Shown here piece after piece: positions 1 through 41,651 of a DNA stretch of 41,651 nucleotides. The first letter of the stretch is position 1; each line of letters opens with the position of its first letter. A program made the translations under genes and the position numbers. Where the stretch lies: the NCBI GenBank assembly GCA_036630325.1, contig CP142731.1, forward strand, positions 1,240,001 to 1,281,651, in the 5' to 3' direction. Origin of the DNA: Vairimorpha necatrix. Its lineage: Eukaryota. The notes beneath the pieces were generated by a model, which was given only the letters and a program-made list of their open reading frames with translations, did not search any database and had not been told where the DNA came from.

Positions 1-1
1 A

Positions 2-1333
2 ATGAATTCAATACTATCTCCTCATTTACATAAATTTGTACAAGTATACTTAGATGATATAATGATATATTCAAGATCGGTTAAAGAACATCTAGAACAC
101 ACGGAAGCAGTGTTTAAAATATTAGACAAATTAAAACTGAAAGTCAATCAAAAAAAATGCAAGATTGCTAAAAATTCAGTAAAATTCTTAGGTTATATGA
201 TAAACAAAGATGGAATAAGCATACCATTAGAACAACAAACCAAATGTTTACGACTTAAAGTTCCGAAAACTCTCAAAGAAACTAGGGCCTTTATCGGATT
301 TATTAATTACTTTAGGAAATTTATAAAAAACTACACAGATATAATGGCCCCGATTTATGAATGCTTGAAAAAAGGAAAATTTGAGTTTTCTGAAAGCGCT
401 AAACAAAGTGTAACCAAAATAAAAGAGATTATCACGAGCTCTCCAGTCCTTAAACTACCAGATTTTAACAGAAAGTTTATTTTATATACAGATGCATCTA
501 ATTTATACATAGGAGCAACACTAATGCAGGAATACGAGGGAATAGAAATGCCAGTATATTTTATATCAAGGAAATTAAATACGGCAGAAATCAACTATAC
601 AGTAACCGAAAAAGAGTGTCTTGCTATAATATGGAGCATAACACAATTCAGAATATATCTTACAAATACATTTATAATCCGTACAGACCACCAAGCGCTT
701 AAATGGCTACTGAGTTTTAAAGAGAGTACAGGGAGATTAATGAGATGGATTCTAACTTTAGAAAATTACTCTTACGAAATTGAGTATATTAAAGGAAAAG
801 ATAATGTAATTGCAGATGGATTAACCAGATTTGTCCATACAGTAAATAAGGACCAGGCTGATGAACTATCCGTTTCAGAAAAAAAAGAACTTATTCTAAA
901 GTGTCACGAAGAATGTGGGCATGGGAGTATATTTCCAACATACACGCTAATCCTCCAGAAAGCGCAATGGAAAGGTATTTACGCAGATATAAGAAAAGAA
1001 ATAGAAAATTGCCAAGTATGTCTGAAATTTAATCCTAAAAGAATACCCAAAGAGTATCATAGGATTCAACTGAAAGAACCATTTTCTCTAGTTGGTATCG
1101 ACATAGTAGGCCCATTGCCTAAGTCAGAAAATGGAAAGATTTATATAATTGTAGCTACCGATTACATTACTAGATGGTGTGAAGCTAAGGCCGTGAAGAA
1201 TAAAACAGCCAAAACAGTAGCCAAATTTATTTTTGAAGAGATCATATGCAGACATGGTCCACCGAACGAACTACTTTCAGATAGGGGACTCGAATTTTTG
1301 AACTCTACAGTAAAAGAATTATGTAGAATTTTT
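2..1333 (+). pseudogene. pol: Gypsy pol 5' segment (RT C-terminal part, RNase H, integrase N-terminal part and core), disrupted by Merlin insertion
   Basis: ORF 2..1378 has VYLDD, YTDAS, IRTDH, H-H-C-C and GIDIVGP. The pol sequence ends at ELCRIF (1333); the remaining codons read into the Merlin TIR. Confidence 0.93.
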
Positions 1334-2458
1334 GGATCTAGTTTGTTATACGCCCTATCCGGGCGTATAACAAACTAGGTTTTTAAAAATTTACCCTCAT
1401 GAGAACGGGTGTGTCGCAGTTTGAAAGTTACGTACAAATCCGTAGAATGCCACCTAGAGAGATGATTTCTGTTCTGCGAGAACAAAACCTTCTTTTGACC
1501 AGTATGTCCTGTTCTGAGTGTTCATCTGGCATGGTTGAGAGATCAAAGAAAGGCCCGGACCTCATATGCTGGACTTGTGATAATAAAGTGTGCAGGCTCT
1601 ACAGAAGCACAAAGAGCATTAGAACTGGATCGTTTTTTGAGGGATTTAAATTGCCATTGTCCGAGATCTACGCTATGATTATGCTTTGGAGCAAGGGAAA
1701 ACAGATTAAAGAGATCATTTCTGAGCATGGATTTAGAAGAAACAGCATCGTGGCAATTATAAACAAGTTGAGAACTATTCTTAAAGGATACTTCGAGGCT
1801 GATTCTATGAGATTGGGAGGTCCAGGTATTGTTTGCCAGATCGACGAAAGCCAGTTCGTCCACAAGATCAAACATCATCATGGCAGAGCACCATCAAGTG
1901 ATGTGTGGGTTTTTGGGATCGCAGACACCTCTTTCTCTCCTGCGAAGTGCTATATGGAGATTGTTCCCAATCGAACAGCTGCTGTTTTACTTCCGATCAT
2001 TGCTAGGATATGTAGACCTGGCACAATCATTCACTCTCATGGCTGGGGATCATATGTGAATATCGAAAGAGAGCTCGGGTTCCGTCATCTGGTTGTAAAC
2101 CACAAGACAAATTTCGTTGATCCGATAACTGGAGCCCATACCCAGAACATAGAGTCATTCTGGAATAAGATGAAGATTGTGATTAAGAAAATGTATGGTG
2201 TTCAAAAAGCACAACTTCCTGGTCTTCTAGCTGAACTGATGTTCAGAGATGAGTTTAAGCAGGCTGTGTTCATCAGAATTCTATCTTTACTAGCCATAAG
2301 CAATAAAATTAATTAATTCTAAAACAAGCCTGTTTTTTTACAATGCTGCTTTTTTATTATCATGCTAGAAAAGTTATTCTCTCTTAAAAATGTGTAATTT
2401 TTTATTCCGGGCGTATAACAAACTAGGTTTCCCTCCGGGCGCGTAGCAAACTAGATCC
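1334..2458 (+). mobile_element. Merlin (IS1016/ISXO2-like) DNA transposon, 1125 bp
   Basis: TIRs GGATCTAGTTTGTTATACGCCC (1334-1355) and GGGCGCGTAGCAAACTAGATCC (2437-2458) match at 19/22. 8-bp TSD GAATTTTT at 1326-1333 and 2459-2466. Single transposase ORF. Confidence 0.95.
1399..2316 (+). CDS. Merlin/IS1595-family DDE transposase (second catalytic Asp appears replaced by His)
   Basis: N-terminal Cys zinc ribbon (CSEC...C...C), SIRTGSFFE, LGGPGIVCQIDESQF, VNH...FVDP.TGAHTQNIESFW. CCC motif just before the ATG (TTTACCCTCATG). Confidence 0.92.
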   Translation: MRTGVSQFESYVQIRRMPPREMISVLREQNLLLTSMSCSECSSGMVERSKKGPDLICWTCDNKVCRLYRSTKSIRTGSFFEGFKLPLSEIYAMIMLWSKGKQIKEIISEHGFRRNSIVAIINKLRTILKGYFEADSMRLGGPGIVCQIDESQFVHKIKHHHGRAPSSDVWVFGIADTSFSPAKCYMEIVPNRTAAVLLPIIARICRPGTIIHSHGWGSYVNIERELGFRHLVVNHKTNFVDPITGAHTQNIESFWNKMKIVIKKMYGVQKAQLPGLLAELMFRDEFKQAVFIRILSLLAISNKIN

Positions 2459-2466
2459 GAATTTTT

Positions 2467-3114
2467 CATGTGCGAAAATCTTTTACTTCGTCTTACCATC
2501 CTCAATGTAATGGTACAGTTGAAAGAACCAATCAATCGCTGGTAGCTAAACTGGCCAAAATAACTAATGAAAGATGGAAAGAATGGGACGAATATTTAGA
2601 ACTAGCACTATATGCTTATCGTATTTCTCCAAGGAAGAAAACGGGATTTTCACCATTTGAATTATTGTATGGACGTAAGCCACAAGAATGGGATCAGACT
2701 AACCAAGAGATAGTACCCATGGAACCTAATCTATTGATATTTGAAAGATTAAACCAAACTCGAGAAATAATGCTTCAAGCAGAGAGAGAAGCACGGGAAA
2801 GAGAAATGGGAAATGTGAAAGAACAGGCTTTTAAAGTAGGGGATATAGTACTGAGGAGAAAACCTCCAATCAATATAAAAAATAAACTGGACAGTAAATT
2901 TGAAGGACTTTACACTATAACTAAGATAGGAAAAAGGGGTGCGTATGAAATAACTAGTCCAAATAATGTTGTTTTCTCGGTGAATCAGAAAGATTTAAAA
3001 AAAATGGATTTTGAAAAGGAAACTTGGGAGCCGATAAGGAAGGGGGGAGTGTCAAGGGACAGATCTCCAGTGGTCCTAAGATTGCCCTGGAGACCAGAGA
3101 ATACCATACTATAG
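2467..3114 (+). pseudogene. pol: Gypsy pol 3' segment (integrase core end and C-terminal domain)
   Basis: HVRKSFTSSYHPQCNGTVERTN, TGFSPFELLYGR and GPY/F-like FEGLYTI. Continues the 2..1333 frame exactly once Merlin and one TSD copy are removed. The stop codon lies in the 3' LTR. Confidence 0.93.
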
Positions 3115-3275
3115 GTATTCTTCTTCTTCTCTCCAATTATGTTTTGGAGGGAAATACTTTATTTTCCCTCCCACAAACATAAAAGAAAATCATACCCAGA
3201 AGGGTATGAAGAAGTTAAATAAAACATTAAGTAAAACTAACTCTTCTCGGACTGCTGGGCAACCAGTAGTCCACA
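3050..3275 (+). repeat. 3' LTR of element A (226 bp)
   Basis: Starts TGTCAAG immediately after the PPT and ends AGTCCACA. Aligns end to end with the solo LTR at 17701-17932. Confidence 0.92.
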
Positions 3276-5448
3276 GTATATATACGGTCTCTTTTGCTGG
3301 CGTGCTTATTTCTATTGCATAATTTATTAAGCCTATTAAGACAGAAGTACACAATCTTGATTCGTATTGTTTTTTAATAAATCTGTGAAATATTATGAAA
3401 TGATTTCATTTCTTATTTTGAAATTAATATTATGGTCAAATTAATAGAAAGCATTTTTTACGGATATTAATATATTATACAATTTGTAGTAATGACTTTC
3501 TATACTTTAGTGCTTAAGCACAATTAAAACTCAATTATATTATACTCTATTTCAATAAAAATATCATCTATGCAATAGTAAAAAGTCAAATTTATCTAGA
3601 CCATAAGATTATTTTTCAAAATCTCTAAATTAAGTCAGCCATATCATGTACTTCTTTTTCGAAAACATTAAAGCAACTTTTATATATGAACATTTTGCAT
3701 TTTTATTTACAAGTCTAACATTCCTCGATGTAAAAAAACAAAGAGTAACATCTTATTAGAAGTACAAAGGCCTTATAGTTCTGGAGTTATACATACGGCT
3801 ATTTTAAGTTGACTACAAGATTTATTGATACTTTAAAGAACTATTTGTTTAAATCATATTCAAAAAAATTAGATTAATTTTGTTCACAGATGAGTTCATC
3901 AATCTTAAACAATGACAAATAACTGTTTATTTTAATGCAACGGGATTTTTGTTTCTCAAATGATAACTAACTCAATTATTTACCTATGCTAAGCGCACGG
4001 GGGGGGGGTTTGTAATATTTAAGAGCCTCTGAAGAAACTCGTGTTTTCTCTAGTATAAAAAATCTATTTTTTTTCATTAGTGTTCTTTATCTTTATTTTG
4101 AATGAGTTATTATTTTTTAGTCTTGTAAAAACTAAATGACCAAAAGGGGAAAATATTTTTTTTACTTTTTTTATAGATATATACGAAAAATATCTCCCTT
4201 TTACATTATTTCATCTACTGGTATTTTGTATTAAAAATAATTGGTACAGCATTTTATTACTTTTTTATGTATGTCTGGGAGCTATGAAGAATAAAGCTTG
4301 GTAATTTTTTTAGTACAGATCTATTGTTTTTTCATTTAAAATATAATTTTCATTCACAATTTTCTTATTTTAATTCTATTTATTGTAAAAATGACTTTAA
4401 AATAAGCATCGCGTGTGAATTTGCTAATCCAATCAAAAAATCTCATAATACGTAGTATCTCCCCTCTCGAAGATCTTTCTTACACAATTAGCCTATAATT
4501 ATTATTAAAAAATTAATTCACCAGATGCATGACTTTTACATACCACATACCCTCCAAATCATAATTTCATATGTTTGCGTAATGCACCAAATATCTACTA
4601 TAATAAACATATTAGAATATTTTGCGTTTGCATTTAAGATTCTGCCCTTCTATTTGAATTCGTTATTTCCTTTGTTAACACGTTTATTAATCGTTTTAAG
4701 CAGTTCTTTACCATTTCCTGTACATTATACATGCGGTTTTCTTTATTTGAGTATATTTTTTTCAGTAAGATAATTGTATTATTAATTTTATTGTTATATA
4801 AACTATAAAAATATAAACAATCTCTTCCATGAATTCTGTTTCTTGAAATAACAAACAAACTCTTTATCTATTATTGTTTGATCATCTATTTACTTGTTTA
4901 TGTCATATTCTAAATTTACTGCATAACGATCAGACTTCTTATAAAAGTCTCTTTTTTCCTGTTAATGTTTTATTAAATTCAAAAGACTGTCAATTCAAAC
5001 TTTTTCGTGCTTTGTTTAAATTTATAGTTTTTGTATTGTTACTAAATATAACATTTTTTGTAATAAAAATAGCTTCTTTGCAATCACGTTTGCAAAATTG
5101 TTGAGCTTTAACATGAGTTCTTTATTTGCGACATTATAACAGAAATGTCAAAAACATCAAAGTTCATTTTGTTTTTATGTTGCGTTTCAAACTTACAAAA
5201 ATTCACATTATAAAAATTTATAAAAAATAAAGCATATTTTCTATGATTTTGTCGACTCAAATAACATACCTAATTGATTGTTTTTTTGCACTTGTTTGAA
5301 AGTTGAAAAGGCAAAATTTGAAGGAGCAAAAACAAAAAAATGTATAAAATTGCAATAAAATATATAAAATTCTTTTTTATTGTATTAATTTATTAAATGT
5401 CTTCATTTGTTTGATCAAGATTTATCTAAGTAAACAATTAATCTATTA

Positions 5449-5587
5449 TGTACAGGATGATAATCTAGTTAACTGAGATTATCCTGTATAACTTTTGTAA
5501 ATACTTACCATAAAGTCTTAATCAAAATATTTACAATAAATAATAAATAAAAATTTTCTATAAAGAAAAAGGCAAAATTTTTTAACA
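5449..5587 (+). repeat. Degraded 5' LTR of an old retroelement, followed by a PBS-like sequence and probable gag remnant to about 5950
   Basis: TGTACAGGATGATAATCTAG...TTTAACA is homologous to the minus-strand solo LTR 24334-24493. It is followed by TGACGACAAC (TGGCGAC-like) and purine-rich coding-like sequence. Confidence 0.7.
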
Positions 5588-5953
5588 AATGACGACAACG
5601 CAGATGACGAGGAACTAACAGAGAAGCATATTTCCAGGAAGACAGATGAGATACTCGAGAACAACTAGCTCTTCTTGAAGTTTTATTAAAGGCACATGCA
5701 ACTTCTGAAGATTTGATGGAGAAATGCAAAAGCTAAATAGTTCTTACTCCAATGCAAAACATCTAGAGAGTTGTGGACTGAAGAGGGATATTTTAGTTTT
5801 ATAAAAACTAATCTCACAGTAACAGCCCAACGCTGGTTTACGCTCAAGAAATAATATGCTTGATAGTGTCGTTTTTTTTTACAAAAAAATTCTAGAAGTA
5901 CTTCAGCTCCGAAGAAGTTTTTAGTAATCATAAAAAATCATTATATTATTATA

Positions 5954-5991
5954 TGTGGGATTTAAAACCCTCAATAAATAAATGGTTTACA
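5954..5991 (+). repeat. 5' LTR of element B (38 bp)
   Basis: TGTGGGATTTAAAACCCTCAATAAATAAATGGTTTACA directly followed by the PBS. Confidence 0.85.
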
Positions 5992-7151
5992 TGGCGAACA
6001 CAAGCGAAAACGGGGTAACAAGTGAGACCCGCGTTCAAGAGAACAGAAAAATTTTCAAAGAAGCTAATAGAGTAGAAGCGATTATCAGAATTTAGGAAGA
6101 AGTAAATGAAATGACACTGAAGCAGGCGATAAAACAATTAATTATTAAACTTTATGATTTTATTATTGATATAAATATAATCAGTATGACAAATTGGACG
6201 ATATTATTGAAGAAATTGGAAAATTAGTTGTTGAAGAGGAAGAGAATGAGAACAAGGAAAAGATAAGGAGGAGAGAACTAGAAGATATGGTAGAGGTCAT
6301 GAAAGAAAAATTTTGAAGAGAGATTAAAGGAGAATTGCCCAGGAAAGTAGCAGTGCATGGAAGACATTCTTATTATAAAAGATGAGAAGAAAAATATTGT
6401 TTTGTATGTGGTAAAATGGGACACATAGCTAAGAAGTTTTCATAACGTAAAGGAAATGAAAAAGATCAAGTTAATAAAGAAAATAAAAATTTGGACTTTT
6501 TGCATGCTAAAAGTGAAAATCAATGTAAAAGAAGTAAAAGTAATTTGACTATAGAAGAATTAGAAAATAGATTGTGGTGCGAGCTGCCTTCCTGGCCGCT
6601 CGGCTTGTTTAAATAATTTGCTTTTGTATAATATTTGTTAACTTTAGTTCTTTTAATCACTCGGTGAAGGGCTAGAAATTCATCCTTTTATTTTTATTTT
6701 TAATAAATGTCAAGCATATCATTAATTGGGGGGAAAGCCGGTCTCTTGTACAGCTTTCCATATTCTGGCCATATTCACTAGAATAGACATTTTCTTATTC
6801 GTCATTTGTTTGTTGACGAAGACGTATTTGTTTACGTGTATGACTCGGCCGTAATTGAGATATGACAGTCGAGGGATTCAAATATTAGAGTCTCACTGGG
6901 CCTGTAATAGGTACAGGAAGGATGTCGTGTGACATAGATATCCCGAGGTATTTAAAATAAGACCAGATGAAAAGATAAAATACTTAACAGGAGAAAATGT
7001 CTAATCTAGACAAAATTAAGGGGAGAAAATAGTGAGAAAAGGGCAAGTTGTTCCCAGAGCCTTAAATCAAAGTTTGTTATGTATTGGAAGATTTGAGAAA
7101 AAGAAGGATTATTAGGAAGTCGAAATATATGCGGCGAAACCCTATTAGGGC
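5982..7151 (+). pseudogene. Element B gag and RT N-terminus remnant (split by solo LTR 6573-6934)
   Basis: MVYMANT start, zinc knuckle remnant CFVCGKMGHIAKK near 6398, EELENR|YPEVF across the solo LTR, RRNPIRA at the element C junction. Many stops. Confidence 0.75.
6573..6934. mobile_element. Solo LTR (362 bp) inserted in element B
   Basis: TGTGG...TGACA termini with 5-bp TSD TAGAT (6568-6572 and 6935-6939). Removal restores the host frame ENRYPEVF. Confidence 0.88.
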
Positions 7152-7238
7152 TGTTGATATTTTTATATTTTTATATTTTTATTACCCCAATTTTTAAGAT
7201 GAGTAAGGAAGTGGAGGAGAAGAATCTCATAAATAAAA
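7152..7238 (+). repeat. 5' LTR of element C (87 bp, TG...AA)
   Basis: Identical to 10520-10606. Contains T-rich repeats, CCCC, the gag ATG (7199) and AATAAA. Confidence 0.92.
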
Positions 7239-10200
7239 TGGTGGAGAATATGAAAACAAAGCCAGTTGAAACTACCATCAAAAAGGAAAATTTGATGAGT
7301 GAATGTAGAAGGTTAGAAAATATGACCTTCTTCAGAGAAATGTGCGATGAGAGGAAAATCGAATATTTGATTGGAAGAGCTGACTACTTTATAGTAGATT
7401 GGCACCATGAGTTGATGGACACTAAAAGGAGGTGTTCGTTGGATTACGAAAAATGGAAAGAGTTGGCTAGAACCGAATTTGAAAAGAAAAGGCTTACTAT
7501 AGGGGAGTTATATCGCATGGTACAACAAGATGAAGAAACTATACCAACGTTTATAGAAAGAGTTAGAGATTCAGCCAGAGAGTACAAACTTGCAAAAAAG
7601 GAAATCATTGATATAATTACAGCTGGACTTAAAACAGGAATGGGCGATGTAAAAAGATTTTTATTGGCAAATAGTGATATTACAGATGAAAATCTAGAGA
7701 CAATCAAGAAATTGGAAAGTGAGTGTACAGCTGAATTACACCGAATTAATGATTTAAAATTGATGATTGAAAAAATTGATACTCTTAAATTTCAGGGGAA
7801 GAAAACAGTTAAATGTTACAACTGTAATAGCTTAGGCCATTATGCTAGAGATTGTCGAAAGCCAAAGAGAAGTGAAAATCTTAGGAGAAACATTAATGAA
7901 ATTACTGAAGAACTTAGAGATTTATTAAATAAAGAAAATTCAGTTTACATTTGTGGAGAGAAGGTTCCAGTATTGTTTGATACAGGTGCAAATTATAATT
8001 TTATAAGTAGTGCTAGTGTAGCAAGATTCAACCTTTTAACACATAATAACACAAGGAAATTAAGATTTTGGACATGTTTGGAAGAATCATTTGTGATAAA
8101 AAGACATGTTATATTAAATTATACATATAAAGGACATTTATATAGATCAAAGTTTTATATATTGCCAAAAGTACGAACTGAAAAAATCCTATTTGGTAGA
8201 GAAACATTAATTAGACTTAATAATATTGAGAAACTGAGTTATACATGTGAAATCAAAACACCTGAAGGCTCAAAAGTGATCGAAAAGATATATAATTTAC
8301 CAAAGAAATTGGAAGCAGAAATTGAAATTGCTATTAATAAATTATTAGAAAAGGGATATATACAAAACTCAAAATCAACGTGGGTTAGTAATTTGAGACC
8401 CGTGATAAAGCCAGATGGCACTGTAAGGGTTACAACCAATTTAATAGCACTTAATAGGTTGGTAGAACAGGATAATTATTCTTTACCAAGAATAGATGAA
8501 ATCCTTTGTAATTTAAGAGACATGACAGTATTTTCTAAATTGGATTTGAAGGATGGATTTTTTCAAATTCCTTTGGCACCGAAAGATAGATATAAAACGG
8601 CATTCAGATATAAACATAAATTATATGAGTGGAAAGTAATGCCACAGGGGTTTAAGAATGCTCCAGCAATATTTCAACGAAAAATGGATAAAGTTTTGAG
8701 AGATGAAATTGGTAAAAGTTGTTTCTGCTACGTAGATGATATTCTAATATTTGGAAAAACTGCAAAAGAGCACGACGAATCATATAATAGAATTCGAAAA
8801 CTTTTACTAGAAAATAATCTCAAAATCAATGAGGAAAAGTGTGTATTTAGACAATCCGAAGTTCTATTCCTGGGATACAAAATTAAACACAACATCATTA
8901 TTCCGCTCATAGATAAGATGCAAGCTATTGAGGATTTAAAACCACCTAAGGACAAAAAACAGATTCAAGAATTTTTAGGTGCCATAAACTATTATAGAAA
9001 ATTCATTAAAAACTGTTCAATTGTATGTGGTCCTTTGTATGAATTATTGAAAAATAAGAAAGAATTCAAATGGACGAATATAGAAGAGAACGCTTTTAAA
9101 GAAGTTAAAAGAATTTTTATTAATACGGTAGGACTATTTCAGCCAGATTGGTCAAAAGAATTTAAACTAGAGACCGACGCTTCAAATGAAGGTATAGCTG
9201 CAATACTCTCGCAAAATTTTGATGGAGATGAAAAACCAATTGCATTTGCATCGAGAAGGTTATTAGAACATGAGATTAAATATAGTATCAGCGAAAAGGA
9301 ATGTCTGGCCATGTTATGGGCAATGGAACACTTTCGATATTTTTTATACGGTACACATTTTGAAATTATCACAGATCATAAAGCGTTAGAAGCATTAAAT
9401 AAGGGTCAAATTAAGTCTCTGAGAATACAAAGATGGCTAGATAGAATGTCATTGTTTAATTTTAGAATTAGATATAGACGAGGTAAAGAAATTCCTCACG
9501 TGGATTGCCTAAGTCGAAATTCTGGATTGGCAACAAACGACAAGAGATTAAATTTACACGAAGGATCGATAAATCAATGTGAAGAAATGGACGAAAAGAA
9601 AATGCTTCAGATGATTCGCGAAATTCATAATGAGTTACTTCACCGTGGGATACAATCAGTAAAATATGAGATGTATAAAAGAGGTATTAATATAAAAAAT
9701 TCACAAAAATTGATTAGAAAAATTATAGATTCGTGTGAAACATGCAACGAGTACAATTCTAAAAAATCTAAACAATACATATTTGTTACCTCGTATGCAA
9801 AGGGAGAAAAAATTGCTATAGATATAATAGGTCCAATAAACACACAATACATTATAACTGGGATTGATTATTTTACGAGAAAAGGATTTGCTAAAGTGAT
9901 AAATAAGAGAAAAGATGAAAATGTAGTTAACTTTCTAAAAGAAATAAGTTCATCTATGTCTTTGAAGACATTGATCCTGGATCAATCGAAAGAAAATCTC
10001 AGTAGTAAGGTAAAAATGTTTTGCCAAGCAAATAAAATAGAATTACATTATACCACACCTTTCCATCACCAGTCAAATGGGCGTGTAGAAAGGTTTAATC
10101 GTACTTTACAAGATTTAATTTATAAAAATAAAAAGGAAAAATTACTTACTGAAAAGGTTAACAGAGGAATAGAGATATACAATAATAGCTATCATTCGGC

Positions 10201-10510
10201 TACGAGGATGACGCCAAATGAAGCTTTCTCGTTAGAAAATACGGATGAATTAAAAAATGCACAAATTAAGAATATTGTTGCATATAATACAGCCCAAATG
10301 AGGAAACCAAAAGAAATTAAATTAAATATGGGCGATATAGTAATTATCAAAGAAGAAGGAATAATAAAGAAGGGACAACCTAGATTTAAATTAAGGGGTA
10401 AAATTCATAAATGTTTAGAGGGTAATACGTACATGATAGACACCGGTAAAAGAATGTTTAAAAGGCATATATCTCAACTCAAACTTGTCATTGATGACCC
10501 CATCCTTTAA
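7199..10510 (+). CDS. Gag-Pol polyprotein (Gag with CCHC knuckle, aspartic protease, RT, RNase H, integrase), 1103 aa from the first ATG
   Basis: CYNCNSLGHYARDC, LFDTGA, YVDD, ETDAS...ITDH, H-H-C-C, AIDIIG/ILDQS/VERFN. The frame is uninterrupted; first ATG at 7199 follows a CCCC motif. Confidence 0.95.
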   Translation: MSKEVEEKNLINKMVENMKTKPVETTIKKENLMSECRRLENMTFFREMCDERKIEYLIGRADYFIVDWHHELMDTKRRCSLDYEKWKELARTEFEKKRLTIGELYRMVQQDEETIPTFIERVRDSAREYKLAKKEIIDIITAGLKTGMGDVKRFLLANSDITDENLETIKKLESECTAELHRINDLKLMIEKIDTLKFQGKKTVKCYNCNSLGHYARDCRKPKRSENLRRNINEITEELRDLLNKENSVYICGEKVPVLFDTGANYNFISSASVARFNLLTHNNTRKLRFWTCLEESFVIKRHVILNYTYKGHLYRSKFYILPKVRTEKILFGRETLIRLNNIEKLSYTCEIKTPEGSKVIEKIYNLPKKLEAEIEIAINKLLEKGYIQNSKSTWVSNLRPVIKPDGTVRVTTNLIALNRLVEQDNYSLPRIDEILCNLRDMTVFSKLDLKDGFFQIPLAPKDRYKTAFRYKHKLYEWKVMPQGFKNAPAIFQRKMDKVLRDEIGKSCFCYVDDILIFGKTAKEHDESYNRIRKLLLENNLKINEEKCVFRQSEVLFLGYKIKHNIIIPLIDKMQAIEDLKPPKDKKQIQEFLGAINYYRKFIKNCSIVCGPLYELLKNKKEFKWTNIEENAFKEVKRIFINTVGLFQPDWSKEFKLETDASNEGIAAILSQNFDGDEKPIAFASRRLLEHEIKYSISEKECLAMLWAMEHFRYFLYGTHFEIITDHKALEALNKGQIKSLRIQRWLDRMSLFNFRIRYRRGKEIPHVDCLSRNSGLATNDKRLNLHEGSINQCEEMDEKKMLQMIREIHNELLHRGIQSVKYEMYKRGINIKNSQKLIRKIIDSCETCNEYNSKKSKQYIFVTSYAKGEKIAIDIIGPINTQYIITGIDYFTRKGFAKVINKRKDENVVNFLKEISSSMSLKTLILDQSKENLSSKVKMFCQANKIELHYTTPFHHQSNGRVERFNRTLQDLIYKNKKEKLLTEKVNRGIEIYNNSYHSATRMTPNEAFSLENTDELKNAQIKNIVAYNTAQMRKPKEIKLNMGDIVIIKEEGIIKKGQPRFKLRGKIHKCLEGNTYMIDTGKRMFKRHISQLKLVIDDPIL

Positions 10511-10519
10511 GCGGAGGGA

Positions 10520-10606
10520 TGTTGATATTTTTATATTTTTATATTTTTATTACCCCAATTTTTAAGATGAGTAAGGAAGTGGAGGAGAAGAATCTCATAA
10601 ATAAAA
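10520..10606 (+). repeat. 3' LTR of element C (87 bp)
   Basis: Follows the PPT, is identical to the 5' LTR and is followed by TSD AGGGC. Confidence 0.92.
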
Positions 10607-10611
10607 AGGGC

Positions 10612-13156
10612 TATTAAAAAACCTAATGGAGCTGTTTGAATTGTCAGTAATTTTAAAGGATTGAATGATTTGGTCGAAAGAACCCATATGAGTTGCCAAG
10701 AATCAGAGATATTATAATTGCGAAACGGGCTCTAGAGTTTTTACAGTGCTTGATATTAAAGAAGCATTTTATCATATTGAAATTGAAGAAGCGCAAAGAT
10801 TTAAAATTACGTTTGAATTTGAAGGAAATGTATATGAGTGGAATAGCATGGTCATGGGATATAAAAATGCACCTCGGATTATGCAGAGGACAATGAATAA
10901 CATTTTAAACAACTTGAGAAGAAAAGGAGTAGAAGTTTATATGGATGACATTGTTGTTTATTCGAAGACGTATAAAAAACATGATGAGATATTAAATGAA
11001 GTGTTGCGGAAATTATAACATCATGGCCGAAAAGTAAATGTAAGTAAGGTACGTGTGATGTACATGACTACATCACATGGACAGCTGTCAAACCCATCAG
11101 CTGTCAAACATCTTAAACGGCATGTCATGGCGAGTCACACAAACAAATAAACAAACGAAAGTTGGATGGTCGTTACTACATTCGTAAGTACGCCAATGTT
11201 TGTGTTTAGTGTTGACAACAATTAACAAATTAAAAATAAACTATACAAGAAAGTCTGTCGGTGAAGGGTATGGAATATCAGAGGAATAGAAACACCATCA
11301 ATAAAGTTATTAATATTAACAATATTTTAGAAAGCTATATAAATATAGCAAAGTCCCGTCTATACAGGACAGTACGATATAGGCTGGATAAAGTTAAATT
11401 ATTAGGAGTTGGTGTGAATGGTGATTGTAGAAAACCATCTGAAATTAAGCGCAATGAAGCATTAAAATTTAAAAGTTCGACGAATGTTAGTGAGTTTCGT
11501 AGAATTTTTAATATTGACAGGATGGTTCAGAAAATTTATAGGGAATTATGCTATTATGACAATAGCACTTGCAGACGCGTTAAAGAAAGATAAGGAATGG
11601 GATTGGATCGATGAAATGGAATGTGAATTTAACGCATTGAAAGATGAATTGAGGAATACAATTGAGTTAAAAATTCCAGTTTATACAAAATTATTTTTTT
11701 TAAAAAATGATGCTTCAGACACGGAATTGAGAATATTGTTACAAACAAATAAGGAAGGTAAGTGTGGTTCTATTCAGTAGGCTTCTAAAAAGCTGAAACC
11801 AGCAGAAAGAAAATATGGTATTTCAGAAAAAGAAATGTTAGCAGTGTTTTGGGGTATAAAAAAGTATGAATATGATTTAAGAGGTAAAAAATTTTAATTA
11901 CAGACAGACCTTAAAGCTTTAGAGGCAATGAGATCTAAAGAATGCTATTATAATAATAGAATAAATCGGTGGATCGAGAAAATTTTTAGTGTTCGACTTT
12001 ACAGTTAAATATAATAGAGGTGAAACAATGACAGATGTAGATGCTTTAAGCAGACCTTTCAGGATGACGCAAATAAAGAAAAGAAAACAGAGATTATAAA
12101 AAACAAATTTTAAGAAAAGAAGTGAAACATGTTTAAGAAGTAAATGGAGAAAAGATATGGAAGTAAAATCAGGATAAACAGCGATAGTTCCAGATACGGA
12201 AATTAGAGATAAGTTTATTAAGGAAAAACATTTGGAGCTTAATCACAGAGGAATAAAAGGTACTTATTATGAGTTGAAAAAGAAATGGTATTGGTTAGGT
12301 ATGATGAAAACATAAGTAACATATTGAGAGAATGCTAAACGTGCAGAAGTATTAACAGAAAGAACAGAGAGGGTGGATTTATTGCCCCCATGAAAACAGG
12401 AGAGAAGTTAGGTCTTGATATCATGAAAATAGGAAATCCAAAATGCAATGTTCTGCAGGAATTGACTTTATCCGAGATATGCGTATAGTGCAGTATTGGA
12501 TAGAAGAACTAGTAGTAATGTTATAAAGACAATGGAAAACTGGTTTAAAGAAGAGTGTGTACCAGAAGAGATAATTAGTGACAATGCAAAAGAGTTTGTT
12601 GGCGAAGAATTTTGACGATGGTGTTGTGATAATGAGATATTACATCATAAGGTAAGTGTTGAAAGTTATGGTAGTAGTGAAAGGATATTAAGATTAATAA
12701 GAACTTTATGAGAAGCTGTACTTAATCAAAGTGGAGGCAATTTAAAAGAAAAAGTGAAGAACGCAATCGATGTATATAACAGAAGGTATTACAGTTGAAT
12801 AAAATGTAGCCCAATCGAAGCAAAAGGTGAAATGTCTAGTTGCGGAAAGTTAAGAACGCTAAATGAGAAAGATGGTGAGTATTCAAAGAAGTGTGAGAAG
12901 AGATGAAGAGAACAATTTAAACTGGGAGATAAGGTTTTTTTAGCTAAGAGAGAAATTTTAGCAAGTCGAATGAAAGATGATAAAGGAAGATACGTAAATG
13001 AGTAGTAATAATCGAAATTGTAGAATGATTCGTACTTAATAAAATACAATGATGGTATGATAAGAAAGCAGAGACATTTTGATTTCAAAGTCTGTGCTAA
13101 GGTGAAAAAGGTTCGTTAGGTTGATGTTAATGAGACAAATCGTCTTGAGAAGGGAA
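10612..13156 (+). pseudogene. pol: Element B pol remnant (RT, RNase H, integrase) with stops and frameshifts, split by solo LTR 11054-11371
   Basis: Fragments LDIKEAFYHIEI, VYMDD, GWFRKFI, NDASD, HRGIKGTYY...WYW and ISDNAKEF are colinear with the element D protein. Confidence 0.88.
11054..11371. mobile_element. Solo LTR (318 bp) inserted in element B RT
   Basis: TGTGA...GGACA termini with TSD GTACG (11049-11053 and 11372-11376). Removal restores KVRYRLDKVKLLGV. Confidence 0.88.
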
Positions 13157-13195
13157 TGTGGGATTTTTAACCCCCTAATAAATAAATGGTATACA
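13157..13195 (+). repeat. 3' LTR of element B (39 bp)
   Basis: TGTGGGATTTTTAACCCCCTAATAAATAAATGGTATACA after a purine tract; a diverged copy of 5954-5991. Confidence 0.85.
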
Positions 13196-13250
13196 TAAAA
13201 ATTTTGAAATTTCTTTTAAATTTTTTGAAACTTTACACGCTAAAAAAAAT

Positions 13251-13463
13251 TGCGTGAAACCAATGGCAACATAAGTATGGCTGCTTATGAGTTGCAGATA
13301 TCTAATAAAATTAAGGGTCATTATATTAGAGGGTTTCTTTTTATATTAATTTTTTACCATTTGGCTATGGGGTGGATCTCTTCTACTAGTATAAGAGATT
13401 CCATTTAAAAAGTCGTAAAATTCTTCTTTGGGGTAAATCTTATAACCCGGAACCCCCGGCACA
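13251..13463. repeat. Possible solo LTR-like insert (213 bp)
   Basis: GC-richer block bounded by TG...CA within A-tracts, with several short stem-loops. The TSD is ambiguous (AAAAT vs AAAAA). Confidence 0.35.
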
Positions 13464-16400
13464 AAAAAATTTCATATTTTTAAAATATCAGAGTCAAGAG
13501 TTAGTTCGAACAGAAAACAAAGCCTTTTATGTATAGACTATAATAGAAATATTAAAATTAATAGCTTATGCATTTTAACGAATTTGAATGTAAAATATCA
13601 GACTAATAACGCAAGAGGTTTCAAATTTATTTATTCTACGTACCTATAAATTATTAATATTGAAAATTATCCCGAATTCCAACGATAAAGACTGGATGTC
13701 TTATTTTTATATAATTTTTAAAAATCATATAGTGATATGTCTTAAACTTTAACCTCTTTAAAATCGTCTTTCTTTCAATCCGGTCCTTTTGATTTAATGG
13801 TTAATAATAGCTTGTTTTAAATGAAAATCACTTTGTTACTTTTGTAAAATTAATTATTATATTTTCATAAAAAAATGTCAATAAACATTAGATCACATCG
13901 ATGTTATATCGCATACACGAAATATGGTTAATATTTGGAATAATAGAAATATTTTCAAATTGGATTTTAGCTCATGTAAAAATAAAAAAACAAATAATTA
14001 CTCTCATAATTTTATATGGATCATTTCTATTTTGTAATGAAATCATCTGGAAATTAAGACACCCCTAATCACATCAAATAAATCTAATTTAAAATTCTGT
14101 ACTTAAATGAAAAGCTAGCTACTCATCAATTTTTTATCATATATAAATGTTTCCCCGAAAAAAATTTAAAAAATTGTTGCATGATTTTTCTATTGCAACT
14201 TTGATTTATAATGATACTAAATTAAAATAAAAGAGCTTTAGCTAATTTAATACCTGTACAGGGAGAACTAAAAACGACTTAATTTAGATAATATTCTATA
14301 TCTCAATATATACATTCTATTGTTACTATTAAATTAAAAAAAACCCTAATTATTTTTTTACTTCTTCATCTAAAACAAATTGGTCATAAATTCTTGTTAT
14401 AAAGGCTAGTAATTTTACCAAAATATGGTTTTGTCTTTAATTACGTCTATATTAAATTTAAAATATATCTTTTAACCTCAAAATTATTTTTATAAAAAAT
14501 ATACTTGAGTCAACATATTTTTAAAAAATTAAAACGCGCATATTCTGTTTTTTTTATTTTTGTTCTTGATAATGTTTAAAGATTACAAAATAAATTTTGT
14601 CTTAAATAATTTTTACAACAAGTCGCGTTTATATGACTTCTTGAAAAAAAACAATTTTTTTTTTCAATATAAAAAATACAAATTTCAACAAACTCTACTA
14701 TTTATTATGTTCTATAGATCTAATTGTTCAAACAATTTTTATACAATATAGTAGTGCTAATCGTCCTTTTTGTTCTTTTTACAATGCGCTTTTTAGTGTT
14801 AAAGCATATTGTCTTTTATAGAAAATTTATTGGAAAAAGTTTTTGAGGAAAAAAGATTTTATATCCGTATGGGATATGTAATGGCGCTTAATTCGACTAA
14901 TAGTCGGTAATTCTTTGTTCCAGCCATTTTTCGCACAACAAAACATAACGACACCATCTATTGTTTTTTTCTAAATAAACTGTTATCAAAGTCAGAGAAA
15001 CTTCTATAGTTTTATTCTCTGGCGGGGCGGATTCTGTTTTTCTTGCTTCTTTTTTTGATTTGTCTAGATTTTTTTGAATTGGAAGGCTAGCACGTCCCGA
15101 TACATTTTTTCCCCTTCCTTTTTATTTTCTCCCTTTTTTATTAACTTCTCTAATTGTTTTCAAAAGTTCTCAATCCAAGTTTTCTGGAATATAACTTTTT
15201 TCTTTGTAAAGTCTCTTATTTAGCCCCTTTTCTGCTTCCGTGGCTGCTTGTTTTAAATAAAAGAAGCTAAAATTTTCAGATTTTTGATGTTTTATGTCGC
15301 TAGTGAGATCAGAAGATTCAGATTATTCTGATCCTTCCTCTTTCAAATTGAATTTTCTGAGCTTTTTTGATTGAGATCTTTTTTACCTGACATATATACT
15401 CATCATTTTTTGTATTTATGTTAATAAAGGAGAAAAGGAGACATATTGAGATAGATTAGGCAATATTTAAAGCTAGCCAATAATTTCATGAGTGATAATT
15501 TAATACAATCAAATTATAGCTTAATTTTTATTAAAGTGTCAGTTTAGTCTTTTTTATTTTCAATATAACTTTTTTGTATGATTTTTGTTCATTTGCCATA
15601 TAAATTTAAATAAAATAAGGACTTAGTTAACAATGTATAATTTTTTAATGATAAAAGTTGTTTTCTTTGATATTCAGATTTCTGCAGATAAATTTCTGTG
15701 TGCATTACTTACAGATCATTCACAATATTTTTATATGTATGATATATTTGTAAGAATTTGACTTAATAGTAATTGGCATACAATCAATTAAATTAATTTT
15801 TTAATGATCGTCTATTTTGTTGAATTGTAAAGATCATTTACCTAAGAATTAATCTGTTTTTGATAAATTACTATTTCGGGCGCAAATTTTCATAAATGCT
15901 TAATTGGATGTTTAATTCTTATTAATATATCTATTTTAATCGATTTACTTTTAGTTCTTTTTATACAGTATTTATTAATATTACATGATTCCAAAAATCT
16001 CAGCGTCTATAAAAAATCCAAGACATCCTTTGGAAAAGAATTTGATATTGGTAGATTAATGTCTCAGAAAGATGATTGGACTATTAAACAATCCATTTTT
16101 AATGGTTAGTTACGATTGTAAAGGGCTATAAATGTATAATTGTTGAGGTAAATCCACATATCGCTAGCAAACTTTATAGTTTCTCTTTTATTGATAGAGC
16201 CTTCGATGTTTTTGAAAAGCTGTTCAAAAAATCTACATAATTTTATACAGTTCACGACAAAACATTAGGCTTCTAAAATATCTATATGCATTAATTTCCA
16301 GGGCACAATTAACCTATTATAAATTAAAGAAAGAATTAAAATATGAATTTACATAAAAGGTATGCCAGTTACTGCTACAACTTTGCAAATAGATTTACCT

Positions 16401-17700
16401 AATAACTGCAGATTAAAACTCTAACACTGGATTTTTTAAATCAACTATTAGAGTTCGAAAAAAGCTATAGCGGCGTTCTTTTCGACAATAATACTTATAT
16501 GATCCATACTTAATTCATGCAATTTATTTTTTATGCAACACAATTAATTTTTTGTTCAAAATAAAATAGGGAACTCATATTTATAAAAATTATAGTTTTT
16601 TATTTTTGTTATTGACGTTATCACTAGTATTTGCCCTGTTTAAAATACATTTCTAAATATTTTTTTATTTAAGGCTTTTCTGGCCTGTATTGGTCTTTGT
16701 TTAGTCTCGACCTGTCATGGCTTTGCTTATAACTTCTCTTCTTGTAGCTCATGCCCTTCTTTTCAAAAATAAATATTTATAAAAAATAAAATTCTCGAAA
16801 ATTCATTTTTTCTTGAAAATTTTTTATAAGAAAAAATGATTTTCTTGGATTGTGGCTAATACCACAAATAAAAACTTATAATTTCGGGCTGTATTTTTTA
16901 ACTTCAGAAACTCTTAATGACTTTTTTAATTGGGGTTATTCAAAAAATTTATGATATATATTCATATTATTGATATTTATAATATTTTACAATTCTTTAT
17001 ATGTATCTATTAATTGGTAATTTAATGGCATTCTTTACTATTTAACTGTTTAAAACATAGTCGAGAATAGTTTCTGGTATATGGCATCGCAAAATAATAA
17101 TAATTAAGGGTTAGACAACATATAATCCTGTAGTCGCAGATTTTTACATGTTTTTATATAAATAGTTTAACGAAGTTAATATTGTTGTTTCTATCGGCGC
17201 TCTAATTTTCAATAAACTTTAATGATTATAAAGTTTATTGTTAAGACCATCTAAAACAAACGTTGGATGAAAAATATTATTGTCTTAGAAATATTATTGA
17301 TATTCTAATGTAAATTCCGATGAGTACAAAACAATTCTAAATGTCTTCTTTCATTACTTTTAGTTTAACATGAAACAAAACCACGTGATAGAAACAAATG
17401 ATTTGTCTGATTATGCATTTCCATACAGCCAACGTAAATTTAATGAAAAATTATCTTTTTTTCTAATATTTTGTTTATGATTTTCTATAAAAGTTTTAAA
17501 AGAAAATATATACATATATTTGTACTATAACTTGTGAAGTTCTATAAGACTTATAAATGTCTAATTATAACTTTTGATACGCAAGAAGAAAACTCTTAAC
17601 AAAAGCTTTTTTTTTGAAAAAAAAAAGAAAATGTGAGGATCTTTGCAAATGTTCTTACGATAGCATTCTTAGATTCTCTTTTATTTTTTTCAATAACTAA

Positions 17701-17932
17701 TGTCAAGTGACAGATCTCCAGTGGTCCTAAGATTACCCTGGAGACAAGAGAATACTATTCTATAAGTATTCTCCTCCTTTACCAAACTATGTTTATGGAG
17801 GGAAAATGTACAATACTTTCCCGCCTATAAATATAAAAGAAAATCATACCCTTGGGGGTATGAAGATGAAGAACAATAAAAATTATAGTTTAAAACATTC
17901 TTCTCGGACTGATGGGAAACCATCAGTCCACA
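17701..17932 (+). mobile_element. Solo LTR of the element A family (232 bp)
   Basis: Homologous to 3050-3275, TG...CA termini, TSD ACTAA (17696-17700 and 17933-17937). Confidence 0.93.
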
Positions 17933-18483
17933 ACTAACATAACTAATATTGTTTTAAAATATTCAAAGACAATTAAAAAATTAAAAATATATATCTGATA
18001 AATTTTGATTTAAGGTTTTGAATCAGATACACGTGTTTTGATTTTTACAAAATTTTTTTTTAATCTGAAATCTCCTTAAAAACATGAAAAGTAGTTAGAT
18101 TTAAATTTTACAAATTCTTATAAAACAATTTATGGGTTATCAGCATTCTCAATGTCCATATTTTTTTATCTATAGAATTGTAAACAACAGTATTGGGGTT
18201 TCTAGTATATTATGCATACTTGAACCTTCTGTTTACCTTATCGTATGACCTAAATTGTCTTTTAAGCGTTTGTTCTATTTAAAGTTATGGTCATTAATCA
18301 TAACGCCATATATATACTCGATATTGATTAATCCCTGCAATCTGCGAAGACTAAATATGTAACTTCCTAACATTATATTTTTGCCTGATAAAGTTATCGC
18401 CAATATAATATCGTGATTTTTATACTATTCATAATCATATATATCTGTTTTTTATATTAGGGTTATCAATATTTTTTATTAAA

Positions 18484-18521
18484 TGTAGGGTTTAGAACCC
18501 TTAATAAATAAATGGTTAACA
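18484..18521 (+). repeat. 5' LTR of element D (38 bp)
   Basis: TGTAGGGTTTAGAACCCTTAATAAATAAATGGTTAACA. Confidence 0.93.
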
Positions 18522-21500
18522 TGGCGAACACAAGAATGAACAGGGAAACAAGAGAGTCCCGTAGTCAAGAGGCTAGAACATTAGAGAAAGAGGCAATTAG
18601 GATAGATAAGAGACTAAAGTTAATATTGAAAGTTGAGTGGAAAGATGTTATGGATTTGGCATCTGCGAACTTGCAGGATTATATTTTTGAAAATTTTTGT
18701 GACGGAAGGAGCAGTTGGGAGGAAATTTATAAAGGCTTACAAAAAGGAGCAGAATTTGAGAGAGAGTCAGAAGAAAGACAAGAAATGATTAAAGAGATTA
18801 TGGATAAAGTGTTGAAAGAGTTTAGGGAAGAAAGAAAAGAAAATCTTAGGATGTATAGGAAAAGAAGAGAAATCAGAGAAACTACAAAATGTTTTATATG
18901 TAAGAAAGAAGGGCATTACGCTAGAGAATGTCATGAAAGTGTAGCTGGTAGAGAAAAATATAAAATTAAAAAGGAACAAGTTTTACAGAAAGAACCAATT
19001 ATCAACAATGAAGGGAAAAGATGTAAAACAGTAAATAAGTTAGAAAATTTAATTGAAAAGTATCCGGAAGTTTTTAAAGAATCAGAAGAAAAGATAAAAT
19101 ATCTCACAGGAGAGAAGTGTCCAATAAATACTAAGCAAGGTGAAAAGGTTGTGAAAAGAGGGCAGAATGTGCCATACTACCTTAGGGTGAAATTTGAGGA
19201 GTACTTGAATAAGTTGGAAAATAGAGGGGTTATAAGACGTTCCAAAAGTGAGTGGAGGAGTCCAATAAGAGCACTTGAAAAACCAAATGGGGACGTAAGA
19301 TTGGTAAGCAATTTGATGGCGTTAAACGATTTGGTTGACAAGGACCCGTACTCACTACCGTTAATTAAGGATATTATGAGAGCCACACAGGGGTCAAAAG
19401 TATTTACGGTTATCGACTTAAAAGAAGGGTTTTATCATATTGAGATTGAGGAGCACCATAAGCACAAAACAGCATTTGAAGTGAATGGTCGAGTATACGA
19501 ATGGAATAGTATGGTTATGGGGTTTAAGAATTCGCCTCATATAATGCAGAGAGTAATGAACAGAGTTTTAGATGAATTCAGAGGTAAAGGCGTGGAAGTA
19601 TATATGGATGATATAGTTATTCATGGTAAAGACGTAAGAGTGCATGACGAGTTACTAGAGAGGGTAATTAAAAAGTTTAAAGAGTGTGGGTTGAGAATAA
19701 ACCAAACAAAGATACAATACAAAAAAGATGAGGTGATGTTGCTGGGAGTAACAATTAATGGGGAGGTCATGGGACCGAATGAGATTAAAAAGCAGGAGAC
19801 ATTGGAATATAGAAAACCTGAGAATGTTAGAGAGTTAAGAAGATTAATAGGACTAACTGGTTGGTTTAGAGACTTTATTCCCAACTATGCGTATAGAACA
19901 GTAAGGCTTACTGAGGCTTTAAAGAAAGATGTTAAGTGGAATTGGACGGAGGATATGGAAAGAGCTTTTGAGGATATGAAGCAAGGCTTGAGAGATATGA
20001 AAAAGTTGAAGATTCCGGACGGAAAAAAGCTATTTAGAGTAAGAACCGATGCGTGTGATACGGGGATCGGAGCAATTCTATTACAAGAAAATAAAGAGGG
20101 TGAGTGGATTCCGATACAATGGGCATCGAAAATGTTGACTCCTACCGAGCGAAGATATACGATAAGTGAGAAGGAGATGTTGGCGGTGTTTTTTGGAATA
20201 AAGAAGTTTGAAAGTGATTTGAGAGGAAGGAAATTTCATTTGATGACGGATCATAAAGCATTAGCAGAGATCAGAAATAAGCCATACTTCAATAATAACA
20301 GAATAAACAGATGGGTAGAACAGATACAAGAGTTTGACTTTACAATAGAGTATGTGAAAGGGGAGTTGATGACAGATGCAGATGAGTTAAGTAGGCAGTA
20401 TGATCAGGTAGAAGTTTCGGATGAACAAAAAGAAAAGGACAACAAGAGAAAAGAAGTGATCGAAAAACAAATTTTGGGGAAAAAGCAGAAACATATTAAA
20501 GAAAAGGACGGTAAACAGTATTGGGAATTTTCCACAGGTGAGGTGAAAGAGATATTGAGCCTAGATAGTAGAGAACATGAAATAACAAGAGTACATGAGG
20601 AGTTAAACCATAGAGGTGTCAAAGGCACTTATTATAACATTAAACAAAGATGGTATTGGCCTGGTATGAAAGATCATATTAATAAGGTAATTAAGAATTG
20701 TGAAATATGTGGGATTAACAATAGGAAAAACACAGGAGGATGTGATTTCGTAGTAACTAGAAAGAAATTGGAGAAAGTGGCGTTGGATTTAATGGACATA
20801 GGTGGAGAGAATAGGTATGTGTTACTGGGTATTGATTACTTTACTAGAAGGTTGTGGGGTTCGAATTTGAGATGTAAAGAGAGTAGTGAAGTTTTAGAGG
20901 TATTACAAAAGTGGATAAGGGAAGATGGATTTCCAGAGGAATATGTGACAGACAACGGAAAAGAGTTTGTAAGTAATAGATTTAAAGAATGGTGTAGTAT
21001 TAATGATATTAAACATAGGAAAGTGGGCTTAGAAGCTCATAGGAGTAATGGTAGAATCGAGAGATGCATCAGAACTATAAGAGAGACATTGATAAAGCAA
21101 AATGATGGGAATATTTCTGAAAAGATAGAAAGAGCAATCGAAGGATATAATAATACACTACATACAGCAATAAAATGTACGCCGATGGAAGCGTGGAGAG
21201 ATCAAACTGCTGAAGTTATAATTGAAAATGATGAAAATGGAAAATATGCTGGTCGGTTCAAGAGAAGACACAGAGAGACATTTACAGTAGGCCAAGAGGT
21301 AAGAATCGCTAGGAGAGAAAATTTAGGTACACGTGCGAAAACAGACAAGGGAAGATTCACGGGTCGCGGAAGGATCGTAGCTATAAGTGAAAATGATTCA
21401 TATATTGTGAGACTACTGGATGGTAAAATTGTTAAAAAGAGGCATTATGATTTGAAAGAGATAAGGAAGAGTTGTTTAGAAGATGGAGAGACTACCCGTC

Positions 21501-21523
21501 TGGAGGGGGGATGTAGGGTTTAG
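18512..21523 (+). CDS. Compact Gag-Pol polyprotein (short Gag with CCHC knuckle, RT, RNase H, integrase; no recognisable protease), 1003 aa
   Basis: CFICKKEGHYAREC, VYMDD, RTDAC...MTDH, H-H-C-C, ALDLMD/VTDNG/IERC. No D[TS]G motif between the knuckle and RT. Confidence 0.93.
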   Translation: MVNMANTRMNRETRESRSQEARTLEKEAIRIDKRLKLILKVEWKDVMDLASANLQDYIFENFCDGRSSWEEIYKGLQKGAEFERESEERQEMIKEIMDKVLKEFREERKENLRMYRKRREIRETTKCFICKKEGHYARECHESVAGREKYKIKKEQVLQKEPIINNEGKRCKTVNKLENLIEKYPEVFKESEEKIKYLTGEKCPINTKQGEKVVKRGQNVPYYLRVKFEEYLNKLENRGVIRRSKSEWRSPIRALEKPNGDVRLVSNLMALNDLVDKDPYSLPLIKDIMRATQGSKVFTVIDLKEGFYHIEIEEHHKHKTAFEVNGRVYEWNSMVMGFKNSPHIMQRVMNRVLDEFRGKGVEVYMDDIVIHGKDVRVHDELLERVIKKFKECGLRINQTKIQYKKDEVMLLGVTINGEVMGPNEIKKQETLEYRKPENVRELRRLIGLTGWFRDFIPNYAYRTVRLTEALKKDVKWNWTEDMERAFEDMKQGLRDMKKLKIPDGKKLFRVRTDACDTGIGAILLQENKEGEWIPIQWASKMLTPTERRYTISEKEMLAVFFGIKKFESDLRGRKFHLMTDHKALAEIRNKPYFNNNRINRWVEQIQEFDFTIEYVKGELMTDADELSRQYDQVEVSDEQKEKDNKRKEVIEKQILGKKQKHIKEKDGKQYWEFSTGEVKEILSLDSREHEITRVHEELNHRGVKGTYYNIKQRWYWPGMKDHINKVIKNCEICGINNRKNTGGCDFVVTRKKLEKVALDLMDIGGENRYVLLGIDYFTRRLWGSNLRCKESSEVLEVLQKWIREDGFPEEYVTDNGKEFVSNRFKEWCSINDIKHRKVGLEAHRSNGRIERCIRTIRETLIKQNDGNISEKIERAIEGYNNTLHTAIKCTPMEAWRDQTAEVIIENDENGKYAGRFKRRHRETFTVGQEVRIARRENLGTRAKTDKGRFTGRGRIVAISENDSYIVRLLDGKIVKKRHYDLKEIRKSCLEDGETTRLEGGCRV

Positions 21524-21549
21524 AACCCTTAATAAATAAATGGTTAACA
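21512..21549 (+). repeat. 3' LTR of element D (38 bp)
   Basis: Identical to 18484-18521, directly after the PPT; contains the ORF stop codon. Confidence 0.93.
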
Positions 21550-21842
21550 TATAATAAAGGATATATACTCGTTTTTGCCGTGTAAAATGTATATTATTTT
21601 TTAGTATAACATGTATATATATTAGATTTGTATATTCGGATCAAAGAAAATCTTATATAATTTTATTTTATATAAGAAAGCATAAAACTAATATTGTAAA
21701 TTATTCTATTATTTAGTTAAATCGCTTAATAATTTTCAATCTGACTAATTTGAAATTTTTCTTTATGTTTAGAAAGAAAACAAAAATAAAAGAAAGTTAA
21801 ACTATAATTGGTTTTCTTAAAGGTTAACAAATGTTTAAATAA

Positions 21843-21914
21843 GTGTGCTTGGCAGAATGGATGCACCTTGATTTGGGATATCGAAGGTCCAAGGTTCGAT
21901 TCCCAGTGGCAATA
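21843..21914 (+). other. tRNA-derived sequence (SINE head or tRNA pseudogene)
   Basis: Pol III A-box TGGCAGAATGG (21850-21860) and B-box GGTTCGATTCC (21893-21903) at tRNA spacing. Acceptor and T stems pair poorly. Confidence 0.7.
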
Positions 21915-22689
21915 AAATTAAAATTAATATTCACTGTGTAGAAATAGATGCTGTTGGGCATACAGACGTCTCTAAATATATTATTTCAAAATTGATAGAC
22001 TAAACAAATATTATGAAAATAATTCTTGAAATGAATTGATCATTAGTTTCTAAAATATATTTACAATTCGAATTTTAATACATATAATTTGTCATTCTGT
22101 GTTTCAAAATACCATAGCTGTATATTCTATAGGGATCTAAAAGCCAATTATGGCACTCTTGATGTAAAAATTTATGAAGTTTGTTTTTATACAAACAAGA
22201 TATAGTATAAGATGGAGATCTGTTAAATTATTTCATTAGTGACAATGAAGTTTAATAAGTTTGCTTTTAGTGTTCTTTGTAAGAGAAAGAGCCATCTGGG
22301 ATCTAGATGATTTATTTTTATATAGACATTATATTAATCTGATAAATCTATACAGAGGTTTTAAAATCTTCATTTTAATATATTTATTGATTTAATGATG
22401 CGATTAGAGGCTTGTATATAAAAATATTCTCCTTAAATCTAAATGGTTACGTCGGAGATAGTGAAGCGCAAGTATTCGGTAATAGTTAAGTGAGTAGAAA
22501 TACCCTATTTTAATTGGATTGTTAACTCAATTTCTTTTGAGTTCATGTATAAGATTATATCTTCCCTTCTACTCGCAAAGAATACGAAATTTTAAATACA
22601 ATAAAGGCTATAAGTCAAAATTATGTTTTTTGAACTTTTAAATTTTTAATTATTCAAGGATGACAAGTATATATATTCAAACACCAAGA

Positions 22690-23045
22690 ATAAGAATAAA
22701 ATCATGAAAAAATAAATTATCTAAAATGTCATAATTTTGATTTTCTTTTTCATTGATGACAAGAATTTATACACATTTATAAAAAATAAGAAGTTGATAA
22801 AAATCATGAAAAAATATTTGTCTAACTTGCAATAATTTCTAATTTTAGAGTTTTGAAATTTTCATTTTTAAAATGAGGAAAATTTTATATACATATATAT
22901 ATACAATAAGACAGAAAAGAAAATTATGAAAAAATAATTAGTCTAAAATGCAATAATTTCTAATTTTAGAGATTTAAATTTTAGATTTTCCAAACTTGAC
23001 AATATATATACAAATGTAATAAGAAAGAGAAGAAAATCATGATAA
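22690..23045. repeat. Degenerate tandem repeat, 3-4 units of about 100-120 bp
   Basis: Recurrent AAAATCATGAAAAAATA...TCTAAAATG/CAATAATTTCTAATTTTAGAG near 22698, 22800 and 22920, with a partial unit near 23033. Confidence 0.7.
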
Positions 23046-24333
23046 GTAACTGAGGAAAGTAATCATCCCAAAATAATATATTCCAAACAAACTCTTATAT
23101 CATGAATGATTAAAAGTAATTATTCTTGACATTTTAAACAACCAATTAATTATTAGAAAGAGACGTATTTGTATATGTATATATAACTAAGAAGAGATAA
23201 TAATATCGACAAGTAGAAAATAATCTATTATTAAAATTCAGAATAAACAGTATTGTAAGTACCAAACTTCAAAAGTGATTCAATAGTTGTTGCGATTGAA
23301 AAATTATAATTATATCTATCGCTTGCAAACAAAGTAAAGTTAGTATGTATAATATAGAAACAAAAATAATTGGTTTAATCGTTTATTAACAAACACTGTT
23401 AAATACATTGTTTTGGAAATATTTATCTATATAATCGAACTTAGATGATCTAAGAAATTTGTATTTCGAACAGATTTTCCATAATACTACTAAATTGAAT
23501 GATCTATGTGTGACGAGTCATTTGCATACTGAGACGTGCCCTGCCCAAAAGAATAGCCATTATTGACTGGCACATCGATAGACTGAAGAAATGATTGACT
23601 TTAGATGGCAAAATGAGCAGGTATATATCTGTAATGTTGACATATAAAGATTTATATAACAAATGTTTCTTGTGTTTTAAATATCTCCAAATAGTTAATA
23701 GCATTTTACATAAACATGACACTTTTAGTGGAAGACTAGGAAAGATATACATTAAGAATCGAAAAGCGCAGAAAAAAACGAACAAATTAAAAGATAACAC
23801 AAATATACCTTATTTGGGGCGTAAATCAACCTCGAAGTCTATATATTAAAAAAAATAAAAATTATATGATACTAGAAATTCAAAATGCCAACAAAATTTA
23901 TAAGCTTTTACTAAGATATGTGTAGATATGATTAAGATGCCAAGTGCTTAATATAAATATACTAAGAAATAAAAATCATATTAATAAGTTCACATTTATT
24001 GCAACAATCAGATGTATCTTTGTTTTCTAGAATGTAATACCCAGAATCAATTACATAATATCTTTTATTCGTACAGACTTAACATATTGAACGACGTTTT
24101 TAATGTTATATAATAAGAAATTATGTTTGTTTCTGAGTTATAACAATAGTGATTAATTAACAAAGAAAAAATATTCCGTATGCAAAAAGAATAAACAAAT
24201 TATAGTAAAGAACCAAATCAATAAAAATTAAGTATTGTAAACAATTAAACTATTGTTCTCTTTGGCAATATAATAGTAAAAATCTAAAAATAAATAAAAG
24301 ACAAAATAAAAAAGAAAATTTACTTATCTTATA

Positions 24334-24493
24334 TGTTAAATAAAGTTTCTCCTTCCTTTTCATAATATTTTTAGATGGGTAAAATATTTATTTATTATTT
24401 ATAGTAAATATTTTACAGTAGATACTTTGGGTAAGTATCTACAATAAAGTAATTACAGGATAATCTCTGTAACTAGATTATCATCCTGTAACA
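24334..24493 (-). mobile_element. Solo LTR (160 bp), same family as 5449-5587
   Basis: TGTT...AACA termini with TSD TTATA (24329-24333 and 24494-24498). The reverse complement aligns with 5449-5587. Confidence 0.88.
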
Positions 24494-27400
24494 TTATATA
24501 TTCTAAAAATATAATGTCAGTAAAAAGACGTAATTATTATAATTCTAAAGGACTTATTATAGAGATTTTGACCTAAAATAAAAAAATAGGAGAGAAATAA
24601 TCGGTTATTTAAGATAGTAAAATGAACAAAAGTTGAAAATAAAGGAAATATAAAGTGGGAAATGACGAGATTATAATTATTTGTGATTTTAATAAAAAAT
24701 AAACCCATTTTTTTACAACATATATACAATAGAGTAATAGAACCCCGCAATTTAATATTTGATATGTTTAGATTTCATAATGTTAACATTTTATTGTAAA
24801 ATTATATAATCTTGACAATAAAAAAATTTCATTTTGGATTACTATATTTTTTGAATATTACAGAGATGAAAATATTTTTCATAAGATGGGGTGAATGATC
24901 ATTTAAATATAACATATCTAAAAAACAATTAAATTGATATATTTTTTAATTACACCCCTAATAGATATACTTTCTGTTTACAAATAATTAGACTATCTAA
25001 ATCATACACAATTCAAATAGAGAAGAGGACGCTATATATAATAGAAAAGAAAACAAATAAAAAGATTACAGACCGTAAAAATAGTTATAAAACTGTACAC
25101 TAAATCGAATTTATTGTTCACATTAGATATTATACCATGGATTTAATAATTGAAGACATAAATTTTGACTGAACCTTCCTGGGATTGATTTGGTTGCAAA
25201 TTAAATTTTTATAAAAAATGCACATATTTTATTTATGTTCTATAAAAAAAGGAAAGGAACTTTATATACACATTATATTACTTTAATACTATTTTGACAC
25301 AAAATAAGGTATGCAGGAAACGAATTAAATCGTTTCGTCCTTATTTCTAATTTCTAAAACCAAATTCCGTACACTAATTTTAATTTGGCAGAAAAACAAA
25401 TCCCTAGATGAAAGATTATCGAAATGTCGTTTTGCAATTAAAATTTTGATGTTTTGTTCAAGCCATTTGTAATATTTAGGTGAAAATATATATATGCGAG
25501 AAAGTAATATTTACAAAATTAAACAAACAATTTCTTTGAAAAACAGTTCAATATTTATTTTAGATAAATCAGTGGCTTACATTCCTCGTATAAAGAACAA
25601 GGAACACATATATCATTTTTAAAATAGCAATACTGTCATTGTTATTTGTTTTTTTCGTAAATCCGAACCTAATCCTCTATCGTATAACAAAACATAAGGT
25701 TACACATTTGATAATCTTTATATATTTTTAGATTGGAATGATACTGTTTCTTTGATAGAGATATATTGTTTTAATAAATCTCAGTTGTGGATAAAATCTA
25801 GACAAGAAATAAATATGAAAATTACCTTATAAAACCTAAGTGAAATACGCTTAATACGTATAATTCATGTCGAATTAATATGATCAACTTGTTATAAGAA
25901 TTTAATATTAAGCAAAGCCGCATGATTCAATGTATCTATGTAACATCAAAAATAAGATAAATTATTAGTTGAAAAATACATCATGTTAAATATAATAATT
26001 CAAGTTTTTATATTATTTAAATATTATTTGAAAGTGACAAGAAACGTATCTACAATAAAAATATAATACAAGGATCAAAATGATGCAAATCTAACACACT
26101 CGTAAAAATCAAAAACAACTTGCATTATAGACATAAAACTATCTATGTAGAAATTTTTAAGTTAATAAATTTGAATATAAAACTTGCATTAGCAATATAA
26201 TATATAAATTAAATAAAAAAAAATATGTATAATACAAAATAACAAACCGTTTTTTGATAATTTTTAAAATAAATAGTGTAATATAAGAAAAATTTACATA
26301 TAGAGTATTAATAAACTGAAAACGAATGTTCTATATATAAATTAGAGATGATTATTGTATAAAAAATGATAAGTAATATTGTATATGGTAGCTTTTTATA
26401 ACTTTTTTAAAATTATATTTTTTGTAGTAGACATTGAATATGTAGAACATTTTGAAAATATTTTTCAGAAATAAAATGAACATCCAGTCCTTTATCTTTA
26501 AGATTAACATCACTAGAAAAAAACATTTTAACTAGGCCTTTTCTATAATGACTATAAGATTTACGTTTTTAAAAAACTTTTTGTTCCCCGCACGACGAAG
26601 TTTTTTTGATAGTCATTAAAAAATTTTATGTAACAATGGGCTTTAAAAAATACAAAAATAGAACTTTACTATTAATGAACAACTTCACTTACAATTAGAG
26701 ATAAAATCGATGTTTAAATCGACCGTGTTTTCAAAAAGAGGCCAGTTTTTTAAAAAAACATTACTGATGCAGTGTTTAATGAAATTTGTTAATGGCGAAT
26801 TAACGTCTAAAGAATTTATCTAGGATCATCTTTTATTCTTTTATACGATTCTATATCCCATTTTCCAAAATTTGAATAACTGGTGGTCAAAGAAGTTCGT
26901 AGAAAGCAGGATCGAATTTTAGTGATGTTAGAAGTCGCGTAAAAGATTCATGTAATGATAAGTGTTATTTGTGTTAGTAAATTATGTACATGGTTTTGCA
27001 ATTTAGAATTTATTTAAATCCTAGTTTCTTATCAGCAGTATTTCTTGACGATGTAATATAAAGGTAGATCAAAACATATGTTCTAAAACGAAAAAATTTT
27101 ACAATATGTACTTTCTGTAGTTTGTATGAGAATTCAAATTGGCATTTATCAATAAACTCTATACACGAAACGTATGAGAACAAATTCATTGTTAACAAAA
27201 TTCTAAGTAATGGTTCTCTCTTATCTTTCATGGGAAAAATAAAAATTAAGAAGAGAGTAATATTATGGGAAAAGAAGAGAATGTCTAGAAATATTATCTA
27301 ATGAATGATCATTAACATTTACAAAAAATTTATAACAATCGAAATGCGAAATTATTATATAAGAAATTTAGCATATAATAAAATTTGAAAGTTTTTGCAT

Positions 27401-28753
27401 ACACTAAATGATGGTAAAATATATTTTTTTTCGAAAACCCCACATTGTAATAGCATGCTGACAAAGCTTCTATATCGGATTTTTTTGCCTTTATTAGTTA
27501 TCATACAATTCTAGATAATATATAAGTAATAATTAGAGACCAAATTATCATATAAACTGTTTACAGTTATAATTAAGATGAATCAGTAAAACAAAATTAT
27601 TCAAATGTAAAGTTATAAATAATTAGAACATTATATAAATACCAAATTAAAGATTGTCATTTATTATAATGAATAATCAAATGAGTTTAATAAATAAAAA
27701 TGTCATAAACACGTATATATGATATAAATTTTTATAAATAAATAAGAATAATTATTATATATATATATATATATATATCAGTAAAAATCTAGAGTTTAGT
27801 ATAAATAAAAATATATTTAGAAAAAACATGTTGGCCATGTAAAAGAAGGTGTGTAGTAATTTGGTTGTCGGTAATGAATTTTGCTTTTTTTTAATGATAA
27901 AGATAATTAAAACAACGGATTATATTACAATAAAAACTAAATTAAGGAAAAATCATCAGATCAAGCCTTGTAGAATTCTAATATTTTTTATCATTGCGAG
28001 GTTCATATTAATCTTGTTTATTATATTTAATGAAACTAATCTTTTTGTAATATTTAAGTTTATATATTTTGGGATCTGAAATTATCTCTATTTAAGGAAA
28101 TAATTTTTAAAACATATTTTGATTAAACATAAATGATATATTAAAAATTTAAATAAGATAGTTTATAGAGTATAATGAAGAAGATATATATACATTTGAA
28201 TAAAAATATAATATTAATATTGTTGTGTTATATAAAATAAAAAATATGTTAAACTATCAAATACAATAAGAAAGTAGAAGCGTACATTAAGATGATTAAC
28301 AGAGAAGACAAACGAAAGCAATCCAATAGACTACCGAAGAGATGTGAAGGTTACGATTTGAAAAAAATCTATGAGCCGAGAAGCTGCCCACAAACAGGAG
28401 ACGCTAACGCGGAGCCTATTCAGAATATACTAGAATATTCAACACACATAAGCATATTCCGAAATAATTCATTTTTTATAATAGAAAAATATTAGTAATT
28501 ATGTTGTATTTATTTGTTAAGATTGTTTATATATATATTATAACAATGGAATTTACTATTTTATTTTCTGAAATAAACTATATTGTTTCCATATTTAGAT
28601 AGGAATTAAACATAAAAACAATAAATAAATATATGACAAATTAATAATATTTTTTTTCTTTATGGAGTATCTACACATCTTATGATCTAACATGTAGCCT
28701 GATCCGAAGTTGAAGTGGTGAGTCTAAACTAACATATATCATCATCATCATCA

Positions 28754-29267
28754 TCATATATATAAAAGAATTTTATTTAATTTTTTACCCCTCTTTTTTG
28801 TGGTTTTAAAATTTCTAAACTATGTATTTTGATCTTATTAAGTTATAAAAATAGTTTTTTTAGATTTAATGTTTCAATTTGATAATTGTAGATGCGTATA
28901 CTATATGTTAATACTTTTTTGTTTTTTATAAATTTTTTGTAAAACTCAGTTCCAAAATATCGTCAGAATCGTTTTTTAGAATTTATTTAACCCTTCCACA
29001 AAAATTCATAAAACAATTAACCATTTCGGATTTCGAATGATAAGTGTCAAATTTTGAACTAAAAAACATTTAGAAGTTATAGCATTGAATTTTATATAAT
29101 AATTTGAATCGAATTCTGTATTTAAGTCTGCCAATAATTTAATATTTACTGTTGTTAAGAATTGTATTTTCTCCTTTTCTTATTCCAACCCAAAATGGTA
29201 AATCAAAAGAAAAATGCAATGCGCACACACATTAATCCCGTTTTCAAAACGGGAAAGCATACGCTAG
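28754..29267 (+). mobile_element. Non-autonomous Helitron, copy 1 (about 514 bp)
   Basis: 5' TC after A; 3' hairpin CCCGTTTTCAAAACGGG followed 10 nt later by CTAG; no TSD. The 5' boundary is slightly ambiguous because of the (ATC)n run. Confidence 0.82.
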
Positions 29268-29786
29268 TCATATATATAAAAGAATTTTATTTAATTTTTT
29301 ACCCCTCTTTTTTGTGAATTTGAAATTTCTAAACGATACATTTTGAGCCTTTTACGTTAATATAATATCATATATAGATTTAATGTTTCAATTTGATAAT
29401 TATAGATGCGTATACTATATGTTAATACTTTTCGTTTTTAATAAAGTTTTTTGTAAAACTCAGTTCCAAAATATCGTCAGAATCGTTTTTTAGAATTTAT
29501 TTAACCCTTCCACGAAAAATTGCAAATTAATTTATTAATAAAGATTTTGAATATAAATGTCAAAACTTGAGCTTAGAAAATCCCAAAATTATCTCATTAT
29601 AATTATTAAATATTTTAGCTCAACTTTACTCCTTATATGTTACTAAAAAGTATTTTTTAAAATCATGTTTCCCCTTTCTAAATTCATTCATCCCAAAATG
29701 GAAACTTAACAAAATTAAAAGGGGAAATACATATTAAAAAACTAAACATGTAAATCCCGTTTTTAAAACGGGAAAGCATACGCTAG
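29268..29786 (+). mobile_element. Non-autonomous Helitron, copy 2 (519 bp)
   Basis: Starts TCATATATATAAAAGAA like copy 1. Ends CCCGTTTTTAAAACGGGAAAGCATACGCTAG followed by T. Confidence 0.85.
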
Positions 29787-29858
29787 TTGATTTATATTAT
29801 TTGTTTGTTTTGCTGCTCATCGGAATTGTAGGTCAGGGACAAATTCCGTTTAAATAGT

Positions 29859-30042
29859 CAATTAGATTAACTGTCAAACTCTTTGAGATGTAAACAAACA
29901 TGAAACCAAAGATCTACTGAATCAGTAGTACTTTATGTATCATGCACTTTTCTTACTTTTAGTTTGTGAATGTCAAACATGTCTAATGTTTATTTACAAT
30001 ACTCTGAGATGTTTGACAGTACCAATAATCATTGTCTAATTG
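29859..30042. repeat. Imperfect inverted repeat (fold-back)
   Basis: CAATTAGA / TCTAATTG, ACTGTCAAAC (29870) / GTTTGACAGT (30011), TGTAAACAAACAT / ATGTTTATTTACA. Confidence 0.6.
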
Positions 30043-33000
30043 GAAGCCGTATCGTCAGCGCAGGTCTCGTGCTTCATGACATCTGATTTAATTTTATAAT
30101 TGATATTTCGAAATTTTTTTTTGCACAATTTAGTACATTTTTTTAGAGGTTGCCAACGTAAGTATCTGTATAATTAATATTATAAGAAATTTAGATTTAT
30201 TTGTCTTTTCGTATGAGTACGTAAGTATATAATTTGCTGTTCAAAAAATAATTATGGAACGCATCATGTGCAGAATCGACATAAAAATAAAAAAATTGAA
30301 AGCAAGTTGTCATAGCCTGATGCTATGTCAAGAATTTTTGATATTTAATTTTTATCAAAAATTTCATTAACCATTTTTTACAAAAAATATTTAAATAAAA
30401 ATTTAAAAAGAAGGGTAAGACGAAATGAGGAGAAATGAAATTAATCAAGAGAGGCCTAGACCAGGACAAGGGTCAAGATATAATGAATTTAACAATTTAA
30501 AAAATAAAAGTATTTTAAGTATATTAGAGAACTATTTTAAAGACGGGTGTTATCCCCGTGGGCATGACACAAGTTAAACATATTAAATCGGCTTTGGACA
30601 AATACGTTAATTAAACGATATATTTATTTCTTTTTGCAAGATAAAAACATATTTTTCAAAACAAGTAAATTAGATTCTTTCAAAAAGAAATGAAAACACA
30701 ATCATTGAGTGATTTAATTACAAGAAATGTCTGACACTATATATTAATCATTTAAGACATATAATTTAGTCTAACAATATATTTGTTGAATAAATTAGGA
30801 CATATTTATATACAAGAAATAAGATTATAAATCTATCTAAAATAATTTAGGTATATGCATTAAAGTATTTAAATAAATGTTATAAAACCAAAACTTGATA
30901 AACTAAATACAAAGGTTTTATGGAAGTGTGTAATAACGATTACATCATAAGGACAGTTTTCAAAGTTTACTCTGTCAAATATTCACCAACAACGTTCCAA
31001 CACATCAATAATACAACAAAAAATGAAAAATTTACAATATGTGTTTATCCATGCAAAATAATTAACCTTTAACTTACGTGGCTAAAAAATGATTACAATA
31101 AAAATAAAATTTAAAAAAAAAGTTTGTGTATGAAGGGCAAGGAATATCTATGAAGCAAGTACATAATCATAAAGTTATTAATAGTAAAATATTTTTAGTC
31201 TTCAAAGTTTTATCTATGAAGAACAGAGAAATAAAGAAAAAATAAAAAGGAGCATATTGGTTATAAGAAAAGATATTTTTAAAACGAACTCTACAATCTA
31301 TCTAAATTAACAACGTAGGTAATAACAAGATAATTTAAATTTGATCTTTCGCTTTTTCATTTGGTATAAATACGAAAGCAAACAAATAAAATTTCTTTTA
31401 CGATCAATATAGCACTGTTTTAGAAGTGATACAAATAATATTCATTTATTATAACTAGATAGTAAAGGTATTATAAAGAAAAGATATACATATGATTCAT
31501 ACATATTGCTTTGCAAGATAAATACATAAGAATTCAAAATAAAGATATACGATCAAGATATTATATGAAATATAATTTTCTTTTATATAAAAATCTACGC
31601 CAAAATAAACAAAAATAAATCCCAATATTGCATATAGTATAATTTAAATACAATTAACACAAGCAATGAAGTTTTTTTTTAATTATCTAGAACATATCAG
31701 ACGATTTTATAAATGAAAATTATACTAAAAAATCAACTATATTATATTTATATATGTCTAATAAGTACACGTTATTCTGTATAATAATTTCTAATGGTAA
31801 AAAAACGAAAACAAATATTATATAAAAATTTTAAACGAATTTCGATCAACCTCGTATATTACATTTTTTTGGTTTATAGAATTCTAAAGAAGTTTCAGTT
31901 ATTAAACATTGTAGGCTTTTGAAATCGAAATTGGTAAAAAAACAAATGTCAAAAATATATAATTTGTTCTTTACAATCATACTGACCACCCAAAATTAGA
32001 AACTATGACCAAAAAATTCTAAAAAATAAAATCATTAATACTTTTATCATATTTATAAAAATATTTCTTTTATTATTAATTGAAATAAAAAAATAAAACA
32101 ATTCAAATATCTATCGGTTAAATATTTAAGAATTGCTCTTTCGTTATATATAATACCTTCTAAATCCGTAAAGTATAATATTTTTATATAATAATTTGAT
32201 CAAAATTTAAGTTTGAAAATCGAAATATTATAAAAAGAGGTCATTTACGAAAGAAAAAAAATTCCAAATTCAATCAACAATTATCGTAAAATTATATTTT
32301 CATTGAAAAAAATAATGTTTTAATGTATAATTAGAAGAATTAAAGAAAATTATATTAAATTTACAATATAAAATAGGACTTATTCATTGTAAAATCGTTC
32401 AGTAACGGTAAAAAGTATTTTACTTAGAATCAACATTTATGTTATTGATTTTAAAAAATCCTAGGGAAAACCTACTTAAATATATTTTCCATATTATAAT
32501 ATAATAAGAAATAATAAGTAAATTTTCAATTATGAATATATATAAAAAATAACACATACAATTCAATACAAGGTTATTTTAAATAAACGTTTTTGAGATT
32601 TTGAAAAAGGCGTCGCAAATTCCAAAAAAATAAAACCAAAATACGGGGGAATAGAAATGCATATAAATCTAATACAGTTAATAACAAAAATAGAATTAAT
32701 TATGAAATGCTATATTTATTAAAGAATCTTTTATACCATAGTTACACGCAAACGGAATATATTTCAAAATTTTTATATTTAAGCAGAAAATAATTTTAAT
32801 TAATATAAAGAGTAATAACATAAAATAAACATGATTAACACTAGCTAAATTTAAATTTAAAACCCTCACATAAAACATGTTAATACAAGATAAATATTTC
32901 TCAATTATAATACTATATAATATTTCACCTGGACGTTTTCAAGATTATTTACAAAAAAATAAAAAAAAGTCGAAAAGATAGAATTGGATATATTAAATAT

Positions 33001-36000
33001 TAACATAATGGTAATACTTCGGAAAAACATATAAAAATCTTAGAAAAAACACCTAAATAATATTTTAATATCGTTAGTCTCGAAAATTTAAAGTATTCTT
33101 AAGAAATTAAATTTTTAGAATATATAATAATTCATTTACACATATTTAAATAAAAAAATAAAAATTTTATTATATAGCAAAAAAATGAAATATTATTAGT
33201 TAAAAGACTAAACTTAAAATTCCTATTTTAAATAAAAAATTTCGTTCTTTGTCTTATAATTATCAGATATTTAAAATTTTTAGATTAAAAATTTGAATAT
33301 AACCGTTATATTCAATATTTTTATAGTAAAATTGAAATTTAATTTTGATATTATATATTGTCTATAATTCAATAAATGCGTTAGATTAATTTTAAGTATG
33401 AAAAGGTCAAGAAAAGTTATACTTTAATATAAATTTTTAATACACAAAGATTTATCAACAAGTAAAATAAACATAATGCCAATAAAAATCTTTGAAAAAA
33501 CTAATATATTTCGAAATGCAATTTCAATAAAGATAATTGAGGTTAATATTACAAAAATAATTTTTAAAAGAAAATATATTTAAGGTAGTAGGATAACTTT
33601 TTTTAAAAAAACATATTGGACTAAAACTCGTTTTGAAAATAAATATTAATATCTGAAATAGTTAATAAAAAATATCAAACTAAACGTACAAATAATTTTA
33701 GATAAGTAAAAAGAAGAAGATTTTCATAAAATTAAATTTTTACGACTAATAAATCTAGAAGTCTCAACCACTAAAACGAAAATAATATTTTTTGATCATT
33801 AAATTGAATTTTATATTTTAAAATTTTGCTCAAAATAATACACATACGACTAATTAGAATAAGTAATAGTTTTAGAACATATAACGACGTAATCCTTTTT
33901 AAAAATAATATATCAATCGAAAAATAACAATGCAATATATTACACCTACATTGTTAAACATGATGATATATTCAACCTACACGAGAAACATATGATTCAA
34001 TAACGAAAAATTTCAAAATTATTAAAAATAATCTATTAAAAATTTTTATATATTTGTATTTCAAAAGAAACCATATCAAGGAGGGTTTTATAAAATTGTA
34101 GATTAAACTTATTAAATTACAATCAATATTTCATAAAATTTATAAATGATTTAAATCATTCTAATAGTACAAAATTCAATACTATTTATCGCAAGGAAAT
34201 ATTGATAAGTTCTTCATATTTAAAAACTCATTTTTTTTATGCTTAACTTGTGTTTTTAAAATTTTTTTAAAAATGTAGCATATATAAACCAAATAATATC
34301 AAGAAAATTCATAAATAAAAATTTAAAGTTTTAAAGAAACATAAAGACATGCGACGAAAATAAAATATAAACATCTATAGAGGAACACAACGAACGACAT
34401 TGCATTCTGTTATCATTTATTACAACAGTGTTTTGAAATTTGGTTATAATCTGTAAAAATATTATAAAATAAAATACAAAAAATTATTTCAATGGAAATA
34501 ATGATAAAAATCTGAGAAATAAATCTAATAATGGTCAGAAACATATTAAATACATTTCAAATGATAAGATAATAAATATTCACACAAATTGTAAATTTAT
34601 ACACAAAACTGAGCTGGAAATGAATTTCGTATTTCTTCATGTGAAGTTTCTAGTAAATATCATATATTCCACGGATTTATTTTTAATACTATAATTATGA
34701 TGGGAAAGAAATCAAAATAAATACAGAATTAGTAAATTTATTGAAAAATATCTTACACTAACCGAAGAATCAAAAAATTTAAATCAATAAGAGCTAAGAA
34801 GGGATAATAAAAAGTATAAATAACCCCAATGCAGCTAATATATAGATATTTATATAAATTTAAAACTAATATAATGTAAGAGCATATAATTTAAAAAAAA
34901 ATCTTATCTTTAATAATGACAGAAAATAGTTTAAATAAAATATTTTAATGCATAAACCCAATTACATATTAAACATAGATGCGGTTGACGATTTCTAATA
35001 ATTATAAAATTTTATTATTTTAAATATTAATTGATAAAAAAATATAATAAAAATTTGATAAATTAAATTTTAAATATTTTAACAAAAAAATCTTTATGAA
35101 TTTTTTGGAATAAACATTTTGATTTTCGTAGAATAAAATCAATCTAATGATTTTATTAAAAATTAAAATTTTATATAAACCCTGAATTGGTTTTATCATA
35201 AAAAATTACATTTTAACATAACACATTGTGTAAAACATTTTCATAGAGGTTGTTAAGTTACTTTCAACTATCCGCAATTTTTTACGCAATAATTTTGAAT
35301 ATACAACATATCTGAATCGAAAAAATTTATCAATATTAACTGATTATCAAATATTAAAACTGGTTCTCTTCATAATTGAAATTATATGATGATCAAGCAA
35401 GAAGTACATCGAAAGTTGTAGAAGATAATATAAAACAAAACTAGGAGATTATGATCACATAATCAAATATTTTTCTTATAGAATGTATTTTTTAATTATC
35501 TAATATTTTCACTCCCTCTTATTTTTAAAATATTATATTTACTACCATAAAAAATTGAATCCCAAAGAGAACATAAAAAATAGACAAAATATCATTTGTA
35601 ATTTTAAAAGACTTCCTGAACAGTTGGGCAAATACATAGATAAATAAGATTGTACATTAGAAGAAGCCGCATCCCTATGCAGAGCCAAGAAGATATAAAT
35701 ATTCAATAAAAAAATCAAAAAAAAAATTTTTCTAAAATTTTTTATTCTATAAAAATAAATTAAATCATATTACTTTAGATATATCAAAATTTTTTTCATT
35801 GATCTATTTTAATATCACATAATTTTATAATGAAATATTTAAATTTAATTAGTTATTCGTATTGTATTTTCACACAAACGCTGAAATCGCGTCCTTAATG
35901 TTTCCAAATTATTACGTCCTTTTACTTTCTTTAAATAATGATTCAATGTTATTTTATAAAGTGGTTATCATGAGCTTCCCTAAGAGTATAAGCTCCTATG

Positions 36001-36241
36001 TCTGTATATATGCATTAATACGTCATTCTAGATCTTAGAAATTGGTATAATTTCCCTAAAAAATTATATTTTATATAATACAAATATTTCAAGTAAAAAA
36101 TATGTTAAAACGCAAGAATGACCTTTTTTACAGAAAAATATATATTACAAAATATAGAAAAAATTTCATACTTTTACAATATATTATTACATAAATTTAT
36201 TCGCAGTTTTACACCAAAAATACTTTAACTTTTAATTATAA

Positions 36242-39200
36242 TGTTAAAGTTGAACCTCTTGATAAATAAATGTATAACATGGCGAACACAAAAGACGCTA
36301 TGCTAACAGGTGAGACCTGTGTTTTAGAGAACAGAAAATTACTAAAAGAAGATAAGCAAGTGAGACAATCATCATAATGCAGAAAGATGTGGAAGCTATG
36401 ACAACGAAAAGGCGAAACAAGTAAGTACTGAACTTCAAAATTTTATTGTTGATAAAAATTTAATCAGTATAATAAATTGGAATGATATTATTAATGAAAT
36501 TGATAAATTAATGTTGAAGAGAAAGAGAATAAGAACAAGAAAAAAATAAGGAGCAGAGGACTAGAAGGTATGGTAGAGGGTATGAAATAAAATTAAGAGA
36601 GAGATTAAAGGAGATCTGACTTGACTATAGCAGTGCCAGCAAGACACTTTCAATATAAAAGACGAGAAACCAAAAAACAAGTTTTATATGTAAGAGCGTT
36701 GGACATATAGTTAGAAGTTGTATAGAGCGTAAAGGAAGAAAGGAAGAGAATAACGAAAATAAAAAAGTTTAATATTTTAGTATTCGTGATAATAGTAAAA
36801 TGAAAATATTTAAAGGAAATGATTTTAAAATAAGACTACCAGTGGAGGGCGAAAAGAGAACTCTAGATACAGTTTTTATGTAGAAAATACAACCAAAGAT
36901 AAAAGGGGAAAAAATATTAATAAATTACAAGAATTGAGAGGAAAATTTCTAGAAGTATTAGGAAATGACGAAGAGTAAATAAAATACTTAACAAGAGAAA
37001 AATGTTCTATTAAAACAAAACAAGGAGTGAAAGTAGTTTAAAAAAGACTAAATATTTTTTATAATCTCGAGAAAAGTTGAAAAAGCATATTAATTGATTA
37101 GAAAGTAGAGGTTTTTTTAGAAGGACAAAGAGCGAATGGAGAAGCCCAATAAAGCCCATAGAAAAACTAAATGGTGAAGTACAATTGAGAAGCAATTTGA
37201 TGGATTTAAACGAACTGGTTTAAAAAGATCCGTATGAATTGCCATTGATTAGAGACATTATTAGGGCAACGGAGGTTCTAAAGTATTTATGGTTTTAGAC
37301 CTAAAGTTAGGATTCTATCATATAAAATTGAGAAAGCTCAAAAACATAAGACAGCTTTTGAGATAATTGTTCGAGTTTACACATGGAATAGCATTGTATT
37401 GGGATTTAAAAATGCATCCCATATTATGAAAAGAGTGATGAACGGAGTTTTAGATAAGTTTAGAGGTAAGAGCGTTGAGGTGTACATGGATGATATTATT
37501 ATTCATGCAAGAGATAGTAATATACACGAAATTTTTTTAAAACAAAAAATTCGAAAACTTAACGAATGTGGATTAAAAGAAACTTAAAAAAAATACAATA
37601 TAAAGGAGAAATAAAACTACTTGGAATATCAATTAACGGAGAAGACATTACACCTAACAAAATTAAAAAGCAAGAGACATTAGAATACAGAAGGCCTAAC
37701 AATATATAAGATCTTAGAAGATTTGAGGGACGTGCAGGCTGGTTAAGAGATTTTATTCCCCATTATGCTTATCGGTCAGCGCTTCTTACGGAAGCACTAA
37801 AAAAAGATGTTAAATGGTGATGGTCCGAAGATATGGAAAGAGCTCTTATGGATATCAAAGAGGGTTTAAAGGATGTGAAAAAATTAAAAATGGTAGATAG
37901 TAAAAAAATGTGTAGAGTAAGAACAGATGCATACGATACGGGAACTTGAGCCATACTATTGCAAGAAGACAAAGAAGGAAAGTGGAATCAGATACAATGG
38001 GCATCAAAAATGTTAACAGCAACAGAAAAAAGGTATATGATTAATGAAAAAGTGATGTTGGCAGTGTTATTTGGAATAAAGAAATTCGAATCCGATTTGA
38101 GGGAAGCAAATTTCATTAAATGAAAAATCATAAAGGACTGGCCGAGATTAGAAACAAACCGTTTCGCAAAAATAACAAAAATAATAGATGGATAAAAAAC
38201 ATACAAGAGTTCGATTTAACTATTGAATATGTAAAAGGAGAATGGATGACGGATGTAGATGCTCTTAGTAGACAATTTAAAAATAACAAAGTGAAAGAAA
38301 GCAGCGAAAGATAGAAACGGACTTAAAAACAGATGAAAGGGAAAGCAAAAAAGCGCATGGTTAAAAGAGAAGGTAAAAACTATTGGAAGTTTTCAACAGG
38401 AGAAATTAATAAATACAACTCAAAGAAATAAGTGAGAACGGAAATTCGTAGAGTTCATGAGGAATTAAATCATCGAGGAGTTAAGGGAACACATTATAAG
38501 ATTATACAAAGATGGTACTGGCCAGGTATGAAGGACCAGATAACCACATCGCTAAAAAATTGTTAAGTATGTAGCATTAATAACAGAAAAAAGATCGGGG
38601 GTGGCAATTTTTTTTGGCATTTAAGAAATTAGAAAAAGTAGCTTTAGACGTAATGGATATTGAGGAAAAAGAAAAATACGTGCTATTAGGGACTGACTCC
38701 TTTACGAGAAGAGTATGGGGCGCAAAGATGGAAAATAAGGGAAATGATGTTATTACGAAAATTTTAGGATAATGGATAAATGAAGATGGATGCCTAGATG
38801 AATATTTCGGATAACGGTAAGGAATTTGTCAGTCAGAAGTTTGTAACTTGGTGTAAAGAAAATGGAATAATGCAATGGAAAGTATATTTAGAAGCTCATA
38901 GGGTTAATTGGAGAATAGAACGATGTATTTGAACAATAAGGGAACCGATGATCAAAAAAAAAGAAGGAAACCCAGAGGAAAAACTAGAACAAGCTGCAAG
39001 AACCTATAATAACACTCTACACACAGCGATTAAATGTACACCAATGGAAGCATGGAAAGAACAAGGAAAAGAAGTCTTAATTGAAAACAATAAAAAGAAT
39101 GTGTATGCAAGTAAGTTTAAACAAAAGCATAGAGAAAAATTTGAAGTAGATCAGGCTGTGAGAATCGCAAGATAAAAAACTTGGGTAAATAGATGAAAAG

Positions 39201-39409
39201 TACAAAAGGAAGATTTACAAGTGTCGGTAAAATATTCGGAAAGTATAGAATGATTCTTATTTTGTAAGGACTGATAGCGGAAGATACATTAAGAAAGACA
39301 TTATGACCTAGAATTTTTAAAAATGATAAATTAGAAGCTTGTAACCTGAGACTACCCGTTTGAAGGAGAAATGTTAGGGTTGAACTTTCCTATAAAAAAA
39401 TGTATAACA
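36242..39409 (+). mobile_element. Degenerate miniature-LTR Ty3/Gypsy element 'E' (3168 bp)
   Basis: 38-bp LTRs 36242-36279 and 39372-39409 (30/38 identical) with TSD TATAA (36237-36241 and 39410-39414). PBS TGGCGAACAC at 36280; PPT GAAGGAGAAA. Confidence 0.92.
36270..39371 (+). pseudogene. Element E gag-pol remnant with many stops and frameshifts
   Basis: MYNMANT start; fragments MGFKNASHIM...VYMDD, IQEFDLTIEYVKGE and YNNTLHTAIKCTPMEAW closely match the element D protein. Confidence 0.9.
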
Positions 39410-39572
39410 TATAATCATTAATCTGAAAAAAAAATAATTGAATAAAAAAAATAGTTAGATAAATTTTTATTAAAAATTTTCTTTTTTTATTTATTTTAGT
39501 TACATATTAATTTAACTGATAAATTTTTTAAACAAAAGATTGAGGAAGTTTTGAGGGCTAAAAGCTTACGTG

Positions 39573-41651
39573 TTAGTTAGGTTAGGTAGGTAGGTAGGTA
39601 GGTTAGGTAGGTAGGTAGGTAGGTTAGGTAGGTTAGGTTAGGTAGGTTAGGTAGGTAGGTTAGGTTAGGTAGGTAGGTTAGTAGGTTAGGTAGGTTAGGT
39701 AGGTAGGTAGGTAGGTAGGTTAGGTTAGGTAGGTAGGTTAGGTAGGTTAGGTAGGTAGGTTAGGTTAGGTAGGTTAGGTAGGTAGGTAGGTAGGTGTAGG
39801 TAGTAGGTTAGGTAGGTAGGTTAGGTAGGTAGGTAGGTAGGTAGGTTAGGTAGGTTAGGTAGGTAGGTAGGTTAGGTAGGTTAGGTTAGGTTAGGTAGGT
39901 AGGTTAGGTTAGGTAGGTAGGTAGGTTAGGTTAGGTAGGTAGGTAGGTAGGTAGGTTAGGTAGGTTAGGTAGGGTAGGTTAGGTAGGTAGGTTAGGTAGG
40001 TTAGGTAGGGTGGTAGGTTAGGTAGGTAGGTAGGTTAGGTAGGTTAGGTAGGTAGGTGGTTAGGGTAGGGTAGGTAGGTTAGGTAGGTTAGGTTAGGTAG
40101 GTAGGTAGGTTAGGTTAGGTAGGTTAGGTAGGGTAGGTTAGGGTAGGTTAGGTAGGTAGGTAGGGTAGGTTAGGTAGGTTAGGTTAGGTAGGTAGGTAGG
40201 GTAGGTTAGGTAGGTAGTAGGTAGGTAGGTTAGGTAGGTTAGGTAGGTAGGTTAGGTAGGTAGGTAGGTAGGTAGGTTAGGTAGGTAGGTTAGGTAGGTT
40301 AGGTAGGTAGGTAGGTTAGGTAGGTAGGTTAGGTAGGTTAGGTAGGTAGGTAGGTAGGTTAGGTAGGTGGTTAGGTAGGTTAGGTAGGTAGGTTAGGTAG
40401 GTTAGGTAGGTAGGTAGGTTAGGTAGGTAGGTAGGTAGGTAGGTTAGGTAGGTAGGTAGGTTAGGTAGGTAGGTAGGTTAGGTAGTAGGTTAGGTTAGGT
40501 AGGTTAGGTAGGTTAGGTAGGTTAGGTAGGTAGGTTAGGTAGGTTAGGTTAGGTAGGTTAGGTAGGTAGGTAGGTTAGGTAGGTTAGGTAGGTAGGTTAG
40601 GTAGGTAGGTAGGTAGGTAGGTTAGGTAGGTTAGGTAGGTAGGTTAGGTAGGTAGGTAGGTTAGGTAGGTAGGTAGGTAGGTAGGTTAGGTAGGTAGGTA
40701 GGTTAGTAGGTTAGGTAGGTTAGGTAGGTTAGGTAGGTTAGGTAGGTTAGGTAGGTTAGGTAGGTAGGTAGGTTAGGTAGGTAGGTAGGTAGGTTAGGTA
40801 GGTAGGTTAGGTAGGTTAGGTAGGTAGGTAGGTAGGTTAGGTTAGGTAGGTAGGTTAGGTAGGTAGGTTAGGTAGGTTAGGTAGGTTAGGTAGGTTAGGT
40901 AGGTTAGGTTAGGTAGGTTAGGTAGGTAGGTTAGGTTAGGTTAGGTAGGTTAGGTAGGTTAGGTAGGTTAGGTAGGTAGGTAGGTTAGGTTAGGTTAGGT
41001 AGGTAGGTAGGTAGGTTAGGTTAGGTTAGGTAGGTTAGGTAGGTTAGGTAGGTTAGGTTAGGTTAGGTAGGTTAGGTAGGTTAGGTAGGTAGGTAGGTTA
41101 GGTTAGGTAGGTTAGGTAGGTTAGGTAGGTTAGGTAGGTAGGTTAGGTAGGTTAGGTTAGGTTAGGTTAGGTAGGTAGGTTAGGTAGGTTAGGTAGGTTA
41201 GGTAGGTTAGGTAGGTTAGGTAGGTTAGGTAGGTTAGGTTAGGTAGGTAGGTTAGGTAGGTTAGGTAGGTTAGGTAGGTAGGTAGGTTAGGTAGGTAGGT
41301 TAGGTTAGGTAGGTAGGTAGGTAGGTAGGTTAGGTAGGTTAGGTAGGTTAGGTAGGTTAGGTTAGGTAGGTTAGGTTAGGTAGGTTAGGTAGGTTAGGTA
41401 GGTAGGTTAGGTAGGTAGGTTAGGTAGGTTAGGTAGGTTAGGTAGGTAGGTAGGTTAGGTAGGTAGGTAGGTAGGTAGGTAGGTAGGTTAGGTAGGTAGG
41501 TAGGTAGGTAGGTAGGTTAGGTAGGTTAGGTTAGGTAGGTAGGTAGGTAGGTAGGTAGGTTAGGTAGGTAGGTAGGTAGGTAGGTAGGTTAGGTAGGTTA
41601 GGTAGGTAGGTAGGTAGGTAGGTTAGGTAGGTTAGGTAGGTTAGGTTAGGT
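39573..41651 (+). repeat. Telomeric array of irregularly mixed TAGG and TTAGG units
   Basis: About 2.08 kb running to the end of the window, G-rich strand 5'->3' toward the end. Occasional TAG, TGG and TAGGG variants. Confidence 0.96.

Follow-up and report, generated by a model that had tools for sequence, protein, structure and literature searches.

Ty3 of S. cerevisiae, the type element of the Metaviridae, is a retrotransposon of ~5.4 kb with the domain order RT-RNase H-integrase, TG...CA LTRs of ~340 bp, a tRNA-type primer-binding site (PBS), a polypurine tract (PPT) and a 5-bp duplication; its GAG3 and POL3 frames are separate and a protease is present. The LTR of Mag from Bombyx mori is ~77 bp, SMART elements are non-autonomous and non-coding, and there are retroviruses with a very short R, that of MMTV being ~15 nt. 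In the account given in PMC3701649, the 194-bp LTRs of TARE1 of tomato are termed 'very short' and SMARTs are termed the presumed smallest LTR retrotransposons. For the Ty3/gypsy elements of microsporidia, it is reported that Gag and Pol are joined in one polyprotein and not divided between two ORFs (PMC4202319), and that nearly all elements of Nosema bombycis code for Gag, protease, RT, RNase H and integrase (PMC2474625). A search of main texts in the open literature returned no account of microsporidian LTR length or PBS anatomy, and no description of a coding element with LTRs near 40 bp.

The window analysed here is a stretch of 41,651 nt from Vairimorpha necatrix (contig CP142731.1, positions 1,240,001 to 1,281,651), and all features described below lie on its forward strand. 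Three of the elements that it contains, here called B, D and E, would represent a Ty3/gypsy lineage of microsporidia in which compaction has reached its limit, with D an intact, protease-less member bearing true 38-bp LTRs. We assign this reading a probability of about 0.8.

Boundaries and terminal repeats of element D

Element D occupies 3066 bp (18484–21549), and both of its ends consist of the same 38-nt TG...CA string: the 5′ LTR at 18484–18521 recurs exactly at 21512–21549, as the initial annotation had claimed. The exact repeat extends to 40 nt (18483–18522 and 21511–21550), i.e. the LTR plus one base on each side, and by our estimate of ~0.34^40 per position pair it would lie far beyond chance in an AT-rich window of 41.6 kb. 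The further claim that the LTR boundaries are fixed independently also holds good. A TGG-initiated 13-mer, TGGCGAACACAAG (18522–18534), directly abuts the 5′ LTR and is the predicted PBS, and a PPT, GGAGGGGGGA (21502–21511), directly abuts the 3′ LTR. Immediately 5′ of the PPT is a box, GAGACTACCCGTCT (21488–21501), with the potential to form a small AGAC/GTCT hairpin. This box is conserved at the DNA level in D, E and three further relatives (L005, L003 and L008), and its stem is retained in B too. It lies downstream of the stop codon in L003, and among relatives it is translated in two frames, giving the C-termini ETTRL or MRLPS. B, E, L005, L003 and L008 each have a purine-rich counterpart of the PPT.

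The terminal repeats of D are partly coding. A single frame (18512–21523; 1003 aa) takes up 3012 of the 3066 nt (98%), starting within the 5′ LTR and stopping within the 3′ LTR, of which positions 1–12 form the ORF end C-R-V-stop. The 5′ LTR contains a CCC motif at LTR positions 15–17, AATAAA at 20–25 and again at 24–29, and the in-frame ATG at 29–31. The PBS overlaps the polyprotein codons M-A-N-T, and the ATG at the junction takes its A from the last LTR base.

B, D and E all have a conserved TGG-initiated 12–13-mer right next to the LTR. There are no tRNA genes in the window. In two MAGs, G001 and G002, both of which are contaminated and in which an Rfam scan found 116 tRNAs, mostly in bacterial-type arrays, the complement of the PBS had four exact matches, none of them within a tRNA. 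A T-loop-anchored pattern search of the same two MAGs gave 8 matches against 20 in the reversed control, which is chance level. Self-priming of D in the manner of Tf1 was rejected, since inspection by eye revealed no LTR stretch complementary to the PBS. A candidate solo 38-nt LTR at 32855–32879 was rejected because it does not have TG...CA ends.

The intact ORF, the identical LTRs and a raised word depth in the DNA run X1 (~60–65 inside D against 2.6–6 in the left flank) would all point to activity. Two long X1 contig pieces that cover D (records 3 and 5) carry 4 and 5 letter differences from it, and the multi-copy depth starts and stops within the LTRs, where contigs also break. D is flanked by TTAAA on its left side and by TATAA on its right, which do not make a perfect TSD, even though the element looks young.

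A sceptical view would be that such short repeats were created by the assembly, or else are not LTRs and arose, for example, as a duplication by another mechanism. The missing TSD of D could be read in this way, as could its right flank, which is itself repetitive and at which X1 also shows joins to other sequence at 21549. Such an origin is nevertheless scarcely credible in the face of the agreement of the window's six LTR copies with the X1 contigs and with independent contigs of two other assemblies. Moreover, TG...CA ends, a PBS, a PPT, a DDE integrase and the 5-bp TSDs of E and C together constitute the signature of LTR integration.

Relatives in the window and LTR length across the lineage

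Element B (5954–13195) is an old and degenerate relative. Its 5′ LTR (5954–5991) is 38 nt and its 3′ LTR (13157–13195) is 39 nt, with 34 of 39 aligned columns identical, and the PBS abutting the former (5992–6004) is the same 13-mer as in D. Element C interrupts B, as does unrelated sequence at ~6042–6938. Element E (36242–39409), likewise degenerate, has its 3′ end ~160 nt from a telomere array. Both of its LTRs are 38 nt (36242–36279 and 39372–39409; 32 of 39 columns identical) and are devoid of the CCC motif, and its PBS (36280–36292), again abutting the LTR, agrees with that of D at 12 of 13 positions. Alignment thus upholds the initial annotation in its statement that B (38/39 nt) and E (38/38 nt, with the TSD TATAA) match D in LTR length. 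The use of TSDs as a check on the 38-nt boundaries gave a divided result: E has TATAA at 36237–36241 and 39410–39414, where random 5-mers ~3 kb apart would match by chance with a frequency of 0.0041 (as calculated for the non-element part of the window), and neither D nor B (flanks TTATA and TAAAA) has a perfect TSD.

Element C (7152–10606), which is nested in B, is a member of the sister clade. It has identical 87-nt LTRs (7152–7238 and 10520–10606) of the form TG...AA, a PBS, TGGTGGAG, at 7239, and an ORF of 1103 aa (7199–10510) that begins within the LTR and has a protease domain. Its 5-bp TSD, AGGGC (7147–7151 and 10607–10611), is GC-rich and unambiguous, and excision of C together with one TSD copy in silico restores the reading frame of B. 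Pairwise DNA identity between B, D and E is only 65–82%; they are therefore sub-lineages and not copies of one narrow family, which makes their constant LTR length all the more telling.

All 100 of the protein matches listed for the D polyprotein (P0001) are Ty3/gypsy-type polyproteins, and the named relatives come from Nosema granulosis and V. necatrix. In the tree, D falls into a clade of 20 rows (SH-aLRT 99), together with relatives whose sources name them as microsporidian. C and L027 make up its sister clade, and the two clades combined have a support of 100. L005 has a homologous 38-nt 3′ LTR that follows the same box and PPT, its 5′ end being missing. L007 and L008, on separate contigs, have in common an LTR of 46–47 nt, which forms a 5′ end followed by the PBS in L007 and a 3′ end preceded by the box and PPT in L008. 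In the sister clade, the LTRs of L027 are 58 nt. Outside the window, none of the D-clade copies found was complete with both of its LTRs on a single contig. L001 and L002 have been rearranged and offer no usable ends, and the viral contigs that were searched contained no relative. L027, L037 and L031, which are complete on MAG contigs, have no TSD; this may only reflect assembly through repeats. The occurrence of LTRs of 38/38–39 nt in B, D and E, of 38 and 46–47 nt in other samples, and of 58 and 87 nt in the sister clade argues that the short LTR is a trait of the lineage. The initial annotation had likewise preferred a family trait to a deletion, and L005, L007/L008 and the two sister-clade values strengthen that position.

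Deletion would mean that the 38-nt repeats are leftovers of ordinary LTRs, hundreds of bases in length, that were lost from these copies. The window does also contain a Ty3/gypsy family whose LTRs are of normal size, one of 226 nt (3050–3275) and a solo LTR of 232 nt (17701–17932, TSD ACTAA), and the lack of a TSD in D and B would be compatible with such losses. However, the same boundaries are found in three copies that are ~30% apart in DNA, the repeats have the PBS and the PPT directly beside them, and the ORF both starts and stops on bases of the LTRs. Furthermore, LTRs of 38 and 46–47 nt occur in relatives from other samples, and in X1 both the limits of multi-copy depth and the contig breaks fall within the LTRs. 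We regard deletion as highly improbable and, on these grounds, as already largely refuted, and we retain the short LTR as an inherited property of the lineage.

The polyprotein and a possible replication scheme

The D polyprotein comprises a helical Gag-like region, one CCHC knuckle (127–140), RT, RNase H and integrase. The Pfam matches are RVT_1 at 256–415 (4e-31), RT_RNaseH at 505–608 (3e-30), Integrase_H2C2 at 687–738 (3e-14) and rve at 763–836 (4e-10), an order that vindicates the original assignment to Ty3/gypsy. The zinc knuckle, C-X2-C-X4-H-X4-C, scores 17.8 bits against Pfam zf-CCHC, under the cut-off of 20.8, and its columns C127, C130, H135 and C140 show little or no variation. Pfam found no protease family in the polyprotein at E ≤ 0.01, nor did the 123 aa from knuckle to RT give a protease match at E ≤ 1, and a protease family is listed for none of 40 relatives (P0002–P0041). 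Between the knuckle and the RT-homologous region there are only ~52 aa in D as against 123 aa in C. In an AlphaFold model of residues 1–203 (pLDDT 83) there is no beta strand beyond residue 133, the only bridges being single-residue ones at the zinc knuckle. A Foldseek search of the PDB with the Gag region yielded 0 matches at E ≤ 0.001 and no capsid-like fold. The best rows of that search, which are weak, are retroviral nucleocapsid knuckles. Among the 41 proteins P0001–P0041, 25 start with M-A or M-G, either directly or after 3–7 residues, and this start is the ATG of the LTR/PBS junction read in frame.

Because the start-proximal CCC motif typical of microsporidia, AATAAA and codons for start and stop all fall within it, the D LTR looks like a minimal intergenic spacer, and we infer that it works like one of the microsporidian type. 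In N. ceranae, the CCC motif is reported to lie mostly ≤15 nt upstream of start codons (PMC2685015); that of D is 14 nt ahead of the in-LTR ATG, just beyond the N. ceranae peak at −10 to −3. For E. cuniculi, 5′ UTRs of <7 nt, a CCC-like motif before the start, use of AAUAAA and some poly(A) sites 16–17 nt beyond the stop have been described (PMC2803860). By analogy, the 3′ LTR of D would be the source of the stop codon (positions 10–12) and of an AAUAAA signal (20–29), and the 5′ LTR would be the source of the start-proximal CCC (15–17) and of the start codon (29–31, or else the ATG across the LTR/PBS junction). Given that microsporidian 5′ UTRs are only a few nt, transcription would start at around LTR position 20–30. 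Poly(A) addition would take place at the LTR end or just past it, which would partition the repeat into a U3 of ~20–28 nt and an R plus U5 of ~10–17 nt; the R-U5 of the D lineage is probably 17 nt or less. A tRNA priming at the PBS would produce a very short minus-strand strong-stop DNA, to be transferred on a homology of ≤17 nt. The plus strand would be primed at the PPT, the second transfer would use the PBS, and the DDE integrase would insert the element with a 5-bp duplication. The polyprotein may be used uncleaved, or may be cut in trans, e.g. by the protease of co-resident C-like elements.

It is also conceivable that the LTRs are genuine and that the element is not self-sufficient. In that case read-through transcription from outside would make the whole 38 nt serve as R, a protease or other proteins might be provided by C-like elements, and D would be a semi-autonomous parasite of retrotransposons. 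The lack of a protease in D, the co-residence of the protease-bearing C and a U3 that would span just ~20–28 nt all speak for such an arrangement, and transcription overrun and multi-gene transcripts are reported for E. cuniculi (PMC2803860). On the other hand, the CCC and ATG in the LTR are arranged as at typical microsporidian gene starts, and the lineage has kept intact ORFs of ~1000 aa in many samples. Its copies are located in unrelated flanks, and an external promoter would therefore be needed at every site. On balance we think that dependence of this kind is improbable, and favour a compacted lineage whose 38-nt LTRs carry signals of their own. Tentatively, and with more doubt than confidence, the idea can be taken further to a minimal autonomous LTR retrotransposon. 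Its R-U5 of ~10–17 nt or less would entail the shortest strong-stop DNA and transfer homology of any retroelement, its Gag-Pol would remain uncleaved without a protease, and the hairpin box beside the PPT might make up for so small an R if it bridged the RNA ends or the primer tRNA, in a manner similar to the bipartite PBS of Ty3.

Implications and comparison with known systems

The default minimum LTR length of LTRharvest is 100 (PMC2253517, Table 1), and default structure-based runs would consequently skip the D lineage along with its 46–87-nt relatives. The prediction that LTR finders would miss such elements is therefore correct as regards the defaults of this program. Elements that are skipped would be tallied only as 'Pol-like genes', which biases both TE and gene counts in microsporidian genomes. 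A 38-nt LTR is consistent with the extreme compaction of gene-expression signals in microsporidia and would set a much lower bound on LTR content, with ~38 nt sufficing for the two ends that the integrase recognises, for the repeat needed in strand transfer, for a poly(A) signal and for one close to the promoter. The D lineage makes it testable how much homology minus-strand transfer needs in a natural element, and the loss of the protease raises the question of how the polyprotein matures.

Among described systems, the Ty3/gypsy elements of microsporidia (Nbr of N. bombycis and the groups of Parisot et al. 2014) come from the same host phylum as D. D resembles the microsporidia-specific groups treated in PMC4202319 in having a single Gag-Pol polyprotein, and its clade differs from the N. 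bombycis elements described in PMC2474625 in being protease-less. With Ty3 it shares the domain order, the TG...CA ends, a PPT beside the 3′ LTR and, beside the 5′ LTR, a putative PBS, and the 5-bp duplication of Ty3 has counterparts in E and C; in contrast to Ty3, D is only 3.07 kb in length, its LTRs are 38 bp, and it has a single frame that lacks a protease. Like Mag, SMART and TARE1, D is an LTR retroelement that works with LTRs well under the usual size, and to our knowledge its 38-bp LTR is about half the shortest value for any coding element. Retroviruses with a short R indicate that minus-strand transfer is possible on 10–20 nt of homology, as the D lineage would need, but they have a long U3 and U5, whereas the entire LTR of D is 38 nt.

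Boundaries of the 38-nt LTRs

The intact Ty3/gypsy element D (18484-21549, + strand, 3066 bp) had been described in the initial annotation as bounded by identical 38-nt repeats, with a primer-binding site (PBS) adjoining the left one and a polypurine tract (PPT) adjoining the right one, and this description holds. The two LTRs (18484-18521 and 21512-21549) are exact copies, with TGGCGAACACAAG directly 3′ of the 5′ LTR as the PBS and GGAGGGGGGA directly 5′ of the 3′ LTR as the purine tract. Exact identity between the ends of D spans 40 nt, that is, the 38-nt LTR and one base on each side; the extra bases are the final A of the purine tract, shared with the left flank, and the initial T of the PBS, shared with the right flank.

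The degenerate elements B and E had been named as diverged relatives with LTRs of D-like length, and the measured values agree. The LTRs of B (5954-5991 and 13157-13195, + strand) are 38 and 39 nt long and identical in 34 of 39 columns, and the B PBS has the same 13 nt as that of D. Both LTRs of E (36242-36279 and 39372-39409, + strand) are 38 nt long and are identical in 32 of 39 columns; the PBS matches that of D at 12 of 13 positions, and TATAA stands on each side of the element as a target-site duplication (TSD). Among random pairs from the non-element part of the window, a 5-mer match at a distance of about 3 kb occurs with a frequency of 0.0041. When the ends of B, D and E are aligned, similarity begins at TG and ceases at CA, save for AT-rich target-like bases. 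At the DNA level B shares only 65-82% and E only 69% identity with D, so the constant LTR length has outlasted a long divergence. A perfect TSD is absent at D (TTAAA versus TATAA) and at B (TTATA versus TAAAA), which complicates this picture. Homology between B and D is interrupted between 6041 and 6939, and within the intervening stretch of B (about 6042-6938) an unrelated portion of higher G+C content may represent a further insertion or fragment.

Short LTRs in relatives and in the sister clade

That the short LTR is a family trait, as was first suggested from the window alone, is corroborated by four lines of evidence outside D: one relative locus (L005), a pair of loci from a second metagenome-assembled genome (MAG; L007 and L008), the sister clade and the tree. 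L005, on a contig binned into a bacterial MAG, encodes a protein 67% identical to that of D, and at its 3′ end the conserved box and the purine tract recur; next comes a homologous TG...CA segment of 38 nt, beyond which the sequence is unrelated. In L007 a 47-nt TG...CA segment is followed by the PBS TGGCAACACCGA; in L008 the same segment, at 46 nt, comes after box and purine tract and gives way to unrelated sequence, so that both LTR boundaries are set by two different copies. The LTR equivalent of a further locus, L003, measures 30 nt. Starts of the M-A or M-G type, either direct or after 3-7 residues, occur in 25 of 41 proteins (the D polyprotein, P0001, and its 40 relatives, P0002-P0041), and represent the ATG of the LTR/PBS junction in frame, often with an upstream ATG inside the LTR. 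Many of the relatives of about 1000 aa lie on assembly contigs of 3.03-3.3 kb, which is consistent with D-sized units but is not decisive.

Element C (7152-10606, + strand), intact and nested in B, has identical 87-nt LTRs ending in AA instead of CA, the PBS TGGTGGAG, an unambiguous 5-bp TSD (AGGGC) and an intact ORF of 1103 aa with its start codon inside the LTR, at LTR position 48; excising C and one TSD copy restores the B reading frame. The locus L027 combines 58-nt LTRs with a C-type PBS and an ORF running from LTR to LTR. The tree had 36 rows: D and C, translations of six loci, P0002, 19 of the other family matches and 8 distant ones, with the remaining matches left out. In it the D clade comprises 20 rows (SH-aLRT 99), and C, L027 and P0040 (support 100) are sister to it, the two being joined with support 100. 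LTRs of 75 and about 176 nt belong to more distantly related elements on the same MAG, both of which have a protease. Family A, another Ty3/gypsy family, is represented by a copy with a broken ORF cut by the window start (1-3275, + strand; LTR of ordinary length, 226 nt, after the PPT AAGGGGGGAG) and by a 232-nt solo LTR (17701-17932) with the perfect TSD ACTAA on both sides. Taken together, D, L007/L008, L027, the distant elements, C and A form a graded series of LTR lengths: 38, 46-47, 58, 75, 87, 176 and 226 nt.

The 14-nt box GAGACTACCCGTCT (21488-21501, + strand), which has hairpin potential, adjoins the purine tract on its 5′ side in D, E, L005, L003 and L008, and B preserves its AGAC/GTCT stem. 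It lies downstream of the stop codon, and is thus non-coding, in L003, and among relatives two reading frames pass through it and yield C-termini such as ETTRL and MRLPS. Because the box is kept where it is non-coding or in another frame, the constraint acts on the nucleic acid. The box may contribute to PPT definition, fold into a small hairpin or base-pair with the primer tRNA; Ty3 has a bipartite PBS that pairs with its primer tRNA.

Our literature search found no account of how the LTR or PBS of microsporidian elements is built, nor any coding element whose LTRs are close to 40 bp, although earlier cataloguing (in Repbase, Dfam or supplements) is possible. Among plant elements a 194-bp LTR has been termed 'very short' (PMC3701649). 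The expectation that 38-nt LTRs would fall below the roughly 100-bp minimum of LTR finders is confirmed for LTRharvest, whose default minimum LTR length is 100 (PMC2253517).

Copies of D and the subtelomeric setting

With regard to activity, the two LTRs of D are identical and its ORF is intact. In the DNA sequencing run X1, which is possibly the source sample of the window and hence not independent, D has a word depth of about 60-65 and its left flank one of 2.6-6. The two long contig pieces over D (records 3 and 5) run from 18504 to 21540, with both ends inside the LTRs, and deviate from D at 4 and 5 letters. The right flank (21549-21900) is repetitive in this run (depth 16-56), and one contig connects it to other sequence precisely at 21549. 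These data suggest that the flanks of D derive from different insertion sites, which fits D being a recombinant of two copies; such an origin would account for its absent TSD. The LTR-containing depth bins (18448-18571 and 21424-21547) reach about 107-113, and the summed depth over the D LTR implied by arithmetic is about 230-270, which is about fourfold rather than twofold the internal depth. Solo or fragmentary copies, LTR words common to sub-families or the summing of overlapping contigs are possible sources of this excess.

The window is AT-rich (18-36% G+C per 2-kb step) and ends in an irregular telomere array of mixed TAGG/TTAGG units (39572-41651, 2.08 kb), which marks it as a chromosome end; the 3′ LTR of E ends about 160 nt ahead of the array. 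The nearest named relatives of the D polyprotein are from Nosema granulosis (73% and 70% identity over partial length) and Vairimorpha necatrix (about 48-51%), which places the host among microsporidia of the Nosema/Vairimorpha type. All five elements (A-E) lie on the + strand, oriented towards the telomere. With C nested in B, they represent at most four independent insertion events, and their shared orientation is weak evidence for oriented or telomere-directed insertion. In the non-coding subtelomere (22668-23018 and 28754-29552) there are short AT-rich modules of tandem-like type (47-89 nt, 72-74% alike) as well as a direct repeat of 285 nt, the copies of which are 85% alike and 514 nt apart. 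A sequence at 32850-32880 is 80% similar to part of the B LTR, with an AAATTT-like run, then CCC, then ATG; it lacks TG...CA ends, its ATG opens no ORF of at least 60 aa, and it looks like a bare microsporidian start-site motif.

Coding anatomy and a possible role of the LTR in expression

A single ORF of 1003 aa (18512-21523, + strand) occupies 3012 of the 3066 nt of D, and no other ORF of at least 80 aa is present within the element on either strand. Its start codon occupies LTR positions 29-31; another ATG in frame straddles the LTR/PBS junction, taking its A from the LTR end and its TG from the PBS. The C-terminal end, C-R-V-stop, is encoded by positions 1-12 of the 3′ LTR, which leaves LTR positions 13-28 as the only ones that never code. 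Within the LTR lie a CCC at 15-17 and two overlapping AATAAA motifs at 20-29. In the LTRs of B, L005, C and L027, as in that of D, a CCC stands 14-22 nt ahead of the first ATG in frame and AATAAA lies close to the 3′ end.

The CCC motif of N. ceranae is mostly no more than 15 nt upstream of start codons (PMC2685015), and in E. cuniculi a CCC-like motif stands immediately ahead of the start, RACE gave 5′ UTRs of less than 7 nt, AAUAAA is used and poly(A) sites are as near as 16-17 nt to the stop codon (PMC2803860). The LTR thus resembles a minimal microsporidian intergenic spacer. The 5′ copy would provide the start signals and the 3′ copy the terminator signals. Transcription would then probably start at about LTR position 20-30, with cleavage of the transcript at the LTR end or just beyond, so that R-U5 would be about 10-17 nt. 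With such a length the usual two-jump reverse transcription would remain workable. Among retroviruses, R regions as short as about 15 nt are found.

Pfam assigns to the D polyprotein a weak CCHC knuckle, RVT_1, RT_RNaseH, Integrase_H2C2 and rve, with no match to a protease. Even at E≤1 no protease is matched in the stretch between knuckle and RT, a linker of about 52 aa compared with 123 aa in C, which has a protease (RVP_2, 21.2 bits, cut-off 20.3). No protease family is listed for any of the 40 relatives P0002-P0041, in contrast to more remote matches. An AlphaFold model of P0001 residues 1-203, the Gag-like region (25 aligned sequences, pLDDT 83), consists of long helices, one of them of 56 residues, save for a single zinc knuckle and some coil of low confidence; a beta-rich domain is absent. 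A Foldseek search of the PDB with this region returned no match at E≤0.001, with no capsid fold detectable.

By the order of its Pol domains, its ends, its PPT and its phylogeny, D belongs to a genuine Ty3/gypsy lineage; it departs from Ty3/gypsy elements in the protease, for which no match was found, and in an LTR far outside the usual range. Our reading of the D-type LTR agrees in kind with an Anncaliia Pol element, in whose putative promoter Parisot et al. note a microsporidian regulation signal (PMC4202319).

Follow-up and report, generated by a model that had tools for sequence, protein, structure and literature searches.

Element D of the analysed stretch (the window, 41,651 nt of Vairimorpha necatrix DNA) belongs to a clade of LTR retrotransposons that has very probably lost its aspartic protease once, at the base of the clade, and reduced its Gag to a helical domain of about 125 aa and one CCHC knuckle. 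The fuller explanation, namely that D is a complete element of this microsporidian clade, with protease lost, Gag reduced, and its product acting as an uncleaved, tethered fusion, is one that we hold with modest confidence. Element D is a complete Ty3/gypsy-type LTR retrotransposon of 3,066 bp (18484-21549, plus strand), and comprises the following features:

18484-18521, plus strand: 5′ mini-LTR, 38 nt, TG...CA
18512-21523, plus strand: polyprotein ORF, single and intact, 1,003 aa
18521-18883, plus strand: predicted N-terminal helical domain, the reduced Gag-like part (residues 4-124, AlphaFold2)
18522-18533, plus strand: putative primer-binding site TGGCGAACACAA, PBS-like, adjoining the 5′ LTR and overlapping codons M-A-N-T
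18890-18931, plus strand: single CCHC zinc knuckle CFICKKEGHYAREC (residues 127-140)
18932-19057, plus strand: linker of 42 aa (residues 141-182), at the position of the protease of relatives
19058-19075, plus strand: KYPEVF, start of the conserved N-terminal region of reverse transcriptase (RT; residues 183-188)
19277-19756, plus strand: RT core, RVT_1 (residues 256-415, Pfam E 4e-31)
19943-20335, plus strand: RNase H (residues 478-608; RT_RNaseH E 2.9e-30, RT_RNaseH_2 E 1e-27)
20570-21019, plus strand: integrase (H2C2, residues 687-738, Pfam E 2.7e-14; rve, residues 763-836, E 3.8e-10)
21488-21511, plus strand: conserved block GAGACTACCCGTCTGG and polypurine tract, directly 5′ of the 3′ LTR
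21512-21549, plus strand: 3′ mini-LTR, 38 nt, without difference from the 5′ copy

The LTRs of element D are defined by a perfect direct repeat of 40 nt (18483-18522 and 21511-21550). LTRs are usually a hundred nt or more in length, and 38 nt is far below this. Within the 5′ mini-LTR lie a GGG motif, a CCC motif, AATAAATAAA, and the initial ATG of the polyprotein ORF; this ORF starts there and stops (TAG) within the 3′ LTR. Coding sequence makes up 3,012 of the 3,066 nt (~98%), and no other plus-strand ORF of at least 80 aa is present inside the element. The polypurine tract (GGAGGGGGGA, 21502-21511) adjoins the 3′ LTR. The downstream edge is marked at 21549 by contigs of public runs X1 and X2 that match the flank from there onward and carry other sequence before it. 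In PMC2803860, microsporidian genes are reported to carry AAUAAA signals, 5′ UTRs of less than 7 nt, and a CCC-like motif shortly before the start codon.

The polyprotein has the domain order RT, RNase H, DDE integrase, which is that of Ty3/gypsy (Metaviridae-type) elements, and by RT/integrase sequence D falls inside a set of protease-bearing relatives named Ty3-gypsy, Tf2, or 17.6 by their sources. The nearest proteins to D, from Nosema granulosis and Vairimorpha necatrix, are named 'Pol polyprotein' or 'reverse transcriptase'. The enzymatic domains are intact, as a preliminary description of the window had read them, with YMDD at residues 364-367, the HHCC motif, and rve; the catalytic residues are invariant in all 25 aligned family proteins. 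At the KYPEVF site the consensus of the family alignment is YPxVF. The D protein contains no 2A-like NPGP skip motif.

Two further family members, and one element of another lineage, are present in the window:

5954-13195, plus strand: element B, degraded family member, LTRs 5954-5991 and 13157-13195
7147-7241 and 10515-10609: LTRs of element C, ~95 nt, 98% identical
7943-8212, plus strand: retropepsin domain of element C (residues 280-379), the only protease in the window
36242-39409, plus strand: element E, frameshifted family member, LTRs 36242-36279 and 39372-39409

B and E are both degraded by stops and frameshifts, and B is interrupted by element C, which lies nested within it. Both are bounded by TG...CA terminal repeats, which are also found at the 3′ end of L002, a relative that is 67% identical to D and has the same 3′-end layout. 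In particular, the TGGCGAACACAA 12-mer lies directly 3′ of the 5′ LTR in B (5992), D (18522), and E (36280), and a GAGACTACCCGTCTGG-type block upstream of the 3′ LTR recurs in E (39348) and in L002; in B and E, as in D, a purine tract adjoins the 3′ LTR. No tRNA genes were found within the window. The flanks of D (TTAAA and TATAA) and of B (TTATA and TAAAA) show no clear target-site duplication, and E has TATAA on both sides; in such AT-rich surroundings neither matches nor mismatches carry much weight.

Element C is intact, with an open frame of 1,137 codons. Like D, its lineage (C, L007, and P0060) has a single ORF that starts within the LTR, short LTRs, and one CCHC knuckle; unlike D, C has a retropepsin and, from the first Met to the knuckle, ~205 aa that weakly match Retrotrans_gag. 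The LFDTGA that the preliminary description had seen in C corresponds to nt 7973-7990, or residues 293-298 in stop-to-stop numbering. Its account of the family intervals was largely borne out: the ~125 aa before the knuckle and ~40 aa from knuckle to KYPEVF are 126 aa and 42 aa in D, and the ~230 bp in E are 221 nt (knuckle end 36721, KFLEVL start 36943). The ~130 bp given for B holds as far as the pre-RT block EELENR (knuckle end 6439, block end 6571, 132 nt) and fails for RYPEVF, which starts at 6936, after an unrelated insert of ~364 nt that follows EELENR.

Judged from sequence and predicted structure, the absence of a retropepsin from D and its family, as previously claimed, is confirmed. 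Specifically, the sole D[TS]G in the whole D protein is a DTG at residues 516-518, within the RNase H motif, leaving none between knuckle and RT. A Pfam scan of D residues 1-256 at E ≤ 10 returned only zinc-knuckle families and chance matches, whereas the control scan of C residues 1-468 returned RVP_2 (E 3.4e-5, over the cut-off), gag-asp_proteas, Asp_protease_2, and Peptidase_A2B. A protease profile built with jackhmmer from the element C protease matched none of 41 family proteins (D and P0001-P0040) but 44 of the 60 relatives at greater distance (P0041-P0100); even unfiltered, no family domain did better than E 1.9. The same profile recovered many real proteases in distant relatives (for example P0041, P0042, and P0046) that the precomputed Pfam lists had missed, and the retropepsin matches in relatives span 90-116 positions. 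In hhalign, the family N-terminus aligns to the protease profile with a probability of 0.1%, compared with 97.7% (E 1.7e-12) for C residues 1-440 against the profile made without C. When all six frames of the window were searched with the protease HMM (E ≤ 10, filters off), C alone was matched (7943-8212, E 3.7e-23), no other frame yielding the enzyme, and the AlphaFold2 model of the D N-terminus contains helix and coil only, with no beta domain.

The short, gappy interval between knuckle and RT was present in all 24 knuckle-bearing family proteins measured, and therefore is not a chance pattern. The distance from knuckle to RT anchor is 99-148 aa in 21 of the 24, of which ~55 aa are the RT N-terminus, and the longer intervals of the other three are low-complexity expansions. 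Two stray motifs were considered and rejected: a DTG in P0010 (VVDTGNG, 20 aa before YPNVL), confined to that protein, in a low-complexity insert with no room for a protease before RT; and a DSG in P0009, likewise in one protein and a low-complexity insert, and too near RT to fit a protease.

The N-terminal part of D is confidently predicted to be a helical hairpin. AlphaFold2, given a 42-row alignment, places helices at residues 4-36, 43-49, 52-63, and 69-124, with a pLDDT of 93-98 over residues 21-140 and a mean of 80 for the model. No Pfam capsid family was detected in the D N-terminus, and for 42 N-terminal fragments none is among the best 25 of 65 matched Pfam families. A Foldseek search of the N-terminal model against PDB and BFVD gave no matches at E ≤ 0.001, and hhalign found the family N-terminus similar to the Gag of C and P0060 only over 31 columns at the knuckle. 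The 'very small Gag' of the preliminary description is borne out as a much reduced, Gag-like N-terminus, a helical domain and one knuckle without detected capsid homology. The knuckle itself scores just over the zf-CCHC cut-off in D (E 3.8e-4; 20.9 bits, cut-off 20.8), and its residues C127, C130, G134, H135, and C140 are invariant in the 25 aligned family proteins.

The linker downstream of the knuckle is modelled as one helix (residues 141-158) followed by low-confidence coil (159-176). Across the family it is gappy, variable in length, and unconserved, and between D and L002 it shows 33% identity and a pN of 0.42. A segment of this kind, disordered, variable, and unconserved, is more readily explained as a tether than as a conserved site of cleavage. 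Among fold-search results, the sub-threshold rows are local matches to knuckles or RT fragments. Language-model look-alikes of the N-terminus in the ESM-Atlas are Gag-type clusters scoring 0.88-0.89, under the 0.9 line, and serve as a lead only.

A tree of the RT-RNase H-integrase region (FastTree on an hmmalign alignment to a family-built HMM, with midpoint rooting only) places all 30 long family rows in one clade with an SH-like support of 99, sister to the protease-bearing group of C, L007, and P0060. Mapped in this way, as the preliminary description had proposed, the protease loss would be old and clade-wide and appears single. The 30 long open members are 39-72% identical, and the same architecture persists down to 42-45% identity. 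Over RT, RNase H, and integrase, D and L002 differ with a pN of 0.13-0.22 and a pS of 0.75-0.82 (given in place of dN/dS, dS being saturated), which indicates that purifying selection on these coding sequences has continued since the loss.

Element D was probably mobile recently. Contigs in X1 and X2 are ~99.7% identical to D. Left flanks other than that of D are found at 18475-18483, and an in-frame indel of 9 nt follows 18627. Word depth in the runs is 60-65 inside D and 2.6 in the X1 5′ flank, although contig depth is not equivalent to copy number. A D-like contig also occurs in metagenome bin G001, together with C-like, protease-bearing elements (L007, protease E 1.3e-15). A further scan of metagenome contigs returned a single locus, L001, with 27% identity, which was left out of the analysis.

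The mechanism that we favor, and put at about an even chance or slightly below, is that the polyprotein works uncleaved and tethered. The ORF encodes one fusion of 1,003 aa, comprising helical domain, knuckle, 42-aa flexible linker, RT, RNase H, and integrase, and the start codon, the stop codon, a CCC-type promoter motif, and AATAAA all lie in the 38-nt LTRs. The polyprotein would be cut by no element-encoded enzyme; the knuckle and helical domain of the tethered fusion would hold the element's own RNA, probably the RNA from which it was translated; the fused RT/RNase H would copy that RNA from the primer-binding site; the fused integrase would insert the cDNA; and no closed, matured capsid would form. 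Against this mechanism, protease-defective mutants of the LTR retrotransposons and retroviruses that have been studied do not transpose, no target-site duplication is clear for D or B, and both sites examined, the window and bin G001, contain C-type elements with a protease alongside the family. The evidence does not discriminate among an uncleaved polyprotein, cleavage by a C-type protease, and cleavage by a host protease; it tilts towards independence from C, on the grounds that the knuckle is the one part of the N-terminal domains in which similarity between the two lineages was detected.

It is unlikely, although the best of the alternatives, that the family is conditionally non-autonomous, and that co-resident sister-lineage elements, such as C, supply in trans the retropepsin that cuts its polyprotein. 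An intact potential donor, C, is nested in family member B in the same window, its lineage is the closest protease-bearing kin of the family, and bin G001 again pairs a D-like contig with C-like protease elements (L007); the plant element BARE2 reportedly depends on the Gag of BARE1, a precedent for partial dependence. Retropepsins, however, normally act within the assembling particle, and co-assembly is improbable for N-termini that share only the 31 knuckle columns. Moreover, the 38-nt LTRs of D bear no relation to the ~95-nt LTRs of C, the region where Gag and RT would presumably be separated varies in both length and sequence, a clade of 30 members at 39-72% identity would be in a precarious position if it had long depended on a helper that itself diverges, and the co-occurrence rests on two TE-rich places.

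Somewhat less likely again is cleavage by housekeeping proteases of the host cell or parasite, which would cut the linkers to yield RT/RNase H, integrase, and a small protein that binds nucleic acid. Element D encodes no protease of its own, and its linkers (residues 141-182 and ~613-685) are charged, poorly conserved, and predicted to be flexible, as such cleavage would favor; but no conserved motif marks a cut site, and the proposal is hard to tell from the uncleaved model unless processing is required.

A hidden protease, whether a highly divergent retropepsin or a non-homologous enzyme in the N-terminal 255 residues or elsewhere, is very improbable. Profiles can miss proteases, as the Pfam lists did for P0041, P0042, and P0046, and P0010 carries its stray VVDTGNG; however, D offers 42 aa where a retropepsin monomer takes ~90-100 aa, the AlphaFold2 model is helix and coil, the profile, hhalign, and six-frame searches that are negative on D are positive on C, and the P0010 DTG and P0009 DSG are isolated in low-complexity inserts. 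Least credible of all is that the copies are defunct remnants, derived by deletion from a normal element, whose short N-terminus is meaningless, because, although B and E are degraded, D is fully open with identical LTRs, all 24 knuckle-bearing relatives keep the architecture at identities as low as 42-45%, pN lies far under pS, and several public runs contain near-identical copies that are flanked differently.

An uncleaved, tethered polyprotein would depart from what is established for LTR elements. The textbook position is, to our knowledge, that every autonomous LTR retrotransposon or retrovirus needs Gag, protease, RT/RNase H, and integrase, and proteolytic maturation in the particle is treated as obligatory. 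Tf1/sushi-type Ty3/gypsy elements have a single Gag-PR-RT-IN ORF, and Tf1 needs its own protease for polyprotein maturation; the D family shares the one uninterrupted ORF but lacks the protease. The closest functional analogy to the proposed mechanism is provided by DIRS1/Ngaro elements and LINEs, which replicate without an element-encoded protease, LINEs doing so as ribonucleoprotein complexes with cis preference. DIRS/Ngaro elements, however, use a tyrosine recombinase, and LINEs use an endonuclease and target-primed reverse transcription, whereas D has a DDE integrase (Integrase_H2C2 and rve), LTRs, a putative primer-binding site, and a polypurine tract. Partly non-autonomous LTR elements (such as BARE2, LARD, TRIM, and TR-GAG) lack one or more proteins, which a partner provides, and usually share LTR and packaging sequences with it; in D, by contrast, no LTR or cis sequence common to C was detected, and RT, RNase H, and integrase are under selection.

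Among microsporidian elements, the single-ORF Ty3/gypsy elements (Nosema bombycis Nbr and the groups of Parisot et al. 2014) resemble D in having one polyprotein, the order RT-RNase H-integrase, and the layout LTR-PBS...PPT-LTR, in which the PBS of D is putative. The single-polyprotein layout is described in the available text of PMC4202319, in which the word protease does not occur, and an excerpt of PMC2474625 credits 'nearly all' elements of N. bombycis with Gag, protease, RT, RNase H, and integrase. D differs from the microsporidian elements in print in lacking a protease, in its Gag of ~125 aa with one knuckle, and in its 38-nt LTRs. In the portions of the literature that were accessible, including PMC4202319, PMC2474625, PMC2387174, PMC10133504, PMC13174016, and PMC11592040, no protease-less LTR element with a DDE integrase and no LTRs of ~40 nt are described. 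An earlier description may exist, as few subscription journals were covered and Xu et al. 2006, the original description of Nbr, or the supplements of PMC4202319 may list such elements.

A diversified clade, under selection, that dispenses with the protease and most of Gag amounts to a natural experiment on which parts an LTR retrotransposon requires, and its conservation questions how essential the protease and the shell protein are. If the uncleaved mechanism is true, proteolytic maturation and encapsidation would be dispensable for LTR retrotransposition, and LTR and non-LTR retroelements would be less sharply separated in function. It is conceivable, if rather doubtful, that the clade holds the smallest self-sufficient LTR retrotransposons known, at ~3.07 kb, acting uncleaved with LINE-like binding of RNA in cis and with neither protease nor capsid. 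D in any case offers a minimal LTR element of 3.07 kb for dissection at the bench. The compaction of microsporidian genomes would extend to their own parasites, with the LTR serving as promoter, start, stop, and poly(A) signal. Elements of this kind will be overlooked or misclassified by LTR finders with a default minimum LTR length of 100 nt and by domain-based classifiers in which a protease is presupposed.

Element D, the mini-LTR Ty3/gypsy-type retrotransposon at 18484-21549, is bounded by a perfect 40-nt direct repeat (18483-18522 and 21511-21550) and lies in AT-rich sequence (GC 0.18-0.46 across the window in 1-kb steps). Its features are:

18484-18521, + strand, 5′ LTR, 38 nt, TG...CA, read from the repeat and its flanks
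18512-21523, + strand, polyprotein ORF, uninterrupted frame, 1,003 aa
18890-18931, + strand, CCHC knuckle, exact residues 127-140 (residues 126-141 by Pfam, weak match)
19058-19075, + strand, KYPEVF, residues 183-188, RT N-terminus
residues 256-415, + strand, RVT_1 (Pfam)
residues 478-608, + strand, RNase H (Pfam)
residues 687-738, + strand, Integrase_H2C2 (Pfam)
residues 763-836, + strand, rve (Pfam)
21512-21549, + strand, 3′ LTR, 38 nt, TG...CA

The sequence TGGCGAACACAA immediately follows the 5′ LTR, at the PBS position, and the purine run GGAGGGGGGA immediately precedes the 3′ LTR, at the PPT position. The arrangement is LTR-PBS...PPT-LTR; the element is complete, so nothing has been lost from its ends. 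The first ATG of the ORF lies within the 5′ LTR, and the final three codons and TAG lie within the 3′ LTR, so that coding sequence makes up 3,012 of D's 3,066 nt; the + strand of D holds no further ORF of at least 80 aa. The knuckle is preceded by 126 aa and followed, after another 42 aa, by the RT N-terminus, in agreement with the ~125 and ~40 aa of the preliminary description, and the sole D[TS]G of the protein is the DTG at residues 516-518, within the RNase H motif, leaving none ahead of RT, as had been noted.

Five independent tests, each with element C (a protease-bearing gypsy-type element of the same window) as positive control, reveal that D encodes no retropepsin. Pfam detects no protease family in the D ORF even at E<=1, and at E<=10 residues 1-256 yield knuckle families and chance matches only, with no retropepsin or capsid family, versus RVP_2 (E 3.4e-5, above the cut-off), gag-asp_proteas, Asp_protease_2, Peptidase_A2B, and a weak Retrotrans_gag match in C residues 1-468. 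Of 42 N-terminal fragments taken from family members, 31 match zf-CCHC, and no protease or capsid family is present among the 25 of 65 matched families listed. A protease profile built by iteration from C residues 270-385 identifies a protease in 44 of 60 more distant relatives (P0041-P0100), many without a precomputed Pfam protease, and in 0 of 41 family proteins (D and P0001-P0040), the best family domain having E 1.9 with all filters off. Profile-profile comparison of the family N-terminus with the protease profile gives a probability of 0.1%, versus 97.7% (E 1.7e-12, residues 280-379) for C residues 1-440 against a profile lacking C. A protease HMM applied to six frames of the whole window at E<=10 has its sole match at 7943-8212, in C, and none in D. 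The AlphaFold2 model of residues 1-256 (42-row alignment, mean pLDDT 80) contains no beta domain, and Foldseek with the N-terminal model returns nothing at E<=0.001 in PDB or BFVD. The absence of a protease from the family, proposed in the preliminary description, is borne out, with no retropepsin fold in D residues 1-256 and no protease match in any frame of the window outside C. The stretch running from the knuckle to a conserved RT anchor, ~55 aa of it RT, measures 105 aa in D and falls within 99-148 aa for 21 of 24 relatives measured; charged low-complexity expansions account for the three longer ones, and the linker columns of the family alignment are gappy and unconserved. By these lengths, the interval offers no room for a protease.

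The N-terminal segment is also short, with 126 aa from the first Met to the knuckle versus ~205 aa in C (weak Retrotrans_gag match). AlphaFold2 predicts helices at residues 4-36, 43-49, 52-63, and 69-124 (block pLDDT 93-98), followed by the knuckle, a helix at 141-158, and a low-confidence coil at 159-176. Positions conserved family-wide are few (S..L..F, W); together with the high-confidence predicted fold, they indicate a real domain at the N-terminus, its shape apparently that of a long helical hairpin carrying a small insert. The domain is not recognisable as a two-lobed capsid. It aligns with the Gag of C and of P0060, a C-like relative, over 31 columns at the knuckle only, and its closest neighbours in a language-model feature search are Gag-type clusters, at 0.88-0.89, below the reliability line. 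The very small Gag described for the family stands, with no capsid domain detected; the only candidate structural part of D is the ~125-aa helical domain plus one knuckle, flexibly tethered to RT-RNaseH-IN.

The proteins nearest to D are ~1,000 aa on contigs of ~3.0-3.3 kb and, where named, are microsporidian (Nosema granulosis, Vairimorpha necatrix). We constructed a midpoint-rooted phylogeny, using FastTree only, from 738 RT-RH-IN columns and 70 rows aligned to a family-built HMM, after excluding 17 proteins shorter than 850 aa and 15 rows in which gaps exceeded 40%. The 30 family rows, protease-less, together make up one clade (SH-like support 99); C and P0060, both protease-bearing, are its sister group (joint clade support 99). 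Addition of four loci from metagenome bins G001 and G002 leaves the topology unchanged and places the C-like locus L007 (protease E 1.3e-15) next to C. The simplest reading of the tree is that the protease was lost once, at the clade base, before diversification to 39-72% identity. The deepest two members, P0035 and P0036 (39% identity), have ~310 aa before RT, in which neither a CCHC knuckle nor any recognisable capsid or protease family is present; replacement of the N-terminal module seems to have happened on more than one occasion within the clade. No variation is seen at RT, RNase H, HHCC, and DDE-region residues across all 25 aligned family proteins, in line with the description of these domains as kept. 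Between D and L002, a 67%-identical relative, pN is 0.13-0.22 and pS 0.75-0.82 in RT/RNase H/IN (pN and pS only, dS being saturated), and the linker is much freer (pN 0.42, 33% identity). These data show that selection has continued after protease loss.

Elements B (5954-13195) and E (36242-39409), degraded or frameshifted family members, carry D's LTR consensus at 5954-5991 and 36242-36279, the same 12-nt PBS-like sequence at 5992 and 36280, and 3′ LTRs at 13157-13195 and 39372-39409, respectively. The PPT block also stands at the end of L002, from another data set, together with a 38-nt repeat, TGT.GGGTT...TAACA. The D, B, and E LTRs are 38-39 nt, with consensus TGT.GGGTT..A.AACCC.TAATAAATAAATGGTT.ACA, and every family LTR in the window contains a CCC motif, an AATAAA signal, and the ORF start codon, the 3′ copy also containing the ORF stop codon. 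In D, the CCC motif, 12-14 nt ahead of the ATG, and AATAAATAAA fit microsporidian gene signals, which PMC2803860 reports as a CCC-like motif just 5′ of the start codon, 5′ UTRs <7 nt, and AAUAAA. An R region within such an LTR would be roughly 10-16 nt, posing the question of strand-transfer mode. Candidate target-site duplications are ambiguous: E is flanked by TATAA/TATAA, and the 5-mers beside D and B agree at 3 positions out of 5. A block, GAGACTACCCGT(C/T)T(G)G, lies just 5′ of the PPT at 21488-21503 (D), 39348-39363 (E), and 2700-2716 (L002); it is near-identical DNA in all three and is mirrored at the protein level by 'ETTRLE', conserved at the C-terminus of many family members. The block looks like a cis-acting signal and is perhaps, by analogy with Ty3, which has one, a second primer or tRNA contact.

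Contigs ~99.7% identical to D occur in public sequencing runs, with different left flanks joined at 18475-18483. The 3′ edge of D is marked in runs X1 and X2 by a contig piece that matches the downstream flank from 21549 on and has different sequence ahead of it. Word depth in X1 is 60-65 within D-like contigs versus 2.6 in the 5′ flank; such depth does not measure copy number, and we therefore read D solely as multicopy and young. Common copies in X1, X2, and X4 have an in-frame 9-nt insertion after 18627, in the N-terminal helical domain, relative to the window copy.

We infer that the D polyprotein works uncleaved by any enzyme of the element: RNA would be held, likely in cis, by the knuckle and helical domain, the RT/RNase H fused to them would prime at the PBS, and the fused integrase would insert the product. 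Alternatively, the polyprotein could be cut in trans by C-type proteases, which co-occur with the family in the window and in G001 but come from elements with no Gag or LTR similarity to D, or host proteases could cut it at exposed linkers. A cryptic protease is unlikely, there being no profile or fold match and no room between knuckle and RT, and dead copies are an unlikely reading of a multicopy, young element under continued selection. The observation in the preliminary description is confirmed, and its interpretation, a family with no protease and a reduced Gag that keeps RT, RNase H, and integrase, is supported as far as testable; an uncleaved polyprotein and a protease borrowed in trans are both candidate mechanisms.

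By RT/IN sequence and layout, D is Ty3/gypsy-type, of the microsporidian single-polyprotein kind, as outlined in PMC4202319 and PMC13174016. Of the features that define that kind, D lacks the protease, and the capsid domain was not detected; its LTRs are extraordinarily short. DIRS/Ngaro elements and LINEs are protease-less retroelements. D resembles them functionally but has a DDE integrase and LTRs, and is therefore not a member of either. We found no description of elements of D's kind in the literature that could be searched; PMC2474625 states that all five domains are present in 'nearly all' N. bombycis elements, so that an earlier sighting may have passed unremarked.

Element C (LTRs 7147-7241 and 10515-10609, 98% identical; intact 1,137-codon frame) interrupts B immediately after B's RT N-terminal region, and ~364 nt of unrelated sequence lies at 6572-6935, inside B's knuckle-to-RT linker. 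Another gypsy-type element, cut by the window start, occupies 1-3114; its integrase is interrupted by an ORF (1387-2313) with an ISXO2-like DDE_Tnp_IS1595 transposase domain (E 3.5e-15). G001 and G002 (labelled Clostridium sp. and Turicibacter sp.; L002-L016) contain many contigs with open eukaryotic-type LTR-retrotransposon polyproteins (21 RVT_1 and 12 gag-asp_proteas matches in G001), most likely because bacterial bins were contaminated with eukaryotic (microsporidian or fungal) DNA. The window ends in ~2.07 kb of irregular TAGG/TTAGG units (39575-41651, + strand, GC skew 1.0). A composite TAGG/TTAGG telomere is reported in one Nosema species (PMC11592040); the tract looks like a chromosome end, in which case the retrotransposon cluster would be subtelomeric.

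Follow-up and report, generated by a model that had tools for sequence, protein, structure and literature searches.

The long terminal repeat (LTR) retrotransposons Ty3 (S. cerevisiae) and Tf1 (S. pombe) encode, in this order, reverse transcriptase (RT), RNase H and integrase (IN) and have TG...CA LTRs, a 5-bp target-site duplication and a polypurine tract (PPT); all of these recur in the Vairimorpha necatrix element described here, which is tRNA-primed like Ty3 and has one ORF like Tf1. Unlike it, Ty3 and Tf1 have LTRs of ~340-360 bp with a U3-R-U5 structure, a non-coding primer-binding site (PBS) region and an essential protease; their two-lobed capsid has no clear counterpart in it. Ty3 relies on frameshifting, Tf1 on self-priming and Pol degradation. 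The TRIM/SMART miniature elements, which are non-autonomous and encode nothing, have short LTRs, a PBS, a PPT and small size in common with the element, whereas the latter, of 3,066 bp, has a 1,003-aa ORF and is 98% coding. In mitochondrial mRNAs, after tRNA excision within the organelle, the UAA stop is completed by polyadenylation; the Gag stop proposed below would be alike, but would arise via nuclear AATAAA-directed cleavage within an ORF. The Nbr elements of Nosema bombycis, reportedly described by Xu et al. in 2006, are said to be microsporidian elements of the single-ORF Ty3/gypsy type.

According to PMC2474625, the full set of Gag, protease, RT, RNase H and IN is present in 'nearly all' Nbr elements; an exception may already stand in Xu et al. 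2006. The microsporidian single-ORF Ty3/gypsy elements of Parisot et al. (2014, PMC4202319) have one Gag-Pol ORF. In the supplement, the relative 'Aalg retro L' (50-bp LTR, ORF 32-3049, 3,127 bp) is listed without comment, and many other families have an ORF start inside the LTR; inspected by eye, the first 600 nt of 'Aalg retro L' have CCC-ATG in the LTR, the junction ATG and a knuckle, as well as AAT-AAA and TAT at a distance of 12 nt. The word 'protease' has no occurrence in the main text, and the passages and section examined contain no discussion of LTR length, a translated PBS or Gag expression. EVD (Ty1/copia, Arabidopsis) and BARE, with their shGAG mRNA, make excess Gag from a single ORF via a prematurely polyadenylated subgenomic RNA, as we propose here (Oberlin et al. 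2017, PMC5580714). In EVD, however, splicing removes the protease region, a frameshift creates the stop, and short RNAs without a stop yield no Gag (PMC5580714). Our proposal for the present element involves no intron; the tail would complete the stop, and the protease that EVD excises from its RNA is missing from the DNA. A survey of titles and abstract openings, with subscription papers and bioRxiv supplements outside its scope, returned no protease-less microsporidian element, none with 38-50-bp LTRs and no tail-completed Gag stop. The putative internal AATAAA...Tyr signal past the zinc knuckle is new here.

The element at 18484-21549 is a young, multi-copy LTR retrotransposon of a protease-less Ty3/gypsy branch. 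On balance we favour an explanation in which it is built on the very short transcription signals of its host, a judgement that covers the whole explanation including the proposed expression steps.

Results

The window analysed is the whole stretch of 41,651 nucleotides at positions 1,240,001 to 1,281,651 of V. necatrix contig CP142731.1. Its features are as follows.

5954..13195, +, element B, a decayed relative whose LTRs measure 38/39 bp; it shares the start layout and is split by element C
7152..10606, +, element C, protease-bearing sister type with 87-bp LTRs, ORF start within the LTR and a translated tRNA-Ala-type PBS
18479..18483, +, left 5-bp flank, 2/5 mismatches against the right flank 21550-21554 (copy L001)
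18484..18521, +, 5' LTR, 38 bp, TG...CA; probable U3 ~1-19, R ~20-38, U5 ~0
18487..18501, +, GGG...CCC inverted repeat, 6-bp stem and 3-nt loop, neither conserved nor significant
18498..18500, +, CCC start signal, placed 21 nt ahead of the LTR end (PMC2803860, PMC11592040 and cross-family comparison)
18503..18512, +, two overlapping AATAAA (18503, 18507) that lie 13 and 9 nt short of the LTR end and, in the 3' LTR, may act as a poly(A) signal
18512..18514, +, first in-frame ATG, within the LTR (ORF reading)
18512..18931, +, Gag-like part, made up of four helices (~120 aa) with a single CCHC knuckle after them (aa 127-140)
18512..21523, +, single 1,003-aa ORF that encodes a short helical Gag-like region, a CCHC knuckle, RT, RNase H and integrase but no aspartic protease
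18521..18523, +, junction ATG, in which the final LTR base meets the TG that opens the PBS; clade-conserved start (homologue comparison)
18522..18535, +, PBS, 14 nt complementary to tRNA-Arg(UCG)+CCA, no spacer, translated (tRNA comparison)
18965..18985, +, ATTAAA (18965-18970), a putative poly(A) signal inside the ORF, with the T-starting codon TTA (codon 158) 12 nt on
19277..20335, +, RT core (YMDD, aa 256-415) and RNase H (aa 478-608) (domain search)
20570..21019, +, integrase zinc-binding and core domains (aa 687-836) (domain search)
21502..21511, +, PPT, 10 nt, coding, adjoins the 3' LTR
21512..21549, +, 3' LTR, identical to the 5' LTR (38/38), contains the stop codon 21521-21523
36242..39409, +, element E, a further decayed relative; it has LTRs of 38 bp, a perfect 5-bp duplication and the same start layout

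The 3,066-bp element at 18484-21549 is of the Ty3/gypsy type, with identical LTRs, intact RT, RNase H and integrase, and the domain order expected for that type. Its ORF starts in the 5' LTR, runs through the PBS and ends within the 3' LTR, where the stop codon occupies positions 10-12 and so falls in the stem's loop. The first-pass annotation had proposed that the LTR doubles as promoter, poly(A) signal and coding start. The features that it listed (the stem AGGGTT-tag-AACCCT, CCC, overlapping AATAAA, the ATG at 18512 and the junction ATG at 18521) all lie where it placed them, and its start layout ATG-NNN-NAC-ATG-GCG-AAC-ACA is present at 5982 (B) and 36270 (E), in elements whose ORFs are broken. 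The stem itself did not hold up as a significant feature, since 6.4% of 1,000 shuffles fold as well and it is absent from 48-57-bp LTRs, and we reject it as a conserved RNA element. The stop within the 3' LTR, found at 21521-21523, is family-specific: families with 48-49-bp LTRs have theirs 17-23 nt ahead of the LTR.

The suggested tRNA-Arg primer was borne out: 14 nt of the PBS pair with tRNA-Arg(UCG) and 12 nt with tRNA-Arg(ACG), whereas none of the 48 remaining distinct tRNA calls exceeds 7 nt (the set being 63 Rfam matches, a lower bound). Because a tRNA fits over 14 nt, Tf1-like self-priming is unneeded. An open frame through LTR and PBS was found in many families and also in a published Anncaliia consensus. 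In all 23 homologues that have an N-terminal extension, the junction Met is preceded by H/Y/N/D (NAC/NAT). The first-pass interpretation is partly supported: tRNA-Arg priming and the open frame are confirmed, a promoter role has indirect support and a poly(A) role weaker support. That annotation mentions neither the absence of a protease nor the internal poly(A)-like signal.

The element has spread recently in this genome, with 5-bp duplications at TA-N5-TA sites. There are ~41 near-identical copies: 82 LTR matches pair by eye into 41 elements with at most one solo LTR, and 37 of 38 scored candidates are full-length matches at 98-100% identity. The copy analysis took 30 loci, less L027 (5' LTR not found). 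Among the resulting 29 copies, the LTR pair is identical in 25, the target-site duplication perfect in 26 (the copy at 18484-21549 has 2 mismatches) and the full-length frame kept in 14, with A at -6 in 28 and T at +6 in all 29. Two copies each have a private variant common to both LTRs which, together with the intact RT, rules out DNA-transposon-like movement. The 14 intact copies differ by 4-23 positions in 2,985 nt; their variant counts (private, 26 synonymous and 52 not; shared, 3 and 1) are uninformative as to selection. Very short LTRs seem to evade solo-LTR deletion, and standard LTR finders, whose minimum length is near 100 bp, would overlook them.

Relatives were found at 7 loci in metagenome contigs and 3 in genome contigs, with both LTRs at one only, and none was found in viral_contigs; a representative search gave mostly long multi-RT predictions. 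A homologue search with the sister Gag-PR region returned no match. In one read set on the contigs, of a kind not on record, depth is 60-65 on the element and 2.6-6 on its left flank; the same set, which is perhaps the assembly's own sample and hence not independent support, has no circle junction.

The whole clade to which the element belongs is without an aspartic protease. The 1,003-aa ORF, in which ~40 aa separate the knuckle from the RT start, has no Pfam match to one, and its other frames of at least 50 aa have no D[ST]G motif. At most one of 39 clade members could match any aspartic-protease family, no such family being among the 25 listed, and the positive control, three sister families in this genome, matched in all three cases. 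Peptidase_A17 matched 4/39 members and, where a position is shown, falls on RNase H. A D[ST]G string occurs in the linker of two homologues (P0010, P0011), at unaligned places. The protease-less proteins group together in a single clade (support 0.983), whose neighbours carry a protease, in trees of search hits without named Ty3/gypsy references, midpoint-rooted and with FastTree supports.

Some 120 helical residues precede the knuckle. Pfam, profile and fold searches gave no significant capsid match: the profile match to the sister C-lobe is in plausible register, but is not significant (E 0.17; 2/30 block shuffles score higher), and five fold searches with two AlphaFold models (pLDDT 81 and 76) reached Arc C-lobe and Ty1 CA-CTD at E ~5 only. 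Alignment-level hhalign returned only the RT start; Atlas matches of 0.80-0.82 to Gag-like clusters are leads only.

The element might be helper-dependent: its polyprotein would be packaged together with a protease supplied by protease-bearing Ty3/gypsy elements, or by the host, and be cut by it. The N-K-x4-Y motif past the knuckle would then be no RNA signal but a protein relic of the first protease strand, or a cleavage site. A two-lobed capsid appears too long to fit in the Gag region, and the genome holds 147 retroviral-type protease matches, many within long open frames, so that a borrowed protease is possible. In sister families, too, the motif is found, ahead of the protease and where its domain begins (element C has AATAAA...Tyr at 7928); it therefore predates protease loss and may have allowed that loss. 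Nevertheless, the clade is old and retains RT, RNase H and IN, the V/I-N/H-E-I/V junction string found before sister proteases is not evident by eye in protease-less linkers, and codon usage in the motif, as follows, points to RNA; we regard helper dependence as unlikely.

In relatives, an in-frame AATAAA lies shortly past the zinc knuckle, with a Tyr codon (TAT or TAC, both of which occur) 12 nt on; the 18484-21549 family has ATTAAA...TTA instead, a weaker fit. Asn-Lys occurs within 23 aa of the knuckle in 25/43 proteins (146/1,348 windows elsewhere), and Tyr exactly 12 nt past Asn-Lys in 19/29 (4/158). The codons are AAT-AAA in 13/13 motifs with DNA, which are related by descent and 10 of which were known before the codon test was framed, compared with 24/51 Asn-Lys pairs elsewhere in the same ORFs, 209/370 in host-type ORFs and 3/8 in host N-K-x4-Y peptides. 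This synonymous constraint, against a 47-56% background, and Asn-to-Ile changes that preserve the hexamer as the ATTAAA variant argue for a signal in RNA over a protein relic. The motif is not universal: 18/43 proteins form a subclade entirely without Asn-Lys, and in 3 of the 14 protease-less families for which there is DNA, the 42 nt next to the knuckle contain no hexamer. One of these three families, L183, is multi-copy with an intact ORF and encodes Asn-Lys as AAC-AAG. Each pol part contains 4-13 hexamers and, therefore, the hexamer alone cannot specify cleavage; in the 18484-21549 family, codon 158 (TTA) makes a stop only with a cut at exactly +13.

Turning to the LTR, AATAAA and CCC occur jointly in 0.6-1.3% of random 38-49-nt windows of the genome, and their co-occurrence thus exceeds chance. 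CCC is the genome's own start signal (38/97 long ORFs versus 40/567 internal ATGs); the host start set included at least one element LTR, so its 10-11-nt gaps are not all from host genes. Among LTRs with a C run, CCC lies 19-21 nt from the LTR end in 13/16 (exceptions 16, 24 and 50 nt), over lengths of 36-57 bp and three primer tRNAs. AATAAA is present in 16/20 LTR rows (background 8-16%), at positions varying from 1 to 22 nt from the LTR end. These patterns indirectly support a promoter role, and offer weaker support for a poly(A) role of the AATAAA. The near-fixed CCC-to-end distance suggests an LTR made of U3 and a 15-19-nt R; we consider it likely that Pol II starts a few bases past CCC and that U5 is essentially absent. 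In Encephalitozoon (E. cuniculi), 5' UTRs are shorter than 7 nt (PMC2803860).

Alternatively, the LTR might be no autonomous promoter, the element relying on read-through from AT-rich host flanks chosen via TA-N5-TA, with strand transfer within a 38-bp repeat that serves mainly as integrase ends and first codons. Microsporidian transcription frequently continues through genes (PMC2803860), the target preference is strong, and the 18484-21549 LTR has no T-rich run ahead of CCC, which lies 11 nt from the first ATG (1-5 nt in 28/38 host-type starts). This alternative is nonetheless quite improbable given the fixed CCC-to-end distance across families, the precise TG...CA ends of copies and the host-like T-run/CCC/ATG spacing of the 48-49-bp families, six of which have an in-frame ATG 3-5 nt past CCC, as in host genes (in L112, L114 and L129 the ATG after CCC is out of frame).

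Discussion

The expression scheme that we prefer has three steps. In the first, Pol II would begin a few bases downstream of CCC and cleavage would fall ~13 nt past AATAAA, at the LTR end in the 18484-21549 family and in host flank in other families; with such cleavage, U5 would be essentially absent and strong-stop DNA only ~15-20 nt long. R and PBS would double as 5' UTR and first codons.

In the second, a further poly(A) signal just past the zinc knuckle would cut short part of the transcripts. If cleavage followed the T or TA of the codon 12 nt downstream, the tail would complete a UAA stop, giving excess free Gag of ~140-160 aa without protease, frameshift or splicing. From the conservation of the motif, we judge a Gag-only mRNA of this kind to be somewhat favoured. 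In the third, read-through RNA would yield a Gag-RT-RNase H-IN that works uncleaved, for which we put the case at slightly short of even. That all elements combine in an autonomous lineage without protease or U5, with a tail-written Gag stop, an uncut polyprotein and strand transfer on a 15-19-nt R, is a tentative proposal that we hold to be possible rather than probable.

Very improbable is a single mRNA for one uncut Gag-Pol acting in cis as a ribonucleoprotein, with no particle, no separate Gag and hexamers that are largely by-products of A+T richness and descent: the single ORF, the absence of a protease and of a capsid match, and the families without an internal hexamer fit it. It is at odds with the enrichment, at a specific position, of N-K-x4-Y and of the codons used there, and with that of the hexamer (11/14 post-knuckle windows versus 61/557 elsewhere).

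If the preferred scheme is correct, the lower bound for an LTR retroelement would be ~30 non-coding bases, a short R and no protease, with the start codon, the primer site and the likely promoter and RNA end signal packed into ~50 bases. The R of the element would be near the RT-RNase H spacing of 18 nt. A tail-completed stop would be a further way to set the Gag:Pol ratio, beside frameshift, read-through, splicing and degradation, and would provide a testable reason for the clade-wide loss of an enzyme thought to be indispensable.

Anatomy of element D

Element D (18484-21549; 3,066 bp) has identical 38-bp LTRs, and its first ~50 bases comprise the 5' LTR and the primer-binding site (PBS). 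Its coding sequence is one frame:

18512-21523, single ORF, 1,003 aa, starting at LTR position 29

A second ATG arises where the last LTR base joins the PBS. The frame closes within the 3' LTR, whose positions 10-12 form the stop codon; the non-coding remainder is 28 + 26 bases. The first-pass annotation had described this element with its LTRs, ORF and PBS, the 50-base layout (LTR, CCC, hexamers, ATGs, PBS) and the stop within the 3' LTR, all of which we recovered; the start layout it claimed for the decayed relatives B (5982) and E (36270) is likewise there, though both ORFs are broken. The nearest named homologues come from Nosema and Vairimorpha, which, together with the telomeric array at the contig end, marks the host as microsporidian-type. 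Inside B sits the protease-bearing element C (7152-10606), where both 87-bp LTRs finish in AA instead of CA, a trait shared with L187; its 5-bp duplication is rich in G+C, and 13 of its codons fall within the LTR. The window also holds an IS1595/Merlin-type transposase ORF (1399-2316), downstream of a 5'-truncated Ty3/gypsy pol ORF (2-1378), and, at the contig end, a composite TAGG/TTAGG telomeric array (39561-41651) of a type known from a Nosema species (PMC11592040, available text).

LTR signals and the primer-binding site

In a 400-kb sample of the source genome, 38 of 97 long ORFs, a set that still contained at least one element, have a CCC no more than 25 nt from their first ATG, compared with 40 of 567 internal ATGs; the gap is 1-5 nt in 28 of those 38. 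This enrichment agrees with the available portions of reports giving E. cuniculi 5' UTRs of <7 nt (PMC2803860) and a motif directly 5' of expressed transcripts (PMC11592040). A C run is present in 16 of the 20 LTR rows and ends 19-21 nt from the LTR end in 13 (exceptions 16, 24 and 50 nt); these 13 LTRs measure 36-57 bp, with all variation 5' of the CCC. From this constant distance we infer an R of ~15-19 nt, which would double as 5' UTR and first codons. Six 48-49-bp families have their ATG 3-5 nt after CCC, and D, B, L115 and C have a wider gap of 10-11 nt; in L112, L114 and L129 the ATG after CCC is out of frame, and L204 has none.

AATAAA likewise occurs in 16/20 LTR rows (background 8-16%), 1-22 nt from the LTR end, a spread implying that the putative cleavage site differs by family: it would fall at the LTR end in D, where the spacing from the first LTR hexamer to the last LTR base is 13 nt; in the 48-49-bp families it would lie beyond the LTR, in flanking host DNA. 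U5 would then be about zero in length. The stem in the D LTR is equalled by 6.4% of shuffles and missing from longer LTRs, and was rejected as a conserved element. The earlier interpretation is supported in part: the tRNA-Arg primer match holds, and CCC probably acts as a start signal within the LTR.

Against 50 distinct tRNA calls from the source genome (63 Rfam matches), the PBS pairs with tRNA-Arg(UCG) over 14 nt and tRNA-Arg(ACG) over 12 nt, the next best reaching 7 nt. Other families in this genome match tRNA-Pro(AGG) over 13-14 nt or tRNA-Ala(AGC) over 14 nt, with no spacer, and there too the junction ATG is in frame. Among homologues P0001-P0050, all 23 with an N-terminal extension have H, Y, N or D immediately before the junction Met (of the remaining 27, 9 are fragments or begin at a Met of this kind, 15, mostly fragments, are off-pattern and 3 truncated proteins were dropped). 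Because an LTR end of NAC-A followed by TGG can encode nothing else, the PBS lies within the reading frame across the clade; the pattern suggests that it is translated, not merely in frame. A different repeat (L096, L101, L120, L122, L125) has the same 11-nt LTR/PBS junction motif and is otherwise unmatched to D.

A young family

The source genome has 37 full-length matches to D at 98-100% identity (38 scored candidates). Its 82 LTR matches, paired by eye, resolve into 41 elements plus one extra LTR from a tandem partial duplication (a three-LTR element, C9:441249-445295), with at most one solo LTR. In the 29 analysable of 30 loci (L001-L030), LTR pairs are identical in 25, the 5-bp duplication is perfect in 26 and the full 1,003/1,006-aa frame persists in 14; assembly errors could account for part of the frame breaks. 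Between intact copies there are 4-23 differences in 2,985 nt, and two copies have a private change in both LTRs, the pattern reverse transcription would leave. The family is young. Insertions lie in a palindromic TA-N5-TA context: in the bases flanking the 5-bp duplication, position -6 is A in 28/29 copies and position +6 is T in 29/29, a preference seen likewise in L129 and most copies of other families.

Absence of a protease

Ty3, Tf1 and TRIM/SMART were the elements used for comparison; the R proposed above would be close in length to the 18-nt RT-RNase H spacing. Pfam searches of the D protein return only the CCHC knuckle, RT, RNase H and integrase, with ~40 residues between knuckle and RT start, and no protease motif was found in other frames of 50 aa or more in D. 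Among the 25 families listed, none is aspartic-protease or Retrotrans_gag, and any other family occurs in at most 1 of 39 aligned members; protease matches were positive in 3/3 sister families and in P0056. In a midpoint-rooted, 57-sequence RT-RNase H tree composed without named reference elements, the protease-less proteins form one clade (FastTree support 0.983) with protease-bearing neighbours. The Gag-like part has a predicted fold of four helices before the knuckle. D almost certainly descends from a Ty3/gypsy element and would work like one; as it lacks a protease, it is classed as a derivative without protease and not as a canonical Ty3/gypsy element. The basal protease-less members P0074, P0045 and P0095 have a longer Gag region (with, by eye, an MHR-like string in P0074) and no CCHC knuckle, which suggests that protease loss preceded Gag shortening. 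In L127 and L128 a clade member is inserted in frame in another retroelement's RNase H region, giving a chimeric ORF; L194, a 67%-identical relative, lies on a 3-kb contig assigned to a Clostridium MAG, probably eukaryotic contamination.

Single-ORF microsporidian Ty3/gypsy groups have been described (Parisot et al. 2014, PMC4202319); in the table of that paper, retro L (50-bp LTR, ORF 32-3049) has, by eye, the same layout as D, and the word 'protease' has 0 occurrences in its main text. According to PMC2474625, a protease is present in almost every Nbr element. The available parts of these articles and of PMC10133504, PMC13174016, PMC3614468 and PMC2387174 considered, the latter four add nothing on element structure; a term search of PMC7313128 gave zero matches.

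Other elements might supply protease in trans, and the 147 protease matches elsewhere in the source genome make such help possible for D; that the lineage is fully autonomous seems to us somewhat doubtful. For D as a whole, we lean towards a young protease-less LTR retrotransposon using the host's short signals, with U3, a short R and a U5 of about zero, in which internal polyadenylation would release free Gag.

A candidate internal poly(A) signal

Asn-Lys occurs in the variable post-knuckle linker of 25/43 proteins versus 146/1,348 windows elsewhere, and Tyr follows exactly four codons later in 19/29 versus 4/158 elsewhere (neighbouring offsets, 0-4 of 29). In DNA, the Asn-Lys of N-K-x4-Y is AAT-AAA in 13/13 motifs, from 6 protease-less and 7 protease-bearing families, compared with 24/51 other Asn-Lys pairs in the same ORFs, 209/370 in host-type ORFs and 3/8 host N-K-x4-Y peptides; TAT serves as the Tyr codon in 10 of the 13, TAC in 3. 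Three of the 13 motifs come from a later set of 18 protease-bearing stretches, in 16 of which the motif region could be read; the remaining 13 readable stretches have no such motif and appear to be other, longer-ORF groups. Where Asn is replaced by Ile (D, at 18965, L107 and L110), the variant hexamer ATTAAA is kept. Of the 14 protease-less families with DNA, 11 have a hexamer no further than 42 nt from the knuckle, versus 61/557 windows elsewhere.

Some mitochondrial UAA stop codons are completed by the poly(A) tail; here, if the RNA were cut behind the first or second base of the Tyr codon (T or TA) and then polyadenylated, an in-frame UAA would result, and we infer from the sequence pattern that the signal may yield a Gag-only mRNA. 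The 13-nt spacing of this putative cut is the one that, counted from the first LTR hexamer of D, reaches the last LTR base. The nearest mechanism, in the available text of PMC5580714, combines splicing with premature polyadenylation, differing in that the Gag RNA there is spliced. Against internal polyadenylation, D has a weaker hexamer and TTA, so that the stop needs a cut at exactly +13; the internal hexamer is missing in L183, L194 and L196; pol also contains hexamers; and the families bearing the motif are related to one another. The multi-copy family of L183 and L184 (intact 1,009-aa frame, LTR ending TA) has no AATAAA in its LTR, only ATTAAA 5' of CCC, nor the internal hexamer, and is a natural test case. 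If true, a Gag-only mRNA would let a one-ORF element set its Gag:Pol ratio and release Gag with no protease involved.
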